Source of the DNA: Styela clava | Taxonomy: Eukaryota | Reading direction: 5' to 3' | Length of the DNA stretch: 64,000 nucleotides | Assembly: GCF_964204865.1 (NCBI RefSeq) | Contig: NC_135260.1 | Location: forward strand, 5,704,001 to 5,768,000 | The notes under the pieces: generated by a model | What the model was told of the DNA's origin: nothing | Databases searched by the model: none | Seen by the model: the letters and a program-made list of their open reading frames with translations, nothing else | Position numbers and translations under genes: made by a program | Shown here: positions 1-64,000 of the stretch, one piece after another | Numbering within the stretch: the stretch's first letter is position 1 | Layout of the letters: each line of letters starts with the position of its first letter

Positions 1-112
1 ACAATTGAAAAAGTATTATAAAATATATTTGATTTATAAATGTGTTTTAAAATTCGTAGTATTTTAAAAAAAAAAGGGTATATTGCAAATGAATAACTCA
101 ATTCCTTTTTAG

Positions 113-2305
113 CATTTGGTATTGGTCTGAATGAAGCAGCACAATGCACTGACTGTCCAACTACAAAACTTGGAACAGAGAGCAAGAGTATCACATATGG
201 ACCAATTTATAAATACAACTGCTGGTGTGATTGGACAATACCAACAAGTATTGAGACAGATCATGAAACAGCAGTTGTTCTGTTGTTGCAGAATGTTTCA
301 CTGCCATTGACAACTGGTAGTGGACATACAGACTGCTCTGGAGAAATCAGATTCCCAAGTTAGATATATTTTAAAACTACTCAACTATTACTACACTACT
401 ACGTTATATACAATTCTAATATACAGAAACAATTAACAAAAAAAAACATTAATACCGGTAAATACAAAATTGTATCAATGCTTTTACAGGCACTGATGGA
501 TACAAATGTGAATTTGCAATCAACTACTGTCTTGTATTTGCAACTGCAGTAACCATTTGCAATATCAACAAAATCAGAGAGAAAATTCCAGTTGCAAATC
601 ACACCTGTGATTCAATTATTCCATGGAATAAAGCTGGAGGAAGTCCATATGAGATACAATACTATGCAGCAAACCGTGCTGATTACTCAAAATACTTCAC
701 AATACAATATCTTGTAATAGATTGCACACCAACAACATCTGCACTGAGTGAGTAATTTTTTTTTTATGCAATGCCTAATCATGTCTTATGCTCAAGTAAT
801 CACAGATATAGCAATCTATAAAGAACCATATTTATCACACCCGGGTGAGGTGGTGGGATGGGGGAACCTGAGATGTGTAACGTACAACAGGAGTGGGCAA
901 GGTTTTTGGACTAGGGGCCAGAAAGTTTGCCCACCTAGAATGACGGACCATGTAAGTATAACGTGAAAAGTTACATTTTATGAACGATACTTAGTGTTAC
1001 AAAAGCAAAAGTGGAAAACAATAAGCCTCGTGCCAAAACTAAATTAATCGTTTTAGTTTGGTTATGGCAGCATCAGGTGGGACAAATTAAACTACCAAAT
1101 AAGCCGGATTTAGTCCGCGGGCTGTAGTTTGCCCATGTCGGTCTTACAATGTCAACACAGTTTAAGTGTAACACCTTAACCACTAGGGTCAGGCGACCAT
1201 GCCCATATTGCTCTTGTTGAACAATATAACTCAATTTCAGGATGTGAGAATCAAACTTTTATTACAAAATTTTAGCCACGATAACTGAGCAAGCAACAAC
1301 AACTCATCCAAAAAATACATCATCTGATAAAATATACTTTGATTCAACCACTAAATCAACCAGAACATCTGGCAAAACTCAAAGTCCTATTAAAGACTGT
1401 GAATGCGACAGCACTGAAACATCACTGATCATTGCTATTCCAGTATCAGGAATTGCGGGTTTGACCATTGGAGTTTTGTTGACACTCATAATACCAAAGT
1501 AAGCATAGATGTTATAAATTATATGAATAACATTCATGCGCACAGTTACTCAAGTATGCTTGAATACAAGATATTAACAAAGTATTCAACCCAGTACTGT
1601 TAAGTCAGTTATATTCTTCATCTTCTGATTGTAAGACGATCAAAATTCTAACCCAGTCCAGTCTCAAGCTGCTAACCATGAGTTGACAAGATTTTGACCT
1701 CAACTCTCAACTCCACAAATAATAAAAATACCCACTGATTCTATCGCCTGATGTCTATTTTCTATTGAATCAAGTTGATTCGAAGTTTCAATCTAATTCA
1801 AAGTTTAAAGAAAAAACATAGTACTGAATCCAGATACTGCTGGATGACAATACTTTAACTATGGACACTGTGGAATTTGCAAACACTCTTAGTTTCATTT
1901 AAAAACGCTTATAACGATAGAATCTTGCAAACTCATTTCTTTAATAAAAACGACCATGTTTTCGATAACAGCCTCAAATACTGAATTCAAGTTTTTGTGT
2001 TGGGTCCCAGCGACGTAATGAAGCGGATGTCAAATTAAAAACGATCAAAAATCTTTCATTAACTTATATTTCTATCAAACACCAGATATTGCAACAACAA
2101 CGAAAAGAAACCAAAATACAAAGATTCAATGGAAATGGGAAGCATTCAACATCAGCAGCCAACTGTCCATGAACGAACAACATATGAAAACTACACACCA
2201 ACATCAGATGAAAGTGGATATGAAGTTCCGAATCAAGTTGATAACAAGAATGAACAACAATACGAGGTTATAATACCTGGAAAGGAATATCAATATGACA
2301 ACTGA
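113..2305 (+). CDS. Copy 1 (5'-partial): CUB-like type I membrane receptor with tyrosine-motif tail
   Basis: Exons 113-358, 490-747, 1276-1498, 2086-2305, all AG/GT-bounded and open in frame; exon 1 lies upstream of the window. Ectodomain CTDC...GPIYKYNCWCDWTIP...AVVLLLQNVSLP...DCSGEIRFP...YFTIQYLVIDC; TM LIIAIPVSGIAGLTIGVLLTLII; tail TYENY...SGYEVP...QYEVI...YQYDN*. Confidence 0.88.
770..1204 (-). mobile_element. tRNA-derived SINE remnant in intron 3, interrupted by the hAT MITE (also in copies 2, 6, 7, 10)
   Basis: The minus strand reads an A-box-like TG(A/G)CCCTAGTGGTTAAGG, then after the MITE a degenerate B-box CAGGTTCCCC and a CTTGAGCATAAGACA body motif. Confidence 0.5.
888..1141. mobile_element. 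hAT-type MITE in intron 3 (same insertion at 6808-7122, 34558-34873, 39746-40057, 59488-59795)
   Basis: Imperfect TIRs CAGGAGTGGGCAA...TTGCCCATGTC(G/A)G; TSD (A/T)CCTACAA, clearest in copy 2; GGCCCGCGGGC subterminal motif. Absent from the homologous site of copy 9 (~54335). Confidence 0.75.
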
Positions 2306-4701
2306 AAGCTTCGACATATCTTTTTCACAGTCACGAAACTATGCCACAGAACTTTTGTAACATAAATTTTGGCAAAAACATGAACTTAACATTCGATCAG
2401 CTCTACTGAACAATTTAGAAGTTGTTTGCATCTTTAATATATTCTCACATTCTCTCTCTTTAATATATTCTTTTCTCATGTAGTTTCTTATCTGGGGAAA
2501 TTCTAGCCTAAGCAGCCACTCAGCATATTCTACTAATACAGATAATCCTTGAGTGAGTGTGCATGAGTAGATAATCAGGGGACTAATCAAGATATTTGCA
2601 TGATAGCGTCTACATCAGTGGTTTCCAAACTTATACGTACTGTTGCCCTCTTACAGCACTCTGTATATCATTATCACCCCCGGCAAATAAAGAAGAAAAA
2701 TTGAAAACACATGCATTAAGAAACCAATTAAAAAAAAAACAGAATAATAGAACATGATGTTTGTGAGAGAGACATGCTTACGATATTCAGCTAATTTATT
2801 CAATGTTCATAGATATTTTGTTCAGGTATAATCTTAGATCGCCCATTTGTTTGTGTTGGAACTAAAAACCTTTATGGTTCTACTTCTTCATTAATCAACA
2901 GGTATTTGAGATAACTTGCAACAAAATATATCAAATTCCTTTTTGCAAAAATGTATTTTGGTTTGCGATAATTTTGACTATTTAAAAAGAAGCATTACAC
3001 CCGAAGTCTCCCTCCAATGTGACTCCTTCACCCCCAAGAGGGTGCTACTGGTTTCTTATTATAACAAAATCAAGTTTACACAACTGGTGACTGACAAATG
3101 TTAGTATTTTTACATGCTTCTTAATCGCAATGAATTTGAAATGCTTCTATAAAAGGTATTCTTGCCTGTTTTCTGATTTCTGTTTCACTTCTCTTTTGAT
3201 TTTTCAACTTCCACTTCTGAGAATTATGTTGTTTCAAAGATTCTGTGAAATGAATGAAATATATTATACAAATGTCAAATAAATATTTACAGTTTCTATT
3301 CACAAAAGTCTTCTTCTGGTTTATAAATTAGATTTATTCACTTTGCACTCCAATCAAGGCTTCAGATAAACAGTCAGTAAAAATACAACCTAAATACACA
3401 ACTATATACACACAATCGACATCATCATTAAAATATTTTGTAAAACCAACTCATGTTACAAACTTCATCTCTCCAGCCTAAGCTGTAAAAAAACAGCCAA
3501 TGAGACATAATGAGACTGCTGAAATCAAAAACAGCATAATCCTTGCAGTTCAGCAAACTCTAAGCAATACATAACCATTTGGGATAAGTTTCGGAATGAA
3601 TTGTTTAGTGGAACAAATGAGAGCAAAATGAAAACCGAAATCTATGAGAACAAAACTAATCTAACAGGTATTAAAGTGTCCAACATATATTGAATATTGT
3701 ATTAAAAATTGTATTCTCCTATTCTCAAATAATTCAATATAGATTGTGAAGCAAGGCAATGTTCCCTGAAGTCTGAATTATATTAGAAGAAAGATTAAGC
3801 AACATTTATGAATCTGAATCTAATATATGTTCAATGTAGTGAAAAAAACCTGACTGAAGTATATAAAAATATGAATGAGGGGAACCACTTCCCACTTCTC
3901 TCAATAAAAAGGAAAATAAATGTGACTCGTGATTGAGTTAATCTACCATTTATGGTGACTGTGGATATAGCCCCACATCAAAAAATTATACCCATTAATA
4001 AAAATTTACTTAATAAATATTTATAGACAGAAGATGGCTGGATATCTGAAGATGACATACTTCCTGATTGTCGGTTGACATTCTGACAATTTCTTCACCT
4101 ATGAGTGATAATTCAACTTTCTATAAACCAGAATGAACGATGCTAATGGTATGTAATACAATAAATATCTATAATCAGCAGTATTTGATGAAACAATCAT
4201 CAGTGAGCATTGCTAATAATTTTAGCAGAGGGAAACTAGTTTGAATTAATTTTATAGGATTTATAAGTTTAGACATTATTAGTGGACTGAAATGAAAGAA
4301 CAACAATTTACAAGAATATTTCTGTAACGTTTCATCTGACCAAAGACAGACTTCCTCAGACAAGGAGTTTACAACAATCAGGACTCTTGAATTGCATAGT
4401 ATAGTCATGTTCATCCCTTCTACAGCATCCTTCCAATATACGCATACGGATCCACAAGCATAGAGGGCATAGAAGAAGGATGGGAGTTAGTCTCGCGTAA
4501 CCAAGCACACAATTTACAAGATGTCGCAATAATACAGAAATTTTCAAGTTTCGTTCGACTAAAAATCTTTCATAAAACGGTTTCCAGCAATATGGCTGAA
4601 GCTTTACAGTAGGTTTGACATCTCAAATGTTTTCTTTCAAAATGGCCTACGAAAGTATTTTCTCATTTCAGAAAAGGACCCAGTCCTATAGTTGAGTAAT
4701 C

Positions 4702-4878
4702 GATACTCCCGTAGTATATGTACCAGGTAGGGTTAGGTCATAATTTTATTCAGATTTTCCTTATTTTAGTTTTATTACCAGTTCACAGTTCAGGGACTGT
4801 CTGTGTTAACCAAGTGAATATACTCCCTGCCCATAGGTTTCAGTCCCTTTTCACAACTTGATGTAAAGTAGGCGCGCC
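4702..4878. mobile_element. Merlin-like MITE upstream of copy 2
   Basis: 8-bp TSD GAGTAATC on both sides; right end partly deleted. The same insertion site recurs at 45756-45961 and 62632-62843, and as partial copies near 30294, 38047-38205, 44049 and 51183. Confidence 0.7.
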
Positions 4879-5074
4879 GAGTAATCTATAAATATATCAA
4901 TGAGTAAGTAGACTAACAATTCAAAATAAGTATATCAGCAATTTCAAATAATATCCATCAACCTAAACTAGAAACTAACCTGTTTAAGGACTGTTTGACC
5001 TATGAATCAAATGTAACAAATTGTAATAAAGGGATTATTACACTCCTACACAAATGACAAACATTACAAAATGT

Positions 5075-5392
5075 CAAGATAATACATGACACAAGTAGAT
5101 CGTCAATGTGTTGTAATGATATTTCGTCCACATCAATAATTATAATATTGATATAAGTCAGTAATCATTACATAGTAGCAACCTAAGGAGGTGTTTAACA
5201 GTCACTGATTCACATTAACAAGAAGAGATTCTGAATATAAATCAGAGACTAGTCACATCAAGTATTGAGACAGGTCTTATATTTTGTCAGTTGGATTTTG
5301 TCTTTATCTATGTTAGTACTGTGTAATAAATTGAGTGATTGAAAAAACAAAGCAAAGAGAAGATCAAAGAAGTTGCTGAAGATAAACTCAAC
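5075..5392 (+). promoter_or_regulatory. Conserved proximal promoter / 5' UTR block of the family (representative copy)
   Basis: A ~320-bp block recurs directly before the ATG of copies 2, 3, 4, 6, 7, 8, 9, 10 and 11. It contains AGATAA and TTATCT (GATA-type), TTACGTAG (bZIP-like), TGATTCA (AP-1-like), TATAAA (deleted in copy 11) and TATTTTGTCAG. Factor assignments are inference. Confidence 0.55.
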
Positions 5393-8293
5393 ATGTGGAA
5401 ACATTCAAAACCCTTCAATATCAAATGGATGTTCATCCAGATAATTGGTGAGATCTTACTTACATAAAGTTTTTACATCGTTACAGTTGTTTGTGTGACT
5501 GTAATGTGATCCGAATCTAATTTGTTAACAGCAAATTTTATTATAAAAAAAATATTTCCTATGAATTTACATCCAGATCCAAAGACAATAATTTTAAGAT
5601 CACATTTTGATAATATTAATATGATTTTCTAATTTCTCAAATGTTTAAAGACATGAATAAAAAAGTATTATATACATTAATAGCTGAAGACTTTGTACGT
5701 GTTACAGATATAAGGGCATTTCTAACTTTGCGACCCTTCATCAGAATATTGAAGATTTTCAACAAGTAAAATTTAACTTTCGAATGCAATTGATCCAGTT
5801 TTTGTATTCCTTGTAGTACTTACCATTGGTCTGAGTGGAGCCCAAAAATGCACTGATTGTCCCAGTGCAATACTTGGAACCGAAAGCAAGAGCATAACAT
5901 ATGGACCAAGTAATAAGCGCAACTGCCAATGTGATTGGACAATACCAACAAGTATGGACACAGATCATGAAACTGCAGTTGTTATGTTGTTACAGAATGT
6001 TTCATTGCCTTTGACAACAGATGTTGGCAGTAGTACAGAGTGCTCTGGAGAAATCAGATTCCCAAGTAAGTCCAATTCTTTTAAACAAAGGATACATTAG
6101 TTACTAGATCACAATTATTGGCCACAGCCACAGCCCGCCGCCAGAATTTCCAAAACCGGGGTTGTTCAAAATCTTTAACAGCTTCGGTGTGTAACGCCGA
6201 CGAAAACAATAGGCAGTTTTAGCAAAAGTAGGCATGTAAATTTGTACACAATAACATCTGGTACTCTCCTGTTTATCCAGTAATTTTCAAAAGAAGGTGG
6301 GCGTTGAATCTGAAACCCCATTCTGGCTGCGCTACTGTCCAAATATTAGATTGCCTGATACCACTAATAATTTATTCAAGAATACTAATGTGCTTTTTAC
6401 AGGCACTAATGTATACAAATGTGATCTTGTAGGCAACTACTGTCTTGCATTTGCAACTGCATCAAGCATTTGCAACATCAACAAAATCAGAGAGAAAATT
6501 CCAGTTGCAAATCACACCTGTGATTCAATCATTTCATGGAATAAAGCTGGGGGAAGCCCATACAAGATACAATACTATGCAAAATACTTTGCTGGTTACA
6601 CAAAATACTTCACAATACAATATCTTGTAATCGATTGTAGACCAACAACCACACCTGCACTCAGTGAGTAATTTTCGTTATTTTAGACAGTGCTCAATTG
6701 AGTCTTATGCTCAAGTAATCACAGATATACCAATCTATAAAGAACCATATTTATCACACCCGGGTGAGGTGGTGGAATGGGGGGAACCTGAGATGTGTAA
6801 CCTACAACAGGAGTGGGCAAGGTTTTTAGACTAGAGGCCAGAAATTTTGCCCACCCAGAATGGCGGGCCATGTTAGTATAACATAAAAAGTTACATTTTA
6901 TGAACGATACTTAGTGATACAAAAGCAAAAGTGGAAAACAATAAGCCTCATGCCAAAACTAAATTAATCGCAATCTCAACAAATTCTTTGAAGTATTTTT
7001 TAGCTAAAATATCAAAAATTTAAAAATTTAGTTTTAGTTTGGTTATGGCAGCATCAGGTGGGACAAATTAAACTACCAAATGAGCCGGATTTGGCCCGCG
7101 GGCTGTAGTTTGCCCATGTCGGTCCTACAATGTCAACACAGTTTAAGTGTAACACCTTAACCACTAGGGTCAGGCGACCATGCCAATATTGCTCTTGTTG
7201 AACGATATAACTCAATTTCGGGATGTGAGAATCAAACTTTCATTACAAAATTTTAGCCACGATAACTGAGCAAGCAACAACAACTCATCCAAAAAATACA
7301 TCATCTGATAAAATATACTTTGACTCAACCACTGAATCAACCAGAACATCTGGCAAAACTCAAAGTCCTATCAAAGACTGTGAATGCAACAGCACTGAAA
7401 CATCACTGATCATTGCTATTCCAGTATCAGGAATTGTGGGTTTGACCATTGGAGTTTTGTTGACATTCATAACACCAAAGTAAGCATAGATGGTATAAAT
7501 TAGATGAATATCATTTATGCGCACAGTTACTCAAGTATGCTTGAATACAAGATATTAACAAAGTATTCAACCTAGTACTGCTAAGTCAGGTATATCTTCA
7601 TCTTCTGATTGTAAGACGATCAAAATTCTAACCCAGTCCAGTCTCAAGCTGCTAACCATGAGTTGACAAGATTTTGACCTCAACTCTCAACTCCACAAAT
7701 AATAAAAATACCCATTGATTCTATCGCCTGATGTCTATTTTCTATTGAATCAAGTTGATTCGAAGTTTCAATCTAATTCAAAGTTTAAAGAAAAAAACAT
7801 AGTACTGTATCCAGATACTGCTGGAAGACAATATTTTAACTATGAACACTGTGGAATTTGCAAACATTTTTAGTTTCATTTAGAAATGCTTATGAGGATA
7901 GAATCTTGCAAACTCATAATTTTAATAATAACTAAGTCCGACCATGTTTTCGATAGCAGCCTCAAATACTGAATTCAAGTTTTTGTGGGGGGCCCAGTGA
8001 GGTAATGAAGCGGATGTCACAATTAAAAACGATCAAAAATCTTTCATTAACTTATATTTCTATCAAACACCAGATATTGCAACAACAACAAAAAAAAACC
8101 AAAGAACAAAGATTCAATGGAAATGGGAAGCATTCAACATCAGCAACCAAATGTTCACAAACGAACAACATATGAAAACTACACACCAACATCAGATGAA
8201 AGTGGATATGCAGTTCCGAATCAAGTTGATAACAAGAATGAACAACAATACGAAGTTATAATAACTGGAAAGGAATATCAATATGACAATTGA
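5393..8293 (+). CDS. Copy 2: intact CUB-like receptor, ~335 aa
   Basis: Exons 5393-5447, 5817-6065, 6403-6663, 7257-7479, 8074-8293 (1008 nt, open). Signal peptide MWKHSKPFNIKWMFIQIIVLTIGLSGA; tail YENY, GYAVP, QYEVI, YQYDN. Confidence 0.9.
6126..6337. mobile_element. Old MITE remnant in intron 2 (shared by copies 2, 3, 6)
   Basis: Right end CTGGCTGCGCTACTG and a degraded complementary left end; absent from the short intron 2 of copies 1, 4, 5, 7, 9, 10, 11. Confidence 0.45.
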
Positions 8294-10160
8294 AAGCTTC
8301 GACATATCTTTTTCACAGTCACGAAACTATGCCACAGAACTTTTGTAACATAAATTTTGGCAAAAACATGAACTTAACATTCGATCAGCTCTACTGAACA
8401 ATTTAGAAGTTGTTTGCATCTTTAATATATTCTCACATTCTCTCTCTTTAATATATTCTTTTCTCATGTAGTTTCTTACCTGGGAGAAATTCTAGCCTAA
8501 GCAGCCAATCAGCATATTCTACTAATACAGATAATCCTTGAGTGAGTGTGCAAGAGTAGATAACCAATGGACCAATCAAGATCTTTGCATGATAGCGTCT
8601 ACATCAGTGGTTTTCAAACTTATACGTACTGTTGCCCTCTTACAGCACTCTGTATATCATTATCACCCCCGGCAAATAAAGAAGAAGAAAAATTGAAAAC
8701 ACATGCATTAAGAAACCAATTAAAAAAAAAACAGAATAATAGAACATGATGTTTGTGAGAGAGACATGCTTACGATATTCAGCTAATTTATTCAATTTCC
8801 AGAGATATTTTGGTCAGGTACAATCTTAGATCGCCCATTTGTTTGTGTTGGAACTAAAAACCTTATGGTTCTACTTCTTCATTAATCAACAGGTATTTGA
8901 GCTAACTTGCAACAAAATATATCAAATTCCTTTTTGCAAAAATTCATTTTGGTTTTCAATAATTTTGACTATTTAAAAAGAAGCATTACACCCGAATTCT
9001 CCCTCCAATGTGACTCCTTCACCCACAAGAGGACGCTACTGGTTTCTTTTTATAACAAAATCCAGTTTATACAACTGGTGATTGACAAATGTCAGTATTT
9101 TTACATGCTTCTTACTCGCAATGAATTTGAAATGCTTCTAAAATAAGTATTCTTGCCTGTTTTCAGATTTCTTTTTCACTTCTCTTTTGATTTTTCAACT
9201 TCCATTTCTGAGAATTATGTTGTTTCAAAGATTCTGTGAAATGAATGAAATAAATTATACAAATGTCAAATAAATATTTACAGTTTCTATTCATAAAAGT
9301 CTTCTTCTAGTTTAAAAATTAGATTTATTCAATATAAGAAGCAGGTCATAGTATAAACACTTTTCACTCCAATCAAGGCTACAGACAAGCAGTCACTGGA
9401 AAAATGAAGAAAACAACTTAAATACACTTTATACACAATGTTAGCATCGTTCATTCATTAGAACACTATAATAATTTGTTAACTCAACTCAAGTTACAAA
9501 CTATATCACTCTATCCAAAGACTGCTGAAATCATAAACAGCATAATCCTTGCAGTTCAGCAAACATACATAACCAACTGAGTTAGTTTAGGAGTGAATTG
9601 TTAAGTAGAACAAAATGAGAGAAAAATGAAAACCGAAATCTATGGGGACAAAACTAATCTAACAGGTATTAAGCTGTCCAACATATATTGAATATTGTAT
9701 TAAAAATTGTATTCTTCTATTATTGAATAATTCAATATAGATTGTGGAGCAAGGCAATGTTCCCTGATATCCGAATTATACTAAGCGAGAGATAAGCAAC
9801 ATTTATGAATCTGATTCATACATATGTTCAATGTAATGAAAAAACCTGACCAAGGTTTATAAAAATATGTATAAAAAGGAAACCACTACCAACTCTTCTC
9901 AATAACAAGGGAAATAAATGTGACTCATAGTACGTTAATCTACCATTTATGGTGACTGTGGATATGGCTCCACCCAAAACATACACACACCTTAAAAAGA
10001 TTGCTATATCATTACGGACAGATTGAAAGATTAAGCATGAGAATCCCAACAGTTTAAAATAGGGAATACCTTAGGGTTTTACACAATAATTGATTGAATG
10101 GTTCACTGTGTAGAACAGTGGTTCCAAACCTATTTTCTAAATTACCCATTTCCATTTTAA

Positions 10161-10833
10161 CCCTTTCCGTGCGGTGGGCACGTATACGTACCCACGACAA
10201 AACTCGCTAGATTGCGGCGGGTACGTTGATGTACTCCACTGTTTTATTTAGCAATCGATCGCAAACTGTTGGTCTAGTTTTTCCGGGTTTTAGTTTATTG
10301 ATAAGAAGTCTTCTTCTAGATTAACATAAGCGACGGTAAATCTCGCTTTCCTTTACCATGGGAATTTTATTTGCGGCGGAACGAGGGAGTGTTTTTGAAA
10401 TTTATGCAAATTTCGGTGTTTTTTGGGTGGTAATAGAAGACATATTATCCCTTCCATCTACCAAAGTGTTTTGAGTTAGATAACGAAATTGCTACAGCAA
10501 TATTATGCTATTGCTTGCCAACCAAGAAGCGGTAACAGTAAAGGATTTAGCGAATATTTCTATTTTTTATCACGGTTTGAAGTTTCAACACCCAAGAAAA
10601 AAAAATGCCTTTTTTCCATCCGGTTTGTGACTCAGACCACCCCTTTTAAAATTTTTTTTTTTTAAACACCAATTGCAAGCTCTATAAAATAAGCTTTCCA
10701 ACGAGCCGTCAGTGGGAAGCAGAAGATCATTACTTTTTCGTTAGTCGATCGATTAGTTGTGGGGATACAAATGCATAAAGTCGGCGTAGCAAATACGATT
10801 ATTTAATAAAAAATAAAAATCGCATGGAAATGG
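10161..10833. mobile_element. piggyBac-type MITE
   Basis: TTAA on both sides; TIRs CCCTTTCCGTGCG...CGCATGGAAATGG; an inverted second copy lies at 29266-29920. Confidence 0.9.
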
Positions 10834-11089
10834 TTAAAGAGGGTTTTCATTTTCCACATACTAAGGAATCCCATAAAATTTGGTAAACCCTAGTTTAATT
10901 GTGTGTGGAAATCGAGAATCCTAGTCTGTTTGAGGCATTTGTATTAAAGCTTTTGTAAAAGCTTGTGGTTAAAGGGAAAAGTTGAAATGCAATGCTTCGA
11001 TTAACTGCCCATAGTGTCACGCGACCATATTTATATAACTACGCAACATGTTTACAAGAAGTTTCCTCAAAATCTAAAGTACTTGTTAG

Positions 11090-11306
11090 GGTACTCCTGA
11101 AGTATGTGTACCAGGCTAGAATTAGACCATAATTTTATTCCAATTTTCCTTATTTTAGTTTTATTACGAGTTCGGGGAACTGTCTATGTTAGCCAAGTGA
11201 ATATATAACTCCTGCCCATAGAGGTCCGTCTCTTTATACAACTTGATGTTGAGTAGGCGAACGAAATTAGTTACCGGCATATTGGTACACATACTTCTGG
11301 AGCGCC
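11090..11306. mobile_element. Merlin-like MITE nested in the hAT element
   Basis: GGTACTCCTGAAGTATGTGTACC...GGTACACATACTTCTGGAGCGCC; flanks CTTGTTAG/CTTGTTGC. Confidence 0.7.
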
Positions 11307-12469
11307 CTTGTTGCCACCATGGCCATCTTTCTTTGCTTAGTGTTATGATTTTGATTGTGTAATGATATTGATTCATTGTGTTTACTAAACAATTACGTTT
11401 ATATCCCACAAGCAACCCCTTAATTTCTCACAAGTGAGGAATTATCCACCGGTTGGGAACCACTGGTGTTGAAGTTTAACTGCCATATAGACAACATAAA
11501 GTACCACCTCAAGTTATACATTGCTCTATGATTTGAGCCCAGGTTATCAGAAAATTGATATTTTAAATCCATTGTTTGAGTACATTTTAAATGTAAACGC
11601 ATTATTCATAAATAATTGTTAATATCAATAAAAAGAAATATGTCTTGCAATGTAAGAATATCTGAAGATATGCTTCTTGATAGTCAGTTGACATTTTGAC
11701 ACTTTATTCACCAATAAGTCACAATTCAACTCCCTATAAACCCGAAACAATAAAATGAAACAAATATCATAAAAATTTTATGAATAGATTTACTTCCTTT
11801 AGGAAGGTTTCCAGTAAATTAATCATTTGACAGTTTCTTCACCTATGAGTAGTAATTCAACATTTTATATATCTTCATCAGCGGTAATATATATATCATA
11901 CTGAAAGATCACTATAGTCAGCTCTAGATAAGAGGTTAATACTCAGCATCAGTAGAGTTCTGACCTGCCAGGAATTGCAAGAAAGTATGAAAGGTTCAAG
12001 ACTCATCATAATGATAAACCATCAACCAATAGCAACTAAATTGTGTCAAAATTAGTAAGAACTAGTTGGTTTATGACTCAAAAGTCAGATTTATAGCAAA
12101 GAAATTGCTATGATCCTATACGAATGACAAACATTACAAAATGCCAAGATAATACATGGCACAAGCAGATTATCACAATGTTGTAATAATATTTCGCCCA
12201 CATTCTCAATTATAATAATAAATATAAGTCAGTAATCATCCTTACGTAGTACCAACCACAGAGAGAGGTGTTTTATAGTCACTGATTCACATTACCAAGG
12301 AGAGATTTTGAATATAAATCAGATGGTTGTTACATGAAGTGTTGAGACAGGTCTTGTATTTTGTCAGTTGGATTGTGTCCTTATCTATGTTAGTACTGAG
12401 TAATGATTTAAGTGATTGATAAAACAAAGCAAAGAGAAGTTTAAAGAAGCTTCTGAAGATAAACTCAAC

Positions 12470-15400
12470 ATGTGGAAACATTCAAAACTCTTCAAATGCA
12501 AGTGGTTGTTTATGCAGATAATTGGTGAGATCTTACTTACATTAAGTTTAGTTACACAGTCTGCTGTTACACAACCAACTGTGATGGGTATTATTAGTTG
12601 TTATTCGAAAGTTTCAAATTGATTACAATTACAGTTATTTGAAATTGTCTTACCAAATTATAATAAGCAACTTCTTTAAAATCAAATCGCGGAAAAATGA
12701 GGTTCTTTAACTTTTGTTTTCACAACATATTTCACATCCAGATTCAATATGAAAATATTATATAATTTTAACTACTTCGACTTTTAAATAACTCGAATGT
12801 TTAAAATAGGAATAATTAAGTTTTATACAATTATTCATGGATTTAAGAATCTGTAATACAATTGAAAAAGTATTAATGAAAAATATATTTGATTTATATA
12901 CTATTTTCAATTAAAAAAAAATGTTATACTGCAAATGAATAACTCAATTCCTTTTTAGCATTTAGTATTGGTCTGAATGAAGCAGCACAATGCACTGATT
13001 GTAAAGACACCATACTTGGAACAGAGAGCCAGAATACCACATATGGACCAAGTAATGAATACAACTGCAATTGTGATTGGACAATACCAACAAGTATGGA
13101 CACAGATCATGAAACTGCAGTTGTTCTGCTGCTACAAAATGTTTCACTGCCAATGACAACAATGAGTAGCAGTAGTCCGGACTGCACTGGAACGATCAGA
13201 TTCCCAAGTAAGTACAATACTTGAATATGCTAGATCCATTAAATACTAAATCACAATTATCGGTCGACAGACATGGCTGCAGTCAAGATTTTTCAAAAGG
13301 GGGTGTTTAAAATCATTAATAACCATGTAGAGCTGACGAAAACAATAGGCAGTTTTAACAAAAGTATGCATGTAAATTTGTACACAATAACAGCTGGTAC
13401 TCTTCTGGTTATCCTGTCTTTTTTAAAAGGGTCTTCTGGTTATCCTGTAATTTTTGAAAGGGGGAGGGCCAGGGATGGCCATTTCCGAATACTAAACTAT
13501 TCCGAATACATTCTAAAATAATGTTTTCGAATCTGGAATTCCGAATACATTCTAAAATCGAAAATAAAACATTTTTGTTTTAGTTCATTAAAACCCAGTA
13601 AATTAGGAAATAAGCTTCAAAAGGAATATCAGAATGAAGCCACAGACCAACAGTATATGTACACAAAGTAATTGATAGTTTATAGCTATCAATAAAAAAT
13701 AATAGCAACTTGCGACACAGTCAGTTTATTAAAATTATTCACTTTGTACAAATGACCATATGAAAAGATAGCCAAGGAGTTGGGGTGACGCTTTCTATTA
13801 TTGGTACCATGATATTACGATAATAGTCAAGTCTATTGACAAAAATACTACATGTATTCAGATAATTGTGTATATTTTCTGTGAGTAATCAAATTTATTG
13901 GCAATACAGGCAACTGAAACAAGCCACAACAATCGAAAATCCATTATGTCTTTAAAAATTCTAATATTTAAGCTTAGAGTATTCTACTACCTACCAGTAT
14001 ATTTGTATATTAATTTATGTTAACCAAATTGTTAATATGTGTAACATATTGTTGTGTTTGAAATTAGAAATAAATTAACAGAGAATAGATGACCACCACT
14101 GCCAGCCGCGCAGCCAGGATTTTCGAAATCGGAAATTCCCATTGCCGCCTGTAACACCCACCGCGATTCCGCGCTCGTTGAAAGAGCCGTCTTTTCAGCG
14201 TATAATGATCATCCTGTTACATAAAATATTCAATCCATGACAACTACGAGATTCTAAAATATCTTTATATATTAATTTAATGTGTACAACGTAACTCGCG
14301 GTTGCTTCTTCTTACGTCAAAAAAAAACATTATTATTCGGTCCACAGCGATCTGTGACCTAAAACTACGAGATAAACCGCCTGATGTATTTAATTTTAAT
14401 ACGTATTTTTGCAAACTTGCCAACTCGGTATCGCCGTTAGAAAAATCTCAAATAATGATATAAAATCCTGTTAAGTGTAGTGTATAATTCATTTCATACA
14501 ATGAATATACATACAAAGTTGAGCAGTAAATTAAAAATACATATTTATTGCCGCGATTATGCCACCTGTTAAAAGAGTCGACTTTTACAACAAATAATAT
14601 AACAACGAATATATATTTTTCTGTTGTGCAAAGTGATGGTTCGTGACCGATACGGGCCTATTTAAAATGTCTTGTTTTATTAATTTAATTGTCTCCAATT
14701 TAACCTTCGGTTGCGTCGACAAAATAAAATCCTCACCACTCTTATATACCATTGCAATCCGCGATCATAAGAATAAAAACGTGTGGTAAACTGCCCGATT
14801 AAATAATGTTCAGATCCGTATTTTGCGAATTCGGCAAATATTTAGATGTAGGCCTACTTGTTAACAGTGACTCCACTCCACTCAATCGAAATGCTGACAC
14901 TCTGATTATTTTTAGATAAAACCGTTCGAAAAATCCATAAATCTGCTGTAACATCTCAGAGTAAAATTTATTTCATCACAATAAAATTGATTGAATATAC
15001 TTTGGATTAATTATATTAAATACATCCTCACAAACCGGGAAAAAGTCGCGTTTCAAATATTCGACGGCAATTCAAAGTAATGAATAATCAGGCAAATCCC
15101 GCCCTCAATTCGTGACGATATGTTTCTAAACGCCCGACCAAACATAATATGTACGGTAGGCCCACAAAATTTTGCGATTTTCCCTGCCTAGAAAAGCATT
15201 TTATAAATTTTCACGGGTTTCAATAAAACTTATATTGTTTGCGGTTTTATTTTCAGTATTTTAAATTGCCGCTTTACAATCAAAAAGTTGCGTTGTCTTC
15301 AGAAACTCGCCGCCGATGATTGTATTTACCAGATTCACAATTCTGTGCGCGTACGTTATCGTGGAACAAATTTGTGGAAAATTTTCGTTTTAGAGAAAGT

Positions 15401-16461
15401 AACACAAACGTAAAAGCGTTTACGGCCCAAATAACACGTTACGCTGATGGGTGATGAAAACAATCACGCGCAAGTTTCTATCGAGAATGTTTTCATTCAA
15501 CGGAAACGTCTTGGAAGCGGCGTCGAAAATGTGTGACGTCACACAAATATTCGATATTCTTATGAACGCTAATTCCGATATTCGAATGACGAGATATTCG
15601 AATACATTCGAATACTTTATTCGAATTGGCCATCCCTGGGGAGGGCGTTGAACCTGAAACCCCTATCTGACTGCGCTACTGTCTACAAATATCAGATTTC
15701 CTGGTACCACTAATAATTTATTCAAAAATACTAATGTGCTTTTTACAGGCACTGATGGACACAGTTGTTATTTCACAAGCAACTACTGTCTTGTATTTGC
15801 AACTGCATCAACCATTTGCAACATCAGCAAAATCAGAAAGAAAATTTCAGTTGCAAATCACACCTGTGATTCAATCATTCCATGGAATAAAGCTGGAGGA
15901 GGCCCATACAAGATACAATACTATGCAGGAAACCATGCTGGTTACACAAAATACTTCACAATACAATACCTTGTGGTGGACTGCAGATCTCCAACAGCCA
16001 CTTTTAAACCAAGTATCGGTAAGTCATAAATAGCAAAGAAACATTTAGTTCAGCAGTAAAACATCCAAACCTAAAAATGAACTTTTTTCTTTCAAATTAC
16101 AGCAACAACAAATGGATGGGAAACAACAACAAAAAATTCAGAAGAAATTTCAACAACACTAAAAGATGAACAAATTTCAAAGGATAAAAGTAATGAAAGT
16201 TGATTTGTCAAAACAATAGCAATAATCCAATACACAATGACATTAAATTTAAACTTATTATAAATTCCAGTTACCAAAGCTGCGCAGCAAACAACAATAT
16301 CGGATTCAGACAGAACTGTATCTCATTCTACAACTGATTTGGACAAAAACGCCACCGTTACCACGGGAACCAATGGAAGTTCTGCTTCACTGATGATCGG
16401 AATTCCAGTGTCAGGAATAGTTGGTTTTATCTTTGCAGCTTTGTCAATGTTTTTCATATAA
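12470..16461 (+). CDS. Copy 3: CUB-like receptor truncated immediately after the TM helix (tailless, ~283 aa; decoy or pseudogene)
   Basis: Exons 12470-12524, 12959-13207, 15749-16018, 16103-16189, 16271-16461. TAA at 16459-16461 where copies 5 and 8 have CAA. No tail exon is visible before the next copy. Intron 2 contains a 2.2-kb hAT element. Confidence 0.75.
13470..15638. mobile_element. Non-autonomous hAT (Ac-type termini) DNA transposon, ~2.17 kb, in intron 2 of copy 3
   Basis: TIRs CAGGGATGGCCA...TGGCCATCCCTG; perfect 8-bp TSD GGGAGGGC (13462-13469 and 15639-15646); subterminal TTC(C)GAATA repeats at both ends; empty site in copy 2 near 6295-6305; no long ORF. Confidence 0.9.
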
Positions 16462-16827
16462 AGGTAACAAGTAAAACAACACATAGTAGCAATATTCTCC
16501 TCGCAATACTTTCACTTTTTATATTGTTATTGAATATTGCATTGCATTTACAATATTGTTTTAAGAATTAAGTATTCATATATCCTCACATATAAGCCGA
16601 ACCCCTAAAAACTGACTGCTGAATTTATAAAATTTTGCATGGAAGCCGACATTACAAATCGTGACACGCCGTATGTACCTATCACAGCAAATGGTTGCAG
16701 AAAAGAATTATTAAAAATGAAAAACTTTTATTGTTCTGTTTTACTTTTTCTTAAAATCGATAGGAATTGTTTCAAAATCATTTCAATCCATCCTCACTAT
16801 CGCTTATCGTATCACTATCGTATAGAA

Positions 16828-17443
16828 CAGGGTGGTCCAAACCCGGTCCCGGCGCTCCATTATCTGTCACCAAGTTTTTGGATGGTTTTAGCATGATCTA
16901 GCTTGATATGGGACAGTTTAATGATCAATGTGTTTGGACAATAAATTGTTTGATTTGTATTGCACTGTTTACCTATTCCTGGATCTATTGTGGCCCACGA
17001 ACAATACAAAAATGATAGTGTGGCCCGTGAATTATAGTAACAAAACAGCTGTTTCAACGATTCTATTCTTTATGTAACAAAATTTATTGTGAGATACGTG
17101 TAGACTAAATTATATTATAATCTGAGAAGTTAAAAATTCACAATTACTCGTTTAATAAGCCTATAATTTAATTATAATTATAATATGCCAACAAAACACA
17201 GAACAGTTTATGCTAATTGCAAAGGGTTCAACGGCGCCGAAAATATTCAAATGGAATTTTTCGAGATGCAATGGAATGAGAAAATAAATCTCTATTCCAT
17301 TCCATAGATGTATAGAATGCTTGATTTTTAATATAAAAAGCATCATCCGTTCAGTTTTAAACTTTCTAAATATATGTGCGACCCGCCAATGACTTGCAAC
17401 CTTTAATTTTGGCCCGCGAGCGACAAAAGGTTGCCAACCCCTG
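16828..17443. mobile_element. hAT-type MITE at the deletion junction downstream of copy 3
   Basis: Termini CAGGGTGGTCCAAACC...GGTTGCCAACCCCTG with GGCCCG subterminal motifs; the flanking 8-mers (GTATAGAA, AAGTAGAT) do not match. Confidence 0.7.
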
Positions 17444-20262
17444 AAGTAGATAATTAATAAATTGACCAATCAAGATCTTTTGCTTGAGATGCCAAGATTA
17501 CTATGCTTCTGAGACAATACCAGCCTACTCTCAATAAAAATAAACTTAATAGTGCAATTACAAACAAACACTCGAGAACCACTGAATAATAAATTAATTG
17601 ACCACGGATGAGTATAATTGTAAATTTACGATTATTTCGTTTTATGACCATTTGATAACTGGCAAATGTCAGTATTTTTACAAGTTTTTTCATAGCATTA
17701 AACTTGAAAATGCTTAGAACTACATTAAAGGAATACTTGCCTGATTTCTTTTTGTTTCTCTTTTAATTTTTCAACTTCCTCTCCTCACAAATATGTTGTT
17801 ACACAGATTCTGCAAAATGAATGAAATAAATTATACATAAATCTAATAAAATTTTGCAGTTTTTATCTACAAAAGTCTTCTTCTGGTTCGTAACTTAAGA
17901 TTTATTCAACGTAAGAAGCAGGTCATAGTATTAACACTTTTCACTACAATCAAGGCTCAAGAAAAGCAGTCAATGGAAGCTAACGAGAATACAACCTAAT
18001 AACACATCTTCGTTGTTAAAATACTATAATAACTTGTTAACCAAGCTCATGTTACAAACTATATCTCTCCAGCCTAAGCTGTAAAAAAACAGCCAGTGAG
18101 ACATATAAGATTATTAAAATTATAAAGAGCATAATCCTTGCAGTTCAGCAAACTCTAAGGAATACATAACCAATTGGGATAAGTTTAGGAATGAATTGTT
18201 AAGTAGAACAAAAAGAGAAGAAAATGAAACCGAAATCTATGGGGACAAAACTAATCTAACAGGTATTAATAAGCTGTCCAACATATATTGAATATTGTAT
18301 TAAAAATTGTATTCTTCTATTCTTGAATAATTCAATATAGATTGCGGAGCAAGGCAATGTTCCCTGAAGTCTGAATTGTATTAGGAGAGAGATAAGCAAC
18401 ATTTATGAATCTGATTCTTATATATGTTCAATGTAATGAAAAAAACCTGACTGAAGTATATAAAAATATGAATGAGGGGAACCACTACCCGATTACCTCA
18501 ATAAAAGGGAAAATAAATGTGGCTGATGAGTCAGTTAATCTACCATTTATGGTGACTGTGGATATGGTCTCACCCAAAAACACATGCCCACTTTAAAAAA
18601 TTTATCAAACCACAATAGACAGATTGAAATATTGAGCGTGAGAATTCCAGAAGTTTGAATTAGAAAATAAGTATTTACACAATAAATTTATTGAATGACC
18701 CACGTGTAGAGTAGACTGTAGGTTAGGTCAACTGCCACCATTGAGAATTGATTTTTTAAATGATTGTTCAACTACATTTTAAATTCTAACTATTCATTAA
18801 TAATTAATTTTAGATATTATTATAATTTGTTGTAAAATAATGTTATTTGTATACCAGTGGACATAAACTTTATGTATTCTAAATATACACATTTTCGATA
18901 AGGTGCATGCCACATTAATTTCCTAAATTAAACCTCAAATTATTGGGCACTCACGACTAGTTTGGCTGATCTAACAAACAAGTTATGAATAATGCTCAAC
19001 AAGAAATATTTTTCCACCCAAGCATTTTGAAATGTTTGATCTTTTCGCAAACTTCTCTATGTTTTACAGACATTATATTGCTATCCAAAAATCCAACTAA
19101 ACTAAATTAATAATTATCAGTAGAGGTTACGCGAGACTAACTTCCAATTCTTGGGCTAATGAATCCGTGTGCGTATAATGCAAAGATGCTGTAGCAGGAA
19201 TAAAACTACCATAATATGACATTCAAAATCCTGCTGCACACTAACACAAATATATTTCTGTAACGTTTCGTCCGACCAAAATTAGAATTCCTCAGACAAG
19301 TAGTTTACAACAATGATAATTGATAATTACAATTAGCAGTTGGGTCATTTAGCAAGTAAAAAACATACAACTGATATTTGCTTTCGCTTTCCCCACTCAC
19401 AACAAACTGAAGTCAAACAACAGTCATTATTATGACATAAATCGATGTACAGATAATAATAAATTTAATAGGCAATTTGAGTTTTTATCCGATAAAAGTG
19501 AGGTCATTGAAGGACCAATACACCAACTTGTAAGTTTTAGTGTATTTATATGAAGTGAGATGATACATACAATTAAAAAAAGTGCCAATATTGCCAAAGT
19601 GTAAGACACGCGGGGCAAGATTAACATTATGCAGAAATAGAAGGTTAACTCAATATCAAGTTAATGTATTATCAAAATAGCCCCAGTCATGTGACTATGG
19701 AAGAAATCTCATTCAAATTTTTTGTAGGTTTGCTATTTCAATAGTATCTTGTAGCCTAGCCTATGAAGTAATTTCTCCATTTCTGAACACTGAACCCCAT
19801 TTCAGTCACCTTACTACCTTATACTCATCAATCAATAGCAAAAAAAACAGTATTGAATCTGCCTGGTTGCCCTGTGATTCAAATGTCAGATTTATTACTT
19901 ACGAGGAAATGATCACAAACCTACAAGATGCCAAGATAACATGTGAGATGTGACACAAGTAGATGATCATCGAGCTTTAGTGTTATGATAGTGTTATGAT
20001 ATTTCGCCCACATGTTTAAATCTAATAATGAATATCAAGTCAGTAATCATTACTTAGTAGCAACCAGAGAGGTGTTTCATAGTCACCGATTCACATTAAC
20101 AGAAGAGATTCTGAATATAAATCAGAAGCTTGTTACATTAAGTGTTAGGACAGGTCTTGTATTTTGTCAGTTGGATTTCGTCTTTATCTATGTTAGTACT
20201 GCGTAATGAATCAAGTGATTGAAGAAACAAAGCAGAGAGAAGCTTCTGAAGATAAACTCAAC

Positions 20263-22635
20263 ATGTGGAAACATTCAAAACTCTTCAATTGCAAATGGTT
20301 GTTTATGCAGATAATTGGTGAGATTTTGCTTACCGATACATAAAAGTTACACCTGAAAAAATAAGTTGCCATTTGTCAAACAAAAACATAATAGCCTGAA
20401 GAATTCTCATCCGAAGTCATTTAATGGAATAATAATTTTAATACTAGATTTTCATTATTATGGGATTGCTCAATTGTTTAAAAATAGGAATAATAAAGTT
20501 TTATATAATAACCTTGAATAACCATCAAAAGTATTTGCAAGATATTTCAATTTGATTAAAAAACTTATTTCTTTGTAGCACTAAGCATCAGTCTGAATGA
20601 AGCAGCACCATGCACTGATTGCTCCCATTCAATACTTGGAACAGAGAGCAAGAATATCAAATATGGACCAAGTAATGAACACAACTGCAACTGTGATTGG
20701 ACAATACCAACAAGTATGGACACAAATCATGAAACTGCAGTTGTTCTGTTGTTACAAAATGTTTCACTGCCAAGAACAATTGGTACTGGAAGTACAGAAT
20801 GCTCTGGAGCAATCAGATTTCCAAGTAAGCCGTATACTATACTATTTTACTAATACTATTCTAATATGAAGGAACAATAAAAAAACACATTAGTAAATAC
20901 ATAATTGTATCAATACTTTTACAGGCACTGATTCTCACAGATGTGATTTTGCAAGAAACAACTGTTTTGCATCTGCAACTGCATCAACCATTTGCAACAT
21001 CAACAAAATCAGAGAGAAAATTCCAGTTGCAAATCACACCTGTGATTCAATCATTCCATGGAATGAAGCTGGGGGAAGTCCATATGAGATACGATATTAT
21101 GCAAAAAACTTTGCTGGTTACACGAAATACTTCACAATTCAATATCTTGTGATAGATTGTAGATCTTCAACAACCACACCAAAACCAGGTAAGCAATATA
21201 CTTTACTGTTCGCAAATCTACACCAACACACATTTTTCTTATTCTCATACAAAGGTTAAATTTATATTCAGCAACAACAATGCAACAGAAACAAACAACA
21301 AAGGTTCCATTAACACTTGCAAGAATTATATGTGAAACAACAACTTTTGAAACCGCCAAAACTACTGGTATGAATGAATTAACAAGTTCAAGATTAATTT
21401 TGTATGTGAATAATCGATTAGGCAAACAAAATTAGTTACCTCCATATTGGTACACACACTTCTGGAGTGCCGTTGTTTTTAAGATTAGATACAGTTTGTA
21501 TGTAAACAACAGACTCGTGTGCAATGTTTGGCAGTTTAACACAGGGTGGCAAAATTGGGTACTCCCGTAGTATATGTATAATGGTAGGGTTAGGTCGTTT
21601 TTTTCCAATTTTCCAATATTCCAATATTCTAGTTCTATTACTATTTCGGGAACTGTCTATGTTAGACAAGTGAATATACCCCCTGCCCATAGACTTCAGT
21701 CCCTTTACACAAGTTATTTACCTACAAAATCAGTTACCTCCATATTGGTACAAGTACTTCTGGAGCGCACAAAATTGGGTAGGCAATGCCGAACCTTCCA
21801 AACAATAGTAGATCCTTACTCAGAGGTGACTGCTTGTTGTGGCCTTGTTGAGTGCGTAAGGCGCATAATTAGTCTTATAAAACGATTCAAAAATTGTGTA
21901 AAATTACAAGAAGCATAATAATTTAATTCTAGAAATGGCTACAAACACAAAACAAACTGCCAGTGATAAAAAATGTATTGAAAACTCAGATTCTACATCC
22001 CTAACAATGATTGCAGTAGGTGCAGCATCAGGATTAATTGTCGGAATCATCATTGGAGTTCTGACAACTTGCTTGATGCAGAGGTGAAATTACAGTTTCG
22101 TAAAATTAAGATATTTTAAGGTTAATATACTATTCAGTTTAGCTTGCTTGATGCTCAAAAAATTAAACACCTTCAAAACCTTCTCTAAGGGCTAACCAAT
22201 GCAATATCACCAGAATTTTGTTATTACTGAAAAGAATGTTTTTATTTTTGACGGAGATTGCCTTTTACACTCATTTGGTGGACAATCTGCTCAATACAAA
22301 ACAAAAAATCTTTATTTTGTATCATTTCAAATAAAATTAGTGAAACAAATAAAATTACATTGTTATTCCAGTCAAATAAATTATAAAAAGATCAGCGCAC
22401 CATAACACACATTATCAAAATTTATAGATTCTTGAGAAAAAAGAAATTGAAAAACTCAATGAAAACGCAGAGCAGTCAACAGCATCAATATAACGCCATG
22501 AAAAATGCAGCATATGAAAATCATGAACCAGCTTCAAACGAAAACGGATACGAAGTTATAATTCCAGTTGATAATAAGAATGAAAGACCATATGAAGAGA
22601 TAAAATGTGGGAAGGAATCTGAATATGAAAAATAA
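20263..22635 (+). CDS. Copy 4: intact CUB-like receptor with divergent stalk/TM and ITAM-like tail, ~339 aa
   Basis: Exons 20263-20317, 20579-20824, 20925-21188, 21272-21367, 21933-22083, 22428-22635 (1020 nt, open). TM MIAVGAASGLIVGIIIGVLTTCLM; tail AYEN...ENGYEVI-IPVDNKNERP-YEEI...EYEK*. Confidence 0.88.
21558..21769. mobile_element. Merlin-like MITE (~210 bp) in an intron of copy 4
   Basis: Imperfect ~23-bp TIRs GGTACTCCCGTAGTATATGT...GTACTTCTGGAGCGC; 8-bp TSD CAAAATTG. GG termini with an 8-bp TSD fit the Merlin/IS1016 superfamily (classification is inference). Confidence 0.7.
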
Positions 22636-23965
22636 GAGAAGAAATAAGCTCTATCAAAGCATTTTTTAGCTAATCACATGAAGACAATAAGAATGATGTG
22701 ACTCCATCAATTAGTCACTGGAAACTATATAAACAAACATGAACAAGAAAGTATAGTTCTCTTCCTCAAAATGAGCTATATTTGTTTGAGTTATTGAGTT
22801 ATTTTATACTGTTATACTGTAATTTTATCATTTATTTTTGTCAATCCATCATTTTCATAATGCAATATTGCATGTCAGTTACATCATCATTCACCACAAT
22901 ATTATTTCGTAATGCTTGCGTGGGTGATATGGCTCAGCCAGTAAAACCCTTTTCCAGCCATTATGCTCTAATGGGCTTCAGTACTCTTTGGTGTTGCATT
23001 CCGGGACTGGAAGTGCTTTGAAGCGATTTTTAACTTTTTATTGCTTTATTATGTTGTCATGTAACATGAGAAATAAGTTTAGACATGACGCTAAGTGTTA
23101 GTTATATGAATAGCATCGTTTTGAAAATGGCAAGTCAGTCGTGCATGAACTTGATGATGAAGGAAGCTGTGACAGTTTAGTTAGATACACCCTAAAACAG
23201 CAAGGAGTCCAGCAATTCTCCTGCAAATAGTTATCTTCCTTAGAATTCGAACCTGCGATAATCAGAGGTGCAAACATAATTTTAAAGCTTAGCTGACTCC
23301 CATTTCACACAAATATTACTATTACAGCATGAAATGACAAATTTCACAAAAACGAATAGTAGTTTCCAATATTCCAACTGTACTAGTGTTATATAAATAA
23401 AGTACATATCAAATATAAGAAAAAGACTTTGCTTCATGGGGCTGAACAAGGCTTTGCACAATGTACTGCTGGGATCGGTACTTAAGTGATTAGTTTACCT
23501 TTGACTGGCTAAGGTTGACCATGAATGAGTCCCCTAAGATCTGCTTCTGCCACAATGGCTAATCAATAAGATGTCATAGATAGGTGTTGTAACAATTAAA
23601 ATTTTACCAGATGCTCACAACACTTTTTTTATTCAGAAAAATTTTCAGACATGATCTTAAACATTAGTTTTCTAGGAATTTGCTAGCTATTTGTCAGTTT
23701 TTAGTTGTGTTTTCCAAATTTCAGGTATGAATCAAATATTTCAATAGAAAATTTGTCTTCTGAAGAGTTTAAGTTTAGTTGCATCAATCAAAAATCAATA
23801 TTGTAAATCAGCAACAGATAATATAACAAGCTAATATATAATAATATAACAAACACTCTCAATATCAGCATCAAACATTTTACAATGGTGAGGCTTAGAA
23901 TATATTTTTTCTGAAGTCAAGGGTCAGGGAGACATCCATTTTATTTTTAAAACCATAGTATATTT

Positions 23966-24179
23966 GGCGCTCCAGAAGTATGTGTACCGATATGGAGGAA
24001 ACTAATTTTGTTTACCTATTTTACATCAAGTTGTGTAAAGGGGCGGAAGCCTATGTGCAGGGAGTATATTCACTTGGCTAACACAAACAGTCCCCGAACT
24101 CGAAAAAGAACTATAATAAGGAAAATCAGAATAAAATTCTGGCCTAACTATAACCTGGTACACATACTACGGGAGTACC
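23966..24179. mobile_element. Merlin-like MITE, inverted orientation
   Basis: GGCGCTCCAGAAGTATGTGTACC...GGTACACATACTACGGGAGTACC; the body is the reverse complement of the other copies. Confidence 0.7.
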
Positions 24180-24744
24180 GAGAGAAAGTTCGTATATTCA
24201 GAAAGATTGAATTATATTTGCAATATGGTAGGTTCATAGTGTTGGCGTTGGTATATTATATTCTTAACTTCATGCTATTATTATTAGAAAGTTGCCATGC
24301 CATTATTATGATAATCAACCCACACGTCCATCAAGGAAACAATAAAAAAAAGCCAAAATAATGAAAGGAATCCAAATAATGATAATCAACCCACACCTCT
24401 CATCAAGGAAATGATCAAGAAAAGCCAAAAAAAAATTATAAAAAGAACGACTCAGACTTGAACTGAGACTCATGCCTATATTCATGCCATTGCCTGATTT
24501 GATACGACACATATAATTCGATGTGCATTGATGTAACAAGAATAATGAGCAAAACAAGAGTTGAATATAACAGATAGAATGCATATCCTCTTATAATATA
24601 CAGTTAGTGGAAGCTACACGAACGCCTGAATGACACAACTGTCAACATATGATAAAGGAAATTAAAATTACTATAATGTACACAATGTGATAAGGAAATG
24701 ACAGACCTATATTCAATTAACTACAGACAACAGTTTACAGTATG

Positions 24745-26110
24745 CTGCCCACCTTTTATGTCAGTGTAATATTATATTAAACAATTGATATATTACAGAT
24801 TTTAGTATCCTTGATTAGTATCCTTGAAAGAGAACGAAAGCTCAGCTGATATAAACCTAGAATACAAGTAATAGATTTCAGTAAAAAAGGTTGAGGTGAA
24901 TTCTTGAAAATTGACGTTACTCGTGTAATATAGTGTACAGTGTATTATGTATATTATCCCGCCTTGGTAAATATTTCTAATAGTCTAACAGATTTATTAA
25001 AGATTTTGGATCCTTGAGAGAGACCTAAAGATTAGCAGATATAAACTTAAAAAGTGAGAGCTTAAAATAAAATGTTTTTGTAAGGAAGGTAAAAGTAAAT
25101 TCTTGACAGTGACGTTACTTGTGTTTTAGGTGGGGAATCCCGCCTTGGTTAAATAATTCCATCGGTTTAACAGATATATCGAAGATCTAAGATTCTTAAA
25201 AGGGATCTTGAGATCAGCAGAAATAAACTTGGAATCTTAGAGCTCAAAATAAAAGATTTCAGTAAAGAAGGTTAAGGTAAATTCTTGACAGTGACTTAAC
25301 TAATTTGTTTTAAAGTGTGACCCTGCCTTGATTCAATATCTCAGTCGATAAATTTAAGGTTTTTCGACAGTTAATAAATTAAAAGTTTCAGATCCTTAAA
25401 AGGCAGATTGAGCGCAGTAGATATAAAGTTATAATGTAATGTTCCAAATTATAATATCCTAGCAAAGAAAGCTGAAGGTTTCTTGACAGTGGCATTACTC
25501 ACTTGCATTATACACAACCACCTTTTATGTCAGTGAGATATCATATTGAACATATGTTATATTGTTATATTACAGATTTTGGTATCTTTGAAAGAGACCT
25601 AAAGATCAGCAGATATGAACTTAGAATGCAAGATCTCAAAATAAAAGATTTCAGTAAAGAAGGTTAATAAGGTAAATGCTTGACAGTGACGTTACAAGTG
25701 TATTAGCATGGGGATCCCGCCTTGGTTAAATATTACTAACAATCTAACAAATATATTGAATATTTTAGATTCTTGAAAGAAACCTAAAGTTCAGTAGAAA
25801 CAAACTTAGAATCTTAAAGCTCAAAATAGAAGACTCGTAAAGAAGATAAGGGGTAGATTCTTGACTTTACTCACTTGCATTGAACTGTGACCACATCTTG
25901 GTTCAATATCTCTGACAGTTGATAAAATGAAGATTTTTGGTTATTTGAAAGTTAGCTCAAGCTCAGTAGAAATATATTTAGAATGTAACATCTTGAAATA
26001 AAATATTTTTGTAAAGAAGACTGAGGTAAATTCTTGGAAGTGACATTACTCATCTGCATTACAGTCTGGGCTGCATCTTAGATTTAAAATCTCTACCTAA
26101 GAGACTTCAG
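24745..26110. repeat. Degenerate ~185-bp tandem repeat, about 7 units
   Basis: Core TCCTTGAAAGAGACCTAAAGATCAGCAGATATAAACTTAGAAT...CAGTAAAGAAGGTTAAGGTAAATTCTTGACAGTGAC...CCGCCTTGGT recurs at about 24820, 25011, 25193, 25393, 25585, 25770 and 25942. Confidence 0.8.
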
Positions 26111-26688
26111 AGAAAATAGATATGGATTCAATATTAAAAATGATGACCTGCCAAAGCAGCATATGGATTCTCCTTGGTAAAAACATTTTCCACATAGAAT
26201 ACTAATAGGATTTATTCATATTTATACTGGAAGAGAGCAAATCATCTTGTCATATGACAAATTATGGCCTCTATGCCAGTTCCATGTTGGATATGGGAAT
26301 AGTTAACTAGTTTATCTCCTACAAGATTAAAACTTATGAACCAGAGCAGGGTAATCAGAAGTATTATTATTATATATTACCAAATATTTAGTACCCAAAG
26401 CAGCACATATTACTGCAATTCTAGATGTAGTGCTCAAAAGTGGGCTTAACCTGTTCTGGTAGGACAACAAATATCTTGTACCAGTCCATGAAAAGCAATT
26501 GATTGAAGGTGAACGGTACAGATGCTATGAACACACAACTGCACCGATATAGTAAAACTAGCAGTCAAAATGAAGAAATCCGAAATGATCTTTATATATT
26601 AATTGTGAATATTGAAAATATTACACCAATCTACAGTAAGCATAAATTATACAGAATGAGAAATGAATACCTTGTATATTTTTTTCAG

Positions 26689-28160
26689 CTATTATGATCA
26701 ATGTGAATGAAGCATATCAATGCCCTAGTTGTCCCAAAATAACACTTGGAACAGAGAACAAGAATATCACATATGGACCAAGTAATGAGCGGGACTGCCA
26801 ATGTGATTGGACAATACCAACAAGTATGGCCACAGATCATGAAACTGCAGTTGTTCTGTTGTTACAAAATGTTTCATTGCCAATGACGGCTGGTAGTGGA
26901 AGTAGAGACTGCTCAGGAGAAATCAGATTTCCAGGTGAGTATTCAATACTCTTACAAAAGTAAAACTAGTTGTTAATGAAAATGAACTTTGTGCAGGTGC
27001 TAGTGGACACAGATGTGATTTTGCAAACTACCAGTGTATTGTTTATACAACTGAATCAACCATTTGCAACATCAACATAATCAGAGAGAAAATTCCAGTT
27101 GCAAATCACACCTGTAATTCAATCATTCCATGGAATAATGCTGGAGGAAGTCCATATAAGATACAATACTATTCCAGAGGCTATGTTGGTTACACAAAAT
27201 ACTTCACAATACAATATCTTGTGGTAGATTGCAGATCTCCAACAACCACTTTTAAACCATGTAAGTCATAAACAGCAAAAACATTCAGTTTAACAGTGAA
27301 ATATCCAACACTAAAAATGAATCTTTTTTTTTCAAAATACAGCAACAGGAAATGGATGGGAAACAACAACAAAGAATCCAATAGAAATTTCGACAACAGA
27401 AAAAACTGAACGGACTACAAAAAACAAAAGTAATAAAAGTTTATTTGTCGAAACAATAGCAATCATCCAATACACAATCATAGTCAAAATTATTATAAAT
27501 TTTAGTTACCGAAGCTGAGCAGCGAACAACACAATCTGATTCCGGCATAACTAATTCTCATTCCATATGTGATTTGGACAAAAACATCACCATCACCACG
27601 GGAATCAATGGAAGTTCTGATTCACTGATGATCGCAATTCCAGTTTCAGGAATAGTTGGTTTTATCTTTGGAGCTTTGTCAATGTCTTTCATACAAAGGT
27701 AAGAAGTAAAATAACAGTAGCAATATTTTCCCCTCGTTACTTTCAATTTGTATATTGCTTTTGAATATTGTTTTGAGAAATAGGCATAAGTCATTCCGGG
27801 TTTTGTTCGAATATGATTAAACAATATGCTATTAAATATTTTTAACCCAGGTATTGCAACAAGAACAAGAAGAAATTGAAGAACAAAGATTCAATGGAAA
27901 TGGGAAGCATTCAACATCCAGAGCCAACTGTCCATAAACGAACAACATATGAAAACTACACACCAACATCAGATGAAAGTGGATATGAAGTTCCGAATCA
28001 AGTTGATAACAAGAATGAACAAAGTGGATATGAAGTTCCGAATCAAGTTGATAATAAGAATGAACAAAGTGGATATGAAGTTCCGATTCAAGTTGATAAC
28101 AAAAATGAACAACAATACGAAGTTATGACAACTGGAAAAGAATATGAATATGAGAATTAA
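26689..28160 (+). CDS. Copy 5: CUB-like receptor with three tail repeats; family-type exon 1 not found
   Basis: Exons 26689-26934, 26997-27260, 27343-27429, 27506-27698, 27851-28160, all open in frame. Tail has 3x SGYEVP(N/I)QVDNKNEQ. No MWKHSK exon between 22636 and 26688. Confidence 0.8.
27978..28112 (+). repeat. Coding 45-bp tandem repeat (3 units) in the cytoplasmic exon of copy 5; also 3 units in copies 6 and 8, and 2 units in copies 7, 9, 10
   Basis: AGTGGATATGAAGTTCCGAATCAAGTTGATAACAAGAATGAACAA = SGYEVPNQVDNKNEQ. Confidence 0.9.
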
Positions 28161-29265
28161 CAGCTCGGACAGATCCTTTTCCCAGTCACAAAACTTTGCC
28201 ACAGAAATTTTGAAACATAAATTTTGGCAAAAATTTGAACTAAACTTTGATCAGCCCTACTGAATAATTTAGAAGTTGTTTACATCTGTAAAATATTCAT
28301 TTACAACATTTTACATATATTATACCAATTTACAATTATCTGTAATAACTACTTTGAAAAAACTGTACATGCACTGTTTTAACTGGGTGAAACTTTAGCT
28401 AAGCAGCCACTCAGCATATCATACCATGTGCATGAGTAGATTATCAATAGAACAATCGAGATCTCTTGCATGAGATGTCGAGACGACTATGCTTCTGAGG
28501 CATTAACAGTCTACTCACAATAAAAACTTAAATGTGAAATTACGAACAAACAATCAAAAACAACTGAATAATTAATTAATTAAGTAACTTCAAATAATTA
28601 CTGCTAAGTAGAAGTATATTTAAAACCCTTCCTTATTAAGGACCATTTGATAACCCACAAATGTCAGTATTTTTACAAGTTTCTTGATAGCGTTAAATTT
28701 GAAACTGATTCTAAATTCTAAGAATGACTTGCCTGATTTCTGATTTCTGTTTTGTTTCCTTTTTCAGTTTCCTCTTCTAACATTTATGTTGTCACACAGA
28801 TTCTGTAAAATGAATGAAATAAATTATACATATGTCTGATATAGTTGGGAAGTTTTTATAAGCAAAAGTCTGGTTAGTAAAGAAGATTTATTCAATGAAA
28901 AAGGCAGGTTATATTCCAAGAAATCTTTCACTCTTATGAAGACTTAACCAAAATAGTAGAAAAGAAAAGTAAATCACAATAAGGATTGTTTTTCTTCATT
29001 TAAGAAGTAAGAAGAGTTATCAGTGGCTGTAATCACAAATCATAATAAAACTCTGACTCTGATCAAAGCCTTATTTACTGAACTATATGACTGCTGGAAT
29101 AAAAAAAAACATAATTTTTCCAGTTTCCAACTTTACCAACTCCTTATTGTCAGTTAAAGGCGAAAAAAAAGAATTTGATCTCAAAGGCTAAATAATCTAC
29201 CATTTATGGTGACTCAAGATATAGTTCCAACTTGAAATAAAGAAACACGTGAATTCATTGCTTAA

Positions 29266-29920
29266 CCCTTTCCATGCGAATTTTATTTTTTATTAAATAA
29301 TCGTATTTGCTACCCCGATTTTATGCATTTGTACCCCCACAACTAATCGATCGATTAACGAAAAACTAATGATGCTCTGCTGCCCACTGACGGCTCAATG
29401 GAAAGCTTATTTAAAGAGCTTGCAATTGGCGATTAAAAAAAAATGTTTTTTTAAAATGGTGGTCTGAGTCACAAACCGGATAGAAAAATGGCATTTTTTT
29501 TTCTTGGGAGTTGAAACTTCAAACCGTGATAAAAATAGAAATATTCGCTAAATCCTTTACTGTTACCACTTCGTGGTTGGCAAACAATAGCATAATATTG
29601 CTGTAGCAATTTCGTGATCTAACTCAAAATACTTTGGTAGATAGAAGGGATAATATGTCTTCTATTACCACCCAAAAAACACCGAAATTTGCATAAATTA
29701 AAAAACACTCCCTCGTTCCGCCGCAAATAAAATTCCCGTCATAAACGAAAGCGAGATTTACCGTCGCTTATGTTAATCTCGAAGAAGATAAAACCCGGAA
29801 AAACTAGACCAACAGTTTGCGACCAATTGCTAAATAAAACAGTGGAGTACATCAACGTACCCGCCGCAACCTAGCGACTTTTGTCGTTGGTATGTATACG
29901 TGCCCACCGCACAGAAAGGG
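29266..29920. mobile_element. piggyBac-type MITE (inverted relative to 10161-10833)
   Basis: TTAA TSDs; TIRs CCCTTTCCATGCG...CGCACAGAAAGGG; empty site CATTGCTTAATCAA in paralogous spacers near 43103 and 61681. Confidence 0.9.
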
Positions 29921-30652
29921 TTAATCAAGCTACATTACTATAATTTAAACTAATAAACTGATAAGCGAAAAAAAAAAATTGTCAGTATTACTAAAAAAAC
30001 ACTTTGCATGTACAAACATCTTGCAATGTACGAATATCTGAAGATGGCATATTTTCTGATTGTCGGTTGACATTCTGACACTTTCTTCACTTATGAGTGA
30101 TAATTCAACTTCCTGAATACCAGAATTATACAATTATACAATAAACACATTTGAATCAATTTCCAGGATTTATAAGATTAGAAATTATTATTACAGTAGG
30201 TTTGACCTATCTTTGACAATTTTTTCTTTCAAAATGACCTACGAAAGCATTTACTCATTTCAGAACAGGAACCAGTCCTATAGTTGAGAAATGGGTACCC
30301 TTGTAGTATATGTACCAGGTTAGGATTAGGCCATAATTTTATTCCGATTTTCCTTATTTTAGTTTCATTACAATTCAGGGAATTGTCTGTGTTAGCCAAG
30401 TGAATATAGCCCCTGCCCATAGGTTTCAGTTCCTTTATAATAACAAAAAAAATTTGATCTCAAAAGTTAGGTAACCTACCATTTATGGTGACTGTGGATA
30501 TTGCCCCATACCAAAAACAAAGACCCACTTTTAAAAAATATTAAATAATTGTAGACATGTTGAAAGATAGAGAATGGCAATTAACAACAGTTAATCATTT
30601 AAACGATAATTAATTGAGGCCAACTGTGTAGAAGGGTAACTTTCATATAGCC

Positions 30653-31746
30653 CAGCGGTTCCAAACTTTTCTACCCTGGCGGACCGGTAAAATTAAATTG
30701 AATGTACTCTAGGACCGGCGAAAAAATAGAAATGATTGGAACAGAAAAGAATAACATATATTTGCGTAACATAATGCAATGTTGTCACTCAATATACTTC
30801 TAGACAAAAAAGGCGCACTTAAAAACATTACACACAAAGCAAAACTACTAAATAATGTGCTAACCAAAACTTGAAATGGGTGAAACATAAAAAAATACCA
30901 TATATTTGCGTAATGAAATGTAATGATATGCATCCATTATGCGTAATAAAGGCACACATTAAAACATCTCACATAAAAACATGTACATGCCAAATCATTA
31001 ACAAACATAATTAACTTTAGTGGGAATTTTGTTGCTGTTTCGTTTCCAATATAGGATTGTAAACAAGGTTTCAAAAATGTTTCTGCAACAGATAGCTCTG
31101 CAGCGGTGTGCAGTCAATTTCCTTGCTAGTTTTAATTGAAGCTAGTGATGAAAATATTTTATCGCATAACACATAAGTAACTGGTTGAAAATACGAACAA
31201 CAGTTTGATTGCTCGATTACTTAGCGATGGGTATTCGTTATCAGAGCTATCCAAAATTGTGACAGTGATTCTTTTTTAAATCTGGACACAGTTTTAATCA
31301 AGCTTTTTCTTTTGCTTCTGATTTATCATATTACCTCTTCTGCAGATGATCGCTTCAAACAAAATGAATTTACTTACATTACAAATTACAATGACAAAGT
31401 CGTCGGTAATTTGTGACCAGGCTCATAATCCTACTGTGTCTGACCAAAATACTGGAAAAGATCTCAGCGGCCCATGCTTCTTTGCGCGTCTCATGACCCC
31501 CTGCAGGGTCGCAACAAGTTCATATCTTACTTACTGGAATATTATACTAATCTAGACTGTTTTCTGGTTTAAACAAAGAAATAGCCTATGCAAAATATGC
31601 ATACCGTTTTATATGGATGGTCATATTTGCGAGATTTGATGAAGCGCACTCGGGAGGAATCAGAGCCAAAAAAACGAAAAGTGTGATTACTCGGCACCAA
31701 GATGCCGCGAAAGACGTCGCAATATGACAGGGGTTGGGAACCACTG
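30653..31746 (-). mobile_element. Deleted hAT (Buster/Charlie-like) transposon with decayed transposase C-terminus
   Basis: TIRs CAGCGGTTCCAAAC...GTTGGGAACCACTG; TSD ATATAGCC/ATATAGAC. Minus strand ~31017-31280 reads, with frameshifts, SLSQFWI...EYPSLSNRAIKLLFVFSTSYLC...FSSLASIKT...KQQQNSH*, which is the hAT dimerisation-domain signature. Confidence 0.87.
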
Positions 31747-33056
31747 ATATAGACAACACAGTGAACCACCGTGCTACATCGACTTATGATTTGTGCTCGG
31801 ATTATCTGAGAATTGATTTTTTAAATTTATTATTCAACTAGATTTTAAATTCAAACTATTCATTTATAAATAATTTTAATTGATATTAACTAACACATTT
31901 TTTATAAGGTGCGAGCTACATTAATTTCCCAAATTAAAATTCAAATTATTGTGCACTCTTGACTAGTTTGGCTGATCTAACAAACAGATTTTGAATAAAG
32001 CTCAACAAGAAATATTTTTGAAATGTTTGATCCTTGTCGCAAACTTTTATATGTTTCCCAGGCATTGCATTGCTGAATTGTAAAAATCTAACCAAACAAA
32101 ATTGATATATGCAAGTAGCAGTCCCATTCAACAAGTAAATGACATACAACTGACATTTGTTTTCACTTACCCCATTCACAACAAACTTAACATTAAATAA
32201 CAGCCATTGTTATGAGATAAATCCATGCGCAGATTAATAATAAATTTATGAGCAATTTTTGTTTTTATGTGATAAAAGTTAGGTTATTGAAAGAGGGCCA
32301 CAGTTTGCCGACAAGGGCCACAGTTTGGTGACCACTGATATTATACACCAACTTGTAAGCTTTAGTGTATTCACATGGAGTGAAATTCATACAATTAGAA
32401 TAAGTGGCATGGTTGCAGAGGATACAAAAGCAGGGCAAGATTCGAATTATCCATTAATGGATTGTCAATATCTAGTAAAACTCTCATCAAACAGTCCCCA
32501 ATAGTATGGAAAAATCTTATTCAAATTTTTTGTAAGTTTACTATCTCAATAATTTCTTGCAGCCTAGCTTAAAAAATGATTTCTCCATTTCTGAACAGCA
32601 CCAATGACCTTGCTAACTTTTTACTCTTCAATCAATAGCAAAAACAGTTTAAAATCTAGCTGGTTGCCCTATGAATCAAATGTCAGCTTTATTACTTACA
32701 AGGAAATTATTAGACTCCTACAAGATGTCAAGATAATATGTGAAACAAGCAGAAAATCATCAATCTACTGTAATGATATTTCGCCCACATTTTGGATCTA
32801 GTATTAAATATGTCAGTAATCAATTCGTAGTAGCAACCAGAGAAGTGTTTCATGAAAGGCACTGATTCACATTAACAAGGTGAGAATATAAAATCTGAAT
32901 ATAAATCAGAAGCTTGTTACATCAAGTGTTGAGACAGGTCTTGTATTCTGCCAGTTAGATTTTGTCTTTATCTATGTCAGTACTGTGTAATGGATTAACT
33001 GATTGAAGAAACAAAGCAAAGAGAAGTTCAAAGAAGTTGCTGAAAATAAACTCAAC

Positions 33057-36002
33057 ATGTGGAAACATTCAAAACTCTTGAATTGCAAATGGTTGTTTAT
33101 CCAGATGATTGGTGAGATCGTACTTACGGTACATATACAAACCATTCAAAGATGGGAAGAGATAACAATATTTAAACATGTGTTATTTGAAGCATTTTCA
33201 AATCAATTACAATTTCATTGATTTTAAGTTGTACTATTGATTACTGTTAAAGTGATCAAATTCGTTAATATGAGTCCTTAATATAGCTAAATAAAAATTT
33301 GCCCAATAAATTCTCATCAGTTTCACGTCCAGTTTGAACGAAAAATTTTCAAAATGATACAATTTTGCGCAACGTGTGTAAGCCTGTCACCAATGCTAAG
33401 ATGATCAATTGGAACATCTTCTAGTGAGAACATAAATTTTGTGCAAAACGGCCTAGTTTTCGGAAACTTTTGTGTACAATTGTGCATAAACACAAGTTCA
33501 AGTGTTAAAAAATCAAATATTGATTCCATTCTCATAGGAGTAATTAAGAAATACATATAATATTTTTTGAGTAACCTTGCATAAATTATTTTTATAGCTC
33601 TTAACATCAGCATGAGTGAAGCCGCACAATGCACAGATTGTAAAAACCTAATACTTGGAACAGGGAGCAAGAATATCACATATGGACCAAGTAATGAAGA
33701 CAACTGCAACTGTTATTGGACAATACCAACAAGTATGGACACAGATCATGAAACTGCAGTTGTTCTGCTGTTACAAAATGTTTCACTGCCAATGACAACT
33801 GGTAGTGGAAGTACAGACTGCTCTGGAGAAATCAGATTCCCAAGTAAGTGCAATACTTGAATACGATCACAATTATTGGTCTACAAGCAAGACCGCAGGC
33901 CGTGGCAAGCATTTTCAAAAATCATAAATATCCATGTAAAGCCGACAAAAAACAATCGGCAGTTTTAACAAAAGTATGCATGTAAATTTATACACAAAAA
34001 CAGCTGGTACTCTTCCGGTAATCCAGAATTTTTGTATAAGGGGTTGAACCTGAAAACCCCTCTCTGAATGCGCCAATGTCTACAAATATTAGTTTTCCTG
34101 GTTCGACTGTAATTTATTCAAGAATACTAATGTGCTCTTTACAGGCACTTATGGATACAAATGTGAATTTTCAAGCAATTACTGCCTTGCATTCGCAACT
34201 GAATCAACCATTTGCAACATCAACCAAATCAGAGAGAAAATTTCAGTTGTAACTCACATCTGTGATTCAATCATTCCGTGGAATAAAGCTGGAGGAAGCC
34301 CATACAGGCCCATCTGTAATACAATACTATGCAAAAAACCCTGCTGGTTACACAAAATACTTCGCAATACAATATCTTGTGATAGATTGCAGACCAACAA
34401 CCACACCTGCACTCAGTGAGTAATTTCATTTTTTATGTAATGCTTAATCATGTCTTATGCTCAACGAGTCACAGATATACCAATCTATAAAGAACCATAT
34501 TTATCACACCTGGGTGAGGTGGTGGGATGGGGTGAAGCTGAGATGTGAAACGTACAACAGGAGTGGGCAAGGTTTTGGACTAGAGGCTAGAAAGTTTGCC
34601 CACCTAGAATGACGGGCCATGTAAGTATAACGTAAAAAGTTAATATTTTATGAACGATACTTAGTGTTACAAAAGCAAAAGTGGAAAACAATAAGCCTCG
34701 TGCCAAAACTAAATTCCATCGCAATCTCAACAAATTCTTTGAACTATTTTTTAGCTAAAATATCAAAAATTTAAAAATTCAGTTTCAGTTTGGTTATGGC
34801 AGCATCAGGTGGAACAAATTAAATTAACAAATGAGCCGAATTTGGCCCGCGGGCTGTAGTTTGCCCATGTCAGTCCTACAATGTCAACACAGTTTAAGTG
34901 TAACACCTTAACCACTAGGGCCAGGCGACCATGTCCATATTGCTCTTGTTGAACGATATATCTCAATTTCAGGATGTGAAAATCAAACTTTTATTACAAA
35001 ATTTTAGCAACGGTAACTGAGCAAGCAACAACAACAGCAACTCATCAAAAAGATAAATCATCTAATAAAATATACTTTGACTCAACCACTGAATCAACCA
35101 GAACATCTGGCAACGTTCAATGTTCAACTGAAAACACAGAATGCAGCAGTTCCCAAACATCACTGATCATTGCTATCCCAGTATCAGGATTCATGGGTTT
35201 GATCATTGGAGCTTTGTTAATGTTCATAATACCAAGGTAAGCATAGATATTGTATAATAAATGAATGTCAATGAAAATGCATAAATTACCAAATGGGCAA
35301 TCTATCAAGTACAAAAAAAATGTGTGCCACTCTCCACCTGAGAGTGATACCTGCTTCAAGGATGACAAAATTCAAATACAAGTTTGAAAAAATAAAAACC
35401 AATCTCAGCCAATTTTGTGTAACAAATTATTTTGTTAAAAATGTTGCCATTTGCAAAATCCAAGTTTCATGGCAAACTTTTGGATACATTTATTGACTCT
35501 GATGACAAAAAAATTTATATTAACTACAGTTTCGGATCCAATTCCAACTAAATATGCCAAACTTGACTGTTTATCGTAGATTCAGTGAAGTCAGAAGCAG
35601 ATATTAAAACAGCAAATGATTACCGGTAGTCTCAATTACAGTCAATACATATAGTAATCATTAACTTTGATTATATTTCTATCAAACACCAGGTATTGCA
35701 ATAACAACAAGAAGAAACCAAAGAACAAAGATTCAATGGAAATAGGAAGCATTCAACATCAGCAGCCAACTGTCCATGAGCAAACAACATATGAAAACTA
35801 CATACCAACATCGGATGAAAGTGGATATGAATATCTGAATCAAGTCGATAAAAAGAATAAACAAAGTGGATATGAATATTTCAATCAAGTCGATGAAAAG
35901 AATGAACAAAGTGGATATGAAGTTCCGAAACCAGTTGATAACAAGAATGAACAACAATATGAGATTATAACAACTGGAAAGGAATATCAATATGACAATT
36001 GA
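33057..36002 (+). pseudogene. Copy 6: frameshifted CUB-like receptor (10-bp insertion in exon 3)
   Basis: Exons 33057-33111, 33598-33843, 34145-34415, 35008-35236, 35693-36002 (1111 nt, not a multiple of 3). Extra CCCATCTGTA at 34309-34318 relative to the paralogs; the shifted frame stops at TGA 35018-35020, before the TM. Confidence 0.82.
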
Positions 36003-38677
36003 AAGCTTGGACATATCTTTTTTGAAAGTCACAAACTATGCCACAGAAATCTTGTAACATGAATTTAGGCAAAAACATGAACTAAAATTTGATCAGCTCT
36101 CCGAAACAATTTAGAAGTTGTTCGTATCTGTGATATATTCTTCAACAACGTTTTACATATTAAATTATATCAATTTACAATTATCTATAAGTAATACATT
36201 CGATTCGAAGAACTTTTCCATGGAGTGCTTAATCTGGGGAAAATTATCAATGCAGCCCCTCAGCTTATTCTACTAATATAGCTAATCTGTGAGTGAGTGT
36301 GTGGACCAATCAAGATCTTTGCATGATAGTGTCTAGATCAGTGGTTTTCAAACTTATATGTACTGTAGCCCCTCTTACAGCACTCTATATATCACATCGG
36401 CAAATAAAGAAGAAGACAAATTAATAACACATGGATTACAAACCCAATTACAAAAATTGTAATAATAGAACATGGTATTTGTGAGCCAAATTAGCTTGGG
36501 ATCTTCAGCAGATTTATTCAATGTCCAGAGATAATTTGGTCAGGTACAGCCTTAGATGGGCAATTTGATTATGTCAAAGCTAAAAAAAACATGGTTCTAC
36601 TACTTCGTAAATAAGTAGGTATTTGAGATAATTTGCGACAAAATAATTCGAACTCATTTTTGCAGAAATTCATTTTGGTTTGTGATAATTTTGACCATCT
36701 CAAGAAAGTATTACCCCCAATCCTACCTCCAATGTGACTCCTTCAACCCTAAGACGATGCTACTGGCTTCTTATTATAACAAAATCCAGTTTACACAACT
36801 GGTGACTGACAAATGTCAGTATTTTTACATGCTTCTTAATCACAATGAATTTGAAATGCTTCTATAATAAGTATTCTTGCCTGTTTTCAGATTTCTTTTT
36901 TGTTTCTTTTTCGATTTTTCAACTTGCCCTTGTAACAATAATGTTGTCAAACAGATTCTGTAAAATGAATGAAATAAATTATACAAATGTCTGATATAGT
37001 TTGACAGTTTTTATGAACAAAAGTCTGGTTAGTAAAGAAGATTTATTCAATGGAAAGACAGGTTATATTCCAAGAAATCTTTCACTCTTATAAAGACTTA
37101 TCCAAAATAGTAGGAAAGAAAAGTAAATCACAATAATGATTAGTTTTCTTCATTTAGGAAGTACGAAAAGTTATCAATGTTGCAATCACAAATCATAATA
37201 AAACTCTGCGACTCTGATCAAAGTCTCATCTACTGAAACAAACAAAACTGCTGAAATGAAAAAACAGAATTTTTCCAGTTTCCAACTTTACCAACTCCTG
37301 ATTGTCAGTTGACGGCAATTAAAAATGAATTTGATCTTAAAAGCTGGATAATCTACAATTTATGGTGACTCTAGATATAGCTTAAGATATAGCTTGATAA
37401 AGGAATACCGGTACATGAATTCATTGCCTAATCAAGCTACATTACTATAATTTAAACTAATAAACTGATAAGCGAAAAATAATTGTCAGTATTACTGAAA
37501 AAAAACTTTATCTTGCAATGTTCGAATATCTGAAGATGACATACTTCCTGACTGTCGTTTGACATTCGGACGCTTTCTTCACATATGAGTGATAAATCAA
37601 CTTCCTATATACCAGAAACACCGATGCTCATAGTATGTTAAACAATAAATAACTATAATCAGCAGTATTTGTTGAACAATCATCCCTGAGCATTGCTAAT
37701 AATTTAAGTATTCATTAGTGCTATTATTAGTCATAGAGGGAAACTAATTCAATTTCGTGTGCAGCAAGACTCTTGAATTGAATAGACCAGAATTATAAGT
37801 TTGGATATTATTAGTAGATTGAAATAAAAGAACAGCCCTTTACAAAATGTAGCAATAATATTGAAATGAAAATTTCAAGTTTCGTTTGACTAGAAATCAT
37901 CCACCAGAGGGTTTCCAGCAATCAGGCTAACAAAGAAATCTCACTTAAACTTTCTAGTAGGTTTGACATCTCAAATGTTTTCTTCCAAAATGGCCTACGA
38001 GAGTATTTTCTCATTTCAGATCAGGACCCAGTTTTATAGTTGAGTATTTTCCTTATTTTAGTTCTATTACGAGTTTGGGGACTGTCTGTGTTAGCCAAGT
38101 GAATATCCCCCCTGTTCATAGGTTCCAGTCCCTTCACATAACTTGATGTAAAGTAGGCGAACAAAATTAGTTACCTCCATATTGGTACACACACTTCTGG
38201 AGCGCCGAGTAATCTATAGATATATCAATGAGAAAATATATTAGCAATTCCAAATAATATCCATCAACCACTAGCAACTGAACTGTTTAAGGAATGTTTG
38301 ACCTATGATCAAAATTAACAAATTACACTCTTATACAAATGTCAAACATTACAAAATGCCAAGATAAAACATGGCACAAGAAGATCATCGCTATGTTGTA
38401 ATGATATTTCGCCCACATTCTTTATCATAATATTAATATAAGTCAGTAATCATTACGTAGTAGCAACATAAAGCGGGTGTTTAACAGTCACTGGTTCACA
38501 TTAACAAGGAAAGATTCTGAATATAAATCAGATGGTTGTTACATTAAGTGTTGGTGCAGGTCTTGTATTTTGTCAGTTGGATTTTGTCTTTATCTATGTT
38601 AGTACTGTGTAATGAATTGAGTGATTAAAGATAAAAGTAAAGAGAAGTTTAAAGAAGTTGCTGAAGATAAACTCAAT

Positions 38678-41145
38678 ATGTGGAAACATTCAAAACTCTT
38701 CAATTGCAAATGGTTAATTATGCAGATAATTGGTGAGATCTCACTTACATGAACACTTTTGTATTTCAAATTTGACAAAGAAACGACTTTTGATATTCAC
38801 TTCGGAAATATTTATCAATCAAATTCTCAGCCTTATTCAACCAAAAATATATTAATTTTGATAGCTTACACTCTTCAATTTCCCAATGTTTGAAAAATTG
38901 GATAGTGAATAATTAGATCATATACCGTGGAGAGAAGACTTATTCAACTCACAATATTTAAAATCTGTATTTTTGAATATGAGATATTTTTCTAGCACTC
39001 GAAATTGGTCTGAATGAAGCAGCAAAATGCATGGATTGCTCCAATATCATACTTGGAACAGAGAGCAAGAATATAACACATGGACCAAGTAATAAATACA
39101 ACTGCAACTGTGATTGGACGATACCAACAAGTATGGACACAGATCATGAAACAGCAGTTGTTCTGTTGTTACAAAATGTTTCACTTCCAATAACAACAGG
39201 TAGTGCGAGTACTACAGACTGCTCTGGAGATATCAGATTTCCAAGTAAGCTATATTATACAATTTTACTAATGCTATTCTAACATGAAGGAACAATAAAA
39301 AAACACATTAGTAAATACATAATTGTATCAATACTTTTATAGGCTCTGATGCATACAAATGTGAATTTCAAAGCAACTACTGTCTTGCATTTGCAACTGC
39401 ATCAACCGTTTGCAACATCAGCAAAATCAGAGAGAAAATTCCAGTTGCAAATCACACCTGTGATTCAATCATTACATGGAATGAAGCTGGAGGAAGCCCA
39501 TACAAGATACAATACTATGCAAAAAACTCTGCTGGTTACACAAAATACTTCACAATACAATACCATGTAATAGATTGCAGACCAACAACCACACCTGCAC
39601 TCAGTGAGTAATTTCATTTTTTATGTAATGCTTAATCATGTCTTTTGCTCAATGAATCACAGATATACCAATTTATAAAGAACCATATTTATCACACCCG
39701 GGTGAGGTGGTGGGATGGGGGGAACCTGAGATGTGTATCGTACAACAGGAGTGGGCAAGGTTTTTAGACTAGAGGCCAGAAATTTTGCCCCCCTAGACCT
39801 AGCATGACCACCATGTAAGTATGACGTAAAAAGTTACATTTTTTGAACGATACTTAGTGTTACAAAAGCGAAAGTGGAAAACAATAAGCCTCGTGCCAAA
39901 ACTAAATTTAATCGCAATCTCAACAAATTCTTTAAACTATTTTTTAGCTAAAACAACAAAATTTAGTTTTAGTTTGGTTATGGCAGCATCAGGTGGGCCA
40001 AATTAAATTACCAAACAAGCTGTATTTGGCCCGCGGGCTGTAGTTTGCCCATGTCAGTCCTACATCGTCAACACAGTTTAGGTGTAACACTTTAACCACT
40101 AGGGCCAGGCGACCATGTCCATATTGCTCTTGTTAAAACGATATAACACAACTTTAGGATGTGAGAATCAAACTTTTATTACAAAATTTTAGCAACGGTA
40201 ACTGAGCAAGCAACAACAACAGCAACTCATCAAAAAGATACATCATCTAATAAAATATACTTTGACTCAACCACTGAATCAACCAGAACATCTGGCAACG
40301 TTCAATGTTCAACTGAAAACACAGAATGCAGCAGTTCCCAAACATCACTGATCATTGCTATCCCAGTATCAGGATTCATGGGTTTGATCATTGGAGCTTT
40401 GTTAATGTTCATAATACCAAGGTAAGCATAGATATTGTATAATAAATGAATGTCAATGAAAATGCATAAATTACCAAGTGGGCAATCTATCAAGTACAAA
40501 AAAAATGTGTGCCACTCTCCACCTGGGAGTGATACCTGCTTCAATGATGACAAAATTCAAATACAAGTTTGAAAAAATAAAACCCAATCTCAGCCAATTT
40601 TGTATAACAAATTATTTTGTTGAAAATGTTGCCATTTGCAAAATCCAAGTTTCATGGCAAACTTTTGGATACATTTATTGACTCTGATGACAAAAAAATT
40701 TATATTAACTACAGTTTCGGATCCAATTCCAACTAAATATGCCAAACTTGACTGTTATTGTAGATTCAGTGAAGTCAGAAGCAGATATTAAAACAGCAAA
40801 TGATTACCGGTAGTCTCAATTACAGTATCAAGTAAATACATATGGTAATCATTAACTTTGATTATATTTCTATCGAACACCAGGTATTGTAACAACATGA
40901 AGAAACCAAAGAACAACAATTCGATGGAAATGGGAAGAATTCAACATCAGCAGCCAACTGTCCATGAAAGAACAACATATGAAAACTACACACCAACATC
41001 AGATGAAAGTGGATATGAATATCTGAATCAAGTCGAAAAAAAGAATGAACAAAATGGATATGAAGTTCCGAATCCAGTTGATAACAAGAACGAACAACAA
41101 TATGAGATTATAACAACTGGAAAGGAATATCAATATGACAATTGA
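38678..41145 (+). CDS. Copy 7: intact CUB-like receptor with ITIM-consensus SGYEYL, ~351 aa
   Basis: Exons 38678-38732, 38996-39244, 39343-39603, 40193-40421, 40884-41145 (1056 nt, open). Tail YENY, SGYEYL, NGYEVP, QYEII, YQYDN. Confidence 0.9.
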
Positions 41146-42281
41146 AAGCTTGGACATATCTTTTTTAAAAATCCCAAACTACACCACAGAAATTTTGTAA
41201 CATAAATTTTGGCAAAAATATGAACTAAACTTTGATCAGCTCTCCGAAACAATTTAGAAGTTGTTCGTATCTGTGATATATTCTTCAACAACGTTTTACA
41301 TATTAAATTATATCAATTTACAATTATCTATAAGTAATACATTCGATTCGAAGAACTTTTCCATGCAGTGCCTAATCTGGGGAAAATTATCAATGCAGCC
41401 ACTCAGCTTATTCTACTAATATAGCTAATATGTGAGTGAATGTGTGGACCAATCAAGATCTTTGCATGATAGTGTTTTCAAACCTATATGTACTGTAGCC
41501 CCTTTACAGCACTCTATATATCACATCACCCCCGGCAAATAAAGAAGAAGACAAATTAATAACACAATTACAAAAATTATAATAATAGAACATGGTATTT
41601 GTGAGCCAAATTAGCTTGGGATCTTCAGCAAATTTATTCAATGTCCAGAGATAATTTGGTCAGGTACAGCCTTAGATGGGCAATTTGATTATGTCAAAGC
41701 TAAAAAAAAACAATGGTTCTACTTCTTCGCAAATAAGTAGGTATTTGAGATAACTTGCGACAAAATAATTTGAACTTCTTTTTGCAAAAATTCATTTTGG
41801 TTTGTGATAATTTTGACCATTTCAAGAAAGTATTACCCCCAATCCTACCTCCAATGTGACTCCTTTAACCCCAAGACAAGGCTACTGGCTTCTTATTATA
41901 ACAAAATCCAGTTTACACAACTGGTGACTGACAAATGTCGGTATTTTTACATGCTTCTTAATCGCAATGAATTTGAAATGCTTCTATAATAAGTATTATT
42001 GCCTGTTTTTTTATTTCTATTTTGTTTCTCTTTTGATTTTTCAACTTCCACTTCTAACAATTATGATGTCTCAAAGATTCTATGAAATGAATGATATAAA
42101 TTATACAAATGTCTGATATAGTTGGGCAGTTTTTATGAACAAAAGTCTGGTTAGTAAAGAAGACTTATTTAATGGAAAGGCAGGTTATATCCCAAGAAAT
42201 CTTTCACTCTTGTAAAGACTTAACCAAAATAGTAGAAAAGAAAAGTAAATCACAATAATGATTAGTTTTCTTCATTTAGGT

Positions 42282-42855
42282 CAGGGGTTCCCAAATTGCG
42301 GCCCGCGGGCCAACTCCGGCCCGCGTAACAATTTAAAATGGCCCGCCGAGCTTAGGTGAAACAATGAGATAGATTTTGTTTCTACCTTTTTACAATCTAG
42401 AAACCGCCAATTGTTATGTCATTATCACAGTTTAAGCTCGTGTTCATGGTAACAATTCGATTATGCCGGTATCGCAATTATACGTACCGTATTAGGATTA
42501 CATAGGGCAGTAATTCAGTTATCAGCCGTATAAGAAAAGTTCGAGATGTCGAATAATATACAAGACTCCGAAAACAGATGTTACTCCGATAAATGGCATC
42601 GTTCGTATTTCTGTATTGGAAAGAATCACACTTCAGCGATTTGTCCACTTTGCCAACGAACTATTCAAGTTATAAAACAATACGACATAAAGCGCCATTA
42701 TGAATCAAACAAACATGTTTAAAAAAATGTCAAATGTGAATCCACAGAACCCCAGCTAAACCGTTGCACACCTTCGGGCACTACACTCTTCCGGCCCGCG
42801 AACACCCTTTCGATTCTAATTTTGGCCCGCGGCCAATAAAGTTTGGGAACCCCTG
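42282..42855 (+). mobile_element. Internally deleted hAT (Buster/SPIN-like) element retaining the N-terminal BED-type zinc finger
   Basis: TIRs CAGGGGTTCCCAAA...TTTGGGAACCCCTG; TSD ATTTAGGT/ATTTAGGG; GGCCCGC subterminal repeats. ORF 42546-42722 reads MSNNIQDSENRCYSDKWHRSYFCIGKNHTSAICPLCQRTIQVIKQYDIKRHYESNKHV*. Empty site near 37151. Confidence 0.9.
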
Positions 42856-45755
42856 ATTTAGGGAGTAAGAAAGGTTATCAATGTTGCAATCACAAATCAT
42901 AATAAAACTCTGACTCCGATCAAAGCCTTATCTACTGAAATATGAATAAAATAAAATAACATGATTTTTCCAGTTTCCAACTGTACCAACTCCTTATTGT
43001 CAGTTGAAGGCAAATAAAAATAAATTTGATCTCGAAAGCAAAATAATCTACCATTTATGGTGACCCAAGATATAGATCCAACTCAAAATAAACGCATGAA
43101 TGCATTGCTTAATCAACCTACATTACTATAATTTAAACTAATAAACTGACAAGCAAAAATAATTGCCAGTATTACTAAAAGAACACTTTAAATTGCAATG
43201 TAAGAGTATCTGAAGATGGCATACTTCATGATTGTCAGTCGACATTCTGACACTTTCTTCAACTATGAGTGATAAATCAACTACCTATATACCAGAATCA
43301 ACGACGCTCATAGTATGTTATACAATAAATATCTATAATCAGCAGTATTTGATGAAACAATCATCCATGAGCATTGCTAATAATTTTAGTTTCCATTATT
43401 AGTCATAGGGGGAAACTCATTTGAATTAATTATCCAGAATTTATAAGTTTGGACATTATTAGTAGATTGAAATAAATAACAACAATTTACAAGATATGCA
43501 ACTCAAGAGTCCTGGTACACACTAAAACAGATATAATTCTGTAACGTTTCATCTGACCAAAATCAGACTTCCTCAGACAAGCAGTTTACAACAATGACAA
43601 GAAAAGAACAATCATGCGGTTCAAATGTGAAGATAAATAAATTTGTTTGAAAACAATTGTGACCCAAATAATGAGTTGATTATTTATATTTGGAAACAGA
43701 TTGCGACGAAAAAATACAATTGGACTCTTGAATTGCATAGTATGGTATTTTTATTCCTACTACAGCATTCTTGCATTACATGCATACGATTCCACTAGCG
43801 CAAAGGCATTGAGAAAGGATTGGGAGTTAGTCTCACGCAACCTGTACTGATAATTTACAAGATGTTCCAATAATACGCAAAAGACAATTCCAAGTTTCGT
43901 TTGGCTTCATTTTTCAGCAATGTGGTTGACAAAGGAATCTCACTAAAACTTTACAATAGGTTTGACATCTCAAATGTTTTCTTTCAAAATGGCCTACAAG
44001 AGTATTTTCTCATTCCAAAACAGGATCCAGTCCTACAGTTGAGTAATCAGTATTCCCGTAGTATGTACCAGGTTAGGGTTAGGCAATAATTTTATTCCGA
44101 TTTTTCTTATTTTAGTTCTATCACGAGTTCGGGGACTGTCTATGTTAACCAAATAAATATATCCCCTGTCTGAAATAAATTATACATATGTCAAATAAAT
44201 ATTTGCAATTTTTATTCACGAAAGTCTTCTTCTACTTCGTGAATTAGATTTATTCAATATGAGATTTATCCAAAATTAATGATAAACATGGGGGCCTTGT
44301 GGGCTAAAACTGTCCGGTAGAGGGCCCCGTGAAACAGAAAAGGTTGGGGACCACAGTTATATAAACTTTTCAATCTAATCAAGGCTCCAGACAAGCAGCC
44401 ACAGGGTATTATGAAAAATACAACTTGTATAAACAACTTTATACCCAAAGTTAGCTTTGTCATTCATTAAAACTATAATAATTTGTTAACCCAACTCGTG
44501 TTACAAACTATATCTCTCCAGCAGAAGCTGTAGAAAAACAACCAGTGAAACATATAAGACTGCTGAAATCATAAACAGCATAATACTTGCAGTTCAGCAA
44601 ACTCTAAACAATACATAACCGATTGGGATAACTTTAGGAATGAATGATAAGTAGAACAAAATGAGAGCAAAATGAAAACCAAAATCTATGATGCCCAAAC
44701 TAATCTAACAGGTATTAAACTGTCCAACATATATTGAATATTGTGTTAAAAATTGTATTCTTCTATTCTTGAATAATTCCATATAGATTGTGAAGCAAGG
44801 CAATGTTCCCTGAAGTCTGAATTATAATAGGAGAGAGATAAGCAACATTTATAAATCTGAATCTTATATATGTTCAATGTAATGAGAATAACCTGAGTGA
44901 AGTATATAAAAATATGACATATATATAAATATTTTTTTTTTTTTTGTATTTTATTTAAGAAAAAAATATAAAAATATGAATGAGGGGAACCACTACCCAA
45001 TTATCTCAATAAAAAGGAAAATAAATGTGACTGATGAGTGAGTTAATCTACTTTTTATGGTGACTGTGGATATTGCCCCACCCTAAAACCCACACCCATT
45101 AAAAAAAATTCAATAAATAGTTATAGATAGAAGATGGCTGGATATCTGAAGATGACATACTTCCTGATTGTCGATTGACATTCTGACAATTTCTTCACCT
45201 ATGAGTGATAATTCAACTTCCTATAAACCAGAATGAGCAGTATTCAGTGAGCATTGCTAATAATTTTAGTAGAGGGGAACTAGTTTGAATTAATTTTCTA
45301 GGATTTATAAGTTTAGACATTATTAGTAGACTGAAATAAAAGAACATTAATTTACAAGAATATTTCTGTAACGTTTCATCTGACCAAAGACAGACTTCCT
45401 CAGACAAGGAGTTTACAACAATCAGGAATCTTGGAAAGTATAGTAATGTTCATTCCTTCTACAGCATCCTCGCATTATACGCATACAAATCGACAAGCAT
45501 AGAGGGCATAGAAGACGGATGGGAATTAGTCTTGCGTAACCTAGCACACCATTTACAAGATGTCGCAATAATACAGAAATGACATTTTCAAGTTTCCTTT
45601 GACTAAAAATCTTCCACAAACGGTTTTCAGCAATGTGGCTAAGAATAAAATATCACTTTACAGTATCTTTGACATCTCAAAAGGTTTATTTCAAAATGGC
45701 CTACGAAAGCATTTTCTCATTTCAGAACACGACCCAGTCCTATAGTGGAGTAATC

Positions 45756-45961
45756 GGTACTCCCGTAGTATATGTACCAGGATTAGGCCATGATTTTTTT
45801 CCGATTTTCCTTATTTCAGTTTTATTACAAGTTCGGGGACTGTCTGTGTTGGCCAATTGAATATACCACATCATAGGTTTCAATCAATTCATACAACTTG
45901 ATGTAAAGTAGGAGAACAAAATTAATTACCTCCATATTGGTACATACAATTCTGGAGTGAC
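45756..45961. mobile_element. Merlin-like MITE upstream of copy 8
   Basis: TSD GAGTAATC/GAGTTATC; same TIRs and body as the other copies. Confidence 0.68.
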
Positions 45962-46386
45962 GAGTTATCTATAGATATATCAATGAGTAAGTATATTAGC
46001 AATTCCAAATAATGTCCATCAAGCACTTGCAATCTTACACTTTTATACAAATGACAAACAAAAATGCCAAGACAATACATGACACAAGTAGATCATCGCT
46101 ATGTTGTAATGATATTTCGCCCACATCCTAATTATAATAATAAATATAAGGCAGTAATCATTACAAAATAGAAACCAGAGGGAAGTGTTTCATAGTCACT
46201 GATTCCTATTAACAAGGAGAAATTCTGAATATAAATCAGAAGCTTATTACATCAAGCGTTGAGACAGGTCTTGTATTTTATCAGTTGGATTTTGCCTTTA
46301 GCTATGTTAGTACTGTGTAATGATTTGAGTGATTGAAGAAACAAAGCAAAAAGAAGTTCAAAGAAGTTGCTGAAGATAAACTCAAC

Positions 46387-47800
46387 ATGAGGAAACATTC
46401 AAAACTCTTCAATTGCAAATGGTTGTTTATGCAGATAGTTGGTGAGATCCCACTTACATAAATAGTTCCAAATCAAGAAATAAATGTACATTTGTTACCC
46501 AAAAACATAGTAGCCTGATGAATTCTCATCCAAAGTCATTCATGAAATAATAATTTTAATATTAGATTTTCATTAATATAAGATTTCTAAATTGTTTAAA
46601 AAGAAGAGTAATGGAGTTTTATACAATATAATTCTCAACCATGTATTAGATTGAGAAAATATCAATTCTATACATATAAACTTGTTTTGGGCTTTATGAG
46701 ACTGATGAAAATTGGATGGATTTCGCAATGTTGTAATTGTAAAAACTTATTTCTTTATAGCACTAAGCATCAGTCTGAATGAAGCAGCACCCTGCACTGA
46801 TTGTTCAAATCCAATACTTGGAACAACCACTTCTAAACCAAGTAAATCTTAAACAGCATAAAAAATTCAGTTCAAAAGTAAAACATCCAATCTTGAAATA
46901 AACTTTCCTTTCAAATTACAGCAACAACAAATGGATGGGAAACAACAACAAAATATCCAGAAGAAATTTCGACAACACTCAAAGCTGAACAGACTACAAA
47001 GCTGAACGGTCTACAAACGGAAATTCCGACAACACTGAAAGCTGGACCAAATACAAAAGACAAAAGTAATGAAATTTTATTTGTCAAAACAATAGCAATT
47101 ATCCAATACACAATCATAATAAAAACTAAACTTCATAAATTTCAGTTAGTGGAGCTGAGCAGCAAACAACACTATCTGATTCAGACAGAACTGAATCTCA
47201 TTCAACAACTGATTTGGACAAAAACATCACAGTTACCACGGGAACCAATGGAAGTTCTGATTTATTGACAATTGCAATTCCATTGTCAGGAATAGTTGCT
47301 TTTATCTTGGGAGCTTTGTCAATCTTTGTCATACAAAGGTAACAAGTAAAACAACACTTAGTAGCAATAATTTCTCCACAATACTTTCACTTTGAATATT
47401 GTTTTGAAAATTTGGCGCAATTTCAAGGTTTCGTTTGGATGTGGTTCAACAATATGCTAATAAATATTTTTATTAATATTTTCAACCCAGGTATTGCAAC
47501 AAAAACAAGAAACCGAAAAAGAAAGATTCAATGGAAATTGGAAGCATCCAACATCAGCAGCCAACTGTCCATGAACGAACAACATATGAAAACTACACAC
47601 CAACATCAGATGAAAGTGGATATGAAGTTCCGAATCAAGTTGATAACAAGAATGAACAAAGTGGATATGAAGTTCCGATTCCAGTTGATAACAAGAATGA
47701 ACAAAGTGGATATGAAGTTCCGATTCCAGTTGATAACAAGTATGAACAACAATATGAGGTTGTGAGAAGCGGAGCAGAATACCAATATGAAAATGCGTGA
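46387..47800 (+). CDS. Copy 8: ectodomain-deleted paralog (signal peptide, stalk, TM, tyrosine tail), ~260 aa
   Basis: Exons 46387-46441, 46761-46841 (5' of exon 2 fused to 3' of exon 3: ...CTDCSNPILGT/TTSKP), 46922-47065, 47146-47338, 47491-47800 (783 nt, open; all splice sites intact). Confidence 0.8.
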
Positions 47801-50800
47801 ATGAGTGAAATAAATTCATCCAAACCTTTTGAATTGAAAAACTCGTGTTTTTTAGAAAAAAACACAAGTTATGGATTTCTCTCATGAAAAACTAAAATAT
47901 TTATTTGTATTGAAGTCCAATTCATTTTGACTTCTGACTGCAGCAATGACAAATTGTGGAAGATTTTATAATTTGTGTTGTATTTTTTTTAATCAGATCA
48001 TTGTTTTATCAGAATTCTTCACATAATATATGAAGGATAGGGTTTTGAACTAAATATGAGTAGTAAGTATATTAATATATTTGAGTGTCCATAAAAAGCA
48101 ATAATCTGAGAGGGATTGTCTGTACCCCTTCTTGTCATATTTCCGTTTGTCTGCATTTGATGGAAGTGTGCTCATAATGAATAAAAATGAACGATTATGT
48201 TTCTGAATATCTTGAAAAATTTGATCACTATTTAGCTCTTTAAGCTTCGCTGAACTAATAATGGGTTATAAAGTCATGCTAACAATTGAGTTAAAAAAGC
48301 TAACATCGAGACATCAATAATTATGAGCAAAAGTCGTAAATACTGAATTTAGGAAACTATGATAGTTCCACTCTGTACAGGTTTCACTTTCAACAACAAT
48401 TTTTTGGCTAAAACATTTTAGTACGCACTTCAGCGTTTGAAATGAACTTCATCCTACGTGTCCTAGCTGTATTCCTAATAGCATTGTGCTCAATTATTTC
48501 AAGTCATTATCTACTAGAAACACTGTCCCTTAGAATGTCATTTGACACTTACAAAAAATAGTCTTTTTAGTAAGCAGTTCAGTTTTTTTAAGTCTTTCAA
48601 ACTTCTAGAGCTTGAGACCATTCTTTGATTAAATTTTGGAGAAATATTCATTGCCTACTATAATTATTTCTAGACCCATGCATTAATAATCTTGTGTGTT
48701 GACTTCTGATAGAAGTAAAAAAAAAAAACAGAAAAGAATTTCATATCATGGCAAAGAGAAAAACAAATAATACATGCTTAAATTGGTGTAATGGTTGATT
48801 TTTCAAGTGAAACTATCCCAACAATATAATTTTCAACCCTGTATGAGATTGAGAAAATATCAATTCTATACATATAAACATGTTTTTGGCTTTATAAGAC
48901 TGATAAAATATGGATAACTTTTTTTGTTAATTCAAATACAGTAGACGAAATATAATTATTTTCGAATCGATTTGAATACCGGTAATTGATTTTGGACATT
49001 CCAGGGAACCTACCACTTTCAAACTAATATTTGCGACTGTTTCTGCATGTCTTTTTAAAATATCTTAGTGTTTTGTTTTGTTCAAACCATAATCAGTTTG
49101 CTATTGTTTAAATATAACATAAATAAATTTATTGTAAAATATTGAGTGCTGAACATTATTAAACAATATTTAATGGGAGTCACGACAAAAAGTATCACGA
49201 CACCAGAAAATGCTGTGATTACCTAATCGCCCATAATCTCGCAGTTTTAAAGCAGTTAGTAGTATGGAATAGGTTTGAAACTGAACTTCAAATGAAATTT
49301 GAAAATGACTGAAAAAGTTTAGTTGCAGCAGATAAGATGCAAAAATCCATTGACAGTAACCAGTAATGCTAACCAGTTTACTGATCTCATAAAATTCTGT
49401 GAGACGGTTTTATAGAACCGAAGCGAACCAGCTGAATTCCACCACTGAGCATATCCTACTAGCATAAATACTTACTGAGTGAGTGTGCATGAGTAGGGAC
49501 AAATGGACCAATAAATTTTTGCTTGAGATGTCAAGATGACTAGCGGTATGTTTTTATGACAACAACAGCCTACTCACAATAAAACTAACTCAAAAGTGAA
49601 ATTACAAACAAACACTCAAGAACCACTTGATAATTAATTAATTAATTACTGTTGAGGAGAAGTTTAATTTACAACCATCTCTTATTTATGAACATCTAAT
49701 AACTGAAAAATTTCGGTATTTTTACAAGTATTTTAATAGCATTAAATTTGAAAATGATTCTACATTCTAAGAATGACTCGACTGATTTCTAATTTCTGTT
49801 TTGTTTCCTTTTTCAACTTCCTATTCTAACAAGTATGTTGTCACACAACACAGATTCTGTAAATTGAATGAAATAAATTATACATTCATGTCTAATAAAG
49901 TTTGGCAGTTTTCAAAGTGCAAAAGTCTGGTTAGTAAAGAAGATTTATTCAATGTAAGAGGGAAGGTTATATTCCCAGAAAACTTTCACTCCTATAAAAG
50001 CTCAGCACAAAATAATAAATAAAAAAGTGAATTTTGGAAATTTACTCACGAAAGTAACAGTTATCAGCGGCAGAAATCACAAATCATAATGAAACTCTAT
50101 GACTCTGATCAAAACCTTACCTACTCAAAAAAACAAAACAGCTGAATTCAAAAAAGCATAATCTACCCAACTTCACCAATTCTTCATTGTCAGTTTACAG
50201 CAAATAAAAATAAATTTGACCTCAATAGATAAATAATCTACCATTTATGGTGACTCTGGATATATCTCCAACTCAATATAAAAGACACATGAATTCAATG
50301 CTTCATCAAACTGCATAAATATAATTTAAACTAATAAACTGATAAGCGAAAAATAACTGTGAGTATTACTAAAGAAATTCATCTCGCAATGTACGACTAT
50401 CTGAAGATGGCATACTTCCTGTTAGTCGGTTGACATTCTGACACTTTCTTCACCTATGAGTGATAATTCAACTTCCTATAAACCAGATTCAACGATGCTC
50501 ATGGTACATAACACAATAAATATCTATAATCAGCAGTATTTGATGAAACAATCATCAGTAAGCATTGCTAATAATATTAGTTTCTATTATTAGTCATTCG
50601 AAACTCATTTGAATTAATTATCCAGAATTTATAAGTTTGGACATTATCACTGCTACATACTAAGACAGATATATTTCTGTAACGTTTCATCTGACCAAAA
50701 TCAGACTTCCTCAGACAAGCAGTTTACAACAATGACAAGAAAAGAACAATCATGCGGTTCAAATGTGACATAAATAAATTTGTTTGAAAACAATTGTGAC

Positions 50801-52308
50801 CCAAATAATGAGTTATTTATATTTAGAAACAGATTGTGACGAAAAAAATACAAACGAACTCTTGAATTGCATAGTATGGTATTTTTATTCCTGCTACAGC
50901 ATTTTTGCATTATACGCATATGATTCCACTAGCACAAAGGCATTGAGAAAGGATTGGGAGTTAGTCTAACGCAACCTGTACTGATAATTTACAAGATATT
51001 CCAATAATACGCAAAAGACAATTTCAAGTTTGGTTTGTCTTCATTTTCCAGCAATGTGGTTGACAAGGGAATCTCACTTAAACTTTACAGTAGGTTTGAC
51101 ATCTCAAATGCTTTCTTTCAAAATGGCCTACAAGAGTATTTTATTATTTCTAAACAGGATCCAGTCCTATAGTTGAGTAATCAGTACTCCCATAGTATAT
51201 GTACCAGGTTAGGGTTACGTCATAATTTTATTATGATTTTCCTTATTTTAGTTCTATTACGAGTTCGGGGACTGTCTATGTTAGCCAATTGAATATATCC
51301 CCTGTCTGAAATAAATTATACATATGTCAAATAAATATTTGCAATCTAACAGCTGTCCAACATATATTGAATATTGTATTAAAAATTGTATTCTTCTATT
51401 CTTAAATAATCCAATTATAGATTGTGGAGCAAGGAAATGTTCCTGATATCCGAATTATACTAAGAAAGAATTAAGCAACATTTATAAATCTGATTCCTAT
51501 ATATGTTCAATGTAATGAAAAATCCTGACCAGGGTTTATAAAAATACGTATAATAAAAAGGAAACCACTACCAACTCCTCTCGGTAACATGAGAAATAAA
51601 TGTGACACATAAGTACAATAATCTACCATTTATGGTGACTGTGGATATGGCCCCACCCAAAACATACACGCACTTTAAAAAAATTGCTATAACATTATGG
51701 ACAGAATAAAAGATTAAGAATGAGAATCCCAACAGTTTAAAATAGGGAATAAGTATTTACACAATAATTAAATGAATGGACTACTGTGTAGAAGGTTAAC
51801 TGTCACATAAACAAAATAGTAAATCACTCTGCTACATTGATTTATGATTTGAGCTCATATTATTTGAGGATTAATTTTTTAAATTCATTGTTTGTCTACA
51901 TTTTAAATTAAAAATATTCAAAATATTTAAATATTATCATAATGTAGACTCAAACTTTATGTAATACTGGGGCAAATATACACATTGTCGATAAGGTACA
52001 TACCATATTAATTTTCTAAATTAAACTTCAAAATATCGCCCTTTCGTTTCTTTTGGCTGATCTAACAAAAAGGTTTTGAAATAATGCTCAACAAAAAATA
52101 TTTTTCTGTTCAAGCACTTTGGAATGTTCGATCCTTCTCGCCATCTATGTTTCCAAGGTATTGTGTTGCTGAATTTTAAAAAACCAAACTAAACTAAATT
52201 GATAATTACAATAAGCACTTGGCTCATTCAGCAAGTAAATGACATACAACTGACATTTGCTTTCACTTACCCCACTCACAACAAACTGAAAGGCAAACAA
52301 CAGCAAAT

Positions 52309-52514
52309 GGTACTTCAGAAAGTATGTGAACCAAGATGGCGGATACCAGACCATAATTTTATTCTAATTTTCCTTATTTCAGTTCTATTACGAGTTCGGG
52401 GACTAGCCAAGTGACTCCTGTAGTATTTTACCTGAAATTATGACCTAACCCTAATCTGGTACACATACTAGGTTCCGGTGTCCACCATCTTGGCTAACAT
52501 ACTTCGGGAGCACC
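52309..52514. mobile_element. Related Merlin-like MITE subfamily (second copy at 57175-57345)
   Basis: Long TIRs GGTACTTCAGAAAGTATGTGAACCAAGATGG...CCATCTTGGCTAACATACTTCGGGAGCACC; TSD CAGCAAAT/CAGCCAAT; empty sites near 19421 and 32201. Confidence 0.7.
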
Positions 52515-53349
52515 CAGCCAATAAAATGACATAAAGAAGTGTGATGATAATAATAAATTAATAAGCAATTTTGGTTTTATGCGATAAAAGTGAGGTCGTT
52601 CGATTGCTCATAGTTTCCCGACCACTGCAATACACCACTTGTAAGTTTTAGTGTATTCATATGAAGTGATATTCACAATTAAAACAAGTGGCAATGTTGC
52701 GGTTGTGTAAGACATGCTGGGCAAGATCCACATTTATTCAGAAATAGAAGGTCAATGATATCAAGTTAATCTCTCATAAAACAATCCCCAGTAATGTGAC
52801 TAATGTAGAAATCTAATTCAAATTTTTTGTAGGTTTGATATCTCAAAAATTCTTTGGTACCTAGCCTGTTAATTAATTTCCCCATTTCTGAACAGGACCC
52901 AGTGACCTTGCTAACTTGCACTCATCGATCAATAGCAACAAACTGGTTTAAGACCTAGCTGGTTGTCCTATGATTCCAATGTCAGATATATTACTTACAA
53001 GGGAATTATTACGTTCCCACAAGATGCCAAGATAATATGTAACAAGTAGATGATCATCAAGCTTACTGTAATGATATTTCGCCCACATTGTGTAATCTAA
53101 TAATGAATATAAGTCAGTAATCATTACGTAGTAGCAACCAGAAAGAGGTGTTTTATATTCACTGACTCACACTAACAAGGAGAGATTCTGAATATAAATC
53201 AGAAGCTTGTTACATCAAGTGTTGAGACAGGTCTTGTATTTTGTCAGTTGGATTTTATCTTCATCTATGTAAGTATCGTGTAATGAATTGGGTGATTGAA
53301 GAAACAAAGCAAAGAGAAGTTTGAAGAAGTTGCTGAAAATAAACTCAAC

Positions 53350-55278
53350 ATGTGGAAACATTCAAAACTCTTCATTTGGAAATGGTTGTTTATCCTGATA
53401 ATTAGTGAGATTCTACTTACATAAAAAAGTACATTGTATGTATGTATAAAACTATAAATGTATAAATGTGTTTTAAAATTCATAGTATTTTCAATTAAAA
53501 AAAAAAAGTTATATTGCAAATGAATAACTCAATTCCTTTTTAGCATTTAGTATTGGTCTGAATGAAGCAGCACAATGCACTGATTGTAGAAACCCACAAC
53601 TTGGAACAGAGAGCAAGAATATCACATATGAACCGAGTAATGAAATCAACTGCAACTGTGATTGGACAATACCAACAAGTATAGACACAGATCATGAAAC
53701 TGCAGTTGTTCTATTGTTGCAAAATGTTTCATTGCCAAGGACAACAGATAGTCTAAGTACAGACTGCTCTGGAGAAATCAGATTTCCAAGTGAGCTATAT
53801 TATATTACCACTCAACTATTACTATACTATTGTAATACACAGCAACAATTATCAAAAACATTAGTGAATACAAAATTGTATCAATACATTTACAGGTACT
53901 GCTTCTCACAAATGTGAATTTGCAATCAAATACTGTCTTGTATTTGCAACTGCATCAACCATTTGCAACATCAACAAAATTAGAGAGAAAATTCCAGTAG
54001 CAAATCACACCTGTGATTCAATCATTCCATGGAATTATGCTGGAGGAAGCCCTTACAGGATACAATACATTGCAAAAAACTTTGCTGGTTACACAAAATA
54101 CTTCACAATACAATATCTTATAGTAGATTGCAGACAAACAACAACCACACCTGCACTATGTGAGTTATTAATATATTTCATATGACGCGTATCTGAGAGC
54201 CTTGTGCTCCAAACGAGGCCCTGTTGAAGCAGTCACTGATATGAAAATATGTGAAATTTGAATAGTATAGCCAGAATCGATGCAGTTTGACATTGACAAT
54301 TCTATTTAGAAGTGCATTAAGTCGAGATGTGTAATCTGCAATGTCAACACAGTCTGGTTAAACGGTTTAACAGCAATGCTAATGCGCCCATATTGCTATT
54401 TGAAGTCAATATAACCCAATTTTACAACCTAGGATTTGAACGTCTATTTCAAAATTTTAGCCACAGTTACTGGACAGGAAACAACAACAACAAAAAGTTC
54501 AACATCTGGGAAGCAATATTCTGATTCAACCTCAACATTTGAAAACATCCAATGTCCCAGTGAATGCAGCAGTACCCAAACATCGATGATCATTGCTATT
54601 CCAGTATCAGGAATTGTGGGTTTGATCATTGGATTTTTGTTGATGTTCATTATACTAAGGTAAGCATAGATGTCATATTCAAGATGAATATTATTGGAAA
54701 TATTGGAAGCTTCAAAGCAATTTAATAACACAGAGTTCTTATTAGGGTCAGAAATATTCTTTATCTTCCAAATGTGCTGCATCCGAACTTTTTGGGCTCC
54801 AGGTTCCAACTCTGAGTTTTACTTTACATGAAAAAAACCTATTATTGATAATAATTTAAAATAAAATCTGCGATAAGCTAGTTTCAGAAAAATTTGATGT
54901 TATCTACAGCTGGATAAAAATACTAATGTTACGTTAGGTTAGAAAGTCAATTCATCAGCCTCTAACTCTATCAAATCCATAATTTTATCTCCAATCTATT
55001 TTTCATCAAACACCAGGTATTGCAATAACAACAACAAGAAACCAAAAAACAAAGATTTAATGGAAATGAGAAGCATTCAACATCAGCAGCCAACTGTCCA
55101 TGAACGAACAACATATGAAAACTACACACCAACATCAGATGAAAGTGGATATGAAGTTCCGAATCAAGTTGATAATAAGAAACAAAGTGGATATGAAGTT
55201 CCGAATCAGGTTGATGACAAGAATGAACAACAATATGAGGTTGTGAGAAGCGGAACAGAATATCAATATGACAATTGA
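53350..55278 (+). CDS. Copy 9: intact CUB-like receptor, ~341 aa
   Basis: Exons 53350-53404, 53544-53789, 53896-54159, 54461-54659, 55017-55278 (1026 nt, open). TM MIIAIPVSGIVGLIIGFLLMFIIL; two SGYEVP units. Confidence 0.9.
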
Positions 55279-58228
55279 AAGCTCTTTTACACAGTCCCAA
55301 AGTTGCGTCACAGAAATTTTGTAACATAAATTTTGGAAAATATTTGAACTAAAATTTGATCATCTCTACTGAACAATTTAGAAGTTGTTTGCATCTGTAA
55401 TATATTCATCAACAACATTTTACATATATTATATCAATTTAATATTATCCACAATTATTACTTTCAATGAAGTTTTACTTGTGTCATATTTGGGCGAAAT
55501 TCTAGCCTAAGCAGACACTCAGCATATCCTACCAAAATAGATACCCACAGAGTAAGTGTGCATGAGTAGATAACCAATGCACCAATCATGATCTTTGCAT
55601 TTGTGTCTAGATCAGTGTTTTCAAACTTATATGTACAATGTACTGTCGCCCTCTTAAAGCACTCTGTATATCATTATCGCCCGCGGCAAATGAAGCAAAA
55701 GAAAAATTGAAAACACATGAATTACAAACCCAATTAAAAAAATAGAATATGGTATTTGTGAGACAGTCAATGTCCAGAGATAAATTGGTCAGGTACAATC
55801 TTAGATCACTCATTTGTCTATGTCAAAGCTAAAAACCCTCATGGTTCTACTTCTTCATACATGAGTAGGTACCGTAACTTGCTAGATGACTTGCACCAAA
55901 ATAAATTAAATTCCTTTTTGCAAAAATTATTTTGGTTTGCGATAATTTTGACTTTTTCGAGAAAGCATTCCCCCCCCCCCCCCCCCCCCCTACAATGTGA
56001 CTCATTCACTCCCAGAAGGACGCTACTGGCCTCCTATTATAACAAAGTTTAGTTTACACAACTGGTGACTGACAAATAACAGTATCATTACAGGCTTCTT
56101 AATTGCAATGAATTTGAAATGATTCTATAATAGGTATTCTTGCCTGTTTTCTGATTTCGTTTTTGTTTCTCTTTTAATTTTTCAACTTGCATTTCTGAGA
56201 ATTATGTTGTTTCAAAGATTCTGTGAAATGAATGAAATAAATTATACAAATGTCAAATAAATATTTACAGTTTCTATTCATAAAAGTCTTCTTCTGGTTT
56301 GTAAATTAGATTTATTCAATGTAAGAAGCAGGTCATATTATAAACACCTTGCACTCCAATCGAGGCTCCAGATAAACAGTCAATGGAAATTATGAAAACT
56401 ACAAATTGAATACACAACTTTATACACACAGTTAGCACCATTAATTTATTAAAACACTATGATAATTTGTTAACCCAACTTATGTTACAAACTAAATCTC
56501 TCTAGCCAAAACAGCCAGTGAGACAAAATGAGACTGCTGGAATCATAATCAGCATATTCATTGCAGTTCAGCAAACTCTAAGCAATACATAAACAGTTGG
56601 GATAAATTTAGAAATGAATGATAAGTAGATCGAAATGAGAGCAAAATGAAAACCGAAATCTATGAAGACAAAACTAATCTAACAGCTGTCCAACATATAT
56701 TGAATATTGTATTAAAAATTGTATTCTTCTATTCTTAAATAATCCAATATAGATTGTGGATTGTAATTTTAAATTAAAAATATTCAAAATATTTAAATAT
56801 TATCATAATGTAGACTCAAACTTTATGTAATACTGGGGCAAATATACACATTGTCGATAAGGTACATACCATATTAATTTTCTAAATTAAACTTCAAAAT
56901 ATCGCCCTTTCGTTTCTTTTGGCTGATCTAACAAACAGGTTTTGAAATAATGCTTAACAAAAAATATTTTTCTGTTCAAGCACTTTGGAATGTTCGATCC
57001 TTCTCGCCAACTATGTTTCCAAGGTATTGTGTTGCTTAATTTTAAAAAACCAAACTAAACTAAATTGATAATTACAATAAGCACTTGGCTCATTCAGCAA
57101 GTAAATGACATACAACTGATATTTGCTTTCACTTACCCCACTCACAACAAACTGAAAGTCAAACAACAGCAAATGGTACTCCAGAAAGTATGTGACCAAG
57201 ATGACGTATACCAGAATGTAGTATGTGTACCAGGTTAGGGTTAGGCCATAATTTTATTCTAATTTTCCTTATTTTAGTTCCATTGCGAGGTACACATACT
57301 AGGTTTCGGTGTCCACCATCTTTGCTCACATACTTCGGGAGTACCCAGCCATTAGAATGACAAAGAATGTGCTGATAATAATAAATTAATAAGCAATTTT
57401 GTTTTTATGCGATAAAAGTGAGGTCGTTCGATTGCTCATAGTTTCCCGATCACTGCAATACACCACTTGTAAGTTTTAGTGTATTCATATGACGTGATAT
57501 TCACAATTAAAACAAGTGGCAATGTTGCGGTTGTGTAAGACATGCTGGGCAAGATCCACATTTATTCAGAAATAGAAGGTCAATGATATCAAGTTAATCT
57601 CTCGTCAAATTGACCCCAGTAATGTGACTAATAAAGAAATTTCATTGAGATTTTTGTAGGTTTGGTATCTTATCTCGTAGCATAGCCTATGAAATAGTTT
57701 CCCCTTTTTTGAATAGTGATCTTGCTAACTCGTATGTCTCGTAGCATAGCCTATTACGGAATAACTTCCCCATTTCTGAATAGTGATCTTGCTTGCTAAC
57801 TCGTACTGATCAATCAAACCAGTTTCAAATCTAGCTGGTTGCCCCATGATTCAAATGTCAGACTTATCAGTTACAAGGAAATGATCACACACCTACAAGC
57901 TGCAAAGATTATACATGAAACAAGTAGATCCTCGCTATGTTGTAATGATATTTTGCCCACACATTCAAACCAAATAATAAATATAAGTTAGTAACCATTA
58001 CGTAGCAGCAACCAGATAGAGATGTTTCGCAGTCACTGATTCACATTAACAAGGAGAGATTCTGAATATAAATCAGAAGGTTGTTACATCAAGTGTTGAG
58101 GCAGGTCTCGTATTTTGTCAGTTAGATTTTGTCTTTATCTATGTTAGTACTGTTTAATGAATTAAGTGATTGAAAAAAAAAAAAAAAAAAAAGAGAAGTT
58201 TAAAGAAGCTTCTGAAGATAAATTCAAC

Positions 58229-60989
58229 ATGTGGAAACATTCAAAACTCTTCAGTTGCAAATGGTTGTTTGTGCAGATAATTGTTGAGATCTTACTTACA
58301 TTAAGTTTAGTTACACATTCTGCTGTTACACAACCAACTCTGATGGGTATTATTAGTTGGTATTCGAAAGTTTTAAATTATTTACAATTACAGTAATTTG
58401 AAATTGTCTCATCAAATCATAATAAGTAACTTCTTTAAAATCAAATCGCGGACAATAAATTGAGGTTATTTAACTTTTGTTTTCAAAACATATTTCACAT
58501 CCAGATTCAATATTAAAATATTATACAATTTTAACTACCTCGTCTTTCAAATACACGAATGTTTAAAAAAGGAATAACTAGGTTTTATACAATTATTCAT
58601 GGATTCAAGAATCTGTAATACAATTGAAAAAGGATTATAAAATATATTTGATTTATAAATGTGTTTTAAAATTCGTAGTACTTCCAATTAAAAAAAATAA
58701 GTTATATAGCAAATGAATAACTTGATCCCTTTTCAGCATTTAGTATTGATCTGAATGAAGCAGCACCCTGCACTGATTGCTCTAATATCATACTTGGAAC
58801 AGAGAGCAAGAATATCACATATGTCCCAAGTAATGAATACAACTGCAACTGTGATTAGACAACACCAACAAGTATGGAGACAGATCATGAAACTGCAGTT
58901 GTTCTGTTGTTACAAAATTATTCATTGCCAAAGACAACTGGTACTGGAATTACACGCTGCTCTGGAGAAATCAGATTTCCAAGTGAGCTATATTATCATA
59001 CCACTCAACTATTACTATACTATTGTAATACACAGCAACAATTGTTAAAAACATTAGTGAATACAAAATTGTATCAATACATTTACAGGTACTGATTCTC
59101 ATAAATGTGAATTTGCAATCAACTACTGTCTTGTATTTGCAACTGCAGTAACCATTTTCAATATCAACAAAATCAGAGAGAAAATTCCAGTTGCAAATCA
59201 CACCTGTGATTCAATTATTCCATGGAATAAAGCTGGAGGAAGTCCATATGAGATACAATACTATGCAGCAAACCGTGCTGATTACTCAAAATACTTCACA
59301 GTACAATATCTTGTAATAGATTGCACACCAACAACATCTGCACTGAGTGAGTAATTTTTTTTTTATGCAATGCCTAATCATGTCTTATGCTCAAGTAATC
59401 ACAGATATACCAATCTATAAAGAACCATATTTATCACACCCGGGTGAGGTGGTGGGATGGGGGGAACCTGAGATGTGTTACCTACAACAGGAGTGGGCAA
59501 GGTTTTTAGACTAGGGGCCAGAAAGTTTGCCCACCTAGAATGACGGACCATGTAATTATAACGTGAAAAGTTACATTTTATGAACGATACTTAGTGTTAC
59601 AAAAGCAAAAGTGGAAAACAATAAGTCTCGTGCTAAAACTAAATTAATCGCAATCTCAACAAATTCCTTGAACTATTTTTAGCTAAAATATAAAAATTTA
59701 GTTTTAGTTTAGTTTAGTTGGCAGCATCAGGTGGGCCAAATTGAACTACCAAACGATCCGGATTTGGCCCGCAGGCTGTAGTTTGCCCATGACAGTCCTA
59801 CAATGTCAACACAGTTTATGTGTAACACCTTAACCACTAAGGCCAGGCGACCATGCCCCTATTGCTCTTGTTAAAACCCTATAACTCAACTTTGGGATGT
59901 GAGAATCAAACTTTTATCACAAAATTTTAGCAACGGTAAGTGAGAAAGCAACAACTCATCAAAAAGATACATCATCTTATGAAACATTCCCAACCACTGA
60001 ATCAACCAGAACCACTGACAACATTCAATGTTCCATTGAAGACTGTGAATGCACCAGCACCCAAGTATCACAGAATACAGAAGAATCAGAGAATACAGTA
60101 CCAAACTATTCTCAAACATCACTGATTATTGCTATTCCAGTGTCAGGAATTATGGGTTTGATCATTGGAGCTTTGTTGATGTTTATAATACCAAGGTAAG
60201 CATAGATGTTATAAATTATATGAATACCATTTATGTTACTCAAGTATGTTTGAATACAAGATATCAACAAAGGATTCAACCCAGTACTGTTAAGTCAGTT
60301 ATATTTCTATCTTCTGATTGTAAGACAATCAAAATTCTAACCCAGTCCAGTCTCAAGCTGTTAACCATGAGTTGACAAGATTTTGACCTCAACTCTCAAC
60401 TCCACAAATATTAAAAATGACCACTGATTCTATCGCCTGATGTCCATTTTCTATTGAATCAAGTTTTACCAATCTAATTCAAAGTTTAAAAAAAAAAACT
60501 TGGTACTGTATCCAGATACTGTTCGATGACAATATTTTAACTATGAACACTGTGCTTTGCAAACTCATAATTTTAATAATAACTAAGTCCGACCATGTTT
60601 TCGATAGCAACCTCAAATACTAAATTCAAGTTTTTGTGTGGGGCGAAGTGATGTAATCAAGTGGATGTCAAAATTAGAAATGTTCAAAAATCTTTCATTA
60701 ACTTATATTTCTATCAAACACCAGATATTGCAAATACAACAAGAAGAAACCAAAGAACAAAGATTCAATGGAAATGGGAAGCATTCAACATCAGCAGCCA
60801 ACTGTCCATGAACGAACAACATATGAAAACTACACACCAACATCAGATGAAAGTGGATATGAATATTTCAATCAAGTCGATAAAAAGAATGAACAAATTG
60901 GATATGAAGTTCCGAATCCAGTTGATAACAAGAATGAACAACAATATGAGATTATAACAACTGGAAAGGAATATCAATATGACAATTGA
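58229..60989 (+). pseudogene. Copy 10: pseudogene of the CUB-like receptor family
   Basis: Exon remnants 58229-58283 (donor GTGAG changed to TTGAG), 58737-58982 (conserved Trp TGG changed to TAG at 58856-58858), 59089-59346 (conserved Cys changed to Phe), 59931-60195 (disrupted by indels), 60725-60989. Confidence 0.87.
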
Positions 60990-62631
60990 AAGCTTTGACA
61001 TATCTTTTTTAAAAGTCACAAACTATGCCACAGAAATTTTGTAACATAAATTTTGGCAAAAACATGAACTAAACTTTGATCAGCTCTCCAGAACAATTTA
61101 GAAATTGTTCGTATCTGTGATATATTCTTCAACAACGTTTTACATATTAAATTATATCAATTTACATTTGTCTATAATTAATACATTCAAAGAACTTTTC
61201 CATGCAGTGCCTTATCTGGGAAAAGTTCTAGCCCAAGCAGCCACTCAGCATATTCTACTAATATAGCAATCTGTGAGTGAGTGTGTGGACCAATCAAGAT
61301 CTTTGCATGATAGTGTCTAGATCAGTGGCTTTCAAACCTATATGTACTGTAGCCCCTTTACAGCACTCTATATATCACATCGGCAAATAAAGAAGAAGAC
61401 AAATTAATAACACATGGATTACAAACCCAATTACAAAAATTAGTACGAAAAGTTATCAATGTTGCAATCACAAATCATAATAAAACTCTGACTCCAATCA
61501 AAGCCTTATCTACTGAAATATGAATGAAATAAAATAACATAATTTTTTCAGTTTCCAACTGTACCAACTCCTTATTGTCAGTTGAAGGCAAATAAAAATG
61601 AATTTGATCTCAAAAGTTAAATAATCTACCAGTTATGGTGACTCAAGATATAGCTCCAACTCAAAATAAACACATGAATTCATTGCTTAATCAACCTACA
61701 TTACTATAATTTAATTTAAACTAATAAACTGATAAGCAAAAATAATTGTCAGTATTACTAAAAAAACACTTTATCTTGCAATGTAAGAATATCTGAAGAT
61801 GGCATACTTCATGATTGTCAGTCGACATTCTGACACTTTCTTCAACTATGAGTGATAAATCAACTACCTATATACCAGAATCAACGACGCTCATAGTATG
61901 TTATATAATGAATATCTATAATCAGCAGTATTTGATGAAACAATCATTCGTGAGCATTGCTAATAATTTTAGTTTCCATTATTAGTCATAGGGGGAAACT
62001 CGTTTGAATTAATTATCCAGAATTTATAAGTTTGGACATTATTAGCAGACTGAAATAAATAACAACAATTTACAAGATATGCAACTCAAGAGTACTGGTA
62101 CACACTAAAACAGATATAATTCTGTAACGTTTCATCTGACCAAAATCAGACTTCCTCAGACAAGCAGTTTACAACAATGACAAGAAAAGAACAATCATGC
62201 GGTTTAAATGTGACGATAAATAAATTTGTTTGAAAATAACTGTGACCTAAATAATGAGTTAATTATTTATATTTAGAAACAGATTGTGACGAAAAAATAC
62301 AAACGGACTCTTGAATTGCATAGTATGGTATTTTTATTCCTGCTACAGCATCCTTGCATTATCTGCATACGATTCCACTAGCGCAAAGGCATTGAGAAAG
62401 GGTTGGGAGTTAGTCTCACGCAACCTGTACTGATAATTTACAAGATATTCCAGTAATACGCAAATGACAATTTCAAGTTTCGTTTGGCTTCATTTTCCAG
62501 CAATGTGGTTGACAAGGGAATCTCACTTAAACTTTACAGTAGGTTTAACATCTCAAATGCTTTCTTTCAAAATGGCCTACAAGAGTATTTTCTCATTTCA
62601 GAACAGGACCCAGTCCTATAGTTGAGTAATC

Positions 62632-62843
62632 AGTACTCCCAAAGTATATGTACCAGGTTAGGGTTGGGCCATAATTTTATTCTGATTTTCTTATTTTAGT
62701 TTTATTACGAGTTTGGGACTGTCTGTGTTAGCCAAGTGAATATACCTCCTGCCCATACGATTCAGTCACTTTACACAACTTGATGTAAAGTTGGCGAACA
62801 AAATTAGTTACCTCCATATTGGTACATATACTACTGGAGCGCC
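62632..62843. mobile_element. Merlin-like MITE upstream of copy 11
   Basis: Perfect TSD GAGTAATC; full-length body. Confidence 0.72.
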
Positions 62844-63252
62844 GAGTAATCAATAGATATATCAATGAGTAAGTATATTAGCAATTCAAAATAATATCCA
62901 TCAACAAAGAAATTCTTACACTCCTACAGAAATGACGAACATTACAAAATGTCAAGATAATACATGCCACAAGCAGATTATCACAATGTTGTAATGACAT
63001 TTCGCCCACATTCTTAATCATAATATTAATATCAGTAATCATTACGTAGTAGCAACATAAAATGGTGTTTAACAGTCACTGATTCACATTAACAAGGAGA
63101 GATTCTGAAGCTTGTTACATTAAGTGTTGGGACAGGTCTTGTATTTTGTCAGTTAGATTTTGTCTATATCTATGTAAGTACTGAGTAATGGATTAAGGGA
63201 TTGGAGAGAAAACAAAGAGAAGTTTAAAGAAGTTGCTGAAGATAAACACAAC

Positions 63253-64000
63253 ATGTGGAAACATCCAGAACTCTTCAATTGCAAATGGTTGTTTATGCAG
63301 AAAATTGGTGAGATCATAATTTCATAAATAGTTACAAATCAAGAAATAAATGTACATTTGTTAACCAAAAACATAATAGCCCAATGAATTCTCATCCAAA
63401 GTCATTAATGAAATAATAATTTTAATCTAGATTTTCAATATAATAGGATTGCTCCATTGTTTAAAAACTAGAATAATAAAGTTTTACACATTATAACTTT
63501 CAAATCCTGTAACAAGATAGAGAAAATATCAAATATATATGTATAAAATGTTTTTGGCTTTGTGAGAATGCAAAAATATTTGATGGATTTTGGAATGTGA
63601 TTGAAAAACTTATTACTTCATAGCACTTAGCCTCAGTCTGAATAAAGCATTGTCATGTGCTGATTGTCCAACTACAAAACTTGGAACAGAGAGCAAGAAT
63701 ATCACATACGGACCAAGTAATAAATACAACTGCAACTGTGATTGGACAATACCAACTAGTATGGACACAGATCATGAAACTGCAGTTGTTCTGTTGGTAC
63801 AAAATGTTTCATTACCAAAGTCAACTGGTTCTGGAAGTATAGATTGCTCTGGAAGAATCAGATTCCCAAGTTAGCTATATTAATATGTTTCATTATTACT
63901 ATACTACCATACGCTATTCTAATATACGACAACAATTTAAAAAATACTTTTGCAGGCACTGGTTCTAATAAATGTGAATTTCCAACCAACTACTGTCTTG
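63253..64000 (+). CDS. Copy 11 (3'-partial): CUB-like receptor
   Basis: Exons 63253-63307, 63624-63869, 63956 to window end; open so far (MWKHPELFNCKWLFMQKI...CADCPTTKLGTESKNITYGPSNKYNCNCDWTIP...). Confidence 0.85.

Follow-up and report, generated by a model that had tools for sequence, protein, structure and literature searches.

A recombining family of putative receptor genes in the sea squirt Styela clava with fast-changing residues on a predicted CUB-like domain

Gene structure and genomic cluster

The window (the whole 64,000-nt stretch of Styela clava DNA analysed here) holds ten exon-2 copies and nine exon-3 copies of one gene family, all on the + strand, and contains no N. In copy 1, exon 2 (113..358, +) is bordered by an AG acceptor at 111-112 and a GT donor at 359-360, and its frame-3 translation is identical to residues 19-101 of P0013, a RefSeq "uncharacterized protein" of S. 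clava; it encodes the end of the signal peptide, a CxxC motif and the first half of the predicted CUB-like domain. Exon 3 (490..747, +), with an AG acceptor at 488-489 and a GT donor at 748-749, agrees in translation with residues 101-187 of P0013 and encodes the second half of the domain, to C179, and the start of a Thr-rich stalk. The two exons are joined in phase 1, their joint translation being P0013 residues 19-187, and the span of 113-747 proposed in the first-pass annotation corresponds exactly to the limits of exons 2 and 3, as confirmed by the splice sites and the identity to P0013.

Exons 4 and 5 of copy 1 were read by eye against P0013. Exon 4 (1276..1498, +) encodes the Thr/Ser-rich stalk and the transmembrane helix, the transmembrane segment being a helix at residues 246-263 in the predicted model. 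Exon 5 (2086..2305, +) encodes the cytoplasmic tail with its tyrosine motifs and ends in the stop codon at 2303-2305. The family alignment contains two classes of tail, one with GYEVP../QYEVI.. and the other with IYG..LYAVV..SIYAVV, where SIYAVV is presumably an ITIM, following the consensus [SIVL]xYxx[IVL].

Sequence searches were run exon by exon and with one open frame through a short intron, and subsequently with the returned database proteins. Exon 3 gave 41 matches in the genome, corresponding to 40 copies, of which 34 lie in one 260-kb cluster on a single strand (C14:5.53-5.79 Mb). All 34 protein matches were S. clava 'uncharacterized' proteins, showing that RefSeq models exist for the genes, and nine of the ten further representatives looked up were likewise from S. 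clava. Weak matches in the search of representatives were rejected as spurious, namely P0050, a bacterial Listeria-Bacteroides repeat protein, and others that matched via transmembrane or low-complexity parts. The family thus comprises about 40 genes and has so far been found in S. clava alone. Literature searches did not recover it, and the available text of the paper on the S. clava genome does not mention it.

Exon pairs were intact in 31 of the 40 copies and broken by stops, frameshifts or truncation in six, including two in the window (a stop interrupts exon 2 of copy 9, and exon 3 of copy 6 is frameshifted). The intact copies keep all ten cysteines of the domain, except for three in which the first cysteine is shifted or lost.

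Read contigs

Contigs of run X5, which is RNA by the tool's guess only and whose contigs are short and possibly derived from paralogues, covered the exon bins and left the intron bins uncovered, and a splice from exon 3 to exon 4 occurred once among them. The read contigs gave no junction between exon 2 and exon 3. These are short unitigs, many of them probably paralogue-derived, and are uninformative on allelic polymorphism or expression level. Two DNA-like runs contained no variant letters in copy 1 exons 2-3 and therefore gave no sign of extreme allelic polymorphism, and the contigs of all four runs contained no alternative letters in exons 2-3, within a check in which contigs mask rare variants and alleles of <95% identity would escape.

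Variability along the extracellular domain

Entropy was computed across the 31 intact genomic copies. Site models were fitted with separate trees per exon, using nucleotide topologies and codon branch lengths (iqtree2), and codon likelihoods were obtained with our own implementation (neither PAML nor HyPhy), with fixed branch lengths and a uniform synonymous rate.

Mean entropy over residues 30-179 was 0.75 bits. The 16 sites of highest entropy (1.7-2.7 bits) were 34, 35, 36, 56, 84, 87, 91, 96, 103, 104, 105, 110, 111, 148, 161 and 163, and conserved residues, such as T85, C107, F109, N112 and G165, were interleaved with them. The first-pass annotation had described five hypervariable patches on an invariant framework, and all of its quoted patch strings, as well as its three near-invariant blocks, were found in the window copies. 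Patches 1, 3, 4 and 5 are real, each consisting of only two to three hot residues interleaved with conserved ones; patch 2, at 0.75-1.57 bits, is weak and varies only modestly. Nor is the variability confined to the patches, since sites 56, 96, 148 and 157, which the annotation had not listed, are variable as well.

Patch 1 (PTTK, 157..168, +) spans residues 34-37 directly after C30-x-x-C33, with an entropy of 1.7-2.4 bits, a dN/dS of 1.21 and M8 posteriors of 0.99 at sites 34 and 36. Patch 2 (IYKY, 205..216, +; residues 50-53) occupies the loop between strands 43-47 and 54-60; its dN/dS was 0.58, no site had an M8 posterior >0.95, and the IYKY of copy 1 stands apart from the SNEY that dominates among the copies. 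Site 56 (W, 223..225, +), between C55 and C57, reached 1.97 bits and a posterior of 1.00 under both M2a and M8, with 22.3 nonsynonymous against 3.7 synonymous changes by parsimony. It is followed by the conserved block 59-83 (WTIPTS..LLLQNVSLP, 232..306, +; mean entropy 0.49), which includes the core strand 71-81 of the model.

Patch 3 (LTTGSGHT, 307..330, +; residues 84-91) forms a predicted beta-hairpin (84-87/90-93) after strand 71-81. Its entropy reached 2.3 bits, sites 84 and 91 had M8 posteriors of 0.98-0.99, and the in-frame indels reported for it were borne out by the 31-copy alignment. Site 96 (E, 343..345, +), three residues past C93, had an entropy of 1.97 bits and no support for omega>1 (M2a posterior 0.01, M8 0.51). 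In patch 4 (DGYKCEFAIN, 495..524, +; residues 103-112), the hot sites 103, 104, 105, 110 and 111 (2.1-2.4 bits) surround the invariant C107, F109 and N112, and M2a posteriors were 0.95-1.00 at 103, 104 and 110.

The conserved block 122-147 (TICNINKIREKIPVANHTCDSIIPWN, 552..629, +; mean entropy 0.39) is extra relative to a CUB domain of ~110 residues and carries a helix at 126-132 in the model. Site 148 (K, 630..632, +) had an entropy of 2.31 bits, an M2a posterior of 0.94 and parsimony counts of 18 nonsynonymous and 0 synonymous changes. Site 157 (Q, 657..659, +; 1.61 bits, M8 posterior 0.96) lies in strand 155-159, flanked by the conserved I156 and Y158. Patch 5 (ANRAD, 669..683, +; residues 161-165), in the loop between the last two strands, had a dN/dS of 2.31 and contains site 163, with the domain maximum of 2.71 bits, a posterior of 1.00 and parsimony counts of 21.5 nonsynonymous and 0.5 synonymous changes. 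The last strand (169-178 in the model) falls in the conserved block 169-179 (YFTIQYLVIDC, 693..725, +; mean entropy 0.40).

Clustering of variability along the sequence was modest: lag-1 autocorrelation of entropy was 0.23 (p=0.003), and the 16 sites of highest entropy had a mean nearest-neighbour distance of 3.75 against 5.23 expected (p=0.076). Per-site entropies of the eight window copies and the 23 copies outside it were correlated (Spearman 0.67), and the pattern is thus also present in copies outside the window.

Gene conversion and selection

Giving each exon its own tree improved the fit by 192 lnL units over one shared tree, and the PHI test detected recombination inside each exon (exon 2 p=0.002, exon 3 p=0.001). 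A conversion tract of ~550 bp was found between copy 1 and copy 9, the latter being the pseudogene with a stop in exon 2. Gene conversion is pervasive in the family, and segments are exchanged among the paralogues.

The 31 pooled patch codons had a dN/dS of 0.94 by NG86, 0.89 by parsimony counts and 0.88 by maximum likelihood (against 1, p=0.35), and framework omega was 0.44 by NG86 and 0.43 by maximum likelihood (2dlnL 93 against omega=1). The core strands, the ten cysteines, the three N-x-S/T sequons and the helix-bearing insert are under purifying selection (omega about 0.43). Synonymous divergence was itself raised in the patches (0.405 vs 0.238, 1.7-fold).

Site models favoured a positively selected class (2dlnL 49.4 for M1a-M2a, 70.3 for M7-M8 and 34.1 for M8a-M8), with omega 2.5 at 8.5% of sites. 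M8 posteriors exceeded 0.95 at 12 sites, nine of them inside patches 1, 3, 4 and 5 and none in patch 2, and parsimony counts at these 12 fast sites totalled 200.3 nonsynonymous against 25.7 synonymous changes. About a dozen positions change at least as fast as synonymous sites; they are located within the segments 34-36, 84-91, 103-111 and 161-163 and at the single sites 56, 148 and 157.

The site-model test is inflated because of recombination: of 17 null simulations under M1a plus recombination, four exceeded the nominal 5% threshold of 5.99. Their maximum 2dlnL was 17.4, and none of the 17 reached the observed 49.4. When a partition into five segments with their own trees was used, for which results cover M0, M1a, M2a and M8a and which may under-represent the true mosaic, the signal persisted (2dlnL 18.7). 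In a cross-validation, the copies were divided into two sets, so that hot sites picked from one could be tested against the local synonymous rate of the other; hot-site omega was 1.56 (p=0.08) and 2.34 (p=0.044) by maximum likelihood, and 1.57 and 2.18 by NG86, with one bootstrap interval extending to 0.97. The cross-validated omega>1 is marginal and non-decisive, and is best taken as suggestive.

The first-pass annotation had proposed diversifying selection on the patches as such. At patch level this claim fails, because the pooled patch dN/dS (0.88-0.94, near neutrality) is at or below 1, an outcome that the annotation itself had named as speaking against it. What is supported is diversifying selection on single sites, where the site-model signal stands above the recombination nulls, and not on entire patches.

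Predicted fold and relation to CUB domains

Exons 2 and 3 together encode an extracellular domain of ~150 residues with ten cysteines and three N-x-S/T sequons, modelled with a pLDDT of about 70-92. In a VIA-align comparison with 48,161 chains, the top 19 rows were all CUB-containing, with Z of 6.9-8.4, where Z ~8 is the tool's stated borderline, and 97-128 residues aligned at an rmsd of 2.7-4.5; CUB chains of ~112 residues could be matched to ~100-110 positions of the ~150-residue domain. The best Foldseek rows were also CUB, at a probability of 0.96-0.97, the best being MASP-1 CUB2 (E 5.5e-3) and none reaching E<=0.001. Named language-model neighbours of the domain were mostly CUB. The predicted domain therefore resembles a CUB beta-sandwich and superposes on solved CUB structures.

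Profile searches did not recover this relation. Pfam gave no family at E<=10 for the exon peptides, and in four full proteins the ectodomain was without a match, including to Ig or lectin families. Genome-wide, the Pfam CUB profile (PF00431, E<=1e-5) had 137 matches, none of them within C14:5.53-5.79 Mb, and the family profile, searched against PDB sequences, returned transmembrane-helix matches only. When the family alignment was compared with 12 canonical S. clava CUB domains by hhalign, the match was not significant (probability 0.2%, E 0.3) and aligned just 18 columns, Y47-S64, comprising a Y-x-P loop followed by a C-x-W-x-I strand (C57-D-W59-T-I61); in this weak, non-significant match C57 pairs with the cysteine of the CUB C-x-W.

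The predicted beta-sandwich and the C-x-W-x-I strand after a Y-x-P loop are common to the Styela domain and CUB domains, such as those of C1s, MASP, cubilin, neuropilin and the spermadhesins. The Styela domain exceeds them in length by ~40 residues, contains a conserved insert that bears a helix, and has ten cysteines, whereas CUB domains carry four.

According to the available text of PMC8051872, the odd-numbered loops L3, L5, L7 and L9 constitute the end of the CUB domain that is divergent and binds ligand; L3, L5 and L9 point one way and make up the ligand site; two disulfides are conserved, the second joining L5 to L7; and, in Ca2+-binding CUBs only, acidic Ca2+ residues are found on L5 and L9. 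The first-pass annotation had proposed that the patches share one ligand-binding face. In the predicted model of the Styela domain, strand order puts patches 2, 3 and 5 in loops L3, L5 and L9. Patch 1, patch 4 and site 148 are unplaced on the CUB scaffold and may lie at the other end; for patch 4 this is because cysteine spacing did not separate two mappings of residues 99-145 (Cys4 = C107 or C114).

Interpretation

The reading that we consider probable is that exons 2 and 3 encode the CUB-like head of a receptor, in a family of ~40 genes, whose fast sites diversify and are reassorted by conversion. The product would be a type I membrane protein in which a signal peptide precedes the CUB-like domain and a Thr/Ser-rich stalk connects it to the transmembrane helix; the receptors may signal through the tyrosine motifs of the tail. 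The fast sites would be exposed contact residues under diversifying selection, and candidate ligands are microbes, conspecific cells and gametes. Since conversion reassorts the fast sites, the array would serve as a germline repertoire of differing specificities.

The same variation could arise if the family is young and duplicates fast and its variable surface-loop residues are free of constraint (omega about 1), the omega>1 signal being an artefact of conversion among copies, of synonymous rates that differ locally and of an alignment prone to indels. A patch omega of 0.88-0.94, indistinguishable from 1, is what such loops would give, and the cross-validated p values of only 0.08 and 0.044, the PHI recombination in both exons with 4/17 nulls above 5.99, the 1.7-fold synonymous divergence of the patches and the indels in patch 3 point the same way. 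We nevertheless regard this explanation as rather unlikely, considering that the 2dlnL of 49.4 in the real data is almost threefold that of the highest among the 17 null simulations, that the signal persists under five segment trees, that all four cross-validated estimates exceed 1.5 despite the local synonymous rate, and that several hot sites show almost no synonymous change (N 18, S 0 at site 148; N 21.5, S 0.5 at site 163). If the variation were neutral, the locus would still be a clear case of conversion-driven mosaic evolution misleading standard site tests.

It is very improbable that the array is decaying, its variation stemming from pseudogenisation or assembly collapse of repeats rather than from working receptors: 31 of the 40 exon pairs are intact and keep the ten cysteines (the first being shifted or lost in three), framework omega (0.43) is far below 1, and RefSeq gene models, the exon-not-intron coverage of run X5 and a window without N argue against it, the evidence in its favour being the 6/40 broken pairs, two of them in the window (copies 6 and 9). 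The CDR analogy could also be taken literally, with gene conversion or mutation acting somatically on the patches, as happens in antibodies or VLRs. Only analogy speaks for this, in the form of germline conversion tracts between copies, one of them with a pseudogene copy; with all the variation seen being germline, between paralogues, and no alternative letters in the exons 2-3 contigs of four runs, it is extremely improbable.

Extending the reading of a diversifying, conversion-reassorted receptor head, S. clava might possess a germline repertoire of ~40 recognition receptors in which a CUB-like scaffold replaces Ig or lectin domains, a wider proposal that we hold to be distinctly unlikely as it stands. 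In such a repertoire, a dozen residues in the canonical CUB ligand-binding loops would set specificity, conversion, including with pseudogene copies, would reassort them, and two alternative tyrosine tails would read them out. Such a system, recognising self/non-self or pathogens in the manner of KIR/Fester, would be an independent invention. It would show that a variable recognition module can be built on a CUB-like sandwich, and make the genes candidates for the receptors of histocompatibility or of gamete self-sterility in solitary styelids.

Among living animals, tunicates are the nearest relatives of the vertebrates, and Styela is a solitary sea squirt and an invasive fouling species. The array offers concrete lineage-restricted candidate genes that may be relevant to immunity, allorecognition or gamete recognition, and the named hot sites are direct targets for binding assays and mutagenesis. 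In the available text of PMC12582321, tunicate recognition receptors are described as arising suddenly, without homologues elsewhere.

Comparison with known receptor systems

Like the CDRs of antibodies and T-cell receptors, the variable segments of the Styela domain are short and would lie in loops of a conserved beta-sandwich, as judged from the predicted model. Unlike CDRs, in which variation is somatic, the Styela variation is germline and between paralogues, the variable stretches are only two to three residues long, and some hot sites are in strands (56, 157).

The paired NK and myeloid receptors of vertebrates (KIR, LILR and Ly49) form tandem arrays of type I or type II receptors, with pseudogenes interspersed among working copies. 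They combine similar ectodomains with alternative signalling tails, undergo gene conversion and show raised dN/dS at ligand-contact residues; their fold is Ig or C-type lectin, their ligands are MHC class I and the cells expressing them are known. The Styela family is similarly a tandem cluster with interspersed pseudogenes (40 copies, six broken), its copies likewise undergo gene conversion, and its similar ectodomains appear from the family alignment to be joined to two classes of tyrosine-motif tail. Its ectodomain differs in being CUB-like, according to the model, and not Ig or C-type lectin.

S. clava and Botryllus belong to the same tunicate family, Styelidae. The Fester/FcoR allorecognition receptors of Botryllus schlosseri, as described in the available text of PMC12582321, are encoded by >35 clustered genes, carry ITIM or hemITAM tail motifs, are diversified by intergenic recombination, and belong to the immunoglobulin superfamily, with homologues limited to a narrow clade. 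Botryllus is colonial, its fusion/rejection assay is proven and its allelic polymorphism is extreme (PMC12582321); the contigs of the two DNA-like runs of Styela were without a variant in exons 2-3. The Styela family also differs from Fester/FcoR, as far as that text describes them, in having a predicted CUB-like rather than immunoglobulin-superfamily head. In common with Fester/FcoR, as described in the same text, it is clustered, bears tails with tyrosine motifs, recombines and has so far been found in a narrow clade only.

Gene structure and family distribution

The window is AT-rich (GC 0.30–0.37), with introns of eukaryotic type. In copy 1, exon 2 (113–358, + strand) and exon 3 (490–747, + strand) are bordered by AG/GT, and their in-frame translations correspond to residues 19–187 of P0013, a RefSeq model of 333 residues named 'uncharacterized protein LOC144429527 [Styela clava]', whose numbering is used for all sites. 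Exon 1 lies upstream, outside the window. Comparison of the DNA with P0013 by eye placed a Thr/Ser-rich stalk and transmembrane helix in exon 4 (1276–1498, + strand) and a cytoplasmic tail with several tyrosines in exon 5 (2086–2305, + strand). Intron 3 contains an interspersed repeat of very high copy number at about 850–1150, where the sequence is GC-richer, word depth reaches ~1.5 million (run X1) and ~24,000 (run X2), and many contigs stop or branch at positions 993 and 1045.

A tblastn search with both exon peptides placed 10 copies of exon 2 and 9 of exon 3 within the window, every one on the + strand. In the complete assembly of 377 Mb in 380 contigs, 41 exon-3 matches resolved into 40 copies: 34 on a single strand at C14:5.53–5.79 Mb, three at 6.16–6.19 Mb, a divergent pair at 19.05 Mb and a single copy on contig C13. 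This last copy, dispersed to a different chromosome (L013:1126–1797, at G000 C13:18.93 Mb), lacks the first cysteine (LRSDC in place of C-x-x-C), and its intron 2 (84 nt) keeps the reading frame open; the RefSeq protein P0002 codes through it and the newer P0001 splices it out. Exon 2 of copy 9 (58739–58984) has an in-frame stop (CD*TTPT; tblastn) and exon 3 of copy 6 (34144–34417) a frameshift, at which tblastn splits the exon into two frames; the genome-wide count of broken exon pairs is 6 of 40.

Searched by word index, 5.8 billion proteins yielded 34 matches, every one an 'uncharacterized' protein of S. clava. The family profile, run as a full HMMER scan against 1.84 billion representatives, gave 42 matches at E≤0.001; nine of the ten checked were from S. 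clava and one from an unnamed contig. The weak tail of the HMMER list was rejected as spurious. The family therefore appears, as far as the searched collections show, to be confined to this species or close kin.

Site variability

After leaving out six broken and three very divergent pairs from the 40 exon-2/exon-3 pairs extracted, 31 were aligned. Every string quoted in the first-pass annotation was recovered in the window by tblastn, and the conserved blocks held up (59–83, 122–147 and 169–179; mean entropy 0.39–0.49 bits vs 0.75 overall). All ten cysteines were conserved. Entropy also bore out four of the five proposed hypervariable patches, namely 1 (residues 34–37), 3 (84–91), 4 (103–112) and 5 (161–165), each with two or three hot residues and conserved residues between; patch 2 (50–53) was weak. 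The 16 most variable sites were 34, 35, 36, 56, 84, 87, 91, 96, 103, 104, 105, 110, 111, 148, 161 and 163, and hot sites 56, 96, 148 and 157 fall outside the proposed patches. Clustering along the chain was modest, with a lag-1 autocorrelation of entropy of 0.23 (p=0.003) and p=0.076 in the nearest-neighbour test. Entropy profiles of the 8 window copies and the 23 outside copies, unseen in the first pass, were correlated (Spearman 0.67).

N-x-S/T sequons were found at N44 (residues 44–46, window 187–195; 26/31 copies), N79 (79–81, 292–300; 29/31) and N137 (137–139, 597–605; 30/31), and a fourth, N125-I-[N/S]127, is present or absent depending on the copy. The framework is probably glycosylated.

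Predicted fold and placement of variable sites

An AlphaFold2 model built from a 25-protein alignment predicted a beta-sandwich for residues 30–180 (pLDDT about 70–92), with a single helix (126–132), strands at 43–47, 54–60, 71–81, 96–98, 113–118, 143–145, 155–159 and 169–178, and a hairpin (84–87/90–93) between strands 71–81 and 96–98. Foldseek against the PDB gave zero matches at E≤0.001, and its best rows were CUB domains (MASP-1 CUB2, E 5.5e-3, probability 0.96). The top 19 VIA-align rows (48,161 chains) all contained CUB, with 97–128 residues aligned, rmsd 2.7–4.5 and Z 6.9–8.4, where Z near 8 is borderline by the tool's own warning; the agreement of all top rows is nevertheless notable. 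Language-model neighbours bearing a name were mostly CUB clusters (0.85–0.89).

At the sequence level, Pfam was blank for the exon peptides and the ectodomain of the full proteins, the genome's 137 Pfam-CUB matches all lay outside this cluster, and a PDB sequence search matched the transmembrane helix only. Alignment with hhalign to 12 canonical Styela CUB domains reached a probability of 0.2%, its only pairing being Y47–S64 with their 'YP..Y...C.W.I' signature. As the structural likeness has no sequence-level counterpart, the predicted domain is labelled CUB-like and not a member of the CUB family. The canonical single-exon CUB domains form separate tandem arrays (L044–L072, at G000 C3:15.71–15.81 Mb and C19:9.35–9.39 Mb), unrelated in sequence to the studied family by hhalign.

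In the passages of PMC8051872 that deal with CUB loops, the odd-numbered loops L3, L5, L7 and L9 are described as pointing the same way, as the most divergent, and as together forming the ligand site in C1s, MASP-1, PCPE-1 and cubilin, with Ca2+ bound by L5 and L9. Strand order in our model would place patch 2 in L3, patch 3 in L5 and patch 5 in L9; alignment support, from the weak hhalign pairing, exists for L3 only. C33, just before patch 1, is probably bonded to C55 or C57, beside hot site 56. Patch 4 sits between predicted strands 96–98 and 113–118 and, on the simplest one-to-one mapping, would correspond to L6, an even-numbered loop that lies at the far end, near the stalk, with site 148 in L8. 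The single ligand face proposed in the first-pass annotation and two clusters at opposite ends are therefore equally allowed by this evidence.

Recombination between copies

Separate trees per exon beat a single tree by 192 lnL units, and PHI gave p=0.002 within exon 2 and p=0.001 within exon 3. Copies 1 and 9, 58 kb apart, have an identity of 0.80–0.85 in exon 2 and intron 2, 0.94–1.00 over ~500–1045 and 0.81–0.89 thereafter. The high-identity tract (window 500–1045 vs about 59100–59650) runs through exon 3 and 300 bp into intron 3, and this pattern identifies it as a recent gene-conversion tract about 550 bp long. Copy 9 is a pseudogene, so broken copies also join the exchange.

Ectodomain segments seem to have been swapped between the two tail classes of the family (GYEVP../QYEVI.. 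and IYG..LYAVV..SIYAVV), because, when C14:5560861 is compared with C14:5694546 and window 26996–27250, exon 3 of a gene with an IYG../SIYAVV tail (P0019) groups with exon 3 of GYEVP-tail genes (P0023), and exon 2 of the P0019 gene resembles that of P0021, another IYAVV-type gene. Patch 5 'SRGYVG' is common to P0019 and P0023.

Tests of selection on patches and single sites

Whole-domain dN/dS was 0.58 (NG86) and 0.57 (parsimony). The 118 framework codons gave 0.44 by both methods and 0.43 by ML with their own rate scale (2dlnL 93 vs omega=1), and the 31 patch codons 0.94, 0.89 and, by ML in the same way, 0.88 (p=0.35 vs 1). The first-pass annotation took dN/dS at or below 1 in the patches as refuting diversifying selection; read literally, the values of 0.88–0.94 refute it at the level of whole patches. 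NG86 estimates per patch were 2.31 (patch 5), 1.21 (patch 1), 0.95 (patch 3), 0.69 (patch 4) and 0.58 (patch 2), and the patches in the 23 outside-window copies gave 0.86 (bootstrap interval 0.53–1.31). Among the 31 intact copies, dS was 1.7-fold higher in patch codons (0.405 vs 0.238 in the framework; fitted rate scale 1.8 vs 0.78), possibly because copies coalesce further back where selection opposes conversion, because mutation is locally biased, or because the counting introduces an artefact.

Single sites were analysed by GY94/F3x4 likelihood in our own code, with iqtree codon branch lengths fixed and one tree per exon. M0 omega was 0.55, and 2dlnL was 49.4 for M1a vs M2a, 70.3 for M7 vs M8 and 34.1 for M8a vs M8, with 8.5% of sites in an M2a class of omega 2.5. 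Posteriors exceeded 0.9 under M2a at sites 56, 103, 104, 110, 148 and 163, and 0.95 under M8 at sites 34, 36, 56, 84, 91, 103, 104, 110, 111, 148, 157 and 163; nine of these twelve lie inside the proposed patches, none of them in patch 2.

Mosaics from recombination inflate site tests, and three controls were therefore run. With five segments each given its own tree, 2dlnL for M1a vs M2a was still 18.7 (omega2 2.0, 10% of sites). Data were also simulated under M1a along the five segment trees and put through the same analysis as the real data, and 17 replicates gave 2dlnL of 0–17.4; as four of these exceeded 5.99 the site-model test is inflated, and the observed 49.4 was never approached. In tree-free cross-validation, the 12 most variable window-copy sites had omega 1.57 (0.97–3.00) in the outside copies, and the reverse direction gave 2.18 (1.45–5.37). 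ML on the same sets, with the rate scale free and absorbing a locally raised synonymous rate, gave 1.56 (p=0.08) and 2.34 (p=0.044).

About 12 sites change at or above the neutral rate. The class of elevated omega and the gain of M8 over M7 favour diversifying selection as the driver, while the marginal cross-validation and the near-neutral patches taken whole speak for neutral loops. On balance we consider diversifying selection at these sites the likelier cause, though not proven, and neutral loops about half as probable.

Sequencing reads

An index search found 15 runs, none recorded as RNA, and contigs of four were placed on 100–2320. Two DNA-like runs covered all 30 bins, and their contigs carried no alternative letters in exons 2–3 of copy 1; exon 4 has four. 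One run guessed to be RNA covered the exon bins and had zero depth in intron bins 400–474, 775–849 and 1525–2049. One of its contigs splices an exon-3 end to position 1276 and has 14 differing letters, which indicates a paralogue or allele as its source. These are hints, and nothing more, that the family is transcribed and correctly spliced.

Comparison with known receptor arrays

A literature search found no paper on the S. clava family, and the accessible passages of the S. clava genome paper carry no mention of it. Tandem receptor arrays of this general type are well known: their scaffold is conserved, residues of contact type change fast, and conversion and pseudogenes occur alongside alternative tyrosine tails. 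KIR, LILR and Ly49 are examples. The Botryllus Fester/FcoR families (PMC12582321) are another. New here are the host, a solitary styelid in which no receptor of such type has been described, and the scaffold, a CUB-like domain that sequence comparison does not recognise and in which ten cysteines accompany a conserved insert.

Follow-up and report, generated by a model that had tools for sequence, protein, structure and literature searches.

An in-frame 45-bp tyrosine-motif repeat of variable number in the cytoplasmic tails of a Styela clava receptor family

Results

The last exon of LOC120346958 encodes the cytoplasmic tail of a type I receptor

We analysed a 64,000-nucleotide stretch of the Styela clava genome (assembly GCF_964204865.1, contig NC_135260.1, positions 5,704,001 to 5,768,000; hereafter the window), in which gene copies are numbered 1 to 10. 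Positions 27851-28160 are the last coding exon of copy 5, LOC120346958, which encodes an uncharacterised protein of 384 amino acids. The exons of its RefSeq model, P0003 (XP_039272691.2), were located inside the window as follows.

26122..26175, + strand: exon 1 of copy 5, with the start codon and the start of the signal peptide (MDSILKMMTCQSSIWILL); open frame, RNA joint 26175>26688 GT..AG (X5) and P0003 N-terminus
26688..26938 (end approximate), + strand: exon 2 ('exon A'), first half of the cysteine-rich outer domain; frame, RNA and P0003; without Pfam match
26998..27253 (start approximate), + strand: exon 3 ('exon B'), second half of the outer domain; P0003 and RNA joint from 27253 (X5); without Pfam match
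27343..27429, + strand: threonine-rich stalk exon; RNA joints 27253>27343 (X5) and 27429>27506 (X5, X6), P0003 sequence
27506..27698, + strand: stalk and transmembrane exon (LMIAIPVSGIVGFIFGALSMSFI, then QR); joints 27429>27506 and 27696>27849 (cut +2) in X5 and X6
27851..28160, + strand: last exon, the whole cytoplasmic tail of copy 5, with codons from 27852 and the stop at 28158-28160; translation, P0003 and RNA contigs

Exon A has the pattern C..C..LGTE..C.CDWTIP..AVVLLLQNVSLP..CSGEIRFP. Inspection of P0003 and of the window shows a signal peptide at the N terminus, a single transmembrane helix and basic residues on the cytosolic side, the arrangement of a type I single-pass receptor; in the window translation, the 23-aa hydrophobic segment is followed by QRYCNKNKKKLKNK. 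The GT..AG joints 26175>26688, 27429>27506 and 27696>27849 were seen in RNA-type contigs from runs X5 and/or X6, which belong to two studies; none of the three was found in runs X1 and X2. Splicing of the transmembrane exon to the tail exon in contigs from both studies indicates that LOC120346958 is transcribed; the contigs cover the junction itself and either end of the tail exon, not the unit count, and reads from a 99%-alike twin locus may contribute.

The tail contains an in-frame array of 45-bp tyrosine units

From position 27852 the tail translates as YCNKNKKKLKNKDSMEMGSIQHPEPTVHKRTTYENYTPTSDE, then SGYEVPNQVDNKNEQ + SGYEVPNQVDNKNEQ + SGYEVPIQVDNKNEQ, then QYEVMTTGKEYEYEN and a stop, while the other two frames of the exon contain stops throughout. 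Tandem Repeats Finder reported 27976-28112 as a repeat of period 45, with 3.0 copies, 95% matches and 0 indels. The initial annotation had described a 45-bp in-frame tyrosine repeat in this tail, and both the repeat and its exon borders proved right, the latter by the RNA joints and the stop. The layout of the copy 5 tail is YEN, 3 x SGYEVPxQVDNKNEQ (45 bp each) and YEVM...YEYEN:

27948..27956, + strand: fixed YEN (a YxN motif) 5' of the array; translation
27978..28112, + strand: three 45-bp units in codon register, 27978-28022, 28023-28067 and 28068-28112 (SGYEVPNQVDNKNEQ twice, then SGYEVPIQVDNKNEQ); Tandem Repeats Finder and translation
28113..28157, + strand: terminal segment QYEVMTTGKEYEYEN (YxxM, then YxYxN); translation

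These three units differ from one another by 1-2 nt, and the general 15-aa unit can be written S-G-Y-E-V-x-x-x-V-D-x-K-N-x-Q. The 23-nt core of the unit has 15 matches in the window at ≤3 mismatches, against 0.00 expected from 100 shuffles. With head-to-tail, in-frame units in the 10-100 bp class and a frame that stays open, the array is a coding minisatellite.

Tail exons were compared across the remaining copies:

2087..2305, + strand: copy 1 tail exon, 1 unit (YEVP); motif and exon comparison
8075..8293, + strand: copy 2 tail exon, 1 unit (YAVP); motif and exon comparison
22435..22638 (borders approximate), + strand: copy 4 divergent tail (NGYEVIIPVDNKNERPYEEI...), 1 unit; resembles the P0006/P0048 type
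35694..36002, + strand: copy 6 tail exon, 3 units (YEYL, YEYF, YEVP); Tandem Repeats Finder and exon comparison
40885..41145, + strand: copy 7 tail exon, 2 units (YEYL, YEVP); Tandem Repeats Finder and exon comparison
47492..47800, + strand: copy 8 tail exon, 3 units (YEVP x3); Tandem Repeats Finder and model P0049
55018..55278, + strand: copy 9 tail exon, 2 units, the first only 42 bp; Tandem Repeats Finder and unit alignment
60726..60989, + strand: copy 10 tail exon, 2 units (YEYF, YEVP); Tandem Repeats Finder and exon comparison

No tail exon was found for copy 3 by exon-level comparison within the window. Our recount agrees with the numbers first proposed, that is, one unit in copies 1, 2 and 4 (copy 4 being divergent), two in copies 7, 9 and 10 and three in copies 5, 6 and 8. 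The five reported variants YEVP, YAVP, YEYL, YEYF and YEVI all occur in window copies, and every array is indeed in frame, the 42-bp unit of copy 9 reflecting an in-frame loss of 3 bp. Copy 8 (P0049) is without the outer domain and looks adaptor-like. Lesions were also seen outside the tails, namely an in-frame stop in exon A of copy 10 and a frame break in exon B of copy 6.

The tails belong to a tandem receptor family found in S. clava

LOC120346958 belongs to a large tandem family of type I membrane glycoproteins that is restricted to this lineage and comprises several tail classes and no fewer than 35 protein clusters. The family plan runs from a signal peptide through an outer domain of ~155 amino acids with ten cysteines and a Thr-rich stalk to a single transmembrane helix and the cytoplasmic tail. 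Pfam searches with single exons and 31 full members gave only transmembrane-region (for example, TMEM154 and EphA2_TM) or chance matches, and a profile search of PDB sequences returned nothing with E < 0.1, its hits lying in the transmembrane region. A CUB assignment for the outer domain finds no support at the sequence level: PF00431 gave no match at E ≤ 10 for the exons or ≤ 1 for the 31 full proteins, and when the family profile was aligned by hhalign to 8 CUB domains from S. clava, the probability reached was 0.5% over 24 aligned columns.

Searching 1.84 billion representatives with an exon-B profile yielded 18 matches at E ≤ 0.001. The ten best-fitting single-stretch matches resemble the family, and the 6 looked up by name are all from S. 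clava. Of the 8 multi-stretch matches, five were scanned with Pfam (P0008, P0013, P0014, P0015 and P0017), contain Flg_new, bacterial Ig-like or fn3 repeats and were discarded as additive chance; the other three, read by sequence (P0012, P0016 and P0018), contain short internal repeats unlike the family. In word searches, all 35 matches to P0003 and all 19 matches to a 24-unit tail (see below) were from S. clava. Thus, S. clava is the only species for which the collections searched yielded the family, although proteomes of other styelids may be missing there.

Whole units are gained and lost in register

Across the genome we identified 25 different tails of this type, whose unit counts are 1 (n=9), 2 (n=8), 3 (n=4), 4 (n=1), 5 (n=2) and 24 (n=1). 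In the 24-unit gene, at G000:C14:5616184-5617425, the exons are open and the tail intron has canonical GT/AG ends; no protein model for it was found in the protein collection within the length range searched. Older RefSeq models carry 4 and 6 units (P0031 has 6, P0033 has 3). Number varies between close relatives: the clade L002/L006/L007/L008/L010 has 3, 5, 4, 2 and 2 units with flanks only 0.7-2.4% apart, and L001 and L003 have 3 and 5 units with flanks 1.8% apart. Neighbouring units are identical within the L006, L007 and L012 arrays. These comparisons show that whole units are gained or lost in register, and faster than the flanks accumulate substitutions. We infer that this occurs via replication slippage or unequal exchange between units.

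One locus has 4 versus 5 units in two RefSeq versions; at LOC120347069, the older and newer RefSeq models differ by one 15-aa unit and are otherwise identical at 328 of 335 positions. P0021 and P0020 agree at the diagnostic outer-domain residues that separate both from P0003, and differ by exactly one unit. Unit number probably differs between alleles of one receptor family. The idea of an expandable array put forward in the initial annotation is therefore borne out as regards growth and shrinkage in register (25 tails with 1-5 or 24 units, near-identical flanks, 4 versus 5 units at one locus); its corollary, that exchange tunes the number of docking sites, is a far more tentative matter, to which we return below.

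Could the differences in repeat number instead be artefacts of assembly or annotation? Logan contigs break inside the array, so that no read-level bridge over it was obtained, and RefSeq LOC identifiers can shift from one gene to another between versions, as illustrated by P0031 and P0035, which share a LOC number and differ throughout. Against this, arrays of 45-225 bp should fall far below long-read length, the differing counts occur at distinct loci with distinct flanks in one assembly, and the single-unit difference between P0021 and P0020 comes with shared diagnostic residues. We consider an artefact very improbable. The anatomy and the copy-number dynamics of the tail array, taken together, are in our view close to certain.

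The unit tyrosine is invariant

All 73 full units retain the tyrosine, with 0 nonsynonymous alleles, and all 73 likewise retain the valine at V+6, where every change is synonymous. Conservation of Tyr, V+6 and G-1 extends over the 25 arrays and holds even for long-branch tails that have a single unit. YEVP is the commonest unit (50/74), and Y+3, with P, L, F, I and M, shows more residue states than any other position. The excess of change at Y+3 is suggestive only: P is 0.007 on conservative counts and rises to ~0.10 when corrected for 15 codons. The switch variants go back to few events: YEYL/F to one clade, YEVI/M to one array and YEVL to one unit. It had been proposed that one or two codon changes suffice to switch the motif class; single-codon steps do change Y+3 (for example, CCG>CTG), and as far as sequence goes such steps may alter the predicted class, the switch in signal type being the conditional part of the proposal.

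A rival reading of these patterns is that the minisatellite evolves neutrally: lying in a disordered tail, it would drift in length as far as tolerated, its tyrosines would be kept structurally, for trafficking or by homogenisation, and its copy number would have no signalling meaning. Because the units recombine, selection was gauged by a crude count of allele steps, which over the unit gave a nonsynonymous/synonymous ratio per site of 0.99, with no overall sign of selection. The identity of adjacent units points to homogenisation, which alone is enough to keep residues alike, and the Y+3 excess is not significant once corrected. Moreover, premature stops end 2 of the 25 tails (L007 and L020), and together with the lesions in copies 6 and 10 they indicate that some of the family may be decaying. 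Neutrality is harder to reconcile with the conservation of Tyr, V+6 and G-1 even in single-unit, long-branch tails, with the retention of TYENY and GEYEV in P0010, a member only 31% identical overall, with a frame that is intact in all arrays even where 3 bp were lost, or with the abundance of tyrosine motifs in every tail class of the family, several of which share one outer domain. We therefore regard the neutral reading as unlikely, while giving it appreciable weight; were it correct, the array would still be a clean coding minisatellite under frame and tyrosine constraint.

Tyrosine motifs in the 25 tails

A YEN lies 5' of the array in 23 of the 25 tails and a terminal Y(D/E)N is present in 21; at the level of sequence, copy 5 has both. 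YxxP occurs three times in copy 5 and 1-7 times per tail overall. The consensus motifs named in the initial annotation, YxN, YxxP and S-x-Y-x-x-L, are all matched by candidate sites in the tails.

The immunoreceptor readings fared less well. The ITIM consensus is (S/I/V/L)-x-Y-x-x-(I/V/L) and that of the ITAM is YxxL/I-x6-8-YxxL/I, and we scored these patterns. ITIM matches are present in 6 of the 25 tails, with 14 in L012 and 0 in copy 5. YEYL and YEYF units also form Y-x-Y-x-N, like the terminal YQYDN, a reading that fits them equally well, and therefore ITIM is not their sole reading. The canonical ITAM is absent from all 25 tails, which overturns the suggestion that paired YxxI motifs form an ITAM: in copy 4, YEVI-x10-YEEI has a spacing of 10, and with the spacing relaxed to x6-12, L012 alone matches.

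YxxPhi is an established AP-2 signal, and the tyrosine motifs might accordingly be sorting signals, with YEVI/V/M and YEYL/F binding AP-2 mu2 for endocytosis or lysosomal targeting, for example in a scavenger or phagocytic receptor, and the acidic units serving as spacers. At least one YxxPhi is found in 22 of the 25 tails and 18 in the 24-unit tail. However, YEVP, the commonest unit, is not YxxPhi, YxN motifs flank the array in 23 and 21 of the 25 tails, and sorting has no obvious use for up to 24 copies. We regard a sorting function as quite improbable.

A candidate multivalent docking tail

The invariant tyrosines and their motif context lead us to favour, by a little, the view that the tail is a phosphotyrosine docking region. 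As a mechanism, we propose that the tail would act as a multivalent docking scaffold. Once a Src- or Abl-kind kinase had phosphorylated the invariant tyrosines, a Grb2-type adaptor would dock at the YxN sites on either side of the array, and an SH2 protein of the Crk/Nck/RasGAP type at each YEVP unit. The valency of a tail, and with it the strength or threshold of the signal, would be set by the number of its units, and substitutions at Y+2/Y+3 (P to L, F, I or M; V to Y) could redirect a unit to another reader, as YxYxN or as a YxxPhi/ITIM-like motif. Putative readers are available, with 38 exon-level SH2 matches above the Pfam cut-off in the S. clava genome. In the literature searched, no paper on the receptor family or on an S. 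clava phosphoproteome was found. Multivalent phosphotyrosine tails are known to set signalling thresholds elsewhere, for example in BCAR1, LAT and nephrin, and EPIYA duplication in CagA is a further instance.

Taken as a whole, a receptor-family minisatellite tail acting as a multivalent docking scaffold is the best explanation, and one that we hold to be probably correct. That unit number or Y+3 tunes function is a tentative and rather less likely possibility. More speculative still, and improbable as it stands, is a germline 'valency dial' in a lineage-specific, hypervariable cluster of receptors: otherwise similar receptors, encoded by paralogs or alleles, would bear anywhere from 1 to 24 docking units of differing class, and each would thereby be hard-wired to its own threshold (for example, for adaptor condensation), with repeat number selected as EPIYA number is in CagA, possibly for haemocyte self/non-self or microbe recognition.

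Discussion

The array looks like a putative signalling-strength dial. A graded natural series of 1, 2, 3, 4, 5, 6 and 24 near-identical units on one receptor scaffold makes the question of whether valency tunes output testable, and it does so in the closest invertebrate relatives of vertebrates. The work also flags an undescribed receptor family that may belong to tunicate innate recognition.

Several known systems offer parallels. Transmembrane adaptors of the LAT/GAPT kind combine a short basic juxtamembrane stretch with a disordered tail bearing Grb2-type YxN and other SH2 motifs. The S. clava tails likewise have a basic juxtamembrane stretch and several YxN/SH2 motifs, and copy 8 is without an outer domain; most members, however, keep the full outer domain, and no homology was detected. 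A weak Pfam GAPT match in 1 of 31 members (E = 0.0087) lies far below the level of the curated cut-off.

Paired ITIM/ITAM immune receptors are also clustered, fast-evolving type I receptors in which one outer domain is combined with several classes of tyrosine-motif tail. The S. clava family differs in that its outer domain is not Ig or lectin by Pfam, and in its motif counts (canonical ITAM in 0/25 tails; ITIM in 6/25, none in copy 5). According to a review citing Takahashi 1997, a haemocyte glycoprotein of Halocynthia roretzi has two ITAMs and is tyrosine-phosphorylated; tyrosine-phosphorylated immunoreceptor signalling exists in stolidobranch ascidians (PMC5465252).

Bacterial EPIYA effectors such as CagA resemble the S. 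clava tails in having a tandemly duplicated tyrosine-phosphorylation segment of variable copy number, and duplication of EPIYA-C is described as dramatically increasing SHP2 binding (PMC4623810, PMC3593179). Those effectors are secreted bacterial mimics of host motifs, whereas the S. clava proteins are the animal's own membrane receptors, and the two share no sequence similarity.

Multi-YxxP proteins offer a further parallel. As set out in PMC5043372, binding of the CRK SH2 domain to pYxxP predates animals: choanoflagellate transmembrane proteins have several cytosolic YxxP repeats, and pYDVP peptides bind CRK SH2, while BCAR1 has 6-25 YxxP motifs depending on species. Going by that account, the BCAR1/p130Cas substrate domain and the choanoflagellate proteins share with the S. 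clava tails many close YxxP tyrosines (YDVP there, YEVP here) in a disordered region, in numbers that vary by lineage, and the choanoflagellate repeats also lie on single-pass membrane proteins (PMC5043372). Judged from sequence, the disordered cytosolic part of the S. clava proteins likewise has several YxxP motifs. Orthology with BCAR1 was rejected, since the N-terminal SH3 and C-terminal FAT-like domains that define it (PMC5043372) are absent from the 31 members, in which Pfam found no domain beyond transmembrane matches, and no sequence relationship was detected. The S. clava tails stand apart from both BCAR1 and the choanoflagellate proteins in having a tandem array of near-identical 45-bp units, with unit counts that vary among recent paralogs.

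The copy 5 tail exon encodes an in-frame tyrosine repeat

The last exon of copy 5 (LOC120346958) lies in AT-rich eukaryotic sequence (G+C ~33% around 27851-28160). Translation gave a single open frame from 27852 to a stop at 28158-28160, with the two remaining frames closed, and a product that reads, in order, YCNKNKKKLKNKDSMEMGSIQHPEPTVHKRTTYENYTPTSDE, SGYEVPNQVDNKNEQ twice, SGYEVPIQVDNKNEQ once and QYEVMTTGKEYEYEN. Using Tandem Repeats Finder (TRF), we identified 3.0 copies of period 45 at 27976-28112 (95% matches, 0 indels), while a 23-nt unit core had 15 matches in the window at ≤3 mismatches (0.00 expected from 100 shuffles). The repeat is thus real, and stronger than first stated. TRF also reported a weak 22-23-bp sub-period within the unit (27977-28098, 62-65% matches); the 45-bp unit may itself be an old half-unit duplication (SGYEVPN / QVDNKNE).

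Gene models were taken from the database by identifier; the copy 5 gene is P0003 (384 aa; XP_039272691.2, 'uncharacterized protein LOC120346958 [Styela clava]'). Exon 27506-27698 encodes stalk and, just ahead of QR, a hydrophobic helix of 23 residues; the next exon begins with a basic stretch, and the tail is therefore cytoplasmic. Upstream of 27506 lie a stalk exon, two cysteine-rich outer-domain exons and a signal-peptide exon. Four public sequencing runs were aligned to window 26000-28500: X5 (2018) and X6 (2023), which come from different studies and are probably RNA, and the DNA-type X1 and X2. Contigs from the RNA-type runs contained three splice joints, all with GT..AG ends:

26175 to 26688, joint in X5
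27429 to 27506, joint in X5 and X6
27696 to 27849, joint in X5 and X6, transmembrane exon to tail exon

None of the three was present in X1 or X2. Hence the transmembrane exon is spliced to the copy 5 tail exon in RNA, although reads from the twin locus L003, 99% alike in the tail, may add to this signal. Contigs end at 27908 and restart at ~28073-28090, none spanning the repeat; no 45-bp indel was listed in these contigs over 26000-28500, their pieces being interrupted across the repeat. Separately, run X11 (2025, different organism label) contained 8% of sampled words of the copy 5 gene, and its source might be a related species with this receptor family.

Re-examination of the window bore out the initial annotation's copy-by-copy account of unit number, variants and reading frame:

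Copies 1, 2 and 4 (copy 4 divergent): 1 unit
Copies 7, 9 and 10: 2 units
Copies 5, 6 and 8: 3 units
Copy 3: tail exon absent

YEVP, YAVP, YEYL, YEYF and YEVI were each found among these units, and copy 9 has one unit shortened in frame to 42 bp.

Several copies differ elsewhere in the gene. Copy 10 has an in-frame stop in exon A (58751-58987; …NCNCD*TTPTS…), its RefSeq model (P0047) starting downstream of this stop at METDHETAVV; this copy is N-terminally truncated or a pseudogene. In copy 6, exon B (34117-34420) gave two overlapping matches in different frames (34117-34308 and 34283-34420), suggesting that its outer domain has undergone a frameshift or a small duplication. Copy 8 (46761-47800, model P0049) keeps signal peptide, stalk, transmembrane helix and 3-unit tail but is missing almost all of the outer domain, and so resembles a transmembrane adaptor; the interval gave no exon A or exon B matches. 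Between copies 4 and 5 lies an intergenic tandem repeat of 182 bp (24956-25295; 1.9 copies, 77% matches).

Unit number differs between closely related tails

Searching all six frames of the entire 377-Mb assembly with the copy 5 tail returned 47 matches, nearly all at C14:5.61-5.77 Mb on the plus strand, a range that includes the window (5.704-5.768 Mb), with a smaller minus-strand group at C14:6.16-6.19 Mb and one match on C13. The 30 loci listed from this search yielded 25 distinct tails with 75 units.

Units per tail among the 25 distinct tails
1 unit: 9 tails
2 units: 8 tails
3 units: 4 tails
4 units: 1 tail (L007, with a premature stop)
5 units: 2 tails
24 units: 1 tail (L012)

Two tails are cut short within the array or directly behind it: in L007 (G000:C14:5629907-5630299) the stop follows SGY in a fifth unit, and in L020 (G000:C14:6173010-6173174, minus strand) a premature stop follows NKNE. 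Older RefSeq models P0031, P0021 and P0033 have 6, 4 and 3 units, respectively.

A maximum-likelihood tree of all 25 tails was based on sequence flanking the repeat, namely 200 nt of intron, the part of the exon that precedes the array and the 300 nt that follow the array. One 100/100 clade contains L002, L006, L007, L008 and L010, with 3, 5, 4, 2 and 2 units and flanks 0.7-2.4% apart; a 100/100 pair joins copy 5 (3 units) to its twin L003 (5 units; 1.8%), and a 100/98 pair joins L005 (3 units) to L016 (2 units; 4.4%). Many deeper forks lack resolution, and unit numbers were compared within these three groups. Identical adjacent units occur in L006, L007 and L012. Finally, LOC120347069 has an older and a newer RefSeq protein that share 328 of 335 aligned residues and differ by a single 15-residue gap in the array (4 versus 5 units); both carry outer-domain residues that distinguish them from P0003, and their accession series suggest that they stem from different assemblies and individuals.

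Together, close flanks with differing counts, identical adjacent units and the LOC120347069 pair support gain and loss of whole units in register, fast relative to point substitution; these data fit slippage and unequal exchange alike. The proposed expandability in frame is well supported between paralogs, with 1-5 or 24 units over 25 tails and flanks 0.7-4.4% apart in supported groups; between individuals, one locus (LOC120347069) supports it.

The longest array belongs to a sister gene ~88 kb upstream of the window (L012; G000:C14:5616184-5617425; L012:1486-2742; L031:8170-9430), where 24 units in the order ABBBBCDEFGBCCCCHCCCCCDFI occupy one 419-codon open frame. Outer-domain and transmembrane exons ahead of it are open, with canonical donor and acceptor; no model with this array turned up in a search of proteins 230-733 aa long. 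Most of its units are YEVI or YEVM, and its tail no longer has either YxN site but carries 14 S-x-Y-x-x-I, 3 YxxM and 7 YxxP motifs.

Variation within the unit and its signalling motifs

Constraint was analysed in 73 full units; one L014 unit of 14 aa and a truncated one in L020 were excluded. The tyrosine had 0 nonsynonymous alleles and a single TAC, V+6 changed only synonymously and G-1 varied once. Variation was concentrated at Y+3, Y+4 (N/I), Y+5 (P/Q), Y+8 (N/K) and Y+11 (E/K). With 35 nonsynonymous and 8 synonymous allele steps, a per-site ratio of 0.99, the unit as a whole carries no selection signal.

Y+3 had been proposed to switch motif class. Its residues were P 50, I 14, L 5, M 3 and F 2 in a 74-unit count, and its codon took 9 of 35 steps (naive binomial P = 8e-5); a conservative 6 of 32 gives P = 0.007, or ~0.10 once corrected for 15 codons. 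YEYL and YEYF are confined to one 99/99 clade, always as first unit(s), YEVI and YEVM to L012, and YEVL occurs once, in L003; the variants thus stem from few events. 'Most changeable position' is therefore a fair description of Y+3, but 'selected switch' goes beyond these counts. Deep conservation is more telling than these allele counts: P0010, an outlier among family tails with 31% overall identity to P0003, nevertheless keeps TYENY..PT...GEYEV, with three YEN(L/I) motifs behind it.

Grb2 SH2 domains favour pYxN, those of Crk, Nck, RasGAP and Abl pYxxP, and that of p85 pYxxM; ITIM and ITAM consensus motifs are also defined, and YxxPhi is an AP-2 signal. A YEN precedes the array in 23 of 25 tails, a terminal Y(D/E)N is present in 21, and each tail has 1-7 YxxP motifs. 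Docking through YxN and YxxP by copy 5-class tails is a reasonable, if putative, reading at the sequence level. The ITAM reading of paired YxxI was wrong: canonical spacing (6-8) occurs in 0 of 25 tails, relaxed spacing (6-12) in L012 only, and copy 4 has the non-canonical YEVI-x10-YEEI. The ITIM reading is ambiguous, with the consensus in 6 of 25 tails but none in copy 5, and YEYL/YEYF being equally Y-x-Y-x-N. These first units lie at:

35819-35917, copy 6
40995-41040, copy 7
60840-60885, copy 10

Here V-to-Y at Y+2, accompanying P-to-L/F at Y+3, creates Y-E-Y-(L/F)-N, a second tyrosine in YxN context. Because this matches the terminal YQYDN/YEYEN pattern, YEYL/YEYF units may be extra Grb2-type rather than ITIM-type sites.

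A receptor family of Styela clava

S. clava is a solitary ascidian, and its genome has no fewer than 38 exon-level SH2 matches that pass the Pfam cut-off. A word search seeded with P0003 gave 35 proteins, each an S. clava 'uncharacterized protein' entry, with at least three tail classes among them:

Class 1: copy 5 type, 45-bp units
Class 2: long and acidic, with IYGT, IYD(T/P)T and (S/C)xYAVV motifs
Class 3: copy 4 type

Ten cysteines are conserved in the outer domain, for which there was no Pfam match with exons or full proteins, no match among PDB sequences and no profile similarity to CUB (0.5%). As no exon matched Pfam, an exon-B profile from 8 window copies (A1) was searched against 1.84 billion representatives, and P0003 was among the matches. 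Two RefSeq models seem to merge a pair of adjacent family genes: P0032 (LOC120347104, 624 aa), in which outer domain and transmembrane segment each occur twice, and P0011 (LOC144429792, 229 aa), with exon A twice. In these searches the family was seen in S. clava alone, and it appears to be undescribed.

Comparable tails have been described. The CRK SH2 domain recognises pYxxP; choanoflagellate transmembrane proteins carry multiple YxxP repeats on their cytosolic side, and pYDVP peptides from these repeats bind the CRK SH2 domain, while BCAR1 has 6-25 YxxP motifs across species (PMC5043372). A review describes an ITAM-bearing, tyrosine-phosphorylated haemocyte glycoprotein in another stolidobranch ascidian (PMC5465252). 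The copy 5 tail is best filed as a multi-tyrosine, putative docking tail, built as a live coding minisatellite on a receptor family.

What the first reader, a model, noticed from the sequence alone, without database searches (positions are those of the whole stretch)
46761..46841. Copy 8 lost the whole recognition domain in frame, leaving a transmembrane-adaptor-like protein
Seen: exon 2 runs ...CTT GGA ACA then jumps to ACC ACT TCT AAA CCA, the end of exon 3. The junction sits on an AACA microhomology (ggAACAgag in exon 2, ccAACAacc in exon 3). The deletion removes most of exon 2, intron 2 and most of exon 3, yet the frame, all splice sites and the promoter block are intact. The stalk is internally expanded and the tail has three repeats. 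Established: LAT, PAG and NTAL are ectodomain-poor adaptors with juxtamembrane Cys and multiple YxN sites. Inference: a signalling co-receptor or adaptor born from a receptor, able to pair through its remaining CxxC or TM helix.
Basis: partly seen in the sequence, partly recalled or inferred. Interest (0 to 1): 0.78.

Follow-up and report, generated by a model that had tools for sequence, protein, structure and literature searches.

The report
Headless receptor gene copies in sea squirt
One gene in a sea-squirt receptor cluster really has lost its outer sensing domain, but four neighbouring genes share the same loss and nothing yet shows these headless copies are used, so they look like ordinary by-products of a fast-changing gene family.

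Summary
Copy 8 (46387-47800, +) is a five-exon, 260-codon open gene whose exon 2 jumps at an AACA (46822-46825) from the start of the domain to the end of domain exon 3, removing 142 codons. The organism is Styela clava; the gene is RefSeq LOC120347070, "uncharacterized".

Three things change the reading.
- The junction is not private to copy 8. Five paralogs on the same contig carry it: four are intact and one is broken.
- Their variable coding sites look neutral: 14 replacement against 3 silent.
- In two RNA runs, no contig crosses the deletion junction. The contigs that carry the stalk exons run on upstream into an undeleted domain exon, a full-length sister that is absent from this assembly.

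The lost domain has no Pfam match. A low-confidence model resembles CUB domains (Z 6.2-7.6).

The LAT/PAG/NTAL comparison fails on two defining features. About 107 residues of Thr/Ser-rich stalk remain outside the membrane, and the CxxC is extracellular; only one cysteine lies next to the membrane on the cytoplasmic side.

Most likely these are young headless by-products of birth-and-death evolution, spread by duplication and gene conversion. An adaptor or decoy role is not excluded. The scan had already noted the same CUB-like array on DNA before this window.

The parts
45500..49000 (+). Core unit shared at 97-99% identity by the five headless paralogs; flanks fall to 84-95%
   Evidence: Identity in 500-nt bins against the four other loci; megablast of the neighbourhood
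46101..46386 (+). Promoter / 5' UTR block homologous to the other family members
   Evidence: blastn 83.6-87.3% to seven other copies in the window
46387..46441 (+). Exon 1: start codon and hydrophobic signal-peptide-like N-terminus
   Evidence: translation; hydropathy; spliced to exon 2 position in RNA contigs of paralogs
46761..46841 (+). Fusion exon 2: first 65 nt of domain exon 2 joined in frame to the last 16 nt of domain exon 3 (holds CTDC)
46822..46825 (+). AACA microhomology at the deletion junction
   Evidence: blastn left homology ends at 46825 and right homology begins at 46822; side-by-side sequences
46922..47065 (+). Exon 3: Thr-rich stalk, 19 aa longer than in the nearest full-length paralog
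   Evidence: spliced GT..AG in RNA contigs X5/X6
47146..47338 (+). Exon 4: stalk with two N-glycosylation sequons, and the membrane helix (residues 133-156)
   Evidence: spliced in X5/X6
47491..47800 (+). Exon 5: basic juxtamembrane stretch with one Cys, tail with 10 Tyr (YENY, 3 x YEVP, YEVV, YQYENA), stop TGA
47613..47749 (+). 45-nt coding repeat, 3.0 copies (2, 2, 5 and 5 copies in the other headless paralogs)
   Evidence: TRF; per-copy translations

Best explanation
Copy 8 is Styela clava LOC120347070. It is one of five headless members of a Styela-restricted family of about 40 single-pass receptor genes. Each full-length member has one Cys-rich, probably CUB-like outer domain, a Thr-rich stalk, a membrane helix and a tail of YxxP/YxN motifs.

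Shown: one deletion at a 4-nt AACA microhomology fused the start of domain exon 2 to the end of domain exon 3, in frame. The same junction is now present in five array slots.

Inferred: the fused gene was copied by block duplication and kept alike by gene conversion. The copies now drift neutrally: four are open, one is broken, and replacement changes occur at the neutral rate. A non-deleted sister is what is seen transcribed in two RNA runs.

Inferred function: if translated, the product would be a ligand-blind, glycosylated membrane protein that still offers the family's docking tail. Its most plausible effect would be a weak ligand-independent sink or scaffold for the kinases and SH2 adaptors used by its full-length relatives. 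It is not a dedicated adaptor kept by selection.
For: - The same junction is present in 5 of 5 close paralogs L001-L005. It is exact in L001, L002 and L004; L005 has one change just before the junction and L003 is mutated around it.
- A genome-wide 27-mer search with up to 3 mismatches finds 6 places: those five plus the full-length copy at 27203.
- 4 of 5 copies are open. L003 has a +2 frameshift in exon 4 and a stop in the tail.
- Pairwise pN/pS is 0.42-2.5, with 9 of 10 pairs above 1.
- Variable coding sites are 14 replacement: 3 silent in the four intact copies.
- There are no indels in 631 nt of intron, so open frames are expected at this age.
- The core is 97-99% identical and the flanks 84-95%. 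Site patterns are mutually incompatible, which fits gene conversion.
- RNA: in X5 and X6 the introns after exons 2, 3 and 4 are spliced as modelled. However, the contigs run from 46822 upstream into 119 and 238 letters that end in the close of an undeleted domain exon. Bin depth at 46814-46887 is fully explained by contigs that do not cross the junction.
- That undeleted sequence has no place in the assembly with fewer than 3 mismatches.
- Family: 41 matches to the domain exon in the genome. All 21 hits and all 36 hits of two protein searches are S. clava proteins.
Against: - Four of five reading frames, all splice sites and the promoter block are intact. An older RefSeq entry (P0014) is also open.
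- The unit has reached five slots, which selection could also explain.
- RefSeq lists two isoforms for two of the genes. As I recall, that usually needs transcript support; I could not check it.
- Contigs show presence, not absence. In X6 about 17 of 26.7 depth units on exon 3 are not tied to the undeleted form.
- The X5 and X6 animals may lack the headless genes altogether.
- The substitution counts are small. A full-length twin pair gives 3:3 in the same exons, and the difference is not significant (Fisher p = 0.28).
Confidence: 0.55

Rival explanations
1. One reading: the headless genes are functional signalling proteins. They would be a transmembrane adaptor, co-receptor or dominant-negative decoy kept and amplified by selection, pairing with full-length paralogs through the stalk Cys pair or the membrane helix, and docking SH2 proteins on the YxxP/YxN tail.
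For: - 4 of 5 copies are open with intact splice sites, and a further open allele exists in an older annotation.
- All tail tyrosines are kept in the intact copies, and the number of YEVP units varies in frame: 2, 2, 3 and 5.
- The unit is amplified to five slots.
- RefSeq models them with two isoforms each for two genes.
- YxxP motifs bind CRK/CRKL SH2 in the CUB-bearing scaffolds DCBLD1/2 (PMC6029619, abstract and passages). YxN is the Grb2 motif of NTAL and LAX (PMC3342071, passages).
Against: - The 14:3 replacement:silent ratio equals the neutral expectation.
- One copy is dead.
- No RNA contig crosses the junction in 2 of 2 RNA runs laid.
- Introns and flanks of the core are as alike as the exons, so the likeness comes from conversion or youth, not from constraint.
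- The short-ectodomain and cytoplasmic-CxxC features of TRAPs are not met.
Confidence: 0.3
2. The junction arose as a fusion of two neighbouring paralogs: a deletion of several kb from exon 2 of an upstream gene to the end of exon 3 of the next gene. It was not a 0.5-kb loss inside one gene. The product is the same; only the history differs.
For: - Within the window, the 5' half is closest to the copy at 19992-20643 (82.9% and 92.9%). The 3' half is closest to the next gene, at 27241-28157 (77.9%).
- The upstream flank 44469-44917 is closest to the flank of the copy at 19992 (89.6% against 80-85% elsewhere).
- In X5, the undeleted sister's stalk exons are seen, but no contig has copy 8's exon 2 sequence beyond 46786.
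Against: - Genome-wide, the closest 5' relatives (89%) are other full-length genes, at C14:5661751 and 5645109, not the copy at 19992.
- Mosaic genes are common in this array, so a single mosaic parent is equally possible.
- Holes in contigs prove nothing.
Confidence: 0.4
3. The deletion is an assembly error.
For: None found. Tandem arrays are prone to collapse in general.
Against: - Five separate loci carry the junction, each with its own substitutions.
- A DNA-run contig crosses it (X1 record 5), and Hi-C raw reads give a mean depth of about 6 over that bin.
- An older RefSeq protein has the same junction and 9 private residues.
Confidence: 0.01

Closest known systems
Transmembrane adaptor proteins LAT, NTAL/LAB, PAG/Cbp and LAX (PMC3342071, abstract and passages read)
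   Same: [quoted passage not shown] There is a Cys next to the membrane on the cytoplasmic side.
   Different: TRAPs have only a few residues outside the membrane (LAT 4, PAG 16) and no signal peptide is described for them. Here about 107 Thr/Ser-rich residues with two N-glycosylation sequons follow a signal-peptide-like start. LAT, NTAL and PAG carry a cytoplasmic CxxC; here there is one Cys (RYCNK), and the CTDC is outside the membrane. No sequence similarity was found. Expression and phosphorylation are untested.
DCBLD1 / DCBLD2 (ESDN): CUB-bearing scaffolding receptors with 7-8 YxxP motifs that bind CRK/CRKL after Src-family or Abl phosphorylation (PMC6029619, abstract and passages read)
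   Same: The parent family joins a CUB-like outer domain to a single membrane helix and a tail of repeated YxxP motifs (YEVP). This is the best functional analogy for the tail that the headless genes keep.
   Different: There are no LCCL or discoidin domains. No sequence homology was shown. The headless genes lack the CUB-like domain. The YEVP units here are a young 45-nt tandem repeat of 2 to 25 copies.
Truncated and partial members of vertebrate tandem immune-receptor clusters under birth-and-death evolution (KIR, LILR and the like; recalled, no paper read here)
   Same: A dense tandem array with full-length, tailless, headless and dead members. Block duplication and gene conversion are evident, and domain loss occurs by deletion.
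   Different: The fold and lineage differ: a Styela-only family with a CUB-like rather than an Ig domain. No immune role has been shown for this family.
The Styela clava CUB-like receptor array itself
   Same: Copy 8 shares the promoter block, exon 1, exon phases, membrane helix and tail with the family.
   Different: It lacks the 142 codons of the outer domain. Its stalk belongs to the rarer 'TTNGWETTTK' type and is 19 aa longer.

Membership tests
Styela clava CUB-like single-pass receptor family (unnamed) | Shared promoter/exon 1 block, exon phases, membrane helix and YENY...SGYEVP...YQYEN tail | tested here: met
   blastn 83.6-87.3% on promoter plus exon 1, and 86-94% on the tail exon. A tail-exon phmmer search finds P0002 at 85% identity, E 8.6e-45. 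All 21 of 21 hits are S. clava family proteins.
Styela clava CUB-like single-pass receptor family (unnamed) | The Cys-rich outer domain of about 150 aa (C.C.W.IP...HETAVVLL...FTIQY..DC) | tested here: not met
   It is absent: 142 codons are missing between LGT and TTT(S/F)KP. Copy 8 is a derived, headless member.
CUB domain (Pfam PF00431), for the domain that was lost | Sequence match to the Pfam CUB profile | tested here: not met
   There is no CUB row even at E <= 10, either for the full-length proteins P0002 and P0016 or for the single exons.
CUB domain (Pfam PF00431), for the domain that was lost | CUB beta-sandwich fold | tested here: inconclusive
   AF2 model of P0002 from 19 paralogs: mean pLDDT is 42.5, and the domain (residues 33-180) is beta-rich with 10-residue block means of about 42-81. 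In VIA-align, ranks 1-13 are all CUB domains, with Z 6.2-7.6 and rmsd 2.9-3.3 A over 101-111 residues. Foldseek finds no match at E <= 0.001, but its weak rows are mostly CUB. The tool itself warns that Z under 8 may only reflect a common arrangement.
Transmembrane adaptor proteins (LAT/NTAL/PAG class) | Extracellular part of only a few residues | tested here: not met
   132 residues precede the membrane helix. About 107 remain after a signal peptide of about 25 aa; 35% are Ser+Thr and there are two N-x-S/T sequons.
Transmembrane adaptor proteins (LAT/NTAL/PAG class) | Single membrane helix and a tail without an enzymatic domain but with several tyrosine motifs | tested here: met
   Hydrophobic stretch at residues 133-156. 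The tail is 104 aa with 10 Tyr, including YEN x2 and YEVP x3. No Pfam domain is present.
Transmembrane adaptor proteins (LAT/NTAL/PAG class) | Juxtamembrane cytoplasmic CxxC palmitoylation motif (present in LAT, NTAL and PAG; absent in LAX) | tested here: not met
   The only cytoplasmic Cys is C160 (RYCNK). The CxxC (C30, C33) lies in the extracellular N-terminus.
Transmembrane adaptor proteins (LAT/NTAL/PAG class) | Expressed, tyrosine-phosphorylated on stimulation, and recruits SH2 proteins | not testable with these tools
   Only contig-level RNA data were available. No junction-crossing contig was found in X5 or X6.

The most novel reading that the evidence does not exclude
The headless genes are a transmembrane adaptor or decoy caught at birth. 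One microhomology deletion turned a CUB-like receptor into a ligand-blind carrier of the family's YxxP/YxN docking tail. Selection, or biased gene conversion, then spread it to five slots of the array, while the undeleted sister still segregates in other animals. This would give a natural presence/absence series for testing how receptor arrays evolve their own signalling modulators.
Probability: 0.2. Interest if true: 0.65.

Novelty: new member of a known kind. Interest (0 to 1): 0.3.

Why it matters
If the headless copies are used, they would show how a signalling adaptor or decoy can arise in one step from a receptor inside a fast-evolving tandem array, in the closest invertebrate relatives of vertebrates. 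As it stands, the value is descriptive.

- It documents, for an unstudied Styela-only receptor family of about 40 genes, the usual signs of birth-and-death evolution: headless, tailless and dead members, gene conversion, and coding tail repeats of 2 to 25 units.
- It points to a structural difference between animals: an undeleted sister that is transcribed but absent from the reference assembly.
- The genes are already in RefSeq as uncharacterized proteins. No paper naming five of the family's RefSeq gene ids, copy 8's among them, was found. Two broader searches listed no paper on such a family by title or abstract.

Tried and rejected
- Pfam on single exons and on RefSeq proteins gave nothing above cut-off. 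The weak TMEM154 and RIFIN rows (E 0.0016-0.037) cover the stalk and helix only, so I treated them as compositional.
- Foldseek against PDB found no match at E <= 0.001.
- Mis-assembly is rejected.
- A near-identical full-length twin in the assembly as the source of the undeleted RNA contigs is rejected. The 27-mer search finds only the five headless loci plus a copy with 3 mismatches. The 29-mer from the RNA contigs has no place with fewer than 3 mismatches.
- Sharp unit ends or transposon-borne copying of the headless unit: the apparent left end at 45232/45244 is only an indel, and homology continues beyond it.
- A baseline pN/pS from the gene upstream of copy 8 against its counterparts failed, because the fixed offsets mis-aligned the sequences (intron p about 0.40). 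I dropped those two rows and kept only the copy-5 twin pair.
- Open frames as evidence of constraint is rejected, because introns show 0 indels in 631 nt.
- Literature: no paper holds any of the five family gene ids searched, LOC120347070 among them. Searches on Styela clava receptors and on ascidian CUB / allorecognition listed nothing on this family (listings only). Supplementary files were not opened; they could hold expression tables for these loci.
- I did not re-lay reads on the other RNA runs (X7-X11, X13, X14).
Full report
WHAT IS THERE

The window is G000:C14:5704001-5768000 of a 376.8-Mb genome. NCBI names attached to the encoded proteins identify the organism as the ascidian Styela clava. 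The window is AT-rich (GC 0.30-0.37). It holds a head-to-tail array of paralogous genes, all on the + strand.

Copy 8 has five exons: 46387-46441, 46761-46841, 46922-47065, 47146-47338 and 47491-47800. Every intron is GT..AG. The total is 783 nt, giving 260 codons and a TGA stop.

The RefSeq protein XP_077974210.1 (P0001, "uncharacterized protein LOC120347070 isoform X1") came back from a search with the tail exon alone. It is identical to the exon-by-exon translation.

THE OBSERVATION

In all 7 other copies in the window whose exon 2 start was located, the sequence reads ..cttggaaca|gagagcaag... Copy 8 continues instead with accacttctaaaccaa|gt, which is the end of domain exon 3 as in the copy at 27203. 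In blastn, left homology ends at 46825 and right homology begins at 46822, so AACA is shared between the two sides.

The loss is 142 codons on P0002. It is 491-529 nt if it occurred within one gene.

- The tail has 3.0 copies of a 45-nt unit at 96% match.
- The stalk exon encodes 47 aa against 28 aa in P0002.
- The promoter block is 83.6-87.3% identical to seven other copies.

An in-frame outcome has a prior of one in three, and a 4-nt microhomology is ordinary for end-joining or slippage, so neither is remarkable in itself.

IT IS NOT A ONE-OFF

A search of the whole genome with 46842-47800 found four more loci at 94-98% identity on the same contig, 82-122 kb upstream. All carry the same junction. 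It is exact in L002 and L004; L005 has one change just before it and L003 is mutated around it.

A 27-mer across the right side of the junction, allowing up to 3 mismatches, occurs at 6 places in the genome. These are the five loci plus the full-length copy at 27203, which has 3 mismatches.

RefSeq annotates four of the five loci: LOC120347070, LOC144429893, LOC144429950 and LOC144429758.

Copy by copy:
- L001 (copy 8) is open and has 3 tail units.
- L002 is open and has 5 units.
- L004 and L005 are open and have 2 units each.
- L003 is broken, by a +2 frameshift in exon 4 and a stop in the tail.

An older RefSeq protein (XP_039272827.1, P0014) has the same junction, 3 tail units and 9 residues not seen in the four current proteins. 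I recall, but did not check, that it comes from an earlier assembly. Either way it is a different allele or copy.

HOW THE COPIES RELATE

Over about 3.9 kb the five loci are 96.0-98.5% identical. In 500-nt bins, the stretch 45500-49000 is 97-99% identical to each of the other four loci. Identity falls to 90-96% in the next kilobase on either side, and to 84-93% in well-aligned bins further out, including the full-length gene upstream.

Variable sites split the copies in mutually incompatible ways, for example {L002, L005}, {L003, L005} and {L002, L003}.

I infer an older block duplication whose headless core has been kept alike, or overwritten, by gene conversion. A younger spread of the core alone would give the same picture.

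SELECTION

Pairwise Nei-Gojobori pN/pS over 257 full codons is 0.42-2.5, and 9 of 10 pairs exceed 1. The counts are small: 1-3 silent and 3-17 replacement differences per pair.

Counting variable sites once each:
- All five copies give 23 replacement and 5 silent sites.
- The four intact copies give 14 and 3.
- The neutral expectation is 78% replacement (binomial p = 1.0).

Intron divergence (1.1-2.4%) is no higher than pN (0.5-2.8%). No indel occurs in 631 nt of intron among the five copies, so an open frame at this age needs no selection.

For comparison, full-length copy 5 against its twin shows 3 replacement: 3 silent in the stalk/helix/tail exons and 9:3 in the outer domain (intron p 2.8%). 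The contrast with 14:3 is not significant (Fisher p = 0.28).

I see no sign of constraint. Power is low.

READS

One search found 15 runs. I laid four of them on 46000-48200.

DNA runs:
- X1 shows no splice joints and even depth across introns, so I take it as DNA. Its 163-nt contig (46791-46953, 1 mismatch) crosses the junction with 31 letters on the left.
- X15 (Hi-C raw reads, about 6% of the run read) gives a mean depth of about 6 over 46814-46887.
- Both runs show C at 46893 (8 of 8 reads in X15), as L002-L005 do, where copy 8 has T. This DNA support is therefore for the junction in general, not for copy 8 in particular.

RNA runs:
- X5 and X6 show spliced contigs, so they are RNA.
- Introns 46841/46922, 47065/47146 and 47338/47491 are removed at GT..AG as modelled.
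- However, X5 record 11 (564 nt) consists of exon 5 (first 90 nt), exon 4 and exon 3 with 0, 1 and 0 mismatches, then 46822-46841, then 119 further letters. Those letters end in the close of an undeleted domain exon 3.
- X6 has the same arrangement, with 238 such letters.
- Mean depth in the bin 46814-46887 is exactly accounted for by contigs that do not cross the junction. In X5, 5.8 x 20/74 = 1.57. In X6, (9.63 x 20 + 21.7 x 12)/74 = 6.12.

The sister's exon 3 end has no place in the assembly with fewer than 3 mismatches. No protein of that design came back among the 21 hits to P0001. I infer that it is a structural difference between animals or an unassembled haplotype. At the variable sites, the X5 contig matches L004, and the X6 contig is a combination not present in the reference. 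The sister therefore lies within the headless clade's own diversity.

Caveats:
- Contigs drop rare forms.
- In X6, about 17 of 26.7 depth units on exon 3 are not tied to the undeleted joint.
- The X5 and X6 animals may not carry headless genes at all.
- RefSeq lists two isoforms (one skipping exon 2) for two of the genes. As I recall, that usually rests on transcript evidence I could not see.

WHAT WAS LOST, AND WHAT THE FAMILY IS

The domain exon 3 peptide has 41 matches in the genome. Thirty-five lie in C14:5.529-5.787 Mb, three at 6.16-6.19 Mb on the other strand, one on C13, and two divergent ones at 19.05 Mb.

Two protein searches returned only S. clava proteins, all "uncharacterized": 21 of 21 and 36 of 36 hits. 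Only one of them carries precomputed Pfam entries (the stalk/helix families TMEM154 and RIFIN).

Pfam gives no CUB row even at E <= 10. An AlphaFold2 model of P0002 built from 19 paralogs is poor overall (mean pLDDT 42.5). It does give an eight-strand beta domain at residues 33-180, with 10-residue block means of about 42-81. Foldseek finds nothing at E <= 0.001. VIA-align ranks 1-13 are all CUB domains (Gpr126, C1s, MASP-1/3, TSG-6, neuropilin, cubilin, Kremen, PCPE-1), with Z 6.2-7.6 and rmsd 2.9-3.3 A over 101-111 residues. I call the domain CUB-like but not proven.

WHAT THE HEADLESS PROTEIN WOULD BE

- A hydrophobic N-terminus shared with the family.
- About 107 residues outside the membrane: 35% Ser+Thr, two N-glycosylation sequons and the CTDC pair.
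- A membrane helix at residues 133-156.
- RYCNKNKKPKKK, with a single Cys.
- A 104-aa tail with 10 Tyr: YENY, three YEVP, YEVV and YQYENA.

YxxP is the CRK/CRKL and Abl SH2 motif of the CUB-bearing scaffolds DCBLD1/2 (PMC6029619). YxN is the Grb2 motif (PMC3342071).

Against the definition of LAT/NTAL/PAG-type adaptors in PMC3342071, the helix and the tyrosine tail fit. The very short ectodomain and the cytoplasmic CxxC do not. The protein could work like such an adaptor, or like a sink for the same partners, but it is not one by these features.

ORIGIN OF THE JUNCTION

Within the window, the 5' half is closest to the copy at 19992 and the 3' half to the next gene, at 27241. The upstream flank also favours the copy at 19992. 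That would fit a fusion of two neighbours.

Genome-wide, however, the nearest 5' relatives (89%) are other genes, and mosaic genes are common in this array. I leave this question open.

VERDICT

Copy 8 is a new member of a known kind: a truncated paralog in a birth-and-death receptor array. Interest is 0.3.

The earlier notes of this scan on the same array (s1-815900, s1-825756, s1-825905, s1-826058) agree with what I tested here.

Noticed in passing
L003 = G000:C14:5627755-5631664 (outside the window): This headless paralog is a pseudogene. It has a +2 nt frameshift in exon 4, a stop inside a tail unit (SGY*VP), and extra changes around the junction.
   Followed up: yes
RNA runs X5 and X6, contigs joining at window 46822: Transcripts carry an undeleted domain exon 3 end followed by 46822-46841 and stalk exons 99-100% identical to the headless clade. 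This gene is not in the assembly (no place with fewer than 3 mismatches).
   Followed up: partly
L011:1637-2718 (G000:C14, about 5616299-5617380): A paralog's tail exon holds 24.0 copies of the 45-nt unit at 96% match. The frame is open and encodes about 25 SGYEV(P/I/M) units. This is an extreme expansion of the tyrosine-motif repeat.
   Followed up: partly
window about 45752-45973: A stretch of about 210 nt upstream of copy 8 matches at 83-87% on at least ten other contigs (C1, C2, C3, C5, C8, C13, C16-C19). It is probably a dispersed short transposon.
   Followed up: no
window 46623-46717 and 48821-48915: A 95-nt piece of intron 1 recurs 1 kb downstream of the gene at 90.5% identity. An X6 contig of 1260 nt runs from 47742 through the 3' flank to that copy, so the region downstream of the stop is transcribed or carried over in that run.
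   Followed up: no
RefSeq proteins P0009 and P0010 (LOC120347070 and LOC144429893, isoform X2): Annotated isoforms skip the 81-nt fusion exon 2, joining the signal peptide directly to the stalk and removing the CTDC pair. No exon 1 to exon 3 joint was listed in X5 or X6.
   Followed up: partly
P0033 (LOC144429676), the copy at window 12470-16538: This family member ends right after the membrane helix, so it is tailless. Its stalk is of the same rare type as the headless genes. The array thus holds both headless and tailless forms.
   Followed up: no
P0011 (LOC144429758 = L002): The RefSeq model uses a different first exon (MSVLS...MWKHPKLF) from the exon 1 that lies in the L002 unit (MRKHSKLFNS).
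   Followed up: no
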